Assembly: GCF_006345805.1 (NCBI RefSeq)
Contig: NC_042999.1
Coordinates: 72,602,001 to 72,666,000, forward strand
Length of the DNA stretch: 64,000 nt
Direction: 5' to 3'
Source: Octopus sinensis
Lineage: Eukaryota
The translations under genes and the position numbers were made by a program. This document shows positions 1-64,000 of this stretch, one piece after another; the stretch's first letter is position 1, and each line of letters starts with the position of its first letter. The notes under the pieces are model-generated. The model had not been told where the DNA came from and did not search any database. It saw only the letters and a program-made list of their open reading frames with translations.

Positions 1-671
1 AATCACCGAAGGCTAAGCCCTCAACAAAAATCGACATAACTTCTTTTTTTTTTTTTATCTCATCTGGCTCTGCAATGTTTAAAACTATTCCGAAATAAAT
101 CCAAGGTACCTGGCCAAATTCCTGCAAGAAATACCAGATAAACTACCAACCACGTGTTTCGATTAACAGCTCCTTGCTATATGGTACCTTTAGCAGAGAC
201 CATTCTCTCGCAAGTATTCGGGTCATGTCAGCGGCTTGAGAATACCTTCTCTCCATCTCACACCAGTTTCGGGAGCCCAGTAATGAGTTATGACCACAGC
301 GCTTTCCTCATGACTAAGAGATTAAAAAAAAAATAGATGCACATTCGCAGCTGAAACATCTCTAGAGTTTTTGTGTTATTAAGATCGATTATGAAGGACA
401 AGTAAAAGCTGGGCAGAGAACAAGGTGTTGCCTGTAAACGTTGGCCCACGAAACCCTTGACACGACAGGAATAGCAGAAAAGCCATCAAAAACAACGTAG
501 ACACTTCTAAAAAAGCATCTAGATCAATGTTTCTCAATTATTTTTTATCTATAGACCCTTTTGATTCTTATTCTACTTTACTGGTCCCTCATAGGCATTC
601 GATGATTAAGAAATCTTATTACATTTTTATAATTAAATATTATTAAAAATTCATTTATTATTTCTGTTATT

Positions 672-862
672 TATTTGTCATTTGATTGCGGTTATGCTGG
701 AGTACCACTTTGAAGGGTTTAAGTCGAATAAATCGACCCCGAGACTTATTTTCTAAGCCTAGTACTTATTCTATCGGGTTCTTTTGCCGAACTGCTTGGT
801 TACGGGGGCGTAAACACACCAACAACGGTTGTCAAGAGGTGGTGGGAGGGCAAACACAGACA
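672..862 (-). mobile_element. tRNA-derived SINE family A, 3' half
   Basis: Matches the 3' half of the near-full-length copy at 55311-55721 (gtcatttgactg...tagtacttattctatc...gtcaag...caaacacagac). Confidence 0.75.
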
Positions 863-932
863 GAGAGTTACACACACGTACACACACACATGTATGCACA
901 CACACACACATATATTTATACATACATACAGG

Positions 933-971
<39 letters not shown>

Positions 972-1329
972 CAGTTGGTTCTTCGTTACAGTCGAGGGTC
1001 ACCAATTGTAACGGTTGCTGTAAAGGTGTTGGTTGCTGGTATGCAAGACGGAATAAGAACAGTGATCGAAGTTGTTAAGAAATATTTATTTACCGTCACT
1101 TCGTATAATACCATGCCTCGACGGGCAGGTGTTTGTATCATATAAAAACAATAGAGTTATCTTTTCTTGTATGTTGTTGCTGGTTATGTTTGGTCAACTG
1201 CTAGCTGCCTAACTAGAAATTAGAGGAAGATAGAGTGAATGTTAAGTGTAGGGCGTCGATAAAATGATACCGTCATTGTGCCTGACATTTAAACATCAGT
1301 GGTGTTGTGATAAGACAATGTATCATAGT

Positions 1330-1710
1330 TAACAATCTCACTGTAAGCCTTCTCTCAGTTGAATTATATCACTAACTGGATTCTGCCTGTGGTCGCCTTT
1401 GCATCATCTCCTTTTTGCCAATTCACTTTTTCCTACGGTGTTTTAGTATTTATAATCATCCAAACTAGTTTGAAGGAGAAGTATATTGTTGAGAAAAATG
1501 AATTCCGTTGGCGGTCTGTTATCTCCATTCTAGCTTTTGGTGGCCTAGAAGAGGTTAGAAGGCTCAAGTGGCAAAGACATTATTTTGCTTAGCGAAGGCA
1601 TCTGGCAAATGTAACTCCTGTCACTCACAGAAAAACTATTGGTTGACCATGAGAAAAGTGGTGCTGAATTGTTAAGAGAAATTCGGCTACCGAGGATCGA
1701 ATCCACAGTA
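1330..1710 (-). repeat. Unclassified dispersed repeat, copy 1
   Basis: Reverse complement shares blocks (gtggattcgatcc, aaaataatgtctt, aacctcttcta, caccaaaagctagaat, gagataaca) in the same order with 34120-34370. Confidence 0.55.
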
Positions 1711-1743
1711 TGTCTGCATGAAACTACTACACACACACGCACG

Positions 1744-1811
<68 letters not shown>

Positions 1812-1814
<3 letters not shown>

Positions 1815-1983
1815 GACGGGCTTTTTTCGCATTCAGCCTACCAAATCCACTCACAAGGCTTTGGTCGGTCCGAGGTTATAGTAGAAGACACTCGCCGGAG
1901 GTGCCACACAATGGGACCGAACCCGGAACCATGCGATTGTGAAGCTAACTTCTTACTGCACACCCACGCCTACACCTGTACTG
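1812..1983 (-). mobile_element. tRNA-derived SINE family A, 5' half
   Basis: acgacgggctt...aaatccactcacaaggctttggtcgg...aacccggaaccatg...cacgcctac matches the family A head. Confidence 0.75.
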
Positions 1984-3315
1984 TATATAAAAAAAAATTG
2001 TTAGAATATTTTGTATATTGTGCCCCCCACCCAAGATACGATCCTGATGTGTCTAAATATTGCAGCTGCAGGTGAACGTTGAAAACGCTAGTGTATAATA
2101 TTAATTTTATTAATCTAAGAATGAGATAAATAGTAACAGCTTTCATGTTACTTTCTTTATAGCCAGTTATACTGGTTTCTTTACATAGACACAATAACAA
2201 ACTTTTATCACAATAGCAATAGGAATACGTAACGTCTATGGGCTTTTGTTATGTATATACACTTCAATGTTTAAGAGTAACGAAACAAATTCATGAATCG
2301 GAATATTGTTGAGGAAATTCGGTTCGAAGGGAGCTTACTCATGCAGTTTTTTAAATTTTTCTTTTTTTGTTTTAACAAGCAAAGTACGTGGTTAGTTCTA
2401 AAATCTCTATGGTATGTAAATAGTAACAATACTGAAAAATAATGTTTGTTGCCACTTCAACATGGCTGTTCGGCACGGAACTACGTTACAACCATTTTTT
2501 TTAAACTCCAGGAGGACATCTCCTCCAGCTGGTTAACGACACAACCTGTGAGATGTTCTCTTTGCTGGTTGCAAAATCAGCGGCTGAATGTCGCTTATTT
2601 TTCTATATATTGCGAGCTAGGACGAACGACTGCCTTGTCTAACAGACAAGTGTCCAGTACTGCCAAAGGGAAATACCCTGAAACCAGATTGGTATACTGA
2701 TCTGGTCATCGCTAAATGGTAGGGGTTCGCTCCCCTGCTCGCATTATATTGGACACAGGTTGTACCGTTAACCAGCTGCAGATGGCTTTCTGGGGTTTAA
2801 AAAATGTTTGTTCCGTACGGAACAGTCATATTTAAAGTGGCAAAACATTACTTTCTGCTTTTGTTACCATTTACATCTCATACAGAGATTTTAGAACTAG
2901 CTGCTTAACTTGTTGCAAAATCAGCGGCTGAATGTCGTATGTTTGTTGAAGTGGTAACAAACATTACTTTTCTTCTTTTTTTTCTTCTACTGTTTCCGTA
3001 CTATACTGCACACAACTGGACATCTTAGAGCAGTTGCAGTTGCATAACAGAGACGGGGAGGTTGCAGTGGTGGAAGTGAGTGGGTTCAGTCTGTCTACAT
3101 TTCCAGGAAAAGGGACTTTGTAAGTAATCCAATGACGTTTCTCACAGCTCAACAACACAGCCGACTCAGAAAGGCAGAGAGACGGAGAAACAGACACAAA
3201 GACAGAAACAGACAGACAGAAACAGAGAGAAGGGAGAGAGGAGAAAAGGAAGAGGAGGAGAGAGAAGTTGATAGAGAAGTGTGAGGAGGGAGAGAAGGGA
3301 AAAGCGGGAGGGTAT

Positions 3316-3652
3316 AAGGCGGCGAGCTGGCAGAAACGTTAGCACGCTGGGCGAAATGCCTAGCGGTATTTCGTCTGCGTTACGTTGTGAGTTCAAATTC
3401 CGCCGAGGTCGACTTTACCTTTCATCCTTTCGGGGTCGATAAATTAAGTACCAGTTACGTACTGGGGTCGATGTAATCGACTTAATACCTATGTCTGTCC
3501 TTGTTTGTCCCCTCTGTGTTTAGCCCCTTGTGGGTAATAAAGAAATAGAAATAGGTATTTCGTCTGCCGTTACGTTGTGAGTTCAAATTCCGCCGAAGTC
3601 GACTTTCATCTTTTCTGTGTTTAGCCCCTTGTGGGTAGTAAAGAAATAGGTA
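3316..3652 (+). mobile_element. tRNA-derived SINE family B (MetaSINE-like core) with internal partial duplication
   Basis: ggcggcgagctggcagaaacgttagc head and cctttcatcctttcggggtcgataaattaagtaccag core; the ggtatttcgtctgc...cccttgtggg segment is present twice. Confidence 0.75.
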
Positions 3653-4261
3653 TAGAGGGAGAATGGAGAGGGTGAGAGAAGCGAGAGGAAGAGTAAGAGA
3701 GGGGGAATCAATCTCGTACTAGACTGGTTCTTTATTTATCGACCCTGGAACTCATGATACCAGCCTCGCCTTTATTATCTGCAGTAAGGAAATTAACTCA
3801 GCTCTGCAAAACAAACGAAATAATCAATTCCACATTGCTGCCTTATAACGCTAGTTTACAACCTTGAGTTACCTATTCGGAACTTGAATCAACGAGAGGG
3901 CTTTGTGCGTCAGAAATAGCAGCCAAATATCCTTCATACTATTGTAGTCTTACATGCATTGTGTTAGCGGAACAAAGAAATGTGGTCACGGGTGAAATTA
4001 TTTTGACCAAAAGTTTGCTTGATTTGGGCGAACTTGGAGAAACCACAGTCGAGAATTCAGTGCAGTGACATTGCTCAGAGCTTGTGACTAGATACGAAAC
4101 CATGGACCCCAGGTTTGATGTTAGATACATTACCGATTCACCTCTGAAGGCACACTTGTTATAATTGATTTACAACACTTAATAACCGTTTTGTGTTTCA
4201 TATCATTTATTCGTAAGCGTTCGGTAAACAAATAGTATTATATAATGTTACAATACTATAT

Positions 4262-4338
<77 letters not shown>

Positions 4339-4495
4339 ATTATGTTATTATATATTAATTTATATATTATTATTATTATTATTATATAAAAAAAAATTCT
4401 ACATTTATGGAGAAGATGGAAGGTAACTGTATTGGCATTCAGTACTGATTATAGAAATGACAGTGAAATTTATACGGCAGGTACTGCTTGGTACT

Positions 4496-4580
4496 TCACT
4501 CGTTTTTTGGCCTTTTAAAAGCGCCTTCCATTCCCCAGACATCGTCACCTTCAGCAGCGTCATCTTTCGAAGGAGGGCAG
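4496..4580 (-). CDS. Terminal coding exon 3 of secreted cysteine-rich peptide precursor: (F)CPPSKDDAAEGDDVWGMEGAFKRPKNE*
   Basis: Strong acceptor ctgtttctcttttttttctctctctttctgcag|C. The phase-2 join TT|C gives Phe, then the 8th Cys (even Cys count) and TGA at 4498-4496. Possible AATAAA at 4211-4206. Confidence 0.85.
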
Positions 4581-5045
4581 CTGCAGAAAGAGAGAGAAAA
4601 AAAAGAGAAACAGTAAAGTAAAGATTACAGCATGGAGAAATGCGAAATTCGAAATATGAAAGTTATTCAATAATATGTTAAATTGTGAAGGTGGAATATA
4701 TATATATATAATAAGGCGGAATATATATATAAAATAAGCAACAAGAATGGATATATATATATAATAAAGGGTAAAATTAACTAATTAATTAATAATTATT
4801 GATAATTTTACCAAGTAGTTTCGGCATGTTAAAAGAACCATAATTGGTAAACTTAAAGAACGATTTTTTTTTATAATTATGAGTATAATTATAATTAGGG
4901 AGATTCTCTTATTGTAGAGAAATAGCTAGGTGTCTGACTGCTGTTTCTACATTTTCGTTATGTGGTGAAGCAAATTTTTTTGCTGAACCCTAATTATAAT
5001 TATACTCAAAATTATAAAAAATTGTTATATATATATATTTTTTTT

Positions 5046-5092
<47 letters not shown>

Positions 5093-5101
5093 GGTAAAGA
5101 C

Positions 5102-5300
5102 CCCCTTCGGTCATGAATGACCATGGGATTGCACCTAGAAAGTTACCCTCCTAGACACAAGTCCGGGCAAGGTTGTTTATGGAAGACGAGCAGTCGCCCA
5201 TGCATACCAGCCTCCCCTCTCCACACCACCAGTGTTATCCAAAGGAAAGACAAAGGTCGATACAGCTTGGCACCAGTGACGTCGCAACTCATTTCTACAG

Positions 5301-5304
<4 letters not shown>
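5102..5304 (-). mobile_element. SINE family C-related fragment (3' part)
   Basis: Near-identical to 50315-50490; that copy continues into gagtgaactggag, matching the core of 7081-7402. Confidence 0.65.
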
Positions 5305-5385
<81 letters not shown>

Positions 5386-5511
5386 TAATGAACCTATTTC
5401 CTACGATGAGGATGAATATTCCAGAATAGGAGGCGAGCATTTTTGTAAGAAGTAAGCTTTTGATGTAGTCTTGGTCAAGACTAAGCGACTACTAATATCC
5501 CGCAAATGTAA

Positions 5512-5722
5512 GGCGGCAAGCCGACAGAATCGTTTGCATACTGCGTAAAATGCTTAGCGGAATTTCATCTGATTTTATGATCTGAGTTCAAATTCTGCCA
5601 AGGTCGATTTTGCGTTTCATCCCCTCGAAATCGATAAAATAAGTACCAGTTGTGCACTATGGTCGATGTAATTGATTAGCCCCCTCCACCGTAATTGCTC
5701 GCCTTGTGCCAATATTTGAAAC

Positions 5723-5764
<42 letters not shown>

Positions 5765-5960
5765 GGCTGCGAGCTAGCCGAATCGTTAACACGCAGAGTT
5801 AAATACTTAGCGGCATTTTGTCCGTCTTCACAATCTGATTCCGCTGAAATCAGCTTTATATTTCAGCTTCTCGGGGTCGATAAAAGGTGCCAGTTGGGCA
5901 CTGGGGTCGATGTAATACCCCCAAATTACTGACCTTGTGCCGAAATTTGAAACCGATATC
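5512..5960 (+). mobile_element. Two tandem family B SINEs separated by (ATT)n
   Basis: Two heads (aaggcggcaagccg, aaggctgcgagctagccg), each with the gtcgataaaa-gtaccag core. Confidence 0.7.
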
Positions 5961-7080
5961 CCACAAGTGTAATTTGTATTCTATTTCTCGGCAGTATATA
6001 TCTGAATTGTGATTATCAACGAGCATTAATTGTTCCTTATATATATATATATATATATATATGACAGAGAAATAGCTTTGATGAAATTTTAGTCTAATAC
6101 CTCAACAAATTGTTTCGTAGCTTAAAGATATGTAAATAATTTATATTATTATATTTAATAATAAATAAATTACTTACATGCCTGCATTAATGCAAAATGC
6201 AAAACTCTTTCAAAATAATAACGTTTTTTCTTGAATCGTACAATATATTCTGTTTTGTAGAGTAATACACTACGGAGCTTTTTTTATGAGTACTACTGGA
6301 TTACTTGAATCCATATATTGTGACTTAAATTTATATACACACACAAACACGCACACACATACACGTATGCATATACGTATGTTCACGCACTTACGTAAAT
6401 ATGTCATCATTCGGTATATTTGGGACTCTATTTTCCAATGTATCTTTCCATAATAAAAGATGTAATTTGAAGGAATTGTAGTTACTATATCTAGCAGATG
6501 GAACACCCTAGCAGAGACTTTCTCTCGTTGGCTTGAAGTAAATTTCGTCGTTGTTGAGACATGGCCTAATAAAACTTTGATGAATAGTGTTCTAACAGTG
6601 ACAATACTGTTATTTGCTTTTCAGGAATTACATTGTTCAATATAGCTTTTAAGATGGTAGTGAATGATTAGGAAAGATTTTGCTGTTATTTTTAGCAAGG
6701 TCAAAGACCATGTATCAGTCTGTTTTACAGTTTCAATTTCATATCTTCATAGTAGGTAGCTGAAGTAACAGGTTAGTTAGTTCATCAATCATCTTTAAAG
6801 TTTTATCTTAGTTAGGGGAGGGAGGATAGAAGAAAAGATTGCGCTTACATTTATAAATATCGGCACGTTTTATGCATTATTATTATTATATAGTCATATT
6901 TTTCACTAATGATGTCTTTCTTTCACTCAAAACTAGAGAAAAGGTCATGCTAAAGTAATTTTCGATTGATTAATTTTCTTCCATCAAATCTATACGCCAT
7001 ACTCTAGCAGAAAAGACAATAATCCCTGAGGGATGTTATTACAGTCATGCATTTCCTAAGAGCATATGTGACATAAGTGT

Positions 7081-7402
7081 GAAGGCGCGTGGCTTAGTGG
7101 TTAGGGCATGCGGCTCACGATTGTAAGGTCGTGAGTTCGATTCCCGGCGACGCGTTGTGTCCTTGAGCAAGACACTTTATTTCACGTTGCTCCAGTCGAC
7201 TCAGCTGGCAAAAGTGTGTTGTACCTGTATTTCAAAGGGCCGGCCTTGTCACACTTTGTGTCACGCTGAATCTCCCTGAGAACTACGTTAGGGGTACGCG
7301 TGTCTGTGGATTGCTCAGTCACTTGCACGTTAATTTCATGAGCAGGCTGTTCCGTTGATCGTATCAGCTGGGACCCCCGTCGTCGTAACCGACGGAGTGC
7401 TC
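7081..7402 (+). mobile_element. tRNA-derived SINE family C (CORE-like domain)
   Basis: Box A (tggcttagtgg) and box B (gagttcgattcc), followed by ttgtgtccttgagcaagacactttatttcac and a non-tRNA tail. Confidence 0.75.
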
Positions 7403-7607
7403 CTCTATGACATAAGTTAGATGCACCACCTCCATCCGTCACCTCATTTTAACCCCTCTCCTCCCCATCTGACTCATGGGTATCTTTATTTGAAATAATC
7501 TGTTTTTAATCTCCGGCCTGAGAATACCTTTCCTTCTTCTTCCTCCCTCCAGTATCATTTATTATCTGACAAGGAAATAAATAATGTTTTTTGTTGTTTT
7601 AACTCAC

Positions 7608-7798
7608 AAAAACGTGTCGGCTGAACAGGCAGTTTTGAAACAGCTCTTGAAACTGGTGCAACAATCATCCTTAGAGTTTGTTTTGCGACATTCATGGAAC
7701 TGAGTTTCACATAGAGTGTAACATTGTGCGGCAGGGTTGGTAACTGCAGATGCTGCAACCACTAGTCCCAAAAGGAAAACAACGAACAGAGTTTTGAC
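7608..7798 (-). CDS. Exon 2 of secreted cysteine-rich peptide precursor: VKTLFVVFLLGLVVAASAVTNPAAQCYTLCETQFHECRKTNSKDDCCTSFKSCFKTACSADTF
   Basis: Acceptor aatttaatttaatttttctttcag|G and donor TT|GTGAGT flank a 191-nt stop-free frame encoding a hydrophobic signal peptide (A-S-A cleavage motif) and 7 Cys; ends in phase 2. Confidence 0.9.
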
Positions 7799-8188
7799 CT
7801 GAAAGAAAAATTAAATTAAATTTAGAAAAAAATATATAGCGGTGCTCCAGCTTGGCCGCGGTCAAATGACTGAAACAAGTAAAAGAAGAAAAAATGTAGG
7901 TTCCACTACGTGGTTAAGAAGCTCGCATTGCAACAACTCGTTTTCGGGTTCAATCCCATTATGCGACACCTTGAGCAAGTGTCTTCTACTACAGCACCAG
8001 GTTGACTGACTGATTGATTGATTGATTGATTGATACAAATCTAGAGGCCTATAATCAATTCGATGATTATTGCAAGTCTTCAGCTGTTACAAGTTTGGTG
8101 CGTGCGGAATTCTTCAATAAATACATTCTTCTCTTTTGTCGGCACACGTAGTTTATCAATATATACAAAGGGACACACACACACACAC

Positions 8189-8219
<31 letters not shown>

Positions 8220-8263
8220 TGTATGTATGTATGTATGTATGTATGTATGTATGTATGTATGTA

Positions 8264-8294
<31 letters not shown>

Positions 8295-8329
8295 ATGTAT
8301 GCATGTATGTACGTACGGATTATGTCAGG

Positions 8330-8720
8330 TCACTTTCGAGTGCTACTGGTAACATGTAACCCAGTACAACCTGTTGCATGGTCGGGTCGTCGGCGACTAA
8401 ACCGGCAACCTCACCAAGCTTGCTTGGTGAGGAGGATGTTTATTGGACACCCTGCGGGATGAAAAACAATATCCGTCAAAGGGCGGAGGAACTCTTGAGA
8501 GTCAACGGCCATCCAATAAATGTCTTAAGGATGTATCATGCGCAGGGACATAGAAATAATCGGACTGAATACCGGATCGCGCGGTTAAACCATTGGAAGT
8601 GAAGGACTCCTAGCCTTTGTTAAGGCAGCCTTCTAGGAGAAGGTAACTCAGGTAACTGGGATAACTCCGACATAAAACCTGCGGCTCAGTGGTTACCGAT
8701 GATGTTGACTAGTTCTTCTT
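8330..8720 (+). mobile_element. Probable 5' UTR fragment of an RTE-class LINE
   Basis: GC-richer island with an aaggcagccttctaggagaaggtaactc...aaacc motif that I associate with RTE 5' ends; no coding support. Confidence 0.35.
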
Positions 8721-8869
8721 TTTGGATTATGGCTGCTGTTGCTTAGTGAGTGGGATTGACTCAGTGCACAGCCTTTCCTCATTTTAAAAAGAATCTTCTT
8801 GCACAGGCATTGCACGATATCAACATTAATTAAGCTTCGTGCAATGGCCATACTCGATAACGAGGGGGC

Positions 8870-9630
8870 AGCCACCATGTATATACGTATGTGTATATCT
8901 GCATGTATATGTGTGTACTTTTGCGCTTGTCTATGGCCCACACCGCTTGAAAACCGGTGCTGGCTTGTTTACGTCTTCATAACTTCGCATTTCGGTCAGA
9001 AAGAGCCTTTTAAAAAAATAAGTACTGAGATCGATTTGTTCCACTAAATCGTTCAAGCCGATGCTCCAGTATGACCGCCGTTCAATGACTGAAGTAAATA
9101 AAAAGATAGAAGGTAAAATTACCTGTATAATTTTACTTGACTCAAAATTATTTTTCAGAGCATTTTACAACGTGATGGATGGAGCACGTGTAGTTATTGC
9201 ATTTTTACTAAGAGTTTAGGTTGTTTGCCAGCAATCTGATATGACATTGAAGTAAGCTGGTAACTGAGTCATGCGCGTGCGCCAGTCTAATCAGAATTTG
9301 TTTTAAAAGGCTGTGTGATTAGAAACTTGCTTCCCAACCACATAGTTCCAGGTTCAGTTCCACTGTGTTACCCCTTTGGAAAGTGTCTTCTATAGCTTCG
9401 GGCCGACCAAAGCTTTTTGAGTGGATTTGAGAGACAGAAACTGAAGGCGGCGAGCTGGTAGAAACGTTAGCACGCCGGGCGAAATGCCTAGCGGTATTTT
9501 GTCTGCCGTTACGTTCTGAATTCAAATTCTGTTGAGGTCAACTTTGCCTTTCATCCTTTCGAGGTCGATGAATTAAATACCACGATCGTAAGCTTGACGA
9601 TCTAACCACTGAGCCATGCGCCTTCACAAA
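8870..9630 (+). mobile_element. SINE cluster: family A 3' half (8870-9100), family A head fused to family B (9310-9580), inverted family C head (9585-9630)
   Basis: Segment matches to the other A, B and C copies in the window. Confidence 0.65.
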
Positions 9631-10403
9631 AGTATCTTATAAATGGCAATAGTATCTTATAAAAGAAGCTATCACGAGATTAGTGTCGTAATGCCAGTAT
9701 TGCAATGTGACCAGGAAGAACACTTGGCTCTTAATAGTACGCTCCACTTGCTCAAAATTGCCGCCTTAAGATGATACCATTGATGAGAGAAATGAAAAAT
9801 TGTATTTTATGTGTATTTACTTGGGCTAAACGCCACCAGTTTGACTTACTCTACATGAAAATTTCAATGGTGCCCCTACAATCTAATAGTATCATAACTT
9901 ACCGTATAATGGCGATAGACACAAAAGATGAAAATCGTGTTCGTGCATACTATTCACAAAATAGTAGTTGCACTTCAAGTAAAACGAAAAGTTCAAAACA
10001 AGTTAGATATTCTCTTCATTAGCGGTATCAAGTAACCGACTATCGTTTTTGTATCGCATACAATAGATTTCCTATTACTTCTTTATGCTAAAATCTTTAA
10101 GACTGTGAATCTTGTCTCTAAATACTATGCTTTAATATCGAATACACAGCTGCACAACATAATTTAAATGGTTTCCATTGTCCCAGATAAAATGACAGTT
10201 GCTTATTCAGTGAGTCAAGTTAATAACACACACACAAATAATAAAAAATATATATATCCGCATTATATAGACATTACTGACATCTATTACACATTAGTAA
10301 TATTTTACTTAGAATAACTTAGGCATCTTTACAAAGTTTCTGTGACTATTGAAGGAGTTTTGCTCTTATACCACGACACTTGATGTAATTCGTAAACGAC
10401 GAG

Positions 10404-10636
10404 CCGGCGAGCTGGCAGAATCGTTAGCACGCCGAGCGAAATCCTTAGCAGTATTTCGTCTGCCGCTACGTTCTGAGTTCAAATTCCGTCGAGGTCGACT
10501 TTGCCTTTCGTCCTTTCGGGGTCGATAAATTAAATACCAGTTACGCACTGGGGTCGATATAATCGACTTAATCCGTTTGTCTATCATTGTTTGTCCCCTC
10601 TGTGTTTAGCTCCATGTGGGTAGTAAAGAAATAGGT
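10404..10636 (+). mobile_element. Family B SINE, near full length
   Basis: ggcgagctggcagaatcgttagc head, core, and cccctctgtgtttagc...gtagtaaagaaatagg tail. Confidence 0.8.
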
Positions 10637-11499
10637 ATAATTCGTAAATGACAATGAAAATGGAATAGATGAGGTGTTTTCCTTTCATTTTTATCTTCCC
10701 CATTATGAAGCAGATCACTTCTCATACCACTAATACAACCGATGTTCTTTCTACAAGAGGCATTCAAGATTTGATTATGTATTTGTTTTTCTGTGTTTTA
10801 CCCATTTATGCTGCGGAATGAGACGCAGATAAAATTAAGTCTTGGAAATGCCCGATTTCTAGATCTCCTAAAAAGCAAAGTCACTGGGGAGGCTTTCCCT
10901 GTACATACTGCATGCTTTTAGGAAGATTTGAGTACAGAAAGGCGTTTAGTTTTCCTGCTATGAACAGTACTCCACTAGGTATACTGAGCTAACAACTGTT
11001 AAAGAAGTGTCTTTACTTTGATCCTAAAGATACTTTAATCCCAGCGTAACATCGCTGATTATATAATTATTTCAGTGGCTTGTAATGCTATGTTCAGTTT
11101 CTTTCGAAGAAAAATTACATGCTATGAACCAGCATCCAGCAATAAACCTCTATTTAAGGAGTCGCTTATTTCGCATCTAAGGTCACTGGAGATAAACATG
11201 CTGATTCAGAAATAATTAAATCGCCAGCAAGAACACGTAGAAATTGCTTATTTAAATTGGGGTGGTGGGGGCTTGTCTTTTTTTTTTTTTGTTATGTTTT
11301 GTTTTGTCTTTGCTGGGGGTGGTTTATTTTTTCAAAAAATTATTAGGAAAATAAGCGTGGTTCCACATTAGGGTTTGTTTTGTTTTGTCTTGTTTTTCCG
11401 GATGCAAACAGTATTTTTGCTTCTGAAAGAAATGAAAGTCGGCGGAAATGGAAAGAAATAAAATTTTTGGTGAATATATCATCTGTGAAAGTGCAGTGG

Positions 11500-11870
11500 A
11501 TGGGAAGATTTAACAGAGCGTTGGACAAAATACCTTGTGATATTTCTTCCGTTTCTTTATGTTCTGAGTTCAAATCTTGCTAAGAATAGCTTTGTCATTC
11601 ATCCCTCTAGGTCGATAACTAACAATCAAAAATGGTTTTTAAAGGATCGGTGTCAGGCAGAATAGATAGAGCGTTGGACAAAATGTCTTGAGGCATTTCC
11701 ACCAGCTGTTTACGTTCTGAGTTCAAATCCCGCCGAGATCAACTTTGCCTTTCATCCTTTCGGGGTCGATAAATTAAGTACCAGTTGTGTACTGGGGTCG
11801 ATGCAATCGACTGCCCCTCCCCACCTCACAAAATTTCAGGCCTTGTGCCTACAGCTGAAAGTATTGTAAC
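11500..11870 (+). mobile_element. Two diverged family B SINE copies
   Basis: agagcgttggacaaaat...ctgagttcaaat motif occurs twice; the second copy has an intact core. Confidence 0.6.
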
Positions 11871-11875
11871 TGAAC

Positions 11876-11910
<35 letters not shown>

Positions 11911-12064
11911 GTGTGTGTGTGTTTATTTCCGGCTCACTAGATTAAGTATAATAGCTTCACATAACTATATGTTCTTGTGGAAAGCACCCGAGGGTATTTT
12001 CCCACACTCAAACTCACTCACACTCATACATATATGTATGTGTGTGTGTATTTATGTACGTATG

Positions 12065-12240
12065 TCTTTACTTTTTTCACTTGTTTCAGTCATTGGACTG
12101 CAGCCATACTGGGGCACCTCCTTGAATGATTTAGCCACACAAATCGACACCAGTACTTTTAAGTCTATCGGTTTCTTTTGGCGAACCGCTAAGTTATGAA
12201 AGTGTAAACAAGCGATGGTGGCGGGGGCAAGCACAAACGC
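12065..12240 (-). mobile_element. Family A SINE, 3' half
   Basis: tttcacttgtttcagtcattggactgcagccatactgg...gaaccgctaagtta matches the family A tail. Confidence 0.65.
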
Positions 12241-12845
12241 AAAGATGCGTAGGACTTCTACACATTCTCTCATAAAGCATTAATTGGTCCGGGACTTGAA
12301 TTCTAGTCGAACGTCTGGACCATTCTCTTACGTAATTGTAGTTTTTCACCATGGTATATTATCAGCAGTGTGAAGGTGGTGGGTAGCAGAATCGGTAAAC
12401 TGGTCGACTAAATATGTTGCAGAAATCTAATATCATGCCCACCTACTCTTTTTTTTTTTCTGAGTTCAAATCATGTCGGTGTCGACAATGCTATTCATTC
12501 TTCCATCATTGGTAAAATATTTAGAAGTCACTTTGATTGATTGTTTCTTCTCCCTACATACAAAAATATTCCTTTGAGTTTGAGTTTGTTAGAAATCGTT
12601 GTCGGCTTTGTAGTTGTCATATCACCAAAGACGTACTGTGTATTTGGATTTGACTGTCCTGACATGATTCTTATTTACTATTTCTCTAACTTTCTTTTCT
12701 AAACTAGCAGCACGTGAAAAAGTCACCAAGGTTGTATGATATCTATCAATCGTCTCAACGTCTCAACCAAGTCAATGAAAGTAAGAAAGGAAAGAAGAAA
12801 AACTCATTGATTAACAAATCTTGGAAAACATGAATATCTACTCAC

Positions 12846-12848
12846 CAT
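12846..12848 (-). CDS. Coding part of exon 1 (start codon only) of a secreted cysteine-rich peptide precursor gene; exon 1 predicted ~12846-12921
   Basis: Minus strand reads CAACAATG|GTGAGT: ATG in a good context followed directly by a consensus donor (12845-12840). Phase 0 matches exon 2, which opens with a signal peptide lacking only Met. Confidence 0.8.
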
Positions 12849-12918
12849 TGTTGTATATGTCTGTTGAACTGACTTGACTGCTGAAGGAGAGAAATGTCCT
12901 GACCAAACGTCAATAGAT

Positions 12919-12954
12919 TCTGATGCAAGCCTGATAGACCTTCACGTATTTATA
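12919..12954 (-). promoter_or_regulatory. TATA box and initiator-like element of the cysteine-rich peptide gene
   Basis: TATAAATA at 12954-12947 and TCAGAAT with A at 12921, about 33 nt downstream; gives a ~73-nt 5'UTR before the ATG. Confidence 0.6.
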
Positions 12955-14136
12955 TATTCACTTAAGTCTACAGATATTTAGATATGATCAGGTGTCATGT
13001 ATCCCACGCAAGCATTCGTTGTTTGTATAAGCACGCGTCAAAGAGGGTGTAGTGGGGTGGGAAACTGAGGAGTAAAGGGCTCTTCCAGTTGTATCATTTG
13101 TCAATACCAGCCAACCTCATTCTCACCAAAAATCCCAATAAGTTCAAACCCCTGAGAAAGCTAGGGATTTATGTTAGGATGGGCGACAGCATTCTTCATT
13201 AAGACTTTCCCTTAGTTGTAAGTGTTGTTGTTGCTACAGTTGCATTCATTGAAATTATTGATGGGGGTATCGTCATTATCCTTATTTTTGCTGTAGATGC
13301 TGCTAATGTGTACATGACAAATATTCGGAAGAGTCCCCAGGTCTGGATGCCAGCACGCAGTAGTGTTTGTTTAAGCAGCCTGTCTCGTTTTGCAACGTTT
13401 TACTTCTGGACAATGATAAACGGAAAAACATGCGCAGCACGTGTGAATGAATAGAAAGTATGAGAGTCAGACGTGTGCACTTTTATGTAATAACAGGATG
13501 GACAAATGAACGATCTATAGAGGGACTACTGTTTAAGTCGCGCAAAACAAATAGAGATTTAAAAGAAGAATTTACAAAGAGTTAAATATAAAAACAAAAA
13601 AAATGGTTATCATTACGTATAGAGCAATTACTGACAAGTTATGTATGATATAATTCCAACAGCATGCATCACAGATAAGTGTATTGGTTCTATTTAAATA
13701 CCACCTTGTGTATCGGTTTCTTCCCTTTTGTTTGACAAAGCAAAGGGTATTATATCTTAGCTTAAATAAAACGGTGAGTGCTGTGACGTTCATCGTTTTC
13801 TTGAGGTTATTAGCGGAGTAAGTGAAGTTAAAGTGGCTGAACTGAGAAATGAGATCGCGCCGAGGACTGAACAGCAGCTTACCTGATTAGGTCCGTCAGG
13901 CCCGTTGCCAGACTTTGGTACCTGCGGGGGCTTCAGAATATTCTGGGTGAACACTAGTTAGTAATAATGCTAAAGCAGAGTTTCGAAATAAGTGTATCAC
14001 TGTAAATCTGAGAGTGCACCCTTGAATAGTGAAGGAGCAGTGCCGTCCAGGGCAACCCCTTAGCGACGAACATGGAGTTCGTACAGTACCTTACTTGTTA
14101 GGGTTAAATTCAAAACCCGGGGGGAACTAGTGCTGG

Positions 14137-14137
<1 letters not shown>

Positions 14138-14201
<64 letters not shown>

Positions 14202-14220
14202 TTCATCATCATCATCATCT
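14138..14220. repeat. (CAT)n microsatellite
   Basis: Direct reading. Confidence 0.95.
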
Positions 14221-14583
14221 TTAGCCATCACCACCACCTTCACCACTACCATCATCAGCAACAACTTTTGGGCATCTTTTTAGAACTTTGTACGCAAAGT
14301 TGTCCCGACTTAATAAAGACGTAAACTCTGGGTCTTTTTTTTAATTTTAATTCAATGCCTTTTTTTTCTCAGTTTATAGTTTTTTCTTTTTTTCTTGTTC
14401 TGTACAGAAGAGGCTACTCCGCTATAACAGCAGTCTGAGCGGGATTTTGAACTCAGAACGCACAAAGTCAGAACATATACTGCCGCAAGACATCTCATTC
14501 GGTGTTCTGACAATTGCACCCAATTCTCAGCCCTGGATAAAAGACAACTGTCCACAACCAAAGCGATAGACCACACACACACA

Positions 14584-14696
<113 letters not shown>

Positions 14697-15141
14697 ACAC
14701 TCACGCATACACACTCTCTCTTTCTCCCCCCCCCCTCTCTCTCTCTTCCTCATTCACTTCTAAGATGTAGACACTGAAATGTTAGATTTTTCGTTCCTCA
14801 CAGCAACTGAACTTATAGAACAACCCCTACCTGTCTGTTCCCTACAAGGCATACCTTAATGTCTAGGATAATTTCAACCAATTCGGCACTGAGAATTTAT
14901 ATTTTAAGAGAAAAGAAATAAGAAGTTATGACGTCATTGCCATTCCCAATTGTAGTGAAACTGGTAAGACATAGGTGAGTGGTTAAGAAGTTCCCTTCAC
15001 AACTATGTGGTTTCAGCTTTGATCCCACCATGCAGTACCTTGATCAAATGTCTTCTGGTCTTCTGTCATAGTCTCGGTGTGAACAATACTGTGAGAAAGG
15101 AATTGTGAGGCACACGCACACACACACACACACACATGTAT

Positions 15142-15575
15142 ATGGTATTTTTTTATAAGCTTAAAGCTTAAAGTGATTACAGTGCAAATGACTAAGGAAA
15201 ATAGTCTAATAATGGGGCATATAAGCCCTCAACAGAAAAAAAGTAGGCTTTCCCGTACGCGTGGGACACGAATCCACATCCCTTTGTTAACGCAACTAAA
15301 TGTGTTACCGATTACACCAGACAACCAGCCTGCTCCCTTCTGTCAAATTTAAGAACTATATTATTTCGTAGTTGTTTTTGTAAACTAACTTTATGTGCTT
15401 TCGGTGCGAATGGTTTTGTTAAGCGGTGTCGAGTTTTACAAGTACGGGAAAGCCTACTTTTTTAGACTATTTTCTTTAGTCATTTGCACGGCGATCGCTA
15501 TAAGCTTTGAGCTTATAAAAAATACCATTATTATTATTTACAGAATTGTAAAACTCAACACGGCTTAACAAAACC
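15142..15575. mobile_element. Nested inverted-repeat element containing a tRNA-like segment, adjoining a Penelope-like remnant
   Basis: ~68-bp IR arms at 15142-15210 and 15462-15528; inner IR aaagtaggctttcccgtac/gtacgggaaagcctacttt; third IR 15413-15442/15546-15575; minus strand 15322-15252 has box A and box B-like motifs. Confidence 0.6.
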
Positions 15576-15858
15576 AGTGGAGAAAGGAACCAAAGTGACT
15601 CTTGTAGGTTTTTTTTTTTTTTTATTAGCATGGAGAAGTTGTTTCCACGTGTAGACAGTGAGATATTTTCATCCAATGGCTGGGAGTCCAGAATGACTGA
15701 CGGCAGTAAGTTGTTGCAGCTATCATTACATTCTCTCTGTTCCGCTGAATTTTGAATTTCACCGAAACCCTGGCATGAAAGGTAAGAGAGATAGTAAGCA
15801 CAGCTCACCGATCAAAATTGTGGCACATCATTGAAATATGTAAAAAGATAAAAGTTAG

Positions 15859-16126
15859 TTATGCGTGCATATTAAGACGTGTTCTGTATTTTTCAATGAA
15901 AAAAGTTTCTTTATTTAAACGTTCTTGTGGAGAGATTGTGTCTTTGCACTGGTAGAAAGGGAAGACTGTGAAATTTGGTTTGATACTATCTGCACATTTT
16001 TCTGTATGTTCCCTGAGAAGAATTTGCCTGTGTTGCGGGAAACGGATTTGCTCTTTATGTAGAGTGGTTCTCTTTCTCAAGGTCACCCTCGTCTGTCCAA
16101 TATAGTTGTGTCCGCAACTCGAGCAG
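15859..16126 (-). mobile_element. Penelope-like element, GIY-YIG endonuclease C-terminal fragment
   Basis: CSSCGHNYIGQT..LRKR...HKEQIR...H..KC...FTVFPFYQ...R..KE.FFIEKY...LN* is a PLE GIY-YIG signature. Confidence 0.85.
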
Positions 16127-16560
16127 AAAAAGAAACAGAAAAAGAAACAGACTACATCATGAACTTCAAATGTAAACCCAGTCTTTTTTACGGCCTTCCT
16201 AAAATACATAAGAGCAAGATAATCAATGAAGCCTGCAAACAATCACCAGGCAAATACATAAATATCCAAACGCCAGAAGACTTAACTTTAAGACCCATTG
16301 TAGCTGGGCCAGCCTGTGAAACCCACCGCCTAAGCAATTTTCGAGACATCCTACTGAAACCCTTGCTGAATACATCAAAAGTTTCATTAGAGATGATTTA
16401 GACATGCTAGGACACCTACCAAAAACAATTAATGAAGAGGCAATATTGGTTACCATCGATGCTATCAATCTTTACACCAACATCCCCCATGACTACGGAA
16501 TAAAAGGAATTACATTCTAGTTGGAAAAGTACCCGAAGTACTCAAGGAACGCATAAATCA
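16127..16560 (+). mobile_element. Penelope-like element, reverse transcriptase N-terminal fragment (frameshifted)
   Basis: FYGLPKIHK...LRPIVAGP...HRLS...DILLKP, then after a frameshift DDLDMLGHLP...LVTIDAINLYTNIPH. Confidence 0.85.
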
Positions 16561-16578
16561 GATCTTTATACTATATAT

Positions 16579-16954
16579 ATGTAACATACGGTATAATTAT
16601 AAACAGAGAAAGTTTTAGCCATTCGCAAACTGAAAAAACGATGAACAACCTTAATCGATTTTTAGAGCCTTATTGGGTTCTCATCAGAGGCGTCTACACC
16701 ATTCTGACAGTCTCCAGTGAAACAAGCAGGCAAGCTGTTTATATGCTCAACAAATGCGGCAGTTACTCTATGAAGGGGTCCTAATTTGCATGCCGAAAGT
16801 GTTTAACACTCTATAAATACCAGCGGTCTGTCAACGGAAATCTTAGTCCACAAGTATCAAGGTATGATATAATAAACATGTAACACATGGTATAATTATA
16901 AACAGGGCAAATTTTAGCCATTTCTCCGCAGACTTAAAAAAACGATGAACAACC
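16579..16954 (-). mobile_element. ~300-nt direct-repeat unit (pLTR- or retrozyme-like) carrying a degenerate hammerhead ribozyme
   Basis: Direct repeats at 16579-16650 and 16878-16954, with a hammerhead motif between them. Confidence 0.7.
16646..16694 (-). ncRNA. Degenerate minimal type I hammerhead ribozyme (G12 lost)
   Basis: cct-CTGATGA-gaaccc aata aggctc-tAAAA-atcgat-TA-agg: stem I cct/agg, palindromic helix III AATCGATT, GAAA core mutated. Confidence 0.6.
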
Positions 16955-17095
16955 ATATACATACATACATACATACATACATACATACATACATACTACA
17001 TACATACATACATACATATATACATACATACATGCATACACACACACACACACACAACACACACACACACACACACACCACACACACACACACAC

Positions 17096-17168
<73 letters not shown>
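16955..17168. repeat. Compound (CATA)n/(CA)n/(TA)n microsatellite
   Basis: Direct reading. Confidence 0.95.
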
Positions 17169-17169
<1 letters not shown>

Positions 17170-18482
17170 TAGCAGAGATACCCGGCATTGCCCGTGTTAC
17201 ATACAATTGAAGAATTAAACATTTCTGTTATATTTTCTGTAATGAACTGGAATATCTATGTTTCGAATTTCATCAAAATTGCAGATGAGGGTTATTTCCC
17301 TCTTTACACACCCTAAAAAATTGTAATCGTGCCATATGTATCCCATACTACTGATTTTTATGTGCATATTCCAAAATTCCAGTCTTATTGAACCTGTTAA
17401 AAAGATTTTGCTCCTGAAAAATGAAGGTCATGGAGCTCTAAAATGTGAGAGTTAAGGCCCCTGTTGGGGGTGGTGGGCATCTTAATGTCAACCAGAGAAG
17501 TTGAATTGTTGAGAATCTTTTTACCTTGGGTCTTATATCTATTATTTGAATTTCTTTGAAATAGGAAATATATGTTCACTGGGTTTGTAAAAGAGAGCAA
17601 AGCTACAGGAAACCAAAAGACGAATGATCAGAATAAGCAGTCAGTTACCCTACCCTTGTCGTTACCACTCCCAATGTAGGATTTCTCACCATCCAGGTGA
17701 CAGGCACAGCCGTAAGATGCATTACGAATCCATAGCAATTGGAAGGGCGTGACCCAACTGAAATCAATAACTGTGTGACGTGAGGGCTAAGGAGAAATGA
17801 AAGTGTCACCTCTGGAGTTTTCAAATGGCTACTATACTGATACGAAACTGGACAGAATAAGTTTACAATCTATAAATGTCTTTGAATAACCAGTCACTCA
17901 TCTGAGAAGGCCTTGAAATCAATGTTACCATCTGGGGACTATGTGTGACCGAGTGGTAATAAAAAGACTGAAAGGGGGTTCGCAATCAAATATCTTTACT
18001 CAACACTTTGCAACTGAATCAGTGGAGGCAAAGATGCCTCTCATTTACTTGACAATTTATGCACCACATTGCAGAAATCACTATGTAAGTGTATGTCAAA
18101 GCAAACTGTTACACTGTTGTACCACTGAATTAGATATAATGCCCAACTTTTATGCTCGGGTAACCCTACAGCTTCCAAGAGCACAACTGTATTCGTTTTT
18201 GCCTAGATAAAATGACAAAATTGTGAGTGTTAAGTCCCCATGGAGGGGGTCTTTCTAACTTGTAAGAATATGAAATTTTATAAATATTACTTCATTTGTG
18301 TCTAATATCTATGGTTAAAATTTCATCAACACCAAAAATATATGAATTGTCATGGGGGTTATGGCCTTTATGCATAGAATATAATTTCCAAATTTCATAA
18401 AGATCCATTCAGTACTTTTGACCTAGTTTTGGATCATGAAAGAAATGACTAAAATTTGGGAGTTAAGGCTCCCATTAGCATG

Positions 18483-18520
<38 letters not shown>

Positions 18521-18537
18521 ATATATATATAGATAGA
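17169..18537 (-). mobile_element. Non-autonomous Helitron-like element
   Basis: Minus-strand 3' end cgggcaatgccggg hairpin ...CTAG|T at 17169; TC-initiated (TA)-rich 5' end near 18537; no ORF. Confidence 0.55.
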
Positions 18538-18595
18538 AGAGAGAGTAGAGAGAGAGAGAGAGAGAGATATAGATAGATGAGAGATAGATAGATAG

Positions 18596-18656
<61 letters not shown>

Positions 18657-18891
18657 GATAGATAGATATATACACCACACCATACAAAGATAAATTGATA
18701 GATACAACTGAGTGGGCAAACAAAAATATGAGACACAGCCTAGTGCTTTTTTTTGTGTTGATAAGCCTGGTACTTATTCTTCTATTTATTTTGTTCTTGT
18801 GAAACCAGTAAGTTATGTGGATGTAAAAAATAATGACAGCAGTTGTGAAGCAGTGATGAGGGCGAACACAGAGACAAAGACACACACATGT

Positions 18892-18958
18892 ACTTACATA
18901 TATACATACATATATATACGATTGATTTGTTTCAGTTCCTGTCTACGAAATCCATATA
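18892..18958 (+). repeat. Left copy of the 67-bp target-site duplication of the BovB LINE
   Basis: Matches 21678-21744 with 2 mismatches. Confidence 0.85.
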
Positions 18959-21677
18959 CATTGTTGTTGGCATACTTTTTGTCTCAGTAGACAATGGAGT
19001 TGCGCATAAAATAATCTAGTCTGGCTTTTACATTTCATGTCTTAATACATCTCCTGCTGTGGCTGTGTAGTCCTATCCTGGACAAACACTCCCTTTGGCA
19101 GTTGCCGCAAATGTAGCGAAGACTTTGCCTGGCTGGTTGTAATGTCATAGTTTCTTGTTGACATTTTTTCTTGTCTTTCCATTTCTCCTCTCTCTCTATG
19201 TCACTCCTTTGTGTTCCCTCTTTTACGGTACGTCGCCAATCTCCACGGTTACTGGCAACTGCTTCCCAGTTGGTAATATTGATGTTGCAGGCATTCATGT
19301 CCCTTTTGCAAACAACCTTGTATTGTAAGAACGGTCTTCCCACAGACCTAGTGCCCCTAGTAAGCTCTCCGTTGAGTATGTCCTCGGGGATTCTGCCACC
19401 TTCCATACGGCTAACATGTCCAAGCCATCTCATACGTCTTTGTGTGAGGAGTGCAAATATGCTTGGTATTCCTGCTTGCTTGAGGACATGATTCTGCCAT
19501 TTGATGCGAAGGATTTTCTGGAGGCAGCGCAGGTGAAAGATATTTAGGCGACGCTCATGGCGTGTGTATGGCGTCCAAGTCTCACTTCCATACAGTAGAG
19601 TGCTAAGTACATATGCCTGGTAAATCTTCATTTTTGTGGTCTTGGTCAGCTTATTGTTGTCCCATTCTCGTTTGGAGAGTTGGGCCATCACAGCAGCTGC
19701 CTTGCCAATGCGTATATTGAGCTCAGCATCAAGGGATAGGATGTAGGTGACAGTAGAGCCAAGATAGGTAAACCTCTCCACCTCCTGTAGTCTGTGGTCT
19801 CCAAGATGTATGTTTGGGATGTCCGATGTAGCCTGACTCATGATGTTGGTCTTCTTGAGGTTGATAACTAAGCCAAAGTTGCCACATGCTTGCTCAAAAC
19901 AGTTGATGAGTCTTTGTAGGGATTCTTCTGTGTGTGATATCAGAGCGGCATCATCAGTAAATAGCATCTCCTTCTTCAGGACGCTTCTGATTTTGGTCTT
20001 GGCACGCAAACGCAAGAGATTGAACAGTTTCCCATCACTTCTACCGTGCAGAAACACTCCATCATCTGATGTCTCAAAGGCATGTGACAGCAGCAGCGAG
20101 AAGAAGATGCCAAATAATGTAGGAGCAAAGACACAACCTTGCTTTACTCCATTTTTTATTTGGAAGGCGGCTGATGTTGAACCATTGTGCTGTATGGTGC
20201 CTTGCATATCATCATGGAAAGATTTGATGATCCTCAGCAGCTTTGGTGAACATCCAATTTTTTGGAGCAGGATGAAGAGGCCTTTTCTACTTACCAAGTC
20301 AAAGGCCTTTGTCAGATCAATGAAGGCCATATATAATGGCATTTCCTTCTCTCTGGACTTCTGAAGTTGGTGTTTGGAGAATATCATGTCAATAGTTGAT
20401 CTGCTTCTTCTAAAGCCACACTGCGACTCTGGATAAATTCGAGAAGCAAGCAGTTGCAGCCTGAACAGGATAATGCGAGCAAAGGCCTTTCCAACAGTGC
20501 TTAGAAGAGATATTCCACAGTAATTGTTACAATCACCACGGTCGCCTTTGTTTTTGTAAAGCGTAATGAAGTTAGCATCCCGCATATCCTGAGGGACTGT
20601 ACCCTCTTCCCAGCACTGACACAGAAGCTCACGTATGTGCCGAAGCAGGATGGTGTTTTTGCCGGTTTTGATGATCACTAAGTAGATGCCGTCTTTTCCC
20701 GGAGCCTTTGTTACTTGCTAGGGAGTCAATAGCCTTGGTGAGCTCTGCTATAGATGGCAGACTGTCAAGCTCGAACATGACTGGCAAGATCTTGACACCC
20801 TCGATTGCAGCCTCAGCTACCATGGTCTCCCGTGAGTAGAGATCCTGGTAGTACTCCACCCATCTATCCATTTGCTTGCTTTGGTCCTTGATGAGATCTC
20901 CAGTAGTTGATTTCAGAGGAGCTGACTTGGTTGCGGATGGACCGAGGGCCTTCTTCAAACCGGCATACATCCCACGGGTGTCGCCACTGTCAGCAGCTGA
21001 CTGGATACTCTGACAGATTTTCTGCCAATACCTGTTTGCACAGCGTCTGGCAGTCAGTTGGGTTTTATTTCTTGCCTTTCTGAATTTTTCAAGTGACTTT
21101 GTAGAAGAATCACTCTTGTATTACATCAGAGCTGCACGCTTTGTTTCGATAACTGTTTCCAGCTCTGAAAGCCCAGCACTGAACCAATCTGGGTTTTGCC
21201 TTTCTCTCATGCCGAAAGTATCTATTGATGTGATATACAAAGCTTCCCTGATATAATTCCATCTACTTTCAGCAGAGGAGGTTGGGCAGCTACTGAGGGC
21301 AACCTTCATAGAAACAGCAAAACATTGTCGCAGTGTAGGGCCGGAGGTTCTGGCAGTGTTAATGCGTGGTCGGCCCATTTTCTTGGAGTGATGGACTTTT
21401 TTAGGCAGAATCCTCACCCTGCTTCTTATTAGTGAATGATCTGTATCACAATCCGCGCTGTAGTAACTACGGGTCATTTGAACAGAATTCAGAAAGGATC
21501 TTCATGTAATTATGAGATCCAACTGATGCCAGTGGTAAGATCTTAGATGTCTCCAAGATGCCTTATGGGATGTCTTGTTGGCAAAGAATGTGTTAGTGAT
21601 GCACACATTATGGTATGTGCAAAATTCAAGTAGTCTCTGACCATTGTCATTCATGTTGCTAATACCAAACCACATAC
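18959..21677 (-). mobile_element. RTE-BovB clade LINE, 5'-truncated within the endonuclease domain, ORF2 disrupted
   Basis: RT motifs (FIDLTKAFD, GVKQGC, LFTDD, FTYLGS), EN C-terminus (GQRLLEFC, WHQLDLIIT, DTDHSL), C-terminal CGNC..HSHSRRC zinc finger, short 3'UTR with (CAA)n tail, flanking 67-bp duplication. Confidence 0.95.
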
Positions 21678-21744
21678 ACTTACATATATACATACATATA
21701 TATACGATTGATTTGTTTCCGTTCCAGTCTACGAAATCCATATA
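21678..21744 (+). repeat. Right copy of the 67-bp target-site duplication of the BovB LINE
   Basis: Matches 18892-18958 with 2 mismatches. Confidence 0.85.
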
Positions 21745-21774
21745 TATATATATATATATCTGTGTGTGTGTGTG

Positions 21775-21863
<89 letters not shown>

Positions 21864-21939
21864 GATAAATTGCTAGATATAACTGAGTGGGCAAACAAAA
21901 ATATGAGACACTGCGTAGTGCATTTTTATATTTTGATAA

Positions 21940-22250
21940 GCCTGGTACTTATTCTATCAGTTTCTGCTTGTGAAACCAGTAAGTTATGGGGATATAAATA
22001 AACAACCACCAGTTGTGAAGCAGTGATGAGGGAGAAACACAAGGACACACACATAGACTTACATATATAAATACATATACATAAAATTGATTTCTTTCAG
22101 TTTCTGTCCACAAAATCCACTGACAAGGCTTTGGTTGGTCTGAGGCTATAGCAGAAGACACATGCCAAGTTACCACACAATGGGACTGAACTGAGGACCT
22201 TGTGTTTTGGAACCAAGCTTGTTACCACACAGCCACACCTGTACCTATGT
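21940..22250 (-). mobile_element. Family A SINE, part of a local tandem duplication with 18685-18958
   Basis: Family A motifs; the unique upstream flank is also shared with 18685-18770. Confidence 0.7.
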
Positions 22251-22450
22251 ATGTGTGTGTGGGGGGTGTATGTGTGTATGGGTGTATATATGTATGCATA
22301 AACATATGTGTATATATATGTGTACATCTATATATATATATATACATCTAGACATACATGTATATCTATAGAAATACAACTATACATATACAGCAATACA
22401 TATACAGCAATACATATACATGTATACATATACAGCTATATATATACATG

Positions 22451-22529
<79 letters not shown>

Positions 22530-22659
22530 CGTGCGTGTGTGTGTGTGTATTATATTAAATTAGAGATAAAACTAAAATTAGAAATAAAACTAATAACCAC
22601 TAATAATATATATACACACACACACATCCATATACATACAATAGAGAGAGGTTTTTGTT

Positions 22660-22853
22660 TCAATTTTAACACGTAAGACTGAAATAGTGGAGAAGATATG
22701 ATATTGCTGTGGGCTCGCCCTAGACAAAAAGCTAAGAATTTTTTTGCCCATGACACTCCCCGGACCCAAAGTAAGGCATGCGTAAAATTTGAATGAAATT
22801 GGTCGTGTAGTTCTCAAGTTTTAGGGAAACACGCAGACAGACAGACATACATT

Positions 22854-22900
<47 letters not shown>
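22660..22900 (-). mobile_element. Non-autonomous Helitron/Helentron-like element, 5' part
   Basis: Reverse complement starts tatataaactgagaatgtatgtctgtctg and is homologous to 60910-61340. Confidence 0.6.
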
Positions 22901-22904
<4 letters not shown>

Positions 22905-23850
22905 TGCATGCACACACATACATACATATATATTTGGAATTTACAAAAGAAACGAACAAAAGACGAAGACGGGTGTGTAAACAGCAAACAGGTTTATTAG
23001 TTTAACGCTCCACACTTAGGAAAATTTATATAGGAAAACTACTGATGTTAAAAATAGATAGAGGGGACACAAGAATTCATTTATTCACCCCTATATAAAA
23101 AATTCCACGGCATTAGCATCATACATTAACCACCTCATACAGTCTAACATTAAGTATAATTAACGATGATCGATAATTACTGAATCAACACCATAGAACA
23201 CATATACTAAATCGTATAGGCTTTGCATCAAGGAATCGAGTAGCATACTATACGCTAGTAATAGAAATAAAGACATATTATTAAATAAAATTACAGACAT
23301 TTTAGTATGTTGTAAGCATAAATATTTAGCGCCTTATAATTTTCTTAAACTTAAAAATTTAATTTTTTAGAATGTAAAACTTTAAAGTTTTTTGAAAATA
23401 CGTTCCAATTAAATCATTAGATCCCATGAACACTTATGTACAAACCTGTAATCTTAATTTTTTTTTTATAGTAGTATATATATCAGTAGAGTGGAACGGA
23501 ACATTCCCATTGGCTATTATTTGCGTGATTAACTAAAGTTAACCTTTCAATAATTTTCATGTCTTATTTAAACGTGAAAACTGCAGAATCCTATATGATA
23601 CTGTCACTTATTCATCGATACTCAAAAACTGAACTTTCACCAACTGAATACTCACCATGTAGTGCCTTACTGCTTTTTGCTGGATTTTACCTCGAGAAAG
23701 GAACCCTGAGGAAGGAGGGCTGAATTTCGAATACTTCGTACAACCACTTTTCTGAAACGGCTGCAGGTTAGGAAAAAAATTTTAATCGCCTCTTTCAATT
23801 TAAGTTTTTATTTTTCATGTTTATATTCGTATTTCATTGTTATGTTTATA

Positions 23851-24290
23851 TTGGGTTGTCTGGAAAGTTCGTTCCGATTTTTAAAGGAAAGTAAAAGGTC
23901 ACTAAATACTTGCCATTACATTTTTAATGAACCAAATCTGAACCATTTCGTTGCACAATACGTCTCCATCTTTACCTTGAAAATACCCTCTTCCTAGAAT
24001 TGGCGTGGTTTCAAGGCAAAGAATTCGTCAAGGTATCTTTTTACGTCATCTAAGGAATTGAAATTTTTACCATTAAGACTATTCTGCAGAGACCTGAATA
24101 AGTGGAAATCCGAAGGGACAATATCTGGTGAATATGGAGGGTGAGGTATCACATCCCAGCCGAGCTGCAGCAATTTTTGTCTGGTTCCCAAAGCATCGAG
24201 TGCCGAAAATGAACTTTCTCATCTATTATTTTAAAGGGTTACAGAATTAACACAGGTTATAGGAACATAAACCTTCTTCCACGAAAAGAT
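23851..24290 (-). mobile_element. Mariner deletion derivative retaining only the catalytic C-terminus and one TIR
   Basis: TA|TTGGGTTGTC TIR; ORF has HPPYSPDIVPSDFHLFRSLQN; 5'UTR matches that of 51532-52105. Confidence 0.85.
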
Positions 24291-24451
24291 TGTATAAAAA
24301 TAGTTATTATCTGCATCATTTGAAAGAAAAATAAATTTTGCATAAGGTGTAAAAGATAAAAATAATTTGTATGGTGCTACTAACAAAATATTTTGTAAGA
24401 AATAGAACTTTTATCGTCTGTCTTAAATATATTTTCGCCAGTGTATATATC

Positions 24452-27015
24452 TCAGGTCATCCCATAAGTTCTGGCCGAATTTTGGGTAAAGAATACAAGT
24501 GATCAAATGTTATATTTAATTGAAAGTTAATCCTCAATGTACTTTCTCTGATTATCTATGACTTACTTCCATCTATTTACAAGCTTTTTAATCCCATCAA
24601 CGTAAAACTCTTTTGGTTTCAAAGCGAAGAACTCTGAAATGTCAGGTTCGACCTCCTCCTGACTTGCGAAAGTTATGTGTTATGCCCCGCTAATAATTCT
24701 GTAAACTATGAAACAAATGGTATCCTGAAGGAGTAAGGTCGGGAGAATAAGTTGAAGAAATTTTTCCAAACCGACCTCTTCGATCTTCTGTGATGTGATC
24801 TTTGCAGTGTGGGGTTGCGCATTGTCCTGATGAAACATCACTCGTTTTCGACTCACTAAAGCGGCTCTTTTTTCCTTCAAAGCTTGGTTCAAAAGCTCTA
24901 ATTGCTGACAGTAGACTTGAGCATTGATTGTTGCATTAGGTGGTAACATTATAAAGTGAATTACGCCTTTGCAATCGCACCAGATAGAGAGAAGAACCTT
25001 TTTCCCATGAAGTTCCCTTCTCGGTTGTGGTTGAGCATTTTCCCTTTTACCAAACCACTGTTTACGACGTTTGACATTTCGATAGAAAATCCATTTTTCG
25101 TCACAAGTCTATCGAAAAAGAGTGAAATGAGTTTGCGAGAATGGAGAGAAGAGCAGATGTCAACTCAGGATTTGCAGTTGCTTTCGGACAATACATGAGG
25201 CACCTATTTTCCAAGTTTAGGAATCTTTCCACGTTGTTGAAGATGACGATGAACTGTTGTATGGTTTGAAGTAAGCTTTATTGCCAATTTTTCAACTGAT
25301 AATGAAGGACTTTCTTCAAGTAATGCCTCAAGGAGCTTATCATCAAACTCAACTGGACGTCCTGTTCGATATTCATCTTCAATTTTGCAAACGATCTCCT
25401 GCAAGTTCTTTCATTCAAGCACTCTTTCTCATAAACTGAGTGTATGTTCCGAGTAACTTCGGCTGCAGAGTTACCTTTATTGCACTCATATGTGCCTTAA
25501 ATGTTCCTTGGATACTTCCATGTTGAAAGGGTTTTAATCAAAGCAATTTTAGGGTGTCCACGAAGTCTGGGTACCTGGAATAAAACCATAACATAAACAA
25601 ATAAATTTAAGAAATAAAAATTTTCCTTTTTTACTTTTGTTTAAATTAAATAAAAATAATACTTTACTTTTCTAGATTTATTTGTTATTTTTTTCTACAG
25701 ATGATCGAATGATGGCTCTGTCTAAAGAAGAAAGAATCCCAGATCGAATGATGGATCTGTCTAAAGAAGAAAGAATCGAGTTAGTATTATTAAGTGGACG
25801 AGAGGTCTTATCGCAAAATTGCGGAAGAATTTAATCTTCGACACCCTTATAGGCAACCTATTTTTTTTACTGCCGTCGGGAAATTGATCAAGAAATTTAA
25901 AGAAACAGGCAGTGTTTTGGATAAACCCCGTTCCGGGCGACCAAAGACTTCAGATGAAATGAAAGAGGCTGTCATGGCTAAAGTTTCTGCTAGCCCAAAG
26001 AAATCACTTCGTCGGACATCCACGGTGTTAGGTGTTCCAAAATCAACCATCCACAAAATGCTGGTTGAGGAAAAGTTTCATCGATACAACCTACAGATAT
26101 TGCATCACTTAAATGAAGACGACCCGGATAGACGAATGTAGACATGCGAATGGTTTTCAGATAAATTGGATGAAAATATCAATTTTACGAAAAACTTTGT
26201 ATTGTTCAGTGACAAAGCTACGTTTTATGTAAATGGTGATGTCAACAGACAGAATCTTCTATACTGGTCTCGAGGTAATCCACATTGAATGGATCCATCC
26301 AAACAGCAAAGCAGCAAAAAGGTGGTGGTTTGTGGAAAGCTCATGTTCTAGGACCCTTCTTCATTGAACATGTAACGGATGAGATTTATGTAAACATATT
26401 GAGAGACAAATTAATATCTCAAATTGAGCGCCTAGGCGAGGGATTTCCAAATTGGTTTCAGCAGGTTGGGGCCCCTACCCATTTTGCCACAACTGTTAGA
26501 GATTGGCTTAATGAAACTTTCCCTCATTGGATTGTAAGAAGGGGCCATATGGAATGGTTCCCTCGTTCACCAGACCCATCTCCCCTTGATTTCTTTTTCT
26601 GGGGGTATGTTGAAAGAGAAAGTTTACTCAATAAAGATTACAGATTTAAAACACATGGGAGAACGCATTACCAGTCAGTGTGCTGAAATTGATGGCAATG
26701 TAGACTTATTTAATCAAGTTCACCTGAATTTTGCAAGGCGCATCAAGTTATGCATTGAAAATGATGGAAATCACTTTGAAAATATTATTTAACATAATTA
26801 AATAAAATTGTTTTGCTTTAAAAGTATGTGTTAATCCCCATGTACGCAGACTTTGTGGACACCCTCTATTATTTTGTAAAACAATATTGAATTAGTTTAA
26901 ACGTACAAAAATGCATAAAATAATTTTTAATTGAATTAGACATTTCAAAATACTATTAAATTTCATTCAAATCTAAAAAAAGGTAAAATTGGACAGAACT
27001 GATTGGATGACGTGA
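24452..27015 (-). mobile_element. Decayed mariner (DD34D-type) element split by a nested insertion
   Basis: TIRs tcaggtcatcccataagttctg / cagaactgattggatgacgtga|TA; ATG at 25521; motifs GRPVEFDD, KLGKVP, FHQDNAQPH. Confidence 0.85.
25550..26866 (+). mobile_element. Nested IS630-Tc1-mariner element, rosa/DD41D-like, decayed
   Basis: TIRs agggtgtccac / gtggacaccct; HTH with GRPKTS; FSDKATFYVNG.VNRQN; QQ(D)GAP.H...W.PRSPD.SPLDFFFWG with about 40 residues between the last two catalytic positions. Confidence 0.85.
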
Positions 27016-27439
27016 TATATATAATCTATGATATTCTAGTAGGTTTCAAGTTTATAGCACCTTGGTATCTCATGTTATCTCATTTTATATGCCTAAGACA
27101 TTTATTTTCTATTCTGGTTTTTAAATATTTCTATACATTATATTTGTATCTATAATTTATTTTAAGCCGAAGCATAATACGATCCTTGTACAAACGAAAG
27201 AACAAGAATGTCCTCTGGAACTTTTATCTTCCACCGGTGTTTGTAATCGATGGTGACATGTGCGATGATTTTGCGATTATCTTATATTTTACAGAGAAAT
27301 TAGAAGCCCCAATGTAAGCCACCACTTTATGCATAATTCAATATTTATAGTTCTCTATTTCTAACTGAAATTCTATCCTCAATAATTTTAGATCTCTATT
27401 TCTAAATGTAATTCTTTTTCTTCTCGTTCAGCTTATAAC

Positions 27440-27720
27440 TATAAGACGCATTCTTGTCTGTCTCTTGATAAAGCTGTTTTTCTCTAACGTTCACCACTTC
27501 ACCTCGTTAGGGTTAAAGAGCCCTCACCGAATTTTTTTCACTGTCCTATTTTTGTTAGCAGCTTTGACGTTCCACGCATCTCAAATTTTATTTAATTTGC
27601 TTTGGGGGAGCAATTGCTTTGACGAAGACGCATCTTGTTACAATGCTCGCAATGCGGAGGAGGTAAAACTGCCAACAACAGAGGAAGGATTGTTTTTTAA
27701 AGCTGTCTTCGCGCTATAGT
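27440..27720 (-). mobile_element. Inverted Penelope-type terminal repeat (diverged copy of 28650-28840)
   Basis: Shares aaagcaaattaaataaaatttg and cggtgagggct with 28650-28840 in opposite orientation; hammerhead relic at 27483-27513. Confidence 0.55.
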
Positions 27721-27800
27721 TCTCTATATATATATATGACTGAAATTCTTCCTTTCTTTCTCCCAACCCGACCCGACCCGTTTGTAATAGTGACACCAAT

Positions 27801-28199
27801 GCCATAGCGTCGACTGTGGGCTGCTAGCTGTGTACAGTCGCCGCAATGTCGCCCAGAGCGAGCTCTGGTCGCCATAGCGTCGACTGTGGGCTCGTAGCTG
27901 TGTACAGTCGCCGCAATGTCACCCAGAGCGAGCTCTGGTCGCCATAGCGTCGACTGTGGGCTCGTAGCTGTGTACAGTCGCCGCAATGTCACCCAGAGCG
28001 AGCTCTGGTCGCCATAGCGTCGACTGTGGGCTGGTAGCTGTGTACAGTCGCCCAGAGCGAGCTCTGGTCGCCATAGCATCGACTGTGGGTTGGTAGCTGT
28101 GTACAGTCGCCGCAATGTCGCCCAGAGCGAGCTCTGGTCGCCATAGCGTCGACTGTGGGCTGGTAACTGTGTACAGTCGCCGCAATGTCGCCCAGAGCT
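27801..28199. repeat. GC-rich 70-bp minisatellite, ~5.8 copies
   Basis: Units start at 27801, 27871, 27941, 28011 (59 bp, 11-bp deletion), 28070 and 28140 (partial). Confidence 0.95.
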
Positions 28200-28200
28200 C

Positions 28201-28840
28201 ATATACTGCATTACTTGCCCAAACAGTAAAGAAAATTACATTGGCGAAACAAGTCATTCCCTCGGCCAGCGTGCAAGGATCTACAGGCAGCATTTCCAAC
28301 AAGAGGAATTACGCAAGATTCCATTAAGTAAGCATCTGGAAAAATGCAGCGACGGAAAATTCAAAATTTTTCCCTTTTACAAATGTGTACAGGACGATCC
28401 GCAATACCGAAAAGCAATGGAACTGCAATGCATCAAAAAATTCCCTATATATGCATGTATATATACATGCATATATGGGTACAGGACATAAAAAAAAGGT
28501 TGAACACAATGAGAAACGAAAACATAAAAACAAAAACATAGAAAACGAACTTTTTTTTGGAATGACGAAAAAAAACAGAGAAATGAGACATGCAACATAA
28601 AGAATATTCCCCTTCTTCAGTTGTCTCTGTTTCGTCTACTCCGTGTTCGAAGGCAAGGACAATACGCGACTTCATTGAAACAGTCCTTCCCACAAAGCAA
28701 ATTAAATAAAATTTGGGATTTTTTGCGGAGGGGGAAAATGGTAACAAGAATATGGCAGTGAGAACAAAACGGTAAAAACAAACGGTGAGGGCTGCTAAAC
28801 CAAGACGATAGAAAAATTATTATGAACGCTAGGAAGACGA
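28201..28840 (+). mobile_element. Penelope-like element 3' end: GIY-YIG endonuclease (28201-28446) plus terminal repeat
   Basis: Stop-free frame missed by the ORF track: IYCITCPNSKENYIGETSHSLGQRARIYRQHFQQEELRKIPLSKHLEKCSDGKFKIFPFYKCVQDDPQYRKAMELQCIKKF. Confidence 0.85.
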
Positions 28841-28859
28841 GCTTGTGCGTGCGCGCGCG

Positions 28860-29075
28860 CGTATGTGTTTATGTCTGTCTTTGACTCTCGCCATCGCTTG
28901 ACAACCGATGATGGTGTGTTTGCATCCCCGCAATTTAGCGGTTCGGCAGTAAACACCAATAGAATAAGTATTAGGCTTACAAAGAATAAATCCTGGAGAC
29001 AATTTGTTTGACTAAATATCTTTAAGGCGGTGCATGGCCGCAGTCATATGACTGAAACAAGTAAAAGAGTTAAAA
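28860..29075 (+). mobile_element. Family A SINE, 3' half
   Basis: cgcttgacaaccgatg...gcggttcggc...gactgaaacaagtaaaag. Confidence 0.7.
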
Positions 29076-29149
29076 ATAATAGAATATACCTATATATATA
29101 TATATATATATATTATGTGTGTATGCATATTTATGTATGTATGCGTATA

Positions 29150-29194
<45 letters not shown>

Positions 29195-30339
29195 TGTAAC
29201 TATATATGTGTGTGTGTGTGTGAGAGAGAGAGACAGACAGACAGACAGGGGGATGGTGTTATAACTTTTGACGAAGGATATTTACACCGGCTCGAAATAC
29301 TGGAGCTCTGCGAGCGAAGTCTCTTGAGAAACTTTTTTCTACATCGAGTTACAGACATTCGCTTGTCAGTATCATCATCAAAAATGCAGTCGACCAGTGT
29401 TCCTTGCACTGGAAACCTGTAACCAACGATGCTGTTGTTCACCTGTAGCGACATAAAATAAATGAAAGCATAAAAGAAACTAGTTAAATAGTATTAGACT
29501 CCCACTGGAATGAAACACAAAGCTAGTCTCAGAGGGAATTCAGATTTACGCTTAAGTAACGAAACTAAATATCAAAGCATAATTGTATTTTGTTTACCTT
29601 TTCCATACTAGCTTTATTACATATTTTAACATAAAACTGAACGTTTGTTTTTTTCATTTCATCGCTGAATTGTTTATTCTCAAAACAACTCTGTTTTTTC
29701 TAACCTAACCAATGTGCAATCTTGTACATTTGCAATGTGATTCTCTCTTCACTACTTCAGCAAATACGGTGAGATCTCTGCTTCACTCAGGTGGTCTTGT
29801 TATTACAGAAACATGTGGTAAGTTGTCTTCTTTATATGCTGAAATAGTGAAAATAATGGCGGATGTGCACGTATTATATGAGCGCCGTAATCGAGTTGAT
29901 CAGTTTAGTTGACATACAAACTCAAAACAAAGAATTTCTCCTCACTTCATCCCTGATCGTCCTAGAAAAGACTTACATTACCATGCTTGAGGATAGCGAG
30001 GAACACAGAAGCACACAACAACGATGATCAGAGAATGGATGAAGGAGAAGAGCCTTTCTATATGTGAAGTCCGTGAGACAGAGCGATAAACAAAAGCCAT
30101 CAATTCCATCCTGCTTAGGACCACTCAGCACTGGTATTATGTTTGAATATCATGTATTCATTGTTTCAAAATACGAAAGTAGTTGCAGCACCGTCCCAAT
30201 AAGCAACAGTAACATTTTGGAAACAACGTGTCTGTAACCTGTGAAAAAATACCTTTTATTATGACACCAGGAAAACAAAACTGATATTCATAAATTATTA
30301 TGTACCGTAAGTTAGTCAGTGCTCTAGGAAATAGCTATA

Positions 30340-31240
30340 GCCAATGTTTTATGTTCCAATTGTCCGAACTTTCCTCAAAATAAGAAACTCTGTTTACTTT
30401 TCGGTTGGCAGTACAGACTGCACAATGCACAAAACTAATGAAAACACCCTACATGGAGCAACCACTGCAGTGTATCAGAAGACCAATGCTCTAGGGGAAG
30501 TCATCGAACCCAGTCTAGAAAGTAAAGAGACAAAGAACCTATCAGTTGTCCATATCATGTAATCTTTCAAACAGTATAGCAAACCTGGAGTGGCCAATAG
30601 AGCACAGGAATTTCAGATTGACGCTATAAGGGCTACGGAGTCTTAAGAACTGACCATCTTAGGCTGGATCATAGCGTCTGCTCTATCGAGAAAAATGGAC
30701 AATGGACAATAGATCAGTATCCCTGATTATGCTGAATTCAAGCCACCCGTGTCATCTGACCATTTCTTTATACAATCTGGCGTACTATTGCTGTTACCAA
30801 AAGTTGCATACGAGTGGTTTACAATATAAGTGGTTTACACTGTTGGTTTACATGATGGGTTTACATAGCTGCATAAGTGGTTTACAATATTGACTGTGCT
30901 ACTGCAAGTATTCCGGTTGAACAACTCGGTCGTTGTTGAAGAATATTCAACGGTGCTTGAATATTCTTAAAGGAGATGATGTGGAAGCTAGCCTCAAGGG
31001 ATTAGCAGAAAAGAACATTGTAGTGGTTGCACTGAAAACATGTGGAAGCTAGCCTCAAGGGATTAGCAGAAAAGAACATTGTAGTGGTTGCACTGAAAAC
31101 ACTAGAAACGTCTATTGAGGCTTACGGTCCTGAAGCGATGATCATATATTTGTGTAAGGTTCATTGTTCAACCCATAAGTGTTCATGCAGCAGATATGTG
31201 TTTATATGGAAGTAACTTTTAACTGAAATGCTGGAAATGA
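30340..31240 (+). pseudogene. Heavily decayed transposase-like remnant (T.H.T..VYQ, IP.. F and C-terminal Cys-cluster motifs)
   Basis: Patchwork translation gives ENTLHGATTAVYQK, ISIPDYAEFKPPVS and YLCKVHCSTHKCSCSR in the order seen in large DDE elements with a CXC tail; many stops. Confidence 0.35.
30979..31100 (+). repeat. Perfect 61-bp tandem duplication
   Basis: atgtggaagctagcc...gcactgaaaac at 30979-31039 and 31040-31100. Confidence 0.95.
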
Positions 31241-32140
31241 CACCCAGAACAATGATGACTATATGTAATAGTATATTCTTGAACTATGGATCCAGTATAT
31301 AGTTCAATATGATAAATAACAAACCTGTTTTCATGCTTTATAAGCCCTTATCTATAATTTCAAAGAACTTCCGATATGAATTAATTATAAAGACAAGAGT
31401 TTTCATTTAACTTTGTGGCATTTTGATAATCCTGAGAACTATTTTGAGATCTTTATTGGCTTCTTTGATCCACATAATAAAGTATTAGCATACTTAGGTT
31501 TTCTGGATTGACAAGAAGCCGAAATTGTACAAAATATGCATTTTATGTTAGCTATTTTCACAATCTAAAATGGCGGCCATGCATGTGTTTATAAAACTAC
31601 CGACATTGATTTCTCAGATTCTCGTTACTTTGATGACTCTGAAAATGTAAAGGTTTGCAGAAACTTTGAATGAAATTATATTTGTTAACACAGCGATCCA
31701 GACCACCACATAATTTCTCGTACCTTCTTCAGTTAGTTTTTGTCACCAGAGCTAAGGCCATGCTAGAGCATTGCTTTATAATAACTCTTTGTCTAAGACG
31801 GCCAGATAGAAGAAACGTTACATTTCCACATGATATTGTATGTTTTACGTTGAACAATAAATGCTACATGTATTAACGAACCACATGTACTAAATAAACA
31901 TTTGTGCGAAATGCTAATATTGATAAATGGTTTAAACAGATTAGGCGTTATATTGATATTTCTTATATATATAAATATATATATATATATATAGATGTGT
32001 GTATTTTCCCTTGTTAACAATTGACACGGAAAAAATAGATAAATAGTTACCAGGGTAGCAAAAAATCACACAAGTAAAGAGGTTGTAACTCCTTGTTTTT
32101 AAAGGTAGAAACTTCGGGTTTACGTGGAATTTTTTGTATA

Positions 32141-32425
32141 ATGGCCCAGTGGTTAGGGCAGCGGACTCGCGATCGGAGGATCGCGGTTTCGATTCTCAGA
32201 CCGGACGTTGTGTGTGTTTATTAAGCGAAAACACCTAAAAGCTCCACGAGGCTCCGGCAGGGGGGGGCGACCCCTGTTGTTCTCTTTCGCCACAACTTTC
32301 TCTCACTCTCTCTTCCTGTTTCTTGAGTAACGCTGCGATGGACTGGCGTCCCGTCCAGCTGGGGGGAACACATACGCCACAGAAACCGGGCCCATGATCC
32401 TGGTTAAGCTTGAAAAGGGCAAATT
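32141..32425 (+). mobile_element. tRNA-derived SINE family D (V-domain-like)
   Basis: tggcccagtggttagggcagcggactcgc head and ctgcgatggactggcgtcccgtccag core; homologous to 41887-42161. Confidence 0.75.
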
Positions 32426-33485
32426 TTTTTTTTTTTTTTTGTCGCTGATGTAGTCTAGATTTCAGCTTTTCATTTGCAAAAGGTTATATACAACCAGTTA
32501 GACATATTACCTTCATATTTCTCTTTTGTTATTTTTTTTTCATTTAGGAAGTGTCTAATACTGAAAATAACACACTACATTTACTACGTCCTAATCAATT
32601 GGATAATTATGGTTAGGAGCTATACATCTTAACGGCATTAAGTTTTGTCTCACCATGTTCAAAACCACTTCAGTTGACTTTGCCTTTCGACTACGGAAGG
32701 TAATAAATGATGACAGGGTACGGAAATAGATTCAAATTCAATTGATTACATTCCTTTTTATGCAAACTTTGGATTTATGCCTAGTCAAAAGAATATAGTT
32801 GTTAGTTATAGAAAAACACTTCAACCGGAAGTTCGACAACCAATTGATTCGGCAGTTCTGATTCGTCACAACTTTATTAGGATTTGTCATCGTCCCCACC
32901 AATCTTATCGAGGTCCCTCGTAATCCCTCACAATAGTTGGTGACTATTTTTCTCCCAGCTATTGTCTACTTTCATTGACAACCTTAATAAAAGTTTCAAG
33001 GAAGTTGATTCATCTGTAATGACAAAATGATATTGATTTAAGATTACAATATATGTTGACTTAACATTTAAACTTGACACACGAGAAGTACCATTTCATG
33101 TAATTGTTATTTACGCACAGAACACCGCCTCAATTTAATATTCTATGAACGCTGACATGTCACGTTTTATGTAACTATGCGAGCTACTTTTAATCCAGGT
33201 CAATTTAATTTCCTATAAGATAAATTCTTTGGAGGTTTTAAACATTAACCCGTTCTGGAGACTAGACTTTAAAAGGTTTTAAAGGTATTAAGCTTTCTCC
33301 AGACGTTCTAATGCTTTGTCCGCTAAAGATTTCAACTGATTTTATTTTAAAAGTACATTATTAGGTAACATCACCAGCAAAAAATAAATGAAAGAATTTA
33401 TAATTATCAACGATGAGAATAAACCATAAATACAAACTTAAATTTCATCTGATTTCTCTTTCATGTATCCTTTTCTACTATAGGA

Positions 33486-33681
33486 ACAAGGCCCGAAATT
33501 TTGGGAGAGGTGCCCAATCGATTAGATCGACCCAAGTACGCAACTGGTACTTAATTTATCGACCCCGAAAGAATAAAATGCAAAGTTGACATCAGCGTAA
33601 TTTGAACTCAGAACGTAAAAAAAGACGAAATACCGCTAAGCATTTTGCCCGGCGTCCTAACGTTTCTGCCAGCTCGCCGCC
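33486..33681 (-). mobile_element. Family B SINE
   Basis: Reverse complement of the family B head and core. Confidence 0.75.
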
Positions 33682-34119
33682 ATCTCTCTTTCATATATTA
33701 TATACGAACTGTAAAAGCCAAACTTGATAAGTATTTTGAAAATCTGACAAATGAAATACGACTCAAACTATATATAGCAAAGAGAATGTATTAAGAAACA
33801 AAACTCTTCTATTTTAATTTGAAGACTTTTTCACTTAGAATTGGTGCAAAACGAGCAAGTGGATCTTATACAATTTAAAAGATTGCATCTCGTTTAAGGA
33901 AAGATTGGTATCTATCAAAACGAAAACAGATATGAATTTGAGAATAAGTCGAAGAGCAGCCACAGGACAGAACGAGTAATAATAAAAACGCTTGGCAAAT
34001 TGAGCAACTTTCCTCGAAATAAATATAGATTTAAACAATCTCGCTAAAGCCCGTAAATATAATTATTTTTAAAAAAGAGAATATTCTCAATGTTATTCAC
34101 TATTTTTATTCTGCTAAAT

Positions 34120-34370
34120 CCATGAAGTGGATTCGATCCACAATAGCCAAATTTAAATTAACACTGCAAAAGAACTTTTCCCATAGTGGAACAATGGTTT
34201 TTCTCTGACAGCAATTTTACATTTTTCCAGATTGCTTTTAGCTAGGCCAAAATAATGTCTTCACCAATTGACCCTTATAACCTCTTCTACTTCACCAAAA
34301 GCTAGAATAGAGATAACAAGACCACCAACTAAATCTATTGTTCACAATGATATGTCTATCCCAAGCAAAA
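34120..34370 (+). repeat. Unclassified dispersed repeat, copy 2
   Basis: Collinear similarity to the reverse complement of 1330-1710. Confidence 0.55.
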
Positions 34371-35739
34371 AGTGAGCTCAGTCACATGGTGACGACTCAA
34401 CCAGTTAGTCACCACGGTGACAACTCAGTGAGAACGTAGTCTGGCTGACCAGCTAGAACCTTGATCAGAGGGAGAAATGAAGTTTACTGTCAACAACTGT
34501 GAGACAACGTCCCACACCCTACAACTCTCACTAGCTCTAATTCTGTTCTCTTACAACATCATTCTATCTCTCTCTGTAATTACTACGAAACAATGCAGAG
34601 GACACAAACACAAACTTTGCTTCGCATGCTTTTGGATTTATCATAACCTGCCCGTCGAGGCAAGGTATTGTAACGTAACGGTAAATAAATATTTCCTTAA
34701 GGCTTCATATATTGTTCATCTTTCACATCCTACAACATGCCGTTATAACAACAAACTTTATCGTTACACAGCTATTCCTGCACCTATATTATAATATTTT
34801 TATTTTCATGGAAAAAACCATTGGTATAATTTTGATTATAAGTTAGATTTCTACTATACAGCTGGTTCGGAAGGAATGTTGTTTTAGCTTTATTTAAAAT
34901 TCTTGCTTATCTTCTTTGAGTGTTTTTTTAGTTGTTGTTGTTGTTTTTTATTGCTTCGTAAGGACCCTAAATAAAAATAGAGAATAACATTCTGAGATAA
35001 TATACATAAAATCTTGCATCTTGTGTATCTTGATAGATATTATATTTGGACTTCGTAAACTAATAGAAATCAACACCCCACTGGAAAAACCGTCTTTTGG
35101 TATAAAAAAAAACAATCATGCCAAGTATATAAGCATAACACACACGCGCGCGCAATACACATATGCACATGCACATACACACAGCCACCACCACCTGTGA
35201 CCCCATCAACTGCCCTATTAGTTTACTCACCCCAACAACAGCAGTTAACATCCTTATAGACACCATCGTTAAAGAAATTTTCAATGCACGCAACACATCC
35301 TGATTTTCAATTAACTTAGATAACAAAAGGGGTGTTATCTGAGTTATAGTATCACGACTAAGCTTACTTTTCACCCTAATTAACCCATGCTGACATACAT
35401 ACAGTAATTATGGTTTCCCCATAATCAATGGATAATTAATGCTAACGATATTTTTGATGAAAGGGAATGAGATGCTCTGACGTTTATCATACTTTTGCTG
35501 ACATTTTAAAGAAAAAATATTGTTACTGGGAATGGAAAACGTATCGCTTATTTGACACTCCACAAGCTCTTGGGTCCAGTCTGGCGGGGTAACTTTTAAC
35601 TAGTCATTCTTTAAGTCTAGACCAGAGATGAGGTAGCTGCGACTTCTTGAAAGGCTAAATGTGACCTGCTGAAAGAAGTCTACATAAATCCTACAAGGAA
35701 TACGACCGAACTTGAGTCAAATCAATACTGATAATACCA

Positions 35740-36155
35740 TGGATTTGCTTGTCAATTGCTTGATCATAACCAGTTGAACATGTCCCTTAGCGGCTGACGA
35801 TATGTGAGTCCCTCATCACGAGCAGAAGTAGTTGGGAGCATCATAACCAGGGGTTGAGAGGAATTCTTTGAGGTTTGAATAATTCACTTCTAGAAATATG
35901 GGTATTTCGTCTATCATCCTTCAACAACCCTTATTCAAAGACCTTTTGAGTAAGATGGGCTACTCGATTTGAAGAAAGTTCTAACTGCACCCCACCTGCA
36001 AGGTCGTGCACGGTTTATCTTGATATGAGATTACCTGTTGTGCACATATGGTTGTGATGCATGTGCTTGGTGTATTCTTATGGGTATATAGGGCTTCGTA
36101 TATTTGTACCCCTGTGTTACTTTGATGCACTGCTCTCCCACTCAATAATAATAAG
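35740..36155 (+). mobile_element. Probable LINE 3'-end-derived repeat with (AAT)n tail
   Basis: Ends gatgcactgctctcccactcaataataataa; recognised only as a common repeat type; no coding motif. Confidence 0.4.
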
Positions 36156-37539
36156 TTATGATAAAGTTGCTTTAACTGAAACTCTACTTTTATGTTAGTT
36201 TTCTTGATAATTATGTTTTACAAAATAGGTTTTGTTCTGTAATTTTTCTTTTACATTCAGGTTTGTTGAAAGGCAGTTAAATTCAAAACGGTCTTTCAGC
36301 ACAAAAAGATTCCTTAACTTTGTGGTTAATAATACTTAGCTGATGAGGGCTCGTGCAATAGAAACATGTTGGGAGTTGTCACTATACTATCCAAAGATCA
36401 CACTTACTCCCCATTGCATTATCTTTTTAATTTGTAATTCGGGTTATCAACCCTGTCATTCTTGACCTGACTTATTCGTTAATATAATGAATAATTCTCC
36501 TTACTACGGGAGTAATTTTTATTTATAAATTTTATGGCTCAATGTGTGTGTGTGAGATATATATATATATATATTGACAAACCCTTTATTAACTAACGGC
36601 TGTTTGACGAATTTTACGAACTTCTATTGGGAACCCAGAATGAATGCGGATGGTGGTGAGATACTTGTACATGTTGCAGAGTACAGATTAGAAAAAGCTT
36701 CATATAGATCAATAGAAGACTATTACTTCATTGGAGAGAAAGCATCTGCAGACAGATGAGTAGTTGCTGTACTTAATATTATTGTTTAACCCCTAGGTCG
36801 CCCCTCAAAGAGTAAACCTATGACCAAAGCATTCTAACCGTGACTATCGCGGTTATTTTCTTTTACAGACACCCAAAAGAGAATTATCCAATGTGGTCTT
36901 TCTTTTTTTAAGAAATGTGATGTAATTTGAGAGATCTTGCTGCTATTTTGTAGCATGTTGAATGAGTCCCGTCTTATGGCATGGACACACTGGACAGTTG
37001 TCGGGGGGGCCTCACGGGTCTAGGGGCACAATTCTGACCTACGTATGCTGTGGTCTACTGTCAATAAATAAATATTATAGAACAGAAAACTGATCTGTCC
37101 GTCTTATCAGCATTATAGGCCCACATAGAGGATCTTACGTTGGTTCACCAGACCTGTTCTCCACACGTCTATGGCAAAGATTTCTAACATTTAACAATCA
37201 ACAGTCCAGTTTTTCCAGTTATAAATAAGTAAACCAAGAACTTCTTCGGGTTTGCTTATCTGTTAGAAATAGGAATTAAATCACCCTCGCATCACATTAC
37301 ACAGTAGTGGTTCTCATTCGTTTTGATTTTGTAATACACTGAAGATCAGATAAATGTTATTAGTGCTGCTGTGGTATCTTTAAGGTGGCGAGTAGGCAGA
37401 ATCGTTAGTACTTTGGACAAAATGCTTAGTGGCATTTCTTGCGGCTCTTTGCAATCTCAGTGGTCAATTTGTATTTCATCCTTTCGAGGTTGATCAATTA
37501 ATGATCTGAAGGGAAGCTACTGTACAAGAGTTGAGAGAC

Positions 37540-38030
37540 GCGTGGGGCCGTATCAGTATAAGATTTTCAAGCCAAGCATGACTGAATGCTTTGCTGATAT
37601 CAAGAATGACATTGCCTTCATCGAATTTCTCTAAGACGAAAGCTCTTTGGTCGGTGAGAGAGAAGTGTAGGTCACCCGTGGATCTGGCTCTATGGAAACT
37701 GCACAGGTAATCATTAAGGAAAGAGAGAGATGAGGAAATAGAGAGAGAGAGCGAGAGAGAGAGAGAGAGAGAGAGAGACCGATCATCGTTTTTAATGATT
37801 GTCTCTATGATTTTAATACTGGAAGCGAATGTGATGGAGCAACATTTGGCAGGATCAAAGGATTTACTTTTCTTGGGAATTAAGGCACATTATAGCAATG
37901 TTTCCAAAGGCCAGAGTATATTCCTGTAGAGGGTATAAGAAGTTTGATGCTTGGTGAGTATATGAGTAAGTTCTAGTAGTGCAGTTCTTGTGGGTACTGG
38001 AGTGACCTTATTAATGGCCTTGTTAAAATA
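37540..38030 (-). mobile_element. Decayed LINE RT fragment (Jockey/CR1 group-like), split by (GA)n
   Basis: Translations ALIPKKSKSFDP and STGDL...VILDISKAFSHAW resemble the IPKKG..DPSNYRPI and LDISKAFDRVWH motifs. Confidence 0.6.
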
Positions 38031-38828
38031 AATTACTATTTTGGTTTTAAGAATTTTTATCATTCGCACAGCGCCGTATATGTTTTAAATTCAAATTTAA
38101 ATAACTTAGCTTATTGTGTACGAATGTGGAGGATATGTAAAGACTGGAATGAAAAGAAGCGAGCGTTCACAAGTTACACTTGCATTGAGAATAATTGGTT
38201 AAAATTCGAAAAATTAAACTACGTTAAAGAAACGAATTACAATTTTCTCAAGAAAGCCAAGAGAAAAAAATGTTTCCTTGTTGCATTTTCTCTGAGATAG
38301 ACATTGTATCTAAGTAGCAACAAGAGAGTTTGTATGCAGTTGCTCGACCGGTAAAATACAACAGACAAATCTCCCTCGATTACACTGTATTGTTTTGTAA
38401 TCCTAAATATCCCTAAAAAGGCATGAGATTGCGTTGGAATGCTTGTTATTACAGACCTGTTTCATCAAACTTATCGTTAAAACATACTGAGTAATCCCCC
38501 TTGGATCACAATCACCTTACTATTCCATACATTTTTTTAAAAGTTGTTTGTGAGAGAATACAACAAAAAGTATGGTATTATTCGGTTTCCTCTCCTTGCT
38601 TTTCGAGTTCAAATCTCGCTGAGGTCTAGTTTGTCTTTCATTCTTTCCAGATCAAGAAAAGTACCAGTCTATTACTAGGATAATCTCTGTGTGTATTGGC
38701 GTGCCGTAAGTCTGGGTGGAGTGGTAGTTCATATAGGCTGGGATATAGAGATAAGTTGTTTAATTAACGCGATTAACGTTCAGTTTTAACTTTTTATGCG
38801 TTAATGCTAGGATGAAAGAATAGGAACG

Positions 38829-39124
38829 TTTGTGAGTGGATTTGGTAGACGGAAACTGACAGAAGCCTGTCGTATATATAAATTTATATGTGCGTGTTTT
38901 TGTGTTTGCGTTTGTGTTTGTCCGCCCTCCGCCCCACCGCTTGACAACCGCTGTTGGTTTGTTACGTCCTGTAACTTAGCGACTCAGCAAAAGGCACCGA
39001 TACAATTAGTGCCAGGCTTTAAGAAATAAGTGCTGGGCTCGATTTGTTCGACTAAAAAATTCTTCAATGTGGTAATCCAGCATGGGCGCGGTCTTATGAC
39101 TAAAACAAGTAAAAGAATAAAAGA
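38829..39124 (+). mobile_element. Family A SINE lacking its head
   Basis: gtgagtggatttggtagacggaaactga...cttgacaacc...aaacaagtaaaaga. Confidence 0.7.
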
Positions 39125-39454
39125 ATGTGTGTGTGTGTGTGTGTGTGGAGAAAGATTGAGAGAGATTGTGTTTACTGTTAAGACAATAGTGATTAATAAG
39201 TATCATTGTTTTATTTAGTTTGCAATTACAATGGAACCTATTGTTTTCTTTAGTGAGCTTCACAAATTACTGAAGAAAAAGTAGGGAAGACAGAATATTA
39301 AGTTTATTTTAAATTTATAGATTTTAAAGATGTGAATTACTAGTGGAAAATTACAATGAAAAATTGAACGAAAGAGGGCTGAATTTTACGTAGGTCGCAT
39401 AAAAGAAGCAGTTAAATGAATTTGGTTGGTTTTCAGAAATCTGAAATTTTACAC

Positions 39455-40260
39455 TGTTGGGTGACCATAACTGGGAGCAGTAGTCCAGGCGGCTGAGAAC
39501 GAATGTCCTCTAGAGGACCATCGTGGTTTCCTTCTCTCTGGTTCTGAGCGTTCTAGGGATCCATCCAGCCAGTCATCTGTACTGCACATTGTCGCCATTA
39601 ATGTGCACTTAGAAAAAGGTACCATCACTCATGTAGATACCCAGGTCCCCCACTGATTTAGGCTCTGGATTGTAATCTCCTGTGGACCAGTGTACCCTGT
39701 AAGTTTTATATTCAGTTTTGGATGCTGGTAACGCAGGGCTTGGAAATTTTCAGCATTAAACTGCATATTATTTTCCTCATCCAATCTGTAAATTGAGTCC
39801 AACTCCTGCTGCAGATATACAACATCGCTGGTGTTCTGTATTTTCTGCGAGACTTTCGTATCGTCTGCGTAGCTAGCAAGGGTGGCTATCCGGGCAGCTG
39901 AGGGCATATCTGAGAGGGCCACTATGAAAAGCAGTGGTCCCAAAACAGTGCCTTGTGGAACACCGCTCACTATTTGTGTTTTCTTTAAGGTGGCTCCATT
40001 GGCCACTGCTATCTTTCAGAAAGTCATGTAACCACTCTCCGAATTTTCCAGCTATACCAAGATCACGCAGTTTGTGGCATATCATACCAGGATACACTTT
40101 ATCAAAAGCTTTTGCAAAGTCAAGGTATATTACATCCACATTTGAGTTGTTGAGTAACTGCCTCAACACCCAGTCATAGGGCTGCAAGAGCTGGGAGAGG
40201 CAGCTCCTACCTGGCTGGGTATCATTCAGCAAGTTATTTTCTTCAAGGATTAGCATTTCT
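39455..40260 (-). mobile_element. CR1-clade LINE RT fragment, frameshifted
   Basis: GRSCLSQLL, VDVIYLDFAKAFDKV, SGVPQGTVLGPLLF, YADDTK, VLSRLDYCSQLW. Confidence 0.9.
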
Positions 40261-41886
40261 TAAGAAATTATTTTTAGTCAAGAAAAAATTTATATGGCTT
40301 TTCAGTCCACCAGTGGAATTGTTAACTTTAAAAAATATTCTAACTTTGTCCCCAGAACAAACGGTTCTTAGACTCTACTTCATTGCTTGACTTCTATATC
40401 TTTGAAAAACAGGGTAATGTTTTTATATAAATTATAACAGAATCAAGGGCAATAATGTTAGTAGATCAACAGAGTTATTTCCCTTATCACACGTGCCCTT
40501 AAAGTGACGTCTAATACGGAACTGGATATGACACCGTTTAATTATCCGCATAACTAACGTACATCCTACTTCGCTAGACATTTTAACTCTCTCAGTATTT
40601 TAACATCTTTTATTGCGCTTTTTACCATGTATCTGTGAGCTTCAATATCAGGTCTTACTGTTTAATCTACTTGAGGTAATCCCCCTCTCTTTCCCTCACA
40701 TTCCCTTCATTCAGCATCCTCTTAGGGTAAAATTTCCAAACTGCTTACTCCTCGGTGTTCGGGGGAATATATTACGCGGCTACCGTTCCGTATCTACTTT
40801 CCCAAATGAGTTCTTCAATTCACACTGATATACTGTTTTGCAATCCGAGACACCTCAGACCTCGTTGCAGAATATTGAGAACCCCCAATTTTCGGCTAAC
40901 CTCCGTGCTCTGAATACTTCACGTCTAGCTTTTCTTATAACTATCGTTTATTGTTTTCTGCCTACTTCACCGTTTTCTTCCATTATTTCTGGGGCTTACT
41001 CTTAGCTTTATAGTTGTTGTTTTTTTTTTTTTTGTATTGTAGCATTTTATTACCATGTCACCATCCTTCTTTTAATCGAGCCTTACTATGTCCATAGATC
41101 TTGATGTGTCTTACTGCAAGTTCTCTCTATGAAACTCTTTTGTCTTCTGTATTACAAGTTTATATCTCCTCCCCCCCTCTCTTCCTCCTTCTTCTCTACC
41201 TCGTCCTCCTCTTCTTCCGTCTCCTTTTCTTTTCCCTTCTCCTCCTTCTCTTCCTCCTTTTCACCCTCCCCCGCTTTATATGCGTCAGTTAGTACTTCTT
41301 GGGACCTACTTTTTACTAATGGCTTTTTAAGCTTCCATACCTTCTTTCTCACGATTCTTTGGTGTCTATATCGGTCTAGCTTTTACTCTGATCTCACTAA
41401 CTACTATTAATTTGGAATACCGGGGAATAACTTAGTATTCACAACTAGCTACAAATCTAATTTCCAGATGAACGTGACGTCTATCTGGTCTTTCCTGCTC
41501 ACTTGATAGGTAAGAGCTCAAGCGGATGGCCAGTTTTCTGAATTCAAAGCTGCAAATGCTTAAATCATTTTGATTCATGTCTCCAAGTGCTATGAACCAT
41601 CCATATTTTCTCGTATAATATACAAAGACTCCATGTACACCGATATATTCTTAATGGTACTGTGCTCAATATGTCAATTAAAACACTGGTACATATACAC
41701 ATTTACAATGTGTATACAAACGTGGAACGGCACCAGCTGCAATATCTCGTCTCAGAGAAAGTTCTTCAATGTCCATTTACGGTACCAGTCGTGATAACGA
41801 AATTGATGTCATTCGTTATCGAGTTAGTCTGAAACTGTTCTTTTGCTCATTTGTCTGTCTGATTATTGTGCATATACCTAGATAGT

Positions 41887-42161
41887 GGAGGCACATGGCC
41901 TAGTGGTTAGAGCAGCGGACTCGCGGGTTCGAATCTCAGATCCGTCGATGTGTGTGTTTATGAACGAAACACCTTAGTTCCACGCGGCTCCGGCAGAAGG
42001 TAATGGCGAACTTCTGCTGAGTCTTTTGCCACAACTTTCTCTCACTCTTTCCTCCTGTATCTTGCAGCTCACCTGCGACGGACCGGCGTCCCTTCCAGGT
42101 GGGGAACCTTTACGCCAAGGAAACCGGCCCTTATGAGCCAGGCATGGCGGGAGAAGGAACA
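41887..42161 (+). mobile_element. tRNA-derived SINE family D (V-domain-like)
   Basis: ggcacatggcctagtggttagagcagcggactcgc head and ctgcgacggaccggcgtcccttccagg core. Confidence 0.75.
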
Positions 42162-42464
42162 GACATATATACCTAGATACTTGTTGTCCATGACTATTCT
42201 AAGCTTAATGATTCTCTCATACTCAAACTACTAAATGTATTAATTTCTTTACCAACCATATACCTGTTCCAGCTACCCCAAGGCTGTTACCTACCCGGAA
42301 AAATTTCTACCAGTGTTCCTTACCCATTAGCTGTCTAACTGAGGTCCCCTTTTATCTAACTTCATATACACAGCACAAATCCACTTGCATTCACTCCAGC
42401 ATCTCTTCCATTTCCCTCCGCCATGCCAGCTTAGGTCTATCACATATGACAGGCCTAAGTTTTG

Positions 42465-43269
42465 GGATCTTTTCCTTTTGAACGATACATGTCAACACAA
42501 TTTCTAGTTAACTAAACACTTTAAAACTTCGTATACTAGTAGAATGTGTCAAAATAAAACATTTTTTTCTCTTGGCTTTCTTGAGAAAATTGTAATTCGT
42601 TTCTTTAACGTAGTTTAATATTTCGAATTTTAACCAATTAATTGCCTTTAATTGAGCTAAAATCATTTGCTGCGTCTAAAACTGAGACAGCATCCTGTCA
42701 CTAACCCTAACCCTCACCCTCACCCTCACCCTAGCCCTAAACCTAATTTTTTTTTTCTTAATTGTTAAATTAATTTAAGGATAACAATTAAGAAAAAAAA
42801 CGAAAGGCTAAAACGAAAGCAAAATAATTCTATAATTTTATACACACGCTTTCCGTATACGTACGGAAAGCGTGTGTATAAAATTATAGAATTATTTTGT
42901 TTGCTAATTGTTTAAATTATTTTCCATTGCTTTCGTTTTAGCCTTTCGTTTTTTTACACGCGTAACAATTAAATTAATTTAACAATTAAGAAAGAAAAAA
43001 TTAGGGTTAGGGTTAGGGTGAGGGTGAGGGTTAGTGACAGGATGTTGTCTAAGTTTTAAACGCAGCAAATGATTTTAGCTCACTAGAGGCGATTCATTGG
43101 TTAAAATTCGAAAAGTTAAACTGCGTTAAACAAACAAATTGCAATTTTCTCAAGAAAGCCAAGAGAAAAAAATGTTTTATTTTGACACATTCTACCAGTA
43201 TACGAAGTTTTAAAGTGTTTAGTTAACTAGAAATTGTGTTGACATGTATCGTTCAAAAGGAAAAGATCC
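42465..43269. mobile_element. Fold-back (fully palindromic) non-autonomous DNA transposon, Merlin-like, with internal telomeric repeats
   Basis: GGATC...GATCC termini; 8-bp TSD aagttttg (42457-42464, 43270-43277); ~400-bp arms meeting at 42858-42861; (CCCTAA/CCCTCA)n at 42701-42744 mirrored at 43001-43033. Confidence 0.9.
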
Positions 43270-43450
43270 AAGTTTTGTACCTGAGGTGAGATTCCGTCGT
43301 CCTTTTTCATCTGAAAGCAAGAGAATTTGTACGATCGTCTGCTGGCGGTCAAGTGGGATTTTTCACGTATGGCTAGATGTTCCCACTTGTTTGCCAAACA
43401 CATTTGTTAGCCCTGTATGTAACTGAAAATTCTCATTGATCTGACTATCA

Positions 43451-43488
<38 letters not shown>

Positions 43489-43490
43489 AT

Positions 43491-43533
<43 letters not shown>

Positions 43534-43564
43534 ATCAATCTCCCTCTGTCTATTTGTCTGCCTA

Positions 43565-43650
<86 letters not shown>

Positions 43651-43949
43651 AATCTATTCTTCTCTTTAAGGTTAGATGAGCTGGATACTTATTTTACCAC
43701 AAACCACTTTACAGAACGGGTGTAATACATTTTATTGTGTTACTCGCACAAAAGAAGCTGCCTAACGGTGTCTGATGTGGTTTGCAGAGCCATGGTGAGT
43801 CATACTCATGATATTTAGTGAATTGCTACCAGCGTAATGTTTGCACGTCGTCCCAACAGTGGGAGAATATACAACAATTTGTAATAATCAAGAGACCCCA
43901 CTAAACGACATAGTAATAGTCGCAAAAAGAAAAATGAAATAAGATTGTT

Positions 43950-44908
43950 TTTTGCTTAGCCCGAGAGCCGAGAAAAGTCTCTTGGGAATAAGTAGATTGA
44001 ATAAATATGTCATACTTTGAGAGAGAGAGAGAGAGAAGAGAGAGAGAGAAAGAGGTGGAGAGGGAGAAAGAAAGAGAAAAAGGGAGACAAACAGAGAGAC
44101 AGACAGAGACAGACAGACAGTGACAGACAGACAGACAGACAGAGACAGACAGGTTAGGCAGACTCATAGACAGAGAGACAGACAGACAGGCATACAGACA
44201 GACAGGCATACAGACAGGCATACAGACAGACAGACAGAGACAGTGACATAGACATAGACAGAGAGAGATATAGACAGACAGACAGGCATACAGACAGACA
44301 AACAGACAGATAGACGGGTAGACAGACAGACAGACAGGCAGGCAGACAGACAGACAGAGACAGAGACAGAGACAGAGACATAGACATAGACAGACAGGTA
44401 GGTAGGTAGGTAGGTAGGTAGGTAGGTAAGTAGAGACAGGAAGACAGAGATGGAAAGAAAGACATGTACAGAGAGAAATGGGACAAAGAGATGAAGTACG
44501 AAAGACATGAGCAATCGTCCATCGTCACAAAATATGGAACAAATACAAATACACAACTCGAAGCAGTCACAAAAAAATGATACTCTCGTAATACTGAAAG
44601 AAAAGCTGAGAGAAGTAACGACTCGGCGTAGTTGAAAACCGAGCAGACGTCTCCCTGGGAAAATGTGGAATCCTTAACTACGCTTGGTTGCAAGTATAAA
44701 TGTACTACAGAAGTTGTGTGGAAGAGAGACACAGAGAGGGAGAGGGGAGAGAGAGAGAGAGAGAGAGAGAGAAGGAGAGAGAACTGATGTATGTGTATGT
44801 GTGTGTGAGTGCGTGTGTCTGTGTGTGCGTGCGTGTGTGTGTGAAAATAGAGGGAACGAGAGACATCAGAGCAACGTTCACCCATACCACATCTCTGTCA
44901 TCAATGTG

Positions 44909-44972
<64 letters not shown>

Positions 44973-45230
44973 CTCGCGCGCACACACACGCGCATAGATA
45001 CTTGTACACACTCACTCACTCACACACACACACACATACATACATACATAATACATACATACATACATACATACATACATACATACATACATACAGGATG
45101 TCATAAAATAGGCCGTTGATGGAATTCACTTTATATGTATGTATGTCCGTATGTATGTCTGTATGTATGGATGTGCGTGCGTATGTATGTATGTATGTAT
45201 GTATGTATGTATGTATGTATGTGTATATGC
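43950..45230. repeat. Compound microsatellite field (GA, GACA, GGTA, TA, CA, CATA)
   Basis: Direct reading; accounts for the low-complexity ORFs in this interval. Confidence 0.85.
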
Positions 45231-45521
45231 ATCAACGGATATTTTAAAGTTATTGACGGATAATTTTCAGAAATCTATGGGTGTGGTTATTAATACAATA
45301 GAGATTGGTCACTCTTCTCTTCTTAAAAAATAAATTTCGAATATAACCTTACACACGCACACACAGTCATATGCACACATACATACACACATAATGTATT
45401 TTGGGTGCATCATTTGGCCAGTAAATACACACGCTTTGGTTCTAGTTCACTTCTATTTAGTATTATTAGTCAACTAGTTAGATAGTTAACCCCTTGTGGG
45501 CAATAAAGAAATAAGAAAATC

Positions 45522-46510
45522 ATGGAACAACAGAATCGTTCCGCCACTGTTGTATTGACGCGCGCCGGGCACACTGCCAATAAAATTGTTGAGTTGACGA
45601 AACTTTCGAAAGCAAAGATTTGTCGTGTGTATAAACAATTTAAAGAAGAGGGAAAGGTTGATAGAAAAAAACACAAGACCCGAAGTGTTTCCAAACGCAA
45701 TCCAAAGTTTCTCGCTGGCTTCAAACGCTCGATCTAAGCCAACCCGTTCACATCCATAACAACTCTTGCAACGAAACACAATGTGTCCCTTTCCACGGTG
45801 TCCGGAGCTGTGAACAGAAACCTTGGGATGATTAACTATGTTCGACGACGACGTTACCTCCTAACAACCAAGGCCAAAGCAATGAGAGCCGAGAGATGCC
45901 CAAAGCTTCTGTCACTCATCAAGCACCAAGTTGCAGGAAAAACTCTCGTATTTGTGAACGAGAAGTTCACTATGGACGCTAAGGTGAATCGCAGAAATTC
46001 ACGAGCCATAGCATACAACTGTGTTTGAAACTAAGAATCCTACCTCTGTGATGGTATTTGGAGCCGTGGCGAGTGATGGAAATGCCATGGATCCACACTT
46101 CATTGAGTCTGGCTTGAAAATCGGCACAAAGGAGTATCTGGACATCCTGAAGAACTCTCTGTTACCTTTGATGGAGCAGAAGTTTGGGCTTAACAATGTG
46201 ATACTTATCCAGGATTCTGCACCATGCTATGGGTCAAAAGCAACACAAGCCTCCCTTGGTGAGAAGGTGTCAGTGAGGGCCAATATCTGGCCCAGAAATA
46301 GCCCAGATCTCAACCTTCTCGATTACTTTTTATGGGTCGTACTTCAAGCAAGGAGCAACGTTTCACCACATTCGACTGTCAACAGTTTGAAGACCTGCAT
46401 CGAGCATGCGACACGCAAAATCAAAAGTGAGGAGGTTGCGGAACTGGAAAAAACTTCATCCTCGTGAGGAGGCAGTAATTCCCCCAAAGGGCGGCCATAC
46501 TGAGTGATAA
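45522..46510 (+). mobile_element. maT/DD37D-like transposase pseudogene
   Basis: HTH N-terminus, VMVFGAVASDG, LIQDSAPC, IWPRNSPDLNLLDYFLW, GGH(T)E* end; internal stop and frameshift. Confidence 0.85.
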
Positions 46511-47167
46511 ATGTTTTTGATATATATATATATATACGACTGGCTTCTTTCGATTTCCGTCTATCAAATTCACACACAATGCTTTGGTCAACCCGAGGCT
46601 ATAGTAGAAGATATTAGCCCCAGGTGCCACGCAGTGGGACTGAACCCGGAACCATGTGGTTGGGAAGCAAGCTTCTTACCACACAGCCATATATATATAT
46701 ATATATATTTAAGACAAAAAGGTGACACAGGAAAAACAATGGTTAAGTATTGAACTTCATTAGCTTGCAGCTATTTCTGCTGTAAGATTCAGTGGAGTCA
46801 CAGTCAAATGCCTGAATAACATCCTATAGTTTCATCGGAGCCTCGAATATGAAGTGCAATTTATTTGGGGAAAAAATTAAGAATTACATTTATGCAATAT
46901 GTAGGGAAGGCATTACCAGTGAGAAAGTCATGTATAAAAAAAAGTATGTCTAAAAGACAATTACATTTACAAGTAGAAAAAGCAGAAAAGAATAAGAAAA
47001 AATATGTATATATACACATGTGAAAGTACGCGAAAAATCGCACGCAGACACACAGTCATACACACAGCGCAGAGATACACATGCATACTCACATATCTAC
47101 TCACACCCTCACACACTCACACACAGACGTAAATATATCATTGTGTGAATATATATATATATTGTGT

Positions 47168-47221
<54 letters not shown>

Positions 47222-47499
47222 TGTGTGTGTATGTTTACATATATAGATATACACAAATGCACGTATGAAATACATATCCACAGACATACATATACACACT
47301 AGATAAGCGCACAGAGAAAAAGAAAAGAGAAAATAGATGGAAACAGACAGAGATCGAAACATACACTCTCAACTCTATTCATAGGTATATGCATACATAC
47401 ATACATACATACATACATACATACATACATACACCTCCCCCCAAAAAAACACACCACATTCGTATGCATTATAGATATATACACACGCATATGTAGATA

Positions 47500-47586
<87 letters not shown>

Positions 47587-47869
47587 ATATGCACACACAC
47601 ACACACAAACACACATACATACGCAGACGGAGACGTGCAGAGAGAAAAACACTTATAGAGACACGAGTAGATCTGTACGCACTGAGATACAGATTAGTGA
47701 AAGGAGAAGGAGAACAAGAGTGTGTAACGACATTAAGATTATTTAGGAGACGAAGGAAAATTTTAGAACATTTGGACAAGGCGGTGATCAGCGTGTGTGT
47801 TTGCGCGCGCGCGTCTGTGTGCGCCTCCACGTACCGATAAAGGGAATTTGAGGAAGTGAAAAGATAGTG

Positions 47870-48490
47870 TGGCAAAAAAGGATGATAGTGATGTGCTCTT
47901 CCTGATAAAGGAGAACCTCTAGTGATAAACGAAGAACCCCACCATTCAACATCGCCCTGAACATCAAAGGCAAGTGCTTTTTCCTTTTCTTCGACTCATA
48001 GGTCAATACTTAGAGGGGTGTCATCTACTCCTGCCATTTTGGCAACTTTCAACCTATCTTTCTATAAACTCGCTGGAGGACAGAACCTCCCACTGTATCC
48101 TCATTTTTCTTTTCAAGTGAAAACAGCTTTACCAGCCAGATTAAAGGAGGGCGGCGAAGCAATCATCACTATGGACTCGACCAGTGGATGGATCTGTCCT
48201 ACACTCGACAGCCCATAAGTCAGCAATACTCAGATACTAAACGAGTGCATGCAAAACGGTTTCGTCGCTCTGCACGCATCTCGACCATGCCCATCAGACA
48301 GCACATCCATGCCTGTGGAGTTTATCTCGAACCGGTAGTACCCCTCGGTAGTACTGTCAGGCGAAGGACTTCTGGAAATTATGCATGGCAGCCCCCGACC
48401 GGAAAGTCCTCCGGAACAGACTAGCCAGTTAGTTATCATGGATGCCCAGAGTCTCCCCGAGTATGTCGTCATACTTCCTCTCCACTAATC
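47870..48490 (-). mobile_element. L1/Tx1-clade LINE 3' fragment (zinc-binding domain region)
   Basis: NFQKSFA*QYYRGVLPVRDKLHRHG...SRCVQSDETVLHALV is a zf-RVT-type motif. Confidence 0.7.
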
Positions 48491-49009
48491 CTCTATATAT
48501 ATATATATTGCTAGACTGGAACATCCACCGATCTCATTGCTCGATTAGTAAAGGACTGTGAGCACCTGACGACATTCTAGGTGCCAGGTGCCCAGTTTCG
48601 CCCTTTCATTCATCCATGACTACAGCACCGCCAAGGAAACGTGTTACAGAAAGACGATCCACACACATTCGCCGATGATCCAACACAGCATTGAATGCAC
48701 TGGGAATAGAACCAAATGATATGAGGACGAATCCATAGAAAGAAACAGTGTAGAAATAAATAATGCGAACGATGCAATTATTCGTGAGCAAAGCAAAATC
48801 AAATACTCAGATAAGCAAACCAGTAAGAACCTTCTAAAAATTCGAAGCTTCCATAAGTATAAAAACTTATCAAAATAAAGATGCGGCCTTGAAGTCATTG
48901 CTAAACGAAATCGATTATGACATAACAAATATAAATCAGGCTTTCTATGCTACAGTATTCGCAGCATATAAAAGATTAGGAAACAAGATTAAGAAAAGCA
49001 AACCTATCA

Positions 49010-49170
49010 AGCACAGGATATAATATCTCCATTGGAAAATCTGCTATCACGATAGGAAAGAAATGTCTAAGAACTGGTATGAACACCTTCCCCAACCACT
49101 CCCTGAGATTGGCCACATTGCCATTCTCTAGGATTTTACAATTCGTACCATCAAAGCAAATCGCTCATAT
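49010..49170 (+). mobile_element. Decayed R4/NeSL-type RLE fragment
   Basis: YLHWKICYH...KNWYEHLPQP...IL*DFTIRT.KANR, homologous to the domain at 53635. Confidence 0.65.
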
Positions 49171-49314
49171 TGGGTAAATTATTATTAATGAAAAATATTA
49201 TATTTTCATAACAGACAATTTACCAATGGGTTTCATACAGGGAGTTGATGATAGCCAGGGTTTTCTCAAATCCCGACGTGAGCAGATTGCTATTATGATA
49301 ATATCAATATATTA

Positions 49315-49466
<152 letters not shown>

Positions 49467-49962
49467 GATATATACATAATACGCTACGTGTTTTTGTACA
49501 TATATATATATTTTGTGAGTAACACTTTAGCGTTTGAGGCTGCTGAGTTTGTTCCAGTTTATAAGATTTACTTTCTAAATCATTCATTATGAGCTGGAGT
49601 AGTTCTGTTCATTTTTTTTTCTTTTGCATTTGTCTCAAAACGCATAATGAGACAGTGTGAAGTTTTTTGTTTTTTTTTAATTATCCAACAGCATTTGTAC
49701 TTCCTTGCTTTACCAGCGTTTCTACTTAAGTTGTTGCTTGTCTTTCGTATTCGAAGGTTCATTCCACTTTTTAATGCTTAACTAAACTAATATAATAAAA
49801 TACGTGTTTCGCATCGGTCATGCTGGCAGTGGAAAACTAAAACAACAAACGGAGTGAAAGTGTGGGGCAATCAGAGATGCTAAAACAGACGAAATGTTGT
49901 GAGAAGTTTTACTCAGAAGTCATTGCGCAGATTTTTATAGTAAAAGATATTTACTTTAACAA

Positions 49963-50032
<70 letters not shown>

Positions 50033-50099
50033 GAAATTACACATTCTTTTCTACTCAAGGCCTAAAATTTAACAACTGAAATTTAAAAAAATAAAAGGT

Positions 50100-50259
50100 T
50101 TTATGAGTGTCTGTGTGGTAAAAAGTTTGCTTCACAGCCACATGGTTCCGGGTTCGGTCCCACTTCGTGGCATCTTGAGCAAGTGTCTTCTTCTATAGCC
50201 TTGGGCTGACCAAAGCCTTGTTAGTGGCTCTGGTAGACGGAAACTGAAAGAAGCCCGTC

Positions 50260-50297
<38 letters not shown>

Positions 50298-50490
50298 GAC
50301 GGGCTTCTTTACCCTCCCAGGCACAAGTCCGGCAAGGTTGTTTATGGAAGATTAGCAGTCGCCCATGCATACCGGCCTCCCCTCTCCACACCACCAGTGT
50401 TATCCAAGGGAAAGGCAAAGGGGCCGATACATCTTGGCACCTGTGACGTCGCAACTCATTTCAACAGTTGAGTGAACTGGAGAATAGATA
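50100..50490. mobile_element. Family A SINE head (+) fused to an inverted family C-related fragment (-)
   Basis: Junction gacgggcttctt|taccctcccaggcacaag near 50310. Confidence 0.65.
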
Positions 50491-50616
50491 AATGTCCAAA
50501 CCTTAACGTGATGTAAACATCATTGACAATATTCGTTTCTGTGATTTCTAAATATTTTTGGAGCCCTTACTTTCGAGATTGCCCTTATATATATATATGT
50601 ATATATATACACACAC

Positions 50617-50651
<35 letters not shown>

Positions 50652-50678
50652 GCATGTATGTATGTATGTATGTATGTA

Positions 50679-51507
50679 CGAGGGGGTACCCAAAAGAAAC
50701 CGGAATTTTACAATATTTATTCTCTTAGTTTTACACATTTACACTTTCATCGCCTTCAAAGTATCTTCCATTTGAAGCAATTCATTAGTCCAGGTGCGTT
50801 TTCCACTTTTTGAAATAGTGTTGCAACTCTTGTGAAGTGATGCCTTTTAACGCCTCCGTCGTTTTTTTCGTAACCAGTGATGACGTTCGAAAAAAAGGTC
50901 CAGATCAACTTCCATCTGTTCTTTTAGTTCACGACACGCATTCAGTCGTGACTGCTTTTGATCTTCCGTGAGCAAGTGAGAGATAAGTTTTGTTTCAACT
51001 CTTTTCATTCGCAATTCCTTGCACAAAATTCGTTGGCAAGGAGCTCCAGGACACACCAGTCATATCAACAAGTTCGTCAATTGTTTAGTGACGGTCCTCC
51101 AAAATCAATTCATGAATTTCCATAATGTTTTCATTCGTTCGGGAGGTCGACGGTCGTACTGAACGAGATTGGTCCTCAAGCGACAAGTGACCGTTCCCAA
51201 AAGCGTGGAAACCACTCGTAAACTTGTGTAAGCTGTTTGAAGCATAGCAACTGTTTCGGCCGCCGTTTTCTCCAGCAGAAAACAGAATTTCACAGAAGCA
51301 CGCTGCTCCTTCTTTTCAGCCATCGCAAAAATCGACCAACAGGGGAGAAGCACAGCAAAATAAAGATGCATCACGTGATAGTATGATCTCACCCGACGAA
51401 GCTGGTTGGCAGACTGATACCAGAGGGTTGGTTCAAGTAGTTTCTAGCAGTGGAAGCCTAAACCACAACAGGTTTGTCCCACAGAGAACATTTCCGGTTA
51501 TACCACG
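50679..51507 (-). mobile_element. Internally deleted mariner element (third family)
   Basis: TA|CGAGGGGGTACCC TIR; MAEKKEQRASVKFCFLL HTH; K..HLLTEDQK motif; catalytic region deleted. Confidence 0.8.
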
Positions 51508-51531
51508 TATATATATACGTATATATATATA

Positions 51532-52105
51532 TTGGGTTGTCCGGAAAGTTCGTGCCAATTTATAGTAGCTTACCTTTCGACTTATTTTAGAACATGGTTG
51601 AGTCCATCAAATAGGATTTGACTACACCTCCATTTAGAGCACAGTTTAAGCTATCTTTTCGTGGAAGAAGGTTTATGTTCCTATAACCTGTGTTAATTCT
51701 GTAACCCTTTAAAATGGAAGATAAGAAATTTCATTTTCGGCCCTTGATACTTTTCTTTTTCCGTAAAGGGAAAAATGCCTCACAAGCAACCAAAGAAATA
51801 TGCGCAGTTTACGGTGATGTTTCTTTATCCGAAAGAACTGTACGGAAATGGTTCGCAAGATTCCAAGCTGGAGATTGTAGCCTTATTGATAAAGAGCGAT
51901 CAGGCAGGCCATCCACTACAGATGATGACCAAATCAAATCATTAATTGAGAATAACCCACATTGCACAACTCGAGAATTGGCAGAAAGCCTCAACCTATC
52001 AAAATCCGTCGTCCATGAGCACCTGGTAAAGCTTGGGTAATGGCAAGCATTTATTGACCTTTATTTTTCCTTTAAAAATCGGCACGAACTTTCCGGACAA
52101 CCCAG
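51532..52105 (+). mobile_element. Mariner deletion derivative with both TIRs and an intact 108-aa DNA-binding (HTH) ORF (51714-52040)
   Basis: TA|TTGGGTTGTCCGGAAAGTTCGTGCC ... GGCACGAACTTTCCGGACAACCCAG|TA; ORF MEDKKFHFR...ERSGRPSTTDDD...HEHLVKLG*. Confidence 0.9.
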
Positions 52106-52451
52106 TACATATATGGATGATAAAAGTTTCAACCGTAACTGAATTTTCAAGCAGCTCAGTTCTGTCTATGTACATACATACATAATATAATCATTCGATT
52201 GCTGGCATTTATCAATGGTTTTACCCTTTGTTTTCATGCGTCATTTTCTATCATTGATAAGACTGTTGTCATCTTTGACGACACGGGTGTGCTAGTATTA
52301 TGGTATTTTATAAATAATAATATACCCACTCCGTAAACCAATAAATAAGAGTCTTTTTTTTTCTGGTCCGTGAATTTATTTTAAACAGCTGTATATATAT
52401 AATATGTGTGTGTGTATACCCACATGTATATGTACGTATATACATATACAC

Positions 52452-52509
<58 letters not shown>

Positions 52510-52575
52510 GTTTATGTACACACACACCACATATATATGTTTATGTACCACACACACACACACACACACCCACAC

Positions 52576-52613
<38 letters not shown>

Positions 52614-53171
52614 TTACCTACATACATGCAGCATACGTATTACAATAACATATATACGTATTATATTTACTTGTATAGAACACCTGAAGGCGATCGAATC
52701 ACTGAAATTTAAGCACTTTTAATTGGAACGTGTTTCAACGTTACCTAAAACTCTGTCTTAAACCACCATCCAAACCACCATCCTAAACTACTAATGCATA
52801 CATTTTCACAGAATACCTATTAACACTCACCACTATATACACTTTCTCTAAGCTTACAAAACAGGAATTCGAGTGCCATTAGAAATACCACCCGGTTTGG
52901 GATTCATTCAAGCGTCAATAGTCACTGAAACTTACTCGACAATTGTGACATTGTTTCAAATAAATTTACTGTGGTTTCATTTTTCTTTTTCTTTTAACAA
53001 TCATTCGCAGCTACTTTAGAGTAAGGCACGTAAGTGATTTTCTGTTTTCCTCAGTTTTACCTTGAAATTTAAAAAAAAAACAATGTTTTTGGGGGAGTTT
53101 TTTTCCATATAATTATTCGTTCTTCTAGCCAAGTATTTCATAATAATCCTTTTTCTTTTTTCACTGTAAGC

Positions 53172-54190
53172 ACAAGGCCTGAAATTTATTGGGAGGGGTC
53201 TACTTGATTACATCAACCCCAGTGCTCAACTGGTACTTATTTTAACAACCCCAAAAACGATAAAAGGCAAAGTCGACCTCGGTGAAATTTGAACTCAGAA
53301 CGTAAAGACGCACGAAATGCCGCTAAGCATTTTGTCTGATACGCTAACTATCCTGCCAGCTCACCGTCTTACTGCTAATAATAATAATATTGGTTTCAAA
53401 TTTTGGCACAAGGCCAGTAATTTCGGGGGAGTGAGCAAGTCGATTACATAGACCCCAGTACTCAACTTATTTTTTCGACCCCGAAAGGAAAGGATGGAAA
53501 GCAAAGTCGACCTCGACATAATTTGAACTCACAACGTAAACACAGACGAACTGCTGCTGAGCGGCGTTTTGCCCGGTATGCTAACGATTCTGCCAGCTTG
53601 TTGCCTTAATAATAATAATAATAATAATAATAATTGGAAGCTATGCCAACATTATGGAATAACAACAGAAAAAAGATGGTATAGGCACACACCAGAAAAG
53701 GTCACAGAAAACGAGAAAGCAACCATACTCTGGGATATGCCGATACACACAGATAGAGAAATTAAGACCAACAGACCAGATATAGTTGTCAGAGACCATG
53801 AAGAAAAAAAATGCTTTCTAATTGATGTATCAGTACCGGCAGATGACAACGTGTCTCTAAAAGAAATGGAGAAACTCTCAAAATACAAAGACCTGGAAAT
53901 AGAGGTAACTAGAATGTGGAATCTGAAAACAGAAACAATTCCTATCATAGTAGGTGCATTAGGCATGATAAAAAAATATTCAGACAAATACATAACAAAA
54001 ACACCAGGACTTACAAACACATATAACATACAGAAATTGGCACTACTAGGCACTGCACACATCCTACGCAGAACACTTTCCATACAATAACCATCAGAGC
54101 TTCACAACAAATCACAGCACATACCCAAGGCACACAGAGCTGCGCTCGGTAGTGAAGTGAAAGCACGCTATAAAAATAAAAATAAAACTA

Positions 54191-54245
<55 letters not shown>

Positions 54246-54455
54246 GTTTCAAATTTTTCCACAAGGGCAGCAATCTTGGGGGAGGGGATGAGTCGATTAC
54301 ATCGAATCAGTCTTCAACTGGTACTTATTTTATTGAACTCGAAAGGATGAAAGGCAAGGTTGACCTCGGCGGAATTTGAACTCAGAACGGAGCGGCAGAC
54401 GAAATGCCGCAAAGCATTTTGTCCGGCGAACTAACGACTCTGCCAGCTTGTCGCC

Positions 54456-54458
<3 letters not shown>
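53172..54458 (-). mobile_element. Three tandem family B SINEs (53172-53372, 53390-53608, 54244-54458) separated by (AAT)n tracts
   Basis: Each shows the reverse-complement family B head and core. Confidence 0.75.
53635..54243 (+). mobile_element. R4/Dong-clade non-LTR element 3' end (RLE domain, 3'UTR, (AAT)n tail)
   Basis: Stop-free WKLC..WYRH.PE.V.EN..ATILWDMPIHTDR..NRPDIVV..LIDVSVP..EKLSKYKDL..PIIVGALG; flanked by (AAT)n on both sides. Confidence 0.9.
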
Positions 54459-54539
<81 letters not shown>

Positions 54540-55220
54540 TTTGTTTTCCTTGTTTTCATAGTGATTGCTATGGTAACTTTATATCCATCGGATATTTCAC
54601 TTGAAGTTTGCAATGGAATAAAAGAATTAAAAAAGAACATTAAACTGTAGATATAAACCAGTGTCGAACTGCACAATACGTACAGAAAAAGGAAGGATTA
54701 CGGGTAAGTAAACATACTTATTTTCTCTTTACACAATCAACGACCGAGTAGTGCTACCAGTCTGATCCATGACTGTTTCACTTTATCGGTGAATATTTCA
54801 GTCGTGTATGCGCTTCTCAGATCATATCTATTCAAAACAATGCCTCTTTACCAAGTACATATTTTTTTTTTCTCTCGCTTATTTTGTCACTATTCTGATC
54901 GATTTCATAGTGATAACGAGAACCAAAAAAATATTTGGTCCAAACACTAATAGAAAGAAATTCACGCATCGTATACAGATATGAGCATGACTTCGTACAT
55001 TTGTGTCTATTTAGCACAATACTAAATTACACTCACTTGCATACAAACATACATACATACATACATACATACATACATACATACACACAGGCTGATATAC
55101 GTATATACATGTATATACATTCTTACATACAGAGAGAGAGAGAAGAGAGAGAGGAGAGAGAGACACACACACACACATACACACACACAAACGGACGGAC
55201 CGACAGTCAGGCAGGCAGGC

Positions 55221-55251
<31 letters not shown>

Positions 55252-55278
55252 TAGACAGACAGACAGACAGATAGATAG

Positions 55279-55310
<32 letters not shown>

Positions 55311-55720
55311 TCTTTTACTCTTTTACTTGTTTCAGTCATTTGACTGTGGCCATGCTGGAGCACCGCCTTTAGTCGAGCAAATCGACCCCAGGACTTATTC
55401 TTTGTAAGCCTAGTACTTAATATATCAGTCTCTTTTGCCGAACCGCTAAGTTACGGGGACGTAAACACACCAGCATCGGTCGTCAAGCGATGTTGGGGGG
55501 GGGGGACAAACACAGACACACAAACATATACATACATACATATATATACATATATACGACGGGCTTCTTTCAGTTTCCGTCTACCAAATCCACTCACAAG
55601 ACTTTGGTCGGCCTGTGGCTATAGTAGAAGATATTTGCCCAAGGCGCCACGCAGTGGGAATGAACCCGGAGCCATGTGGTTGGTAAGCAAGATTCTTACC
55701 ACACAGCCACTCCTACGCCT

Positions 55721-55721
<1 letters not shown>
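55311..55721 (-). mobile_element. Family A SINE, near full length
   Basis: Head aggcgtaggagtggctgtgtggtaag with tRNA-like box B, central (TA/CA)n, tail gactgaaacaagtaaaaga. Confidence 0.85.
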
Positions 55722-55815
<94 letters not shown>

Positions 55816-56214
55816 TGTCTTTAATATGCCTCCGGTGCTGGGTCTCTGGTTCAGAAGTTCCAGGAGTTTTGAGAAGTGTGGTACCACCTCTTGGCCATTA
55901 GCATTCCTAGGTCTACACCAACCCAGAGTAGTGACAACCGTTAAGGTCCCAGTTATGGGTTAACTAACATACAAGCACCGGAACGTAGAAATATTCTGGT
56001 TGGTGTCCGAATGCGCAGTAAGCTTCTAGGAGAAAGCCAACTCATGTATAAAATCCGCTGCTTCACTTAGCCGGATATTTTGCACCTAGCTTGTTCCTGG
56101 GTCCCCTGGAATTGCCAGTGAGAGGTGTCGTAGTGTTGTGCAAGCGGCCCACGAGTATTGATTGCTGACACTACCCGATCATGTTCGTCTAGCGAGTAGA
56201 CAGCCATCAACACA

Positions 56215-56268
<54 letters not shown>

Positions 56269-56601
56269 ACACACACTGGGGTGGGGAGCAACAAGTAAGG
56301 TAAATTTAAGTTTAGCAAAATTTTCGTACATTTATTACGTAGAACAGGATACGAATTCCCGACTATCTCTACACGTTGGGACTCGTATTATAAACTTGTA
56401 ATCCTTATATACAGACATGCACACTCACACATATATCAAGAGGGAGAGATAATAAATAATTACACACATGCATACATACTTATATGAAAAAGATATATAT
56501 GCGCAGGAGTGGCTTGTAAGTAGCTTGTTTACCAACCACATGGTTCCGGGTTCAGTCCCACTGCGTGATACCTTGGGCAAGTGTCTTCTACTATAGCCTC
56601 G

Positions 56602-57335
56602 GGATCTTTTCAATTTGATGGCCAGATTTTTTAATTAACATTTTTTAACTAAACACTTTGAAACTTCGGATACTGGTAGAATATGTCACATAGAACAGTG
56701 TTTACTCGTAGCGTTTTTGGCACAATTTTGTATTTTAGAAGTTATTTACTAGTGCAAGAACAAAAATTTAATGTAAGAATTACCACTTTGTTTACATTAC
56801 CACCATATATGTATCAATTATTTTCGCATCCTAACCGATGCATCTATCTGTATTCGCACTCTGAACAGATTTACTTAAACCAGTAAATCGAAACGATCGT
56901 AAATGCCACCCTCACCTCTGCTTCTTCCTTACCACGAATTTCCCATTGTTATTTTATCTATTTTCTTCTCATAGATATATATGTTGACAAATATTTCGGT
57001 TACAAAATTAACTGATCACAACGTTTTCCTTCCTCCAGTTGTACAGGGATTATGTGCCGCCAACCATTTAAGTCTGACAAGTCGCTTATACGACTAAGCG
57101 ATTTAGAGGTGCTAAACCAATGGTCACTCTCTGACCGGCCATCACAAGAGCAACTTATTTATACTATTGTTCTAATATTTTAGAGTATTCATTCTTTTTT
57201 CTCGGATATATGAATCACTGATCGATATGTATATATATATATCGGTTAGGATGCGAAAATAATTGATACATATGTGGTGATAATGTAAACAAAGTGGTAA
57301 TTCTTACATTAAATTTTTGTTCTTGCACTGGTAAA
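56602..57335. mobile_element. Second GGATC-terminated fold-back family member, inserted into a family A SINE head; right terminus missing
   Basis: Terminus ggatcttt...aactaaacactttgaaacttcggatactggtagaat resembles 42465; internal IR arms at 56746-56839 and 57241-57334. Confidence 0.7.
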
Positions 57336-57375
57336 GACGCTGAGTAGAGGTTTGCTTGCAGTAGATATATATATA

Positions 57376-57768
57376 TCTTTACTTCTTTTATTCTTTTACT
57401 TGCTTCAGTCATATGACTGTAGCCATGCTGGAGCATTGCCTTTAGTCGAACAAATCGATCCCAGGACTTATTCTTTGTAAGCCTAGTACTTATTCTATCA
57501 GTCACGTTTTGCCGAACCGCTAAGTTACGGGGGATGTAAACACACCAACACCGATTGTCAAGCGATGGTGGTGGGACAAACACAGACACACAAACATACA
57601 CACGCGCGCGCGCACACGTGTGTATATATATATATATATATATATACACCACAGATTTCTTTCAGTTTCTTTCTACCAAATCCACTCACAAGCTTAGGTC
57701 GGCCCGACGTTATAGTAGAAGACACTTGCCTAAGTGCCACGCAATGGGACTGAGCCCGGAACCATGTG
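57376..57768 (-). mobile_element. Family A SINE, nearly full length
   Basis: Collinear with 55311-55721. Confidence 0.8.
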
Positions 57769-57813
<45 letters not shown>

Positions 57814-58159
57814 CACATACATATATATATTATATATGTCTAAATATAAGTATACTTATGCAGATATATATATATATATACATACTAATTCTTAAGCACA
57901 CACGTACATATGTATGTGTAAGCCTGTATGTGTGTGTATGTGTATGTATAGGTAGATACGCATTTTGTGTGTGCGCGTGTGTGTGTGTATTAAATAAATA
58001 TCTCTCACTAAACTTTCTTAAATTCTCAAATTACAGACAAATGTATATACCATTACATGCATCTATTCAATATATATACATATATATATATTATATATAT
58101 ATATATCTATATATATAAACTCAAATATGTATTGCATAAGTACATAATACATGCATATA

Positions 58160-58259
58160 NNNNNNNNNNNNNNNNNNNNNNNNNNNNNNNNNNNNNNNNN
58201 NNNNNNNNNNNNNNNNNNNNNNNNNNNNNNNNNNNNNNNNNNNNNNNNNNNNNNNNNNN
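58160..58259. other. Assembly gap (100 N)
   Basis: Direct reading. Confidence 1.
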
Positions 58260-59465
58260 GTGAAAAACTTAATTATTGAACAGTGGAAAGCAGGTAAAAG
58301 TTACAGGAAAATATCAGAGACCCTTTGTATTCCATTTTCTACCATATCTTCATTTATTCAAAGATATAAAAAAAATCGGGAACTGTTCAAAACAGAATAA
58401 GATCCGTGCACCACGCAAGATTTCCCCTAGATCTTTAAGAAAAATGAAGCGCAGAATTGGAAAAAACGCAATGATCACCAGGAAGGAGTTGCAAGAAGAT
58501 TTGTTAGCTTCAGGGACTAGTGTTACACTATGAACAATCAGCAATGAACTTCATAGGAATGAACTGAAATCACGCTCTCCTAGAAAAACTCCGCTGTTGA
58601 CTAAAAGGCATAGAGATGCCTGTTTAAAATTTGTTTATGAACATAAAGATAAATCTGATACATTCTGGGGAAATGTTCTATGGACAGACGAGTCGACAAT
58701 TGAATTGTTTGGAGCCATGTTCGGAGGAAAGATGGCACCGCCTATTCGTCGAAAAACACAATTCCTACCGTAAAGTTTGGAGGTGGCAACATCATAGTGT
58801 GGGGATGTTTCTCTGCAAATAGTACTGGCAATTTACATGTGATAGATGGTAGAATGAATGCAAAGATGTACCAAAATATTTTGAACAATGATTTATGGGA
58901 CTCTGTAGAAAAGCGCCAGCTTTGTGAAGGGTGGGCTTTACAACAGGATAACGATCCTAAGCACACGGCAAAGTCTACCAAAAAATGGATTGTCGATCAC
59001 AATATAAAATTATTAGAATGGCCAAGCCAGTCACCTGACTTGAGTCCCATTGAAAATTTGTGGCATTATTTGAAAATTAAAATTCATTCAAGAGCCCCAA
59101 TGTGCATTGCAGATTTGAAGAAAATTTGTCAAGCTGAATAGGAAAAAATTCCTAAAGAAACATGCGAGTCAGTAATTAAGCACTACAAGAAGAGATTGGT
59201 TGAAGTGGAACTGAATAATGGTTATGCTACGAAGTATTACATCAGAATTATTAGTTATTTATGTTCTGTACGAATACTTTTTTCACCCCTAAATATTTAT
59301 AATTGAATATAAATTCTTTATTTACTATAAATTTATAAGTTTCTTTTGCATATTCTAGTTTATGCATGTGTATGCAAATATAGTATGGTAATTCCCATTT
59401 ATGTCATTAGAAATTAAAATAAATAAAGAATTTTGACGTGTAGGAATATTTATTTCCCTCCACTG
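58260..59465 (+). mobile_element. Tc1 (DD34E) transposon, decayed; left end lost in the gap
   Basis: VLWTDES, GGGNIIVWGCFS, QQDNDPKHT, WPSQSPDLSPIENLW; right TIR ...tttccctccactg|TA with inner repeat cgaatacttttttcaccc. Confidence 0.95.
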
Positions 59466-59530
59466 TACATATATTATATTATATAACACAACATATATAT
59501 TATATATAATATATATATATTATATATATA

Positions 59531-59570
<40 letters not shown>

Positions 59571-59944
59571 TGTATGTATGTATATATATATAATTTTACA
59601 TGAACTAAATATTCTCCTATCTTTTACTTGTTTTAGTCATTAGATTGTAGCCATGCTGGATCTCACTGCCTTGAAGGGTTTAATCGAGCAAATCGACTCC
59701 AGCATTTATCTTTTAAGCCTGGAAGTTTTGTCGAACCGTTAAGTTACGGAGACGTAAACAAACCAACTCTGGTTGTCAAGCGGTGGTGAGGGACAAACAT
59801 AAACATAAATATAACCTCCCGTATATATATTATATATATATGTGTGTGTGTGTGTATATGTATATATATGTACATGTTTAAATAAATATATACATATATA
59901 TGTGAATATGTATATATATACATATATTAAAGAGAGAGACATAC

Positions 59945-59981
<37 letters not shown>

Positions 59982-60136
59982 TATAATTATCTATATATAT
60001 ATATGTAATATATACATATATATGGATATATATATGTATTATGTTATCTATATATATATATATATTATATATATATCATATACATATACATATGCATTAT
60101 ATATATACATATTATATAAATAATATATTATATATA

Positions 60137-60194
<58 letters not shown>

Positions 60195-60197
<3 letters not shown>

Positions 60198-60389
60198 CAA
60201 ATTTACAGAAACAAAAGACAACAGCAGGTAAGGGAACACAAGCGTGTCAGTTTGACGCTCGGGAGAATCGAAAAGTCTTTGACGCTTCGAGCCTACGCTC
60301 TTCGAAAGAAAAAGTTCAGTGGAAAAAATGAGAGCGAGCGCAAAAGTAAACGGAAGGAAAACTAATAAAAGGGATTAACAGTTTAACGT

Positions 60390-60395
<6 letters not shown>
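60195..60395 (-). mobile_element. Penelope-type terminal-repeat remnant with hammerhead relic (60275-60310)
   Basis: cttt-CGAAGA-gc gtag gc..-GAAGCGTC-aaag: stems present, core degenerate. Confidence 0.45.
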
Positions 60396-60467
<72 letters not shown>

Positions 60468-60909
60468 CACACACACACACGCACACACGTACACACACGT
60501 ACAAACACACACACACGCACAACAGGCTCCTTTCAGTTTCCGTCTGCCAAATTCATTCACAAGGCTTTGAGCAGCCCGAGACTATAACAGAGAACACTTG
60601 CCCAACGTACCACGCAATGTACATATATAAATTACATGGAAAAATGCGAACATGAAGAGTAATATTCTTAAGATTATAAACCTACAAAAGTACAGGACAA
60701 GTTATTACACCTGTAAATGTATAGGACAAGCTATTGCTTCTAGTAAAGAATAAGAAACTTTTTACTTAAAATATTGCAGCAAAGAATGCCAGTTCTTATA
60801 ATTTATCACTCTTTACAGTTCTCATCTTTTAAATTTATTTCACCTAATTTGTAAGTTTGTGTAATTAATCACTTTTTTCTTTATTTAAGGTAGTGAATTA
60901 GTTCAATTA

Positions 60910-61340
60910 TCTTTATATATATAAAACTGAGAATGTGTGTCTGTCTGTGTGTTTCCCTAAAACTTGAGAACTACTTTTTGCCTAGGGCGAGCCCACAGCA
61001 ATATCATATCTTCTCCACTACGATTCCCTAAAACTTGAGAACTACGCAACCAATTTCTTTCAAATTTTACACATGCCTTACTTAGGGTCCATGTAGTTTC
61101 ATAGGCAAAAAAAATGTTCAACTTCTTGCCTAGAGCGAGCCCCATAGCAATATCATATCTTCTCCACTACGATTCCCTATAAAACTTGAGAACTACGCAA
61201 CCAATTTCTTTCAAATTTACACATGCCTTACTTAGGGTCCATGTAGTTTCATAGGCAAAAAAAAATGTTCAACTTCTTGCCTAGAGCGAGCCCATAGCAA
61301 TCTCATATCTTCTCCACTATTCCAGTATTACTTGTTAAAA
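60910..61340 (+). mobile_element. Non-autonomous Helitron/Helentron-like element with internal ~149-bp tandem units
   Basis: 5' TCTTTATATATATAAAACTGAGAATG and a GTCT microsatellite; units start at 60953 (short), 61024 and 61173. Confidence 0.65.
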
Positions 61341-62513
61341 GTGAAAGAAAAACATTTCTCTATTTTATTTCAGATACTTTCACTTATGTGACACATTGTA
61401 CCAGTATAGGAAGTTTCAAGGTGTTTAGTTTTTAAAAAAATAATTAAATAATCTGTACGTCAAATTGAATAGACCCGAAATGGATAAAAAGCAAAGTCGA
61501 CCTGTAAACGCAGGCGAAGTACCATTAAGAATTTCGCGCGACACGCTAACGTTTCTGCCAGCTTGCCGCCTTATGAAGAAGGCATTCATTTTAGCAATAT
61601 ATTCTTTATTCTTATTCGTTTATTGCTAAGCCTTACTTCCTTACTCTCTTACTTACTGACACGACATTTCTTGGCATTTCACCCCATAACTTTTCATCTA
61701 CTAATTTTTGTTCAATGCGACAAACGATTCTGAATTCCTCATACATTTTTCTATCATTTAAGCCTAAGAAAGTTATACTTTTATTTTAAAATTAAAAAGT
61801 TTATGTTAATTGAAGGTGAATAGGTGCCTTACTGCCCCTCTTGAGATCGCAGATATTTTGATGTAACTTTTTTTCTACTGAACCAAATCTCAAACTATTT
61901 ATGCCAAAGTGTAGCTGAAGAGGTGTCCTCTTTAACAGTTGAGAACTGAATTAGTGGTGAAGCTTGGAAACTGCTGCAATTGACGAAATGGTGAGCTTAA
62001 GAATATATTCAACCACTAACCACTACCGTGGTTGAATGAAACATGATGATGGCTTTCCACTCGTAACCTAATAAAACCATTGCTGACTATTAAGAACATT
62101 GTACACTCACATAAAACTAAACTTTACACTTGTGGCCCTGCTGGTGACTAATGATCCCAGCTCTTGACAAACATATACGTACATAGGTATTGGTGACCTT
62201 CACTTCATATCAAAAGTTGACAGTCTACTCCGAGTTTCGCACACAGTTGTTCCCAGTTTGTACTGTGTAATGCGATACTCAAAACAGACAGTCAGCCTAT
62301 GGTGTTGTGCATCTATTTATAACATTCTATTCACTATATTATGTTCTATATCAGATAATATCTGCACCATGTAAAAATATGTTTATGTACTTTACAATTC
62401 ATACGTTATGTATATATTTATATATATATATGTAAGCATGTACGTATGTATATATATGTATATTCATATATCATGCATACACAAAAACAGGACTATTTAA
62501 ACTGTATATTTAT

Positions 62514-62577
<64 letters not shown>

Positions 62578-62796
62578 TCATTCAGTACATTCATACAGGC
62601 ATATATACATACATAATACATAATGCATACATACATACATATTATATATATTTCAAAAATGAGTATATGTACGTGTTTATGGCATATGCATGTATATATG
62701 ATGTTGATATGATACTTATGTAAATGCACATACACACAGTTACACACATATTTGTGTATGTGCACGCGTGCGTGTGTGTGTGTGTGTGTGTGTGTG

Positions 62797-62839
<43 letters not shown>

Positions 62840-63281
62840 TGTGTGTCTGTGATAAAGGCACGTTAACAATCCTTGTGCGTGAGTATTAAGTAACAGGCTA
62901 CTTTGATGACACGCAACTCTCTTGCTTTGTCTTTGTCAGAATATCTCGTTACGGTCTCAACAGAAGAAAAAAAATTAGAACAACGAACGTCGAATGTGTG
63001 AATCCCAGTTACACTTTCTTATCACAAGTGGAGGTGGGGAGCAAGTGATAAGTAGGGAGAGACGGAACCAGCTCAACTTTTAATCTGCAGCGTTTGTTAG
63101 TTAGTTAATGCTACTTTGCATTCTGCATCAATCTTATAGCATAAAAATTACTGTTAGCGCCCCCCACCACATACACACATACTGACAGAAAAATATTCAC
63201 TTCAAAGAAATGAACAAGCCAAGTATGAACCAATGTTGGATCTTATAGAGGATAACAGCGCTAAGCAGTAGTGTGTATAAA

Positions 63282-63570
63282 TACAAACTTAACAATTTAG
63301 ATACGCTTGAGACTTATTCGAATCGGTAAGAAAGCTATTCACTGTGTTTTGACATGGAGAAAATTTCTTTGGTGTCTTTGGCTGAAGAGGAGATAATCAC
63401 TCCGAAATGCATGCATCCCACTGTTCAGTCGCGTGACGCCTCGAACTGATTCGGTGTATTTACACTAATTTGTCAACAGCGAGAAATGTTCTCCTTGACA
63501 AAACAGTGAATGGCCCTCTTACGGGTTCGAATATGCTTCAAGCATATTTGAACTGATAACAAGTTTGTAA
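63282..63570. repeat. Diverged ~88-bp inverted repeat enclosing a hammerhead ribozyme
   Basis: Arms 63282-63368 and 63482-63570 align by eye (tacaaactt...gcttga...tattcgaa...gtaaga...attcactg...ttttg...ggagaa..tttct). Confidence 0.75.
63379..63420 (+). ncRNA. Minimal type I hammerhead ribozyme with intact catalytic core
   Basis: tgg-CTGAAGA-ggag ataatca ctcc-GAAA-tgcatgca-TC-cca: all core residues present, 4-bp helix II, palindromic helix III, AUC cleavage triplet (cut after 63417), 3-bp helix I. Confidence 0.7.
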
Positions 63571-64000
63571 TGTAGGATCTTGCACGTGATCATTTAATCA
63601 ATATGAAATAGCAACCAAATCCCATTCAGATCCCACCCTACTGATCTATTGAAAGTACACTTTGGATGATATAGTCGTTCCCAGATCGACGATGCGTTAT
63701 GTTCTGGGGCAAACACTTTATTTAGCATTGTTTACTTCCAAGACTTGTACATCAATGAGCCAACGATCAAATCTCGATGTTGTCGTTAATACAGCAAGAA
63801 TCTAAGGTTTATTTTTTTAATTTTGGTTGTAGGATGGGTCTGTCCCAAATTAAATGCTAACATTTCAAAAAAGAAATTGGGTCAACTCTGGTTGAACAAA
63901 TCTTTGATTGGAAAGATTGCTGTTGTAATGCATTCCAGTTTTGTTTTTCAGTACTCTTACAAAGTTTATAGTTTGCTTTATTGCTTCATATTAGTAGGAC

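Follow-up and report, generated by a model that had tools for sequence, protein, structure and literature searches.

A probable three-exon gene for a secreted eight-cysteine peptide in an Octopus vulgaris-group genome

A stretch of 64,000 nucleotides from Octopus sinensis (NCBI RefSeq assembly GCF_006345805.1, contig NC_042999.1, positions 72,602,001 to 72,666,000; hereafter the window) probably carries, on its minus strand, a genuine single-copy three-exon gene of an O. vulgaris-group genome, the product of which would be a secreted, disulfide-laddered helical peptide with eight cysteines. Support for this model comes from automated annotation in O. vulgaris together with the reading of the sequence itself, and the support for expression is indirect, by way of that annotation. 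Cephalopods have many lineage-restricted short secreted proteins, and venom, chemical communication or neuroendocrine control may depend on some of them; a compact eight-cysteine helical peptide would be easy to make and assay. The gene also illustrates that genes with an ATG-only first coding exon escape ORF-based scans. Animal genomes commonly encode orphan peptides rich in cysteine, the octopus model is already public, and there is no sign of an unusual mechanism yet.

Gene structure and splicing

Mechanical splicing of the minus-strand exons yields 279 nt, or 92 codons and a stop, which translate into exactly the peptide proposed in a first-pass annotation of this DNA. The features of the locus, in window coordinates, are as follows.

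12949..12956, minus strand: TATA-like box TATATAAA, ~35 nt upstream of TCAGAA; weak alone
12918..12923, minus strand: Inr-like TCAGAA, putative transcription start
12846..12848, minus strand: exon 1 coding part, ATG alone, then a GTGAGT donor, phase 0 (from reading, splicing and the O. vulgaris CDS start)
7799..12845, minus strand: intron 1, 5047 nt, with many SINE-like interspersed repeats and a (TATG)n array at 8190-8315
7608..7798, minus strand: exon 2, 191 nt, residues 2-64 plus bases 1 and 2 of codon 65
4581..7607, minus strand: intron 2, 3027 nt, phase 2, with TA/AT microsatellites and SINE-like repeats
4496..4580, minus strand: exon 3 coding part, the rest of codon 65, Cys66, the acidic tail PPSKDDAAEGDDVWGMEGAFKRPKNE and TGA
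4206..4495, minus strand: putative 3' UTR to AATAAA (4211-4206)

Read directly on the minus strand, exon 1 ends in CAACAATG/GTGAGT, exon 2 is bordered by the acceptor TTTTTCTTTCAG/GTC and the donor TTT TT/GTGAGT, and exon 3 opens after the acceptor CTCTCTTTCTGCAG/CTGC and closes with TGA at 4498-4496. The spliced model thus has GTGAGT donors, pyrimidine-rich AG acceptors and introns in phases 0 and 2, confirming the strong splice sites and matching phases that the first-pass annotation had described. All but one of the eight cysteines come from exon 2, together with the signal peptide (residues 2-19, nt 7798-7745), and the codon for Cys66 comes directly after the second junction, which is where the eighth cysteine had been placed. 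Were exon 2 read through without the second splice, the product would end in TFL and a stop with 7 cysteines; the cysteine count turns even only through that splice, a point in favor of the gene model.

Signals around the exons are compatible with a gene. The Inr-like start would imply a 5' UTR of ~73 nt, and an AATAAA lies 285 nt beyond the stop codon. A (TA)n tract at 4257-4385, within the putative 3' UTR, differs in length from that of O. vulgaris. Both upstream motifs pointed out earlier, the TATA box and the Inr, are present, but the former is by itself weak proof, since the AT-rich 64-kb window contains 1396 matches to TATAWAW.

The Octopus vulgaris counterpart

The O. vulgaris protein CAI9719506.1 (A0AA36ANR1), a 92-aa "Hypothetical predicted protein", is 99% identical to the octopus peptide of the window and stands one residue apart (L30P). 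Its coding sequence (locus L001, GCA_951406725.2) has the orthologous ATG as its first codon and the orthologous TGA as its last; the version with L30, as encoded in the window, was not in the protein collection searched. With a near-identical model already deposited, the description of the gene as hidden was overstated. Intron 2 is ~450 nt shorter in the window than in O. vulgaris.

The O. vulgaris annotation was built from Iso-Seq and RNA-seq assemblies (PASA/TransDecoder) plus ab initio predictors (PMC10700109), and the RNA behind it came from embryos, paralarvae, adult brain lobes and arm, with salivary gland not among the sources. A first coding exon consisting of ATG alone, 5 kb upstream of the rest, would be hard to obtain without transcript evidence. 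The coding sequences of the two genomes show 2 base differences, one synonymous and one producing L30P, and a selection test against O. vulgaris is without power for that reason.

Chance and copy number

The likelihood of such features in the window was gauged from all inter-stop ORFs that reach 50 codons or more, over the six frames, filtered for cysteine richness and for a strongly hydrophobic leader. Two ORFs passed both filters, the octopus peptide exon and one microsatellite-type ORF, so that, with (TG)n-type microsatellite artefacts discounted, the former alone remains. In composition-matched shuffles, the yield was 0.2 ORFs with 7 or more Cys, and 0 once a leader was also required. Across the 64 kb, the minus strand has the word ATGGTRAGT at only two sites (12848 and 23658), and the exons are unique sequence, not repeat-derived, amid repeat-rich introns. 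The gene-like features are unlikely to have arisen by chance.

These results bear on the idea that the locus is a young lineage-specific ORF, transcribed and spliced without a selected function, be it de novo, decaying, or simply a good-looking annotation. Consistent with such an origin, no homologue turned up beyond the O. vulgaris group in the collections searched, and one of the two coding differences is the helix-breaking L30P, which puts a proline within predicted helix 1. Against it, the coding sequence is intact in both genomes, a textbook signal peptide follows directly after an acceptor, eight cysteines fall on matching helix faces, their even number is completed by the last exon, and the helical prediction is confident. 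The joint occurrence of leader, cysteine and helix features is improbable in random sequence, and the young ORF is an unlikely account.

The gene appears to stand alone. A tblastn search of the window with the peptide returned its own exons and no paralogue; a weak match at 63912-63947 was set aside, as its frame is interrupted by a stop. The deposited O. vulgaris proteins did not yield a paralogue either. A gene next to it, annotated in O. vulgaris with a 75-aa product (window plus strand from 15630; the protein starts MEKLFPRVDSE) lacks both a leader and the cysteine pattern and was rejected as a paralogue on those grounds. Scans of the window for tRNAs and Rfam families gave no matches.

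The precursor and its cysteines

The N-terminus is laid out as a classical signal peptide, MVK / TLFVVFLLGLVV / AASA/V, with K3, a 12-residue hydrophobic core (mean Kyte-Doolittle hydropathy 3.25 over 12 residues) and A-S-A ahead of V20. By direct reading, then, the generic features of a secretory precursor are present (n-, h- and c-regions, small residues at -3 and -1), and residues 1-19 would form a cleavable signal peptide, cut at AASA/VT. The mature product is expected to be 73 aa long, with a mass of 8.1 kDa, a pI of about 5.0 and 8 Cys that would form 4 disulfides in the secretory pathway. The precursor has a single dibasic site, KR88, and the Pro that comes after it makes a poor context for convertases.

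The cysteines lie at residues 27, 31, 38, 47, 48, 54, 59 and 66, with gaps of 3, 6, 8, 0, 5, 4 and 6. The earlier description of a secreted eight-cysteine peptide is borne out by the leader and this count; its spacings were correct as far as they went, C-x3-C occurring once and C-x6-C twice, but left out C-x5-C and C-x4-C.

Molluscs make many secreted cysteine-stabilised defence peptides, and a host-defence or antimicrobial peptide of mucus, haemolymph or egg coat would likewise be small, secreted and held together by cysteines. The mature form is, however, acidic, with its pI of 5.0 and a net charge of about -4, and the hairpin core is neutral rather than amphipathic-cationic. The peptide was also not found in O. 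vulgaris skin-mucus proteogenomic supplements, and a defence role seems very improbable.

Predicted fold

Run without an alignment, AlphaFold2 predicted a hairpin of two helices, residues 23-41 and residues 44-59, with pLDDT of about 85, in line with the disulfide-stapled helical hairpin that had been suggested from cysteine spacing. Two independent runs gave pLDDT 82-87 across residues 30-60; over the whole chain the mean was 64-70, in what is a single-sequence prediction, and the acidic C-terminal 26 residues were predicted to be disordered.

In the proposed structure, the two segments would pack as an antiparallel hairpin, with C27, C31 and C38, judged by helical-wheel angles, on one face of helix 1 and the pairs C47/C54 and C48/C59 on two faces of helix 2. 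Residue numbers sum to 85-86 for the pairs 27-59, 31-54 and 38-47 (or 38-48), as expected from three disulfide rungs over one hairpin turn. The spare cysteine of the CC pair would then be left to anchor the tail by bonding to C66, which exon 3 supplies.

Foldseek comparison of both AlphaFold2 models with the PDB gave no usable match (best E = 7). Vanabin2 came up in this comparison at 32% identity, but with a probability of 0.01.

Family searches

No Pfam family matched the octopus peptide at E <= 10, and phmmer against PDB sequences returned nothing credible, an antibody match (E = 2.6) being put down to chance. Among 5.8 billion proteins searched by word index, the O. vulgaris ortholog was the only match, and an exhaustive HMMER/phmmer scan of 1.84 billion representatives added to it only one protein, P0002; no orthologue was found in the other cephalopod proteomes of these collections. 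A homologue outside the O. vulgaris group is thus undetectable at the sequence level in the collections searched. The first-pass annotation had assigned the peptide to no recognised family, and family and fold searches of the kind it proposed have led to the same place, with no confident match to a characterised family. A literature search for the peptide strings or accessions found no paper containing them, and a search of Octo-SAP gave nothing usable.

P0002, which comes from a contig of transcripts in run SRR29179194, is a secreted protein of 350 aa that contains three repeats, each roughly 95 residues long with 10 Cys. Its phmmer E value of 4e-4 is summed across those three repeats. The relatives of P0002, in a family labelled Logan/MERC, come solely from a marine-eukaryote catalogue, and Pfam matches were sub-threshold or marginal (QSOX_Trx1 for P0002, DUF6221 for its relatives P0003/P0004). 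Alignment of the octopus peptide with the P0002 family by hhalign covered 26 columns around C-x-T-P-C-E-T, and the two cysteine patterns part ways after the third Cys. At a profile-profile probability of 7.7%, this marine-eukaryote cysteine-rich repeat family was dropped as a local motif coincidence.

Membership of the insulin/relaxin superfamily was likewise rejected. That group has an A-chain motif CC-x3-C-x8-C and a C-peptide flanked by dibasic sites; the octopus peptide has x5-C-x4-C after its CC pair and no internal dibasic site, and Pfam gave no insulin match.

Possible roles

The functional assignment of the octopus peptide draws on indirect arguments. A salivary-gland venom toxin, delivered to prey and acting on an ion channel or receptor, would suit the small size, secretion and 8 Cys of the peptide. 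Cephalopod salivary glands express many short secreted proteins, in 27 superfamilies, without homologues outside Cephalopoda and with no known role (bioRxiv 10.64898/2026.02.02.703354), and the cysteine order of the octopus peptide is that of conotoxin framework XIII (PMC6321112). That shared label is not homology, however, and neither Pfam nor the 1.84 billion proteins gave a match to a toxin family. Venom families are usually expanded, whereas this gene has one copy and no tandem paralogues. Salivary gland was not among the tissues sampled for the RNA on which the O. vulgaris model draws, and the sequence is not in the supplementary tables of an O. vulgaris salivary-gland peptide study. A venom toxin is, on this evidence, unlikely.

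The reading preferred here, tentatively and somewhat short of probable, is that the peptide would work outside the cell as a stable ligand able to diffuse, of the neuroendocrine, paracrine or chemical-cue kind, and not as an enzyme or structural protein. The single copy, the acidic-to-neutral charge and annotation RNA without salivary gland favor such a ligand over a toxin or an antimicrobial peptide. Somewhat less likely is that the peptide is the first of a family of bioactive peptides confined to octopods and built on a new scaffold, a three-rung two-helix hairpin with a disulfide-tethered acidic tail. As a neurohormone, chemical cue or toxin, it would then have a specific receptor or channel as its target.

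Comparison with known systems

The octopus peptide resembles the cephalopod salivary superfamilies (bioRxiv 10.64898/2026.02.02.703354), in general terms, in being short, in having a signal peptide and in lacking homologues outside cephalopods; no sign of salivary expression was found for its gene.

Conotoxin framework XIII is defined by the cysteine order C-C-C-CC-C-C-C (PMC6321112), and the same order of eight cysteines is found here, as the first-pass annotation stated. The octopus loops are longer, though, a helical fold is predicted, and the animal is a cephalopod, not a cone snail. Conotoxin precursors of one superfamily share a conserved signal and pro-region; similarity to such precursors was not borne out, with no conotoxin precursor or G-superfamily homology in Pfam (E <= 10) or among the exhaustive HMMER matches. 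The framework XIII match is a cysteine-order label, not a sign of family or homology.

Helix-turn-helix peptides pinned by inter-helix disulfides, the arrangement predicted for the octopus peptide, are also known from the CS-alpha/alpha hairpins. These include the plant alpha-hairpinins and the scorpion kappa-KTx type and have two C-x3-C motifs and four cysteines. In contrast, the octopus peptide has one C-x3-C (C27-C31), a predicted second helix with CC-x5-C-x4-C, and four expected disulfides. As the twin C-x3-C, one per helix, is absent from it, membership of this group was rejected.

Aplysia attractin (PDB 1T50), a water-borne pheromone and another small secreted mollusc peptide, reportedly folds as two antiparallel helices with nested disulfides I-VI, II-V and III-IV. 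The octopus peptide is unlike it in having 8 Cys instead of 6, other spacings, the CC pair and an added acidic tail. Direct reading finds no IEECKTS motif of attractin in it, BLASTP against the verified 1T50_A sequence gave E = 0.21 over 9 residues, 1T50 was not retrieved by Foldseek, and phmmer against PDB sequences gave no attractin match. The likeness to attractin suggested in the first-pass annotation therefore does not extend to sequence, motif or Foldseek retrieval and is at most one of architecture: two antiparallel helices in the AlphaFold2 models and a nested ladder that the index sums make plausible, both being predictions on the octopus side.

Gene structure and splicing

The first-pass annotation had proposed a three-exon minus-strand gene for a 92-aa peptide, and this observation is confirmed. 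When the minus strand was read at three sites and the segments joined mechanically, they yielded a CDS of 279 nt whose translation is identical to the proposed peptide. The relevant features are as follows:

12956-12949, minus strand: TATATAAA, TATA-like, upstream of the gene
12848-12846, minus strand: exon 1 coding part, ATG, then GTGAGT
7798-7608, minus strand: exon 2, TTTTTCTTTCAG before and GTGAGT after
4580-4496, minus strand: exon 3, a 30-nt pyrimidine tract and CAG before it and TGA at its end

Splicing reproduces intron phases of 0 and then 2, as well as the claim that the eighth cysteine (Cys66) is supplied across the second junction; without the second splice, the exon-2 frame stops at ...TFL* with seven cysteines. 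The string ATGGTRAGT occurs just twice on the minus strand of the window. Candidates for the TATA box and Inr described earlier are both present, an Inr-like TCAGAA lying about 35 nt downstream of the former, but the TATA box counts for little because TATA-like words are too common in the window. An AATAAA lies 285 nt beyond the stop. The putative 3' UTR holds a (TA)n tract (4257-4385) with a 45-nt indel relative to O. vulgaris.

Throughout the six frames of the window, all other cysteine-rich inter-stop ORFs are translated (TG)n-type microsatellites, and shuffled sequence contains essentially no such ORFs. These microsatellites are abundant across the whole window and translate as spurious 'CVCVCV' ORFs. 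All three exons consist of unique sequence, whereas microsatellites and SINE-like interspersed repeats fill both introns. The SINE-like family (about 140-230 bp, 70-90% mutual identity) has the following copies in the window, several of them in the two introns:

3315-3548, 5509-5721, 9444-9582, 10402-10634: SINE-like repeats
11656-11860, 33472-33684, 53159-53608, 54205-54496: further copies

A 54-bp repeat fragment (7839-7892, 91% identical to 55313-55366) comes to within about 40 nt of the exon-2 acceptor on its upstream side, so the acceptor-proximal intron may be partly repeat-derived. Intron 1 also carries a (TATG)31 array (8190-8315). Elsewhere in the window there is an assembly gap of 100 N (58160-58259).

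The Octopus vulgaris ortholog

A word-indexed protein search returned a single match, of 92 aa, with 99% identity and 100% query coverage: "Hypothetical predicted protein [Octopus vulgaris]" (CAI9719506.1, UniRef A0AA36ANR1). Its locus (L001) lies on chromosome record OX597816.1 of GCA_951406725.2, where the annotated CDS range, 10001-18820, runs from the orthologous ATG to the orthologous TGA; exons 2 and 3 are also present, in unchanged order and length. Although the gene had been described as hidden, public databases already contain it, its model having been deposited for O. vulgaris. That annotation merged Iso-Seq and RNA-seq assemblies (PASA/TransDecoder), Augustus and GeneMark with EVidenceModeler (PMC10700109). 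A model with a coding first exon that is only an ATG, here 5 kb upstream, would normally be built on transcript evidence. The window's own Leu30 version is absent from a collection of 15 billion proteins, so that its source genome may lack an annotation of the gene.

Window and L001 are about 98-99% identical, with many indels, and the window probably derives from O. sinensis or a different individual within the O. vulgaris complex. The coding sequences differ at just two positions:

7713: codon 30, CTA to CCA, L30P, inside predicted helix 1
7733: codon 23, CCT to CCC, silent, Pro23

Both genomes carry a CDS that is intact, canonical and spliceable. A functionless young ORF is given a low probability, the two genomes offering for comparison only these two CDS differences, one synonymous and one L30P.

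The O. vulgaris annotation also includes a 75-aa neighbor directed away from the peptide gene (window 15630 onward, plus strand; L001 up to 7287, minus strand). Its first exon reads MEKLFPRVDSEIFSSNGWESRMTDGSKLLQ...; lacking both leader and domains, it was rejected as a paralogue and looks like a doubtful gene model. Within its span lies a LINE-type retroelement, a 547-codon ORF (19035-20678, minus strand) that carries the reverse-transcriptase domain RVT_1 of Pfam (E = 1.2e-29).

Protein features and predicted fold

The secretion signal and eight cysteines reported earlier are readily seen in the peptide. Residues 1-19 form a textbook signal peptide (MVK, TLFVVFLLGLVV, AASA|V), leaving a mature product of 73 residues, 8.1 kDa and pI 5.0, with a roughly neutral core (residues 20-66) and an acidic 26-residue tail. 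The KR at residues 87-88 precedes a Pro and so offers a convertase a poor context, which makes C-terminal trimming uncertain. The cysteines fall at 27, 31, 38, 47, 48, 54, 59 and 66 (gaps 3, 6, 8, 0, 5, 4 and 6).

AlphaFold2, run without an alignment on both the full O. vulgaris precursor and the mature part alone, predicted two helices each time (23-41 and 44-59, pLDDT 82-87) plus a disordered tail, in keeping with the suggested helical hairpin at the level of a model. Pro30 of O. vulgaris falls inside helix 1, which may therefore really start near residue 30. On helical wheels, C27, C31 and C38 lie mutually within 40 degrees on helix 1, while helix 2 presents C47/C54 on one face and C48/C59 on another. 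The index sums 27+59, 31+54 and 38+47 (or 48) come to 85-86, which is what the rungs of an antiparallel hairpin turning at residues 42-43 would give. The putative pairing is 27-59, 31-54 and 38-47 (or 48), with the spare cysteine of the CC pair joined to C66.

Possible roles

The peptide would enter the ER co-translationally, be cleaved after Ala19 and form four disulfides. Once secreted from the cell, it would consist of a rigid helical hairpin, about 40 residues long, and a flexible acidic tail. The best fit, held tentatively and at somewhat less than even chances, is a diffusible ligand, acting in neuroendocrine or paracrine signaling or as a chemical cue, because the peptide is stable, compact, non-cationic and single-copy. 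Its acidic charge makes an antimicrobial role unlikely. A venom peptide is a plausible alternative, to which we give a low probability; the fact that venom families generally comprise multiple copies tells against it. Such a peptide would nevertheless have company, as cephalopod salivary glands express many short secreted proteins confined to cephalopods (bioRxiv 10.64898/2026.02.02.703354). Embryos, paralarvae, brain lobes and arm, but not salivary gland, were the RNA sources for the O. vulgaris annotation, which lends indirect support to the ligand reading. Overall the earlier interpretation is partly supported, its label of toxin, pheromone or hormone not being upheld.

Comparison with known peptides

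The statement that the peptide belongs to no recognized family stands: no Pfam family was found at E <= 10, PDB sequences gave nothing beyond a chance antibody match, Foldseek against PDB matched neither AlphaFold2 model, and the window contains no paralogue. An exhaustive phmmer search of 1.84 billion representatives recovered only the ortholog and P0002 (E = 4e-4), a secreted cysteine-rich protein of three repeats whose relatives are confined to a marine-eukaryote catalogue. Its phmmer score is a sum over three near-identical repeats, hhalign gives a probability of 7.7%, and the 26 common columns center on C-x-T-P-C-E-T-x4-C, after which the cysteine patterns diverge; the match was treated as coincidence. 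The P0002 transcript contig (L002, from Logan run SRR29179194) encodes at 59-1111, plus strand, an uncharacterized secreted protein of 350 aa, in which a unit of about 113 aa with 10 cysteines and an invariant C-V-T-x-C-E core (CVTPCET in most copies) occurs three times. It is an unannotated family in its own right, unrelated to the octopus peptide.

The proposed link to attractin, the Aplysia water-borne pheromone, fell away, as a query identical to PDB 1T50_A gave a BLASTP E of 0.21 across 9 residues of alignment with the octopus peptide. The cysteine order does equal that of conotoxin framework XIII (PMC6321112), but the label is a naming convention and no evidence of relationship to conotoxins. 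The gene is an uncharacterized one of a familiar sort, encoding a taxon-restricted, small, secreted, disulfide-rich peptide.
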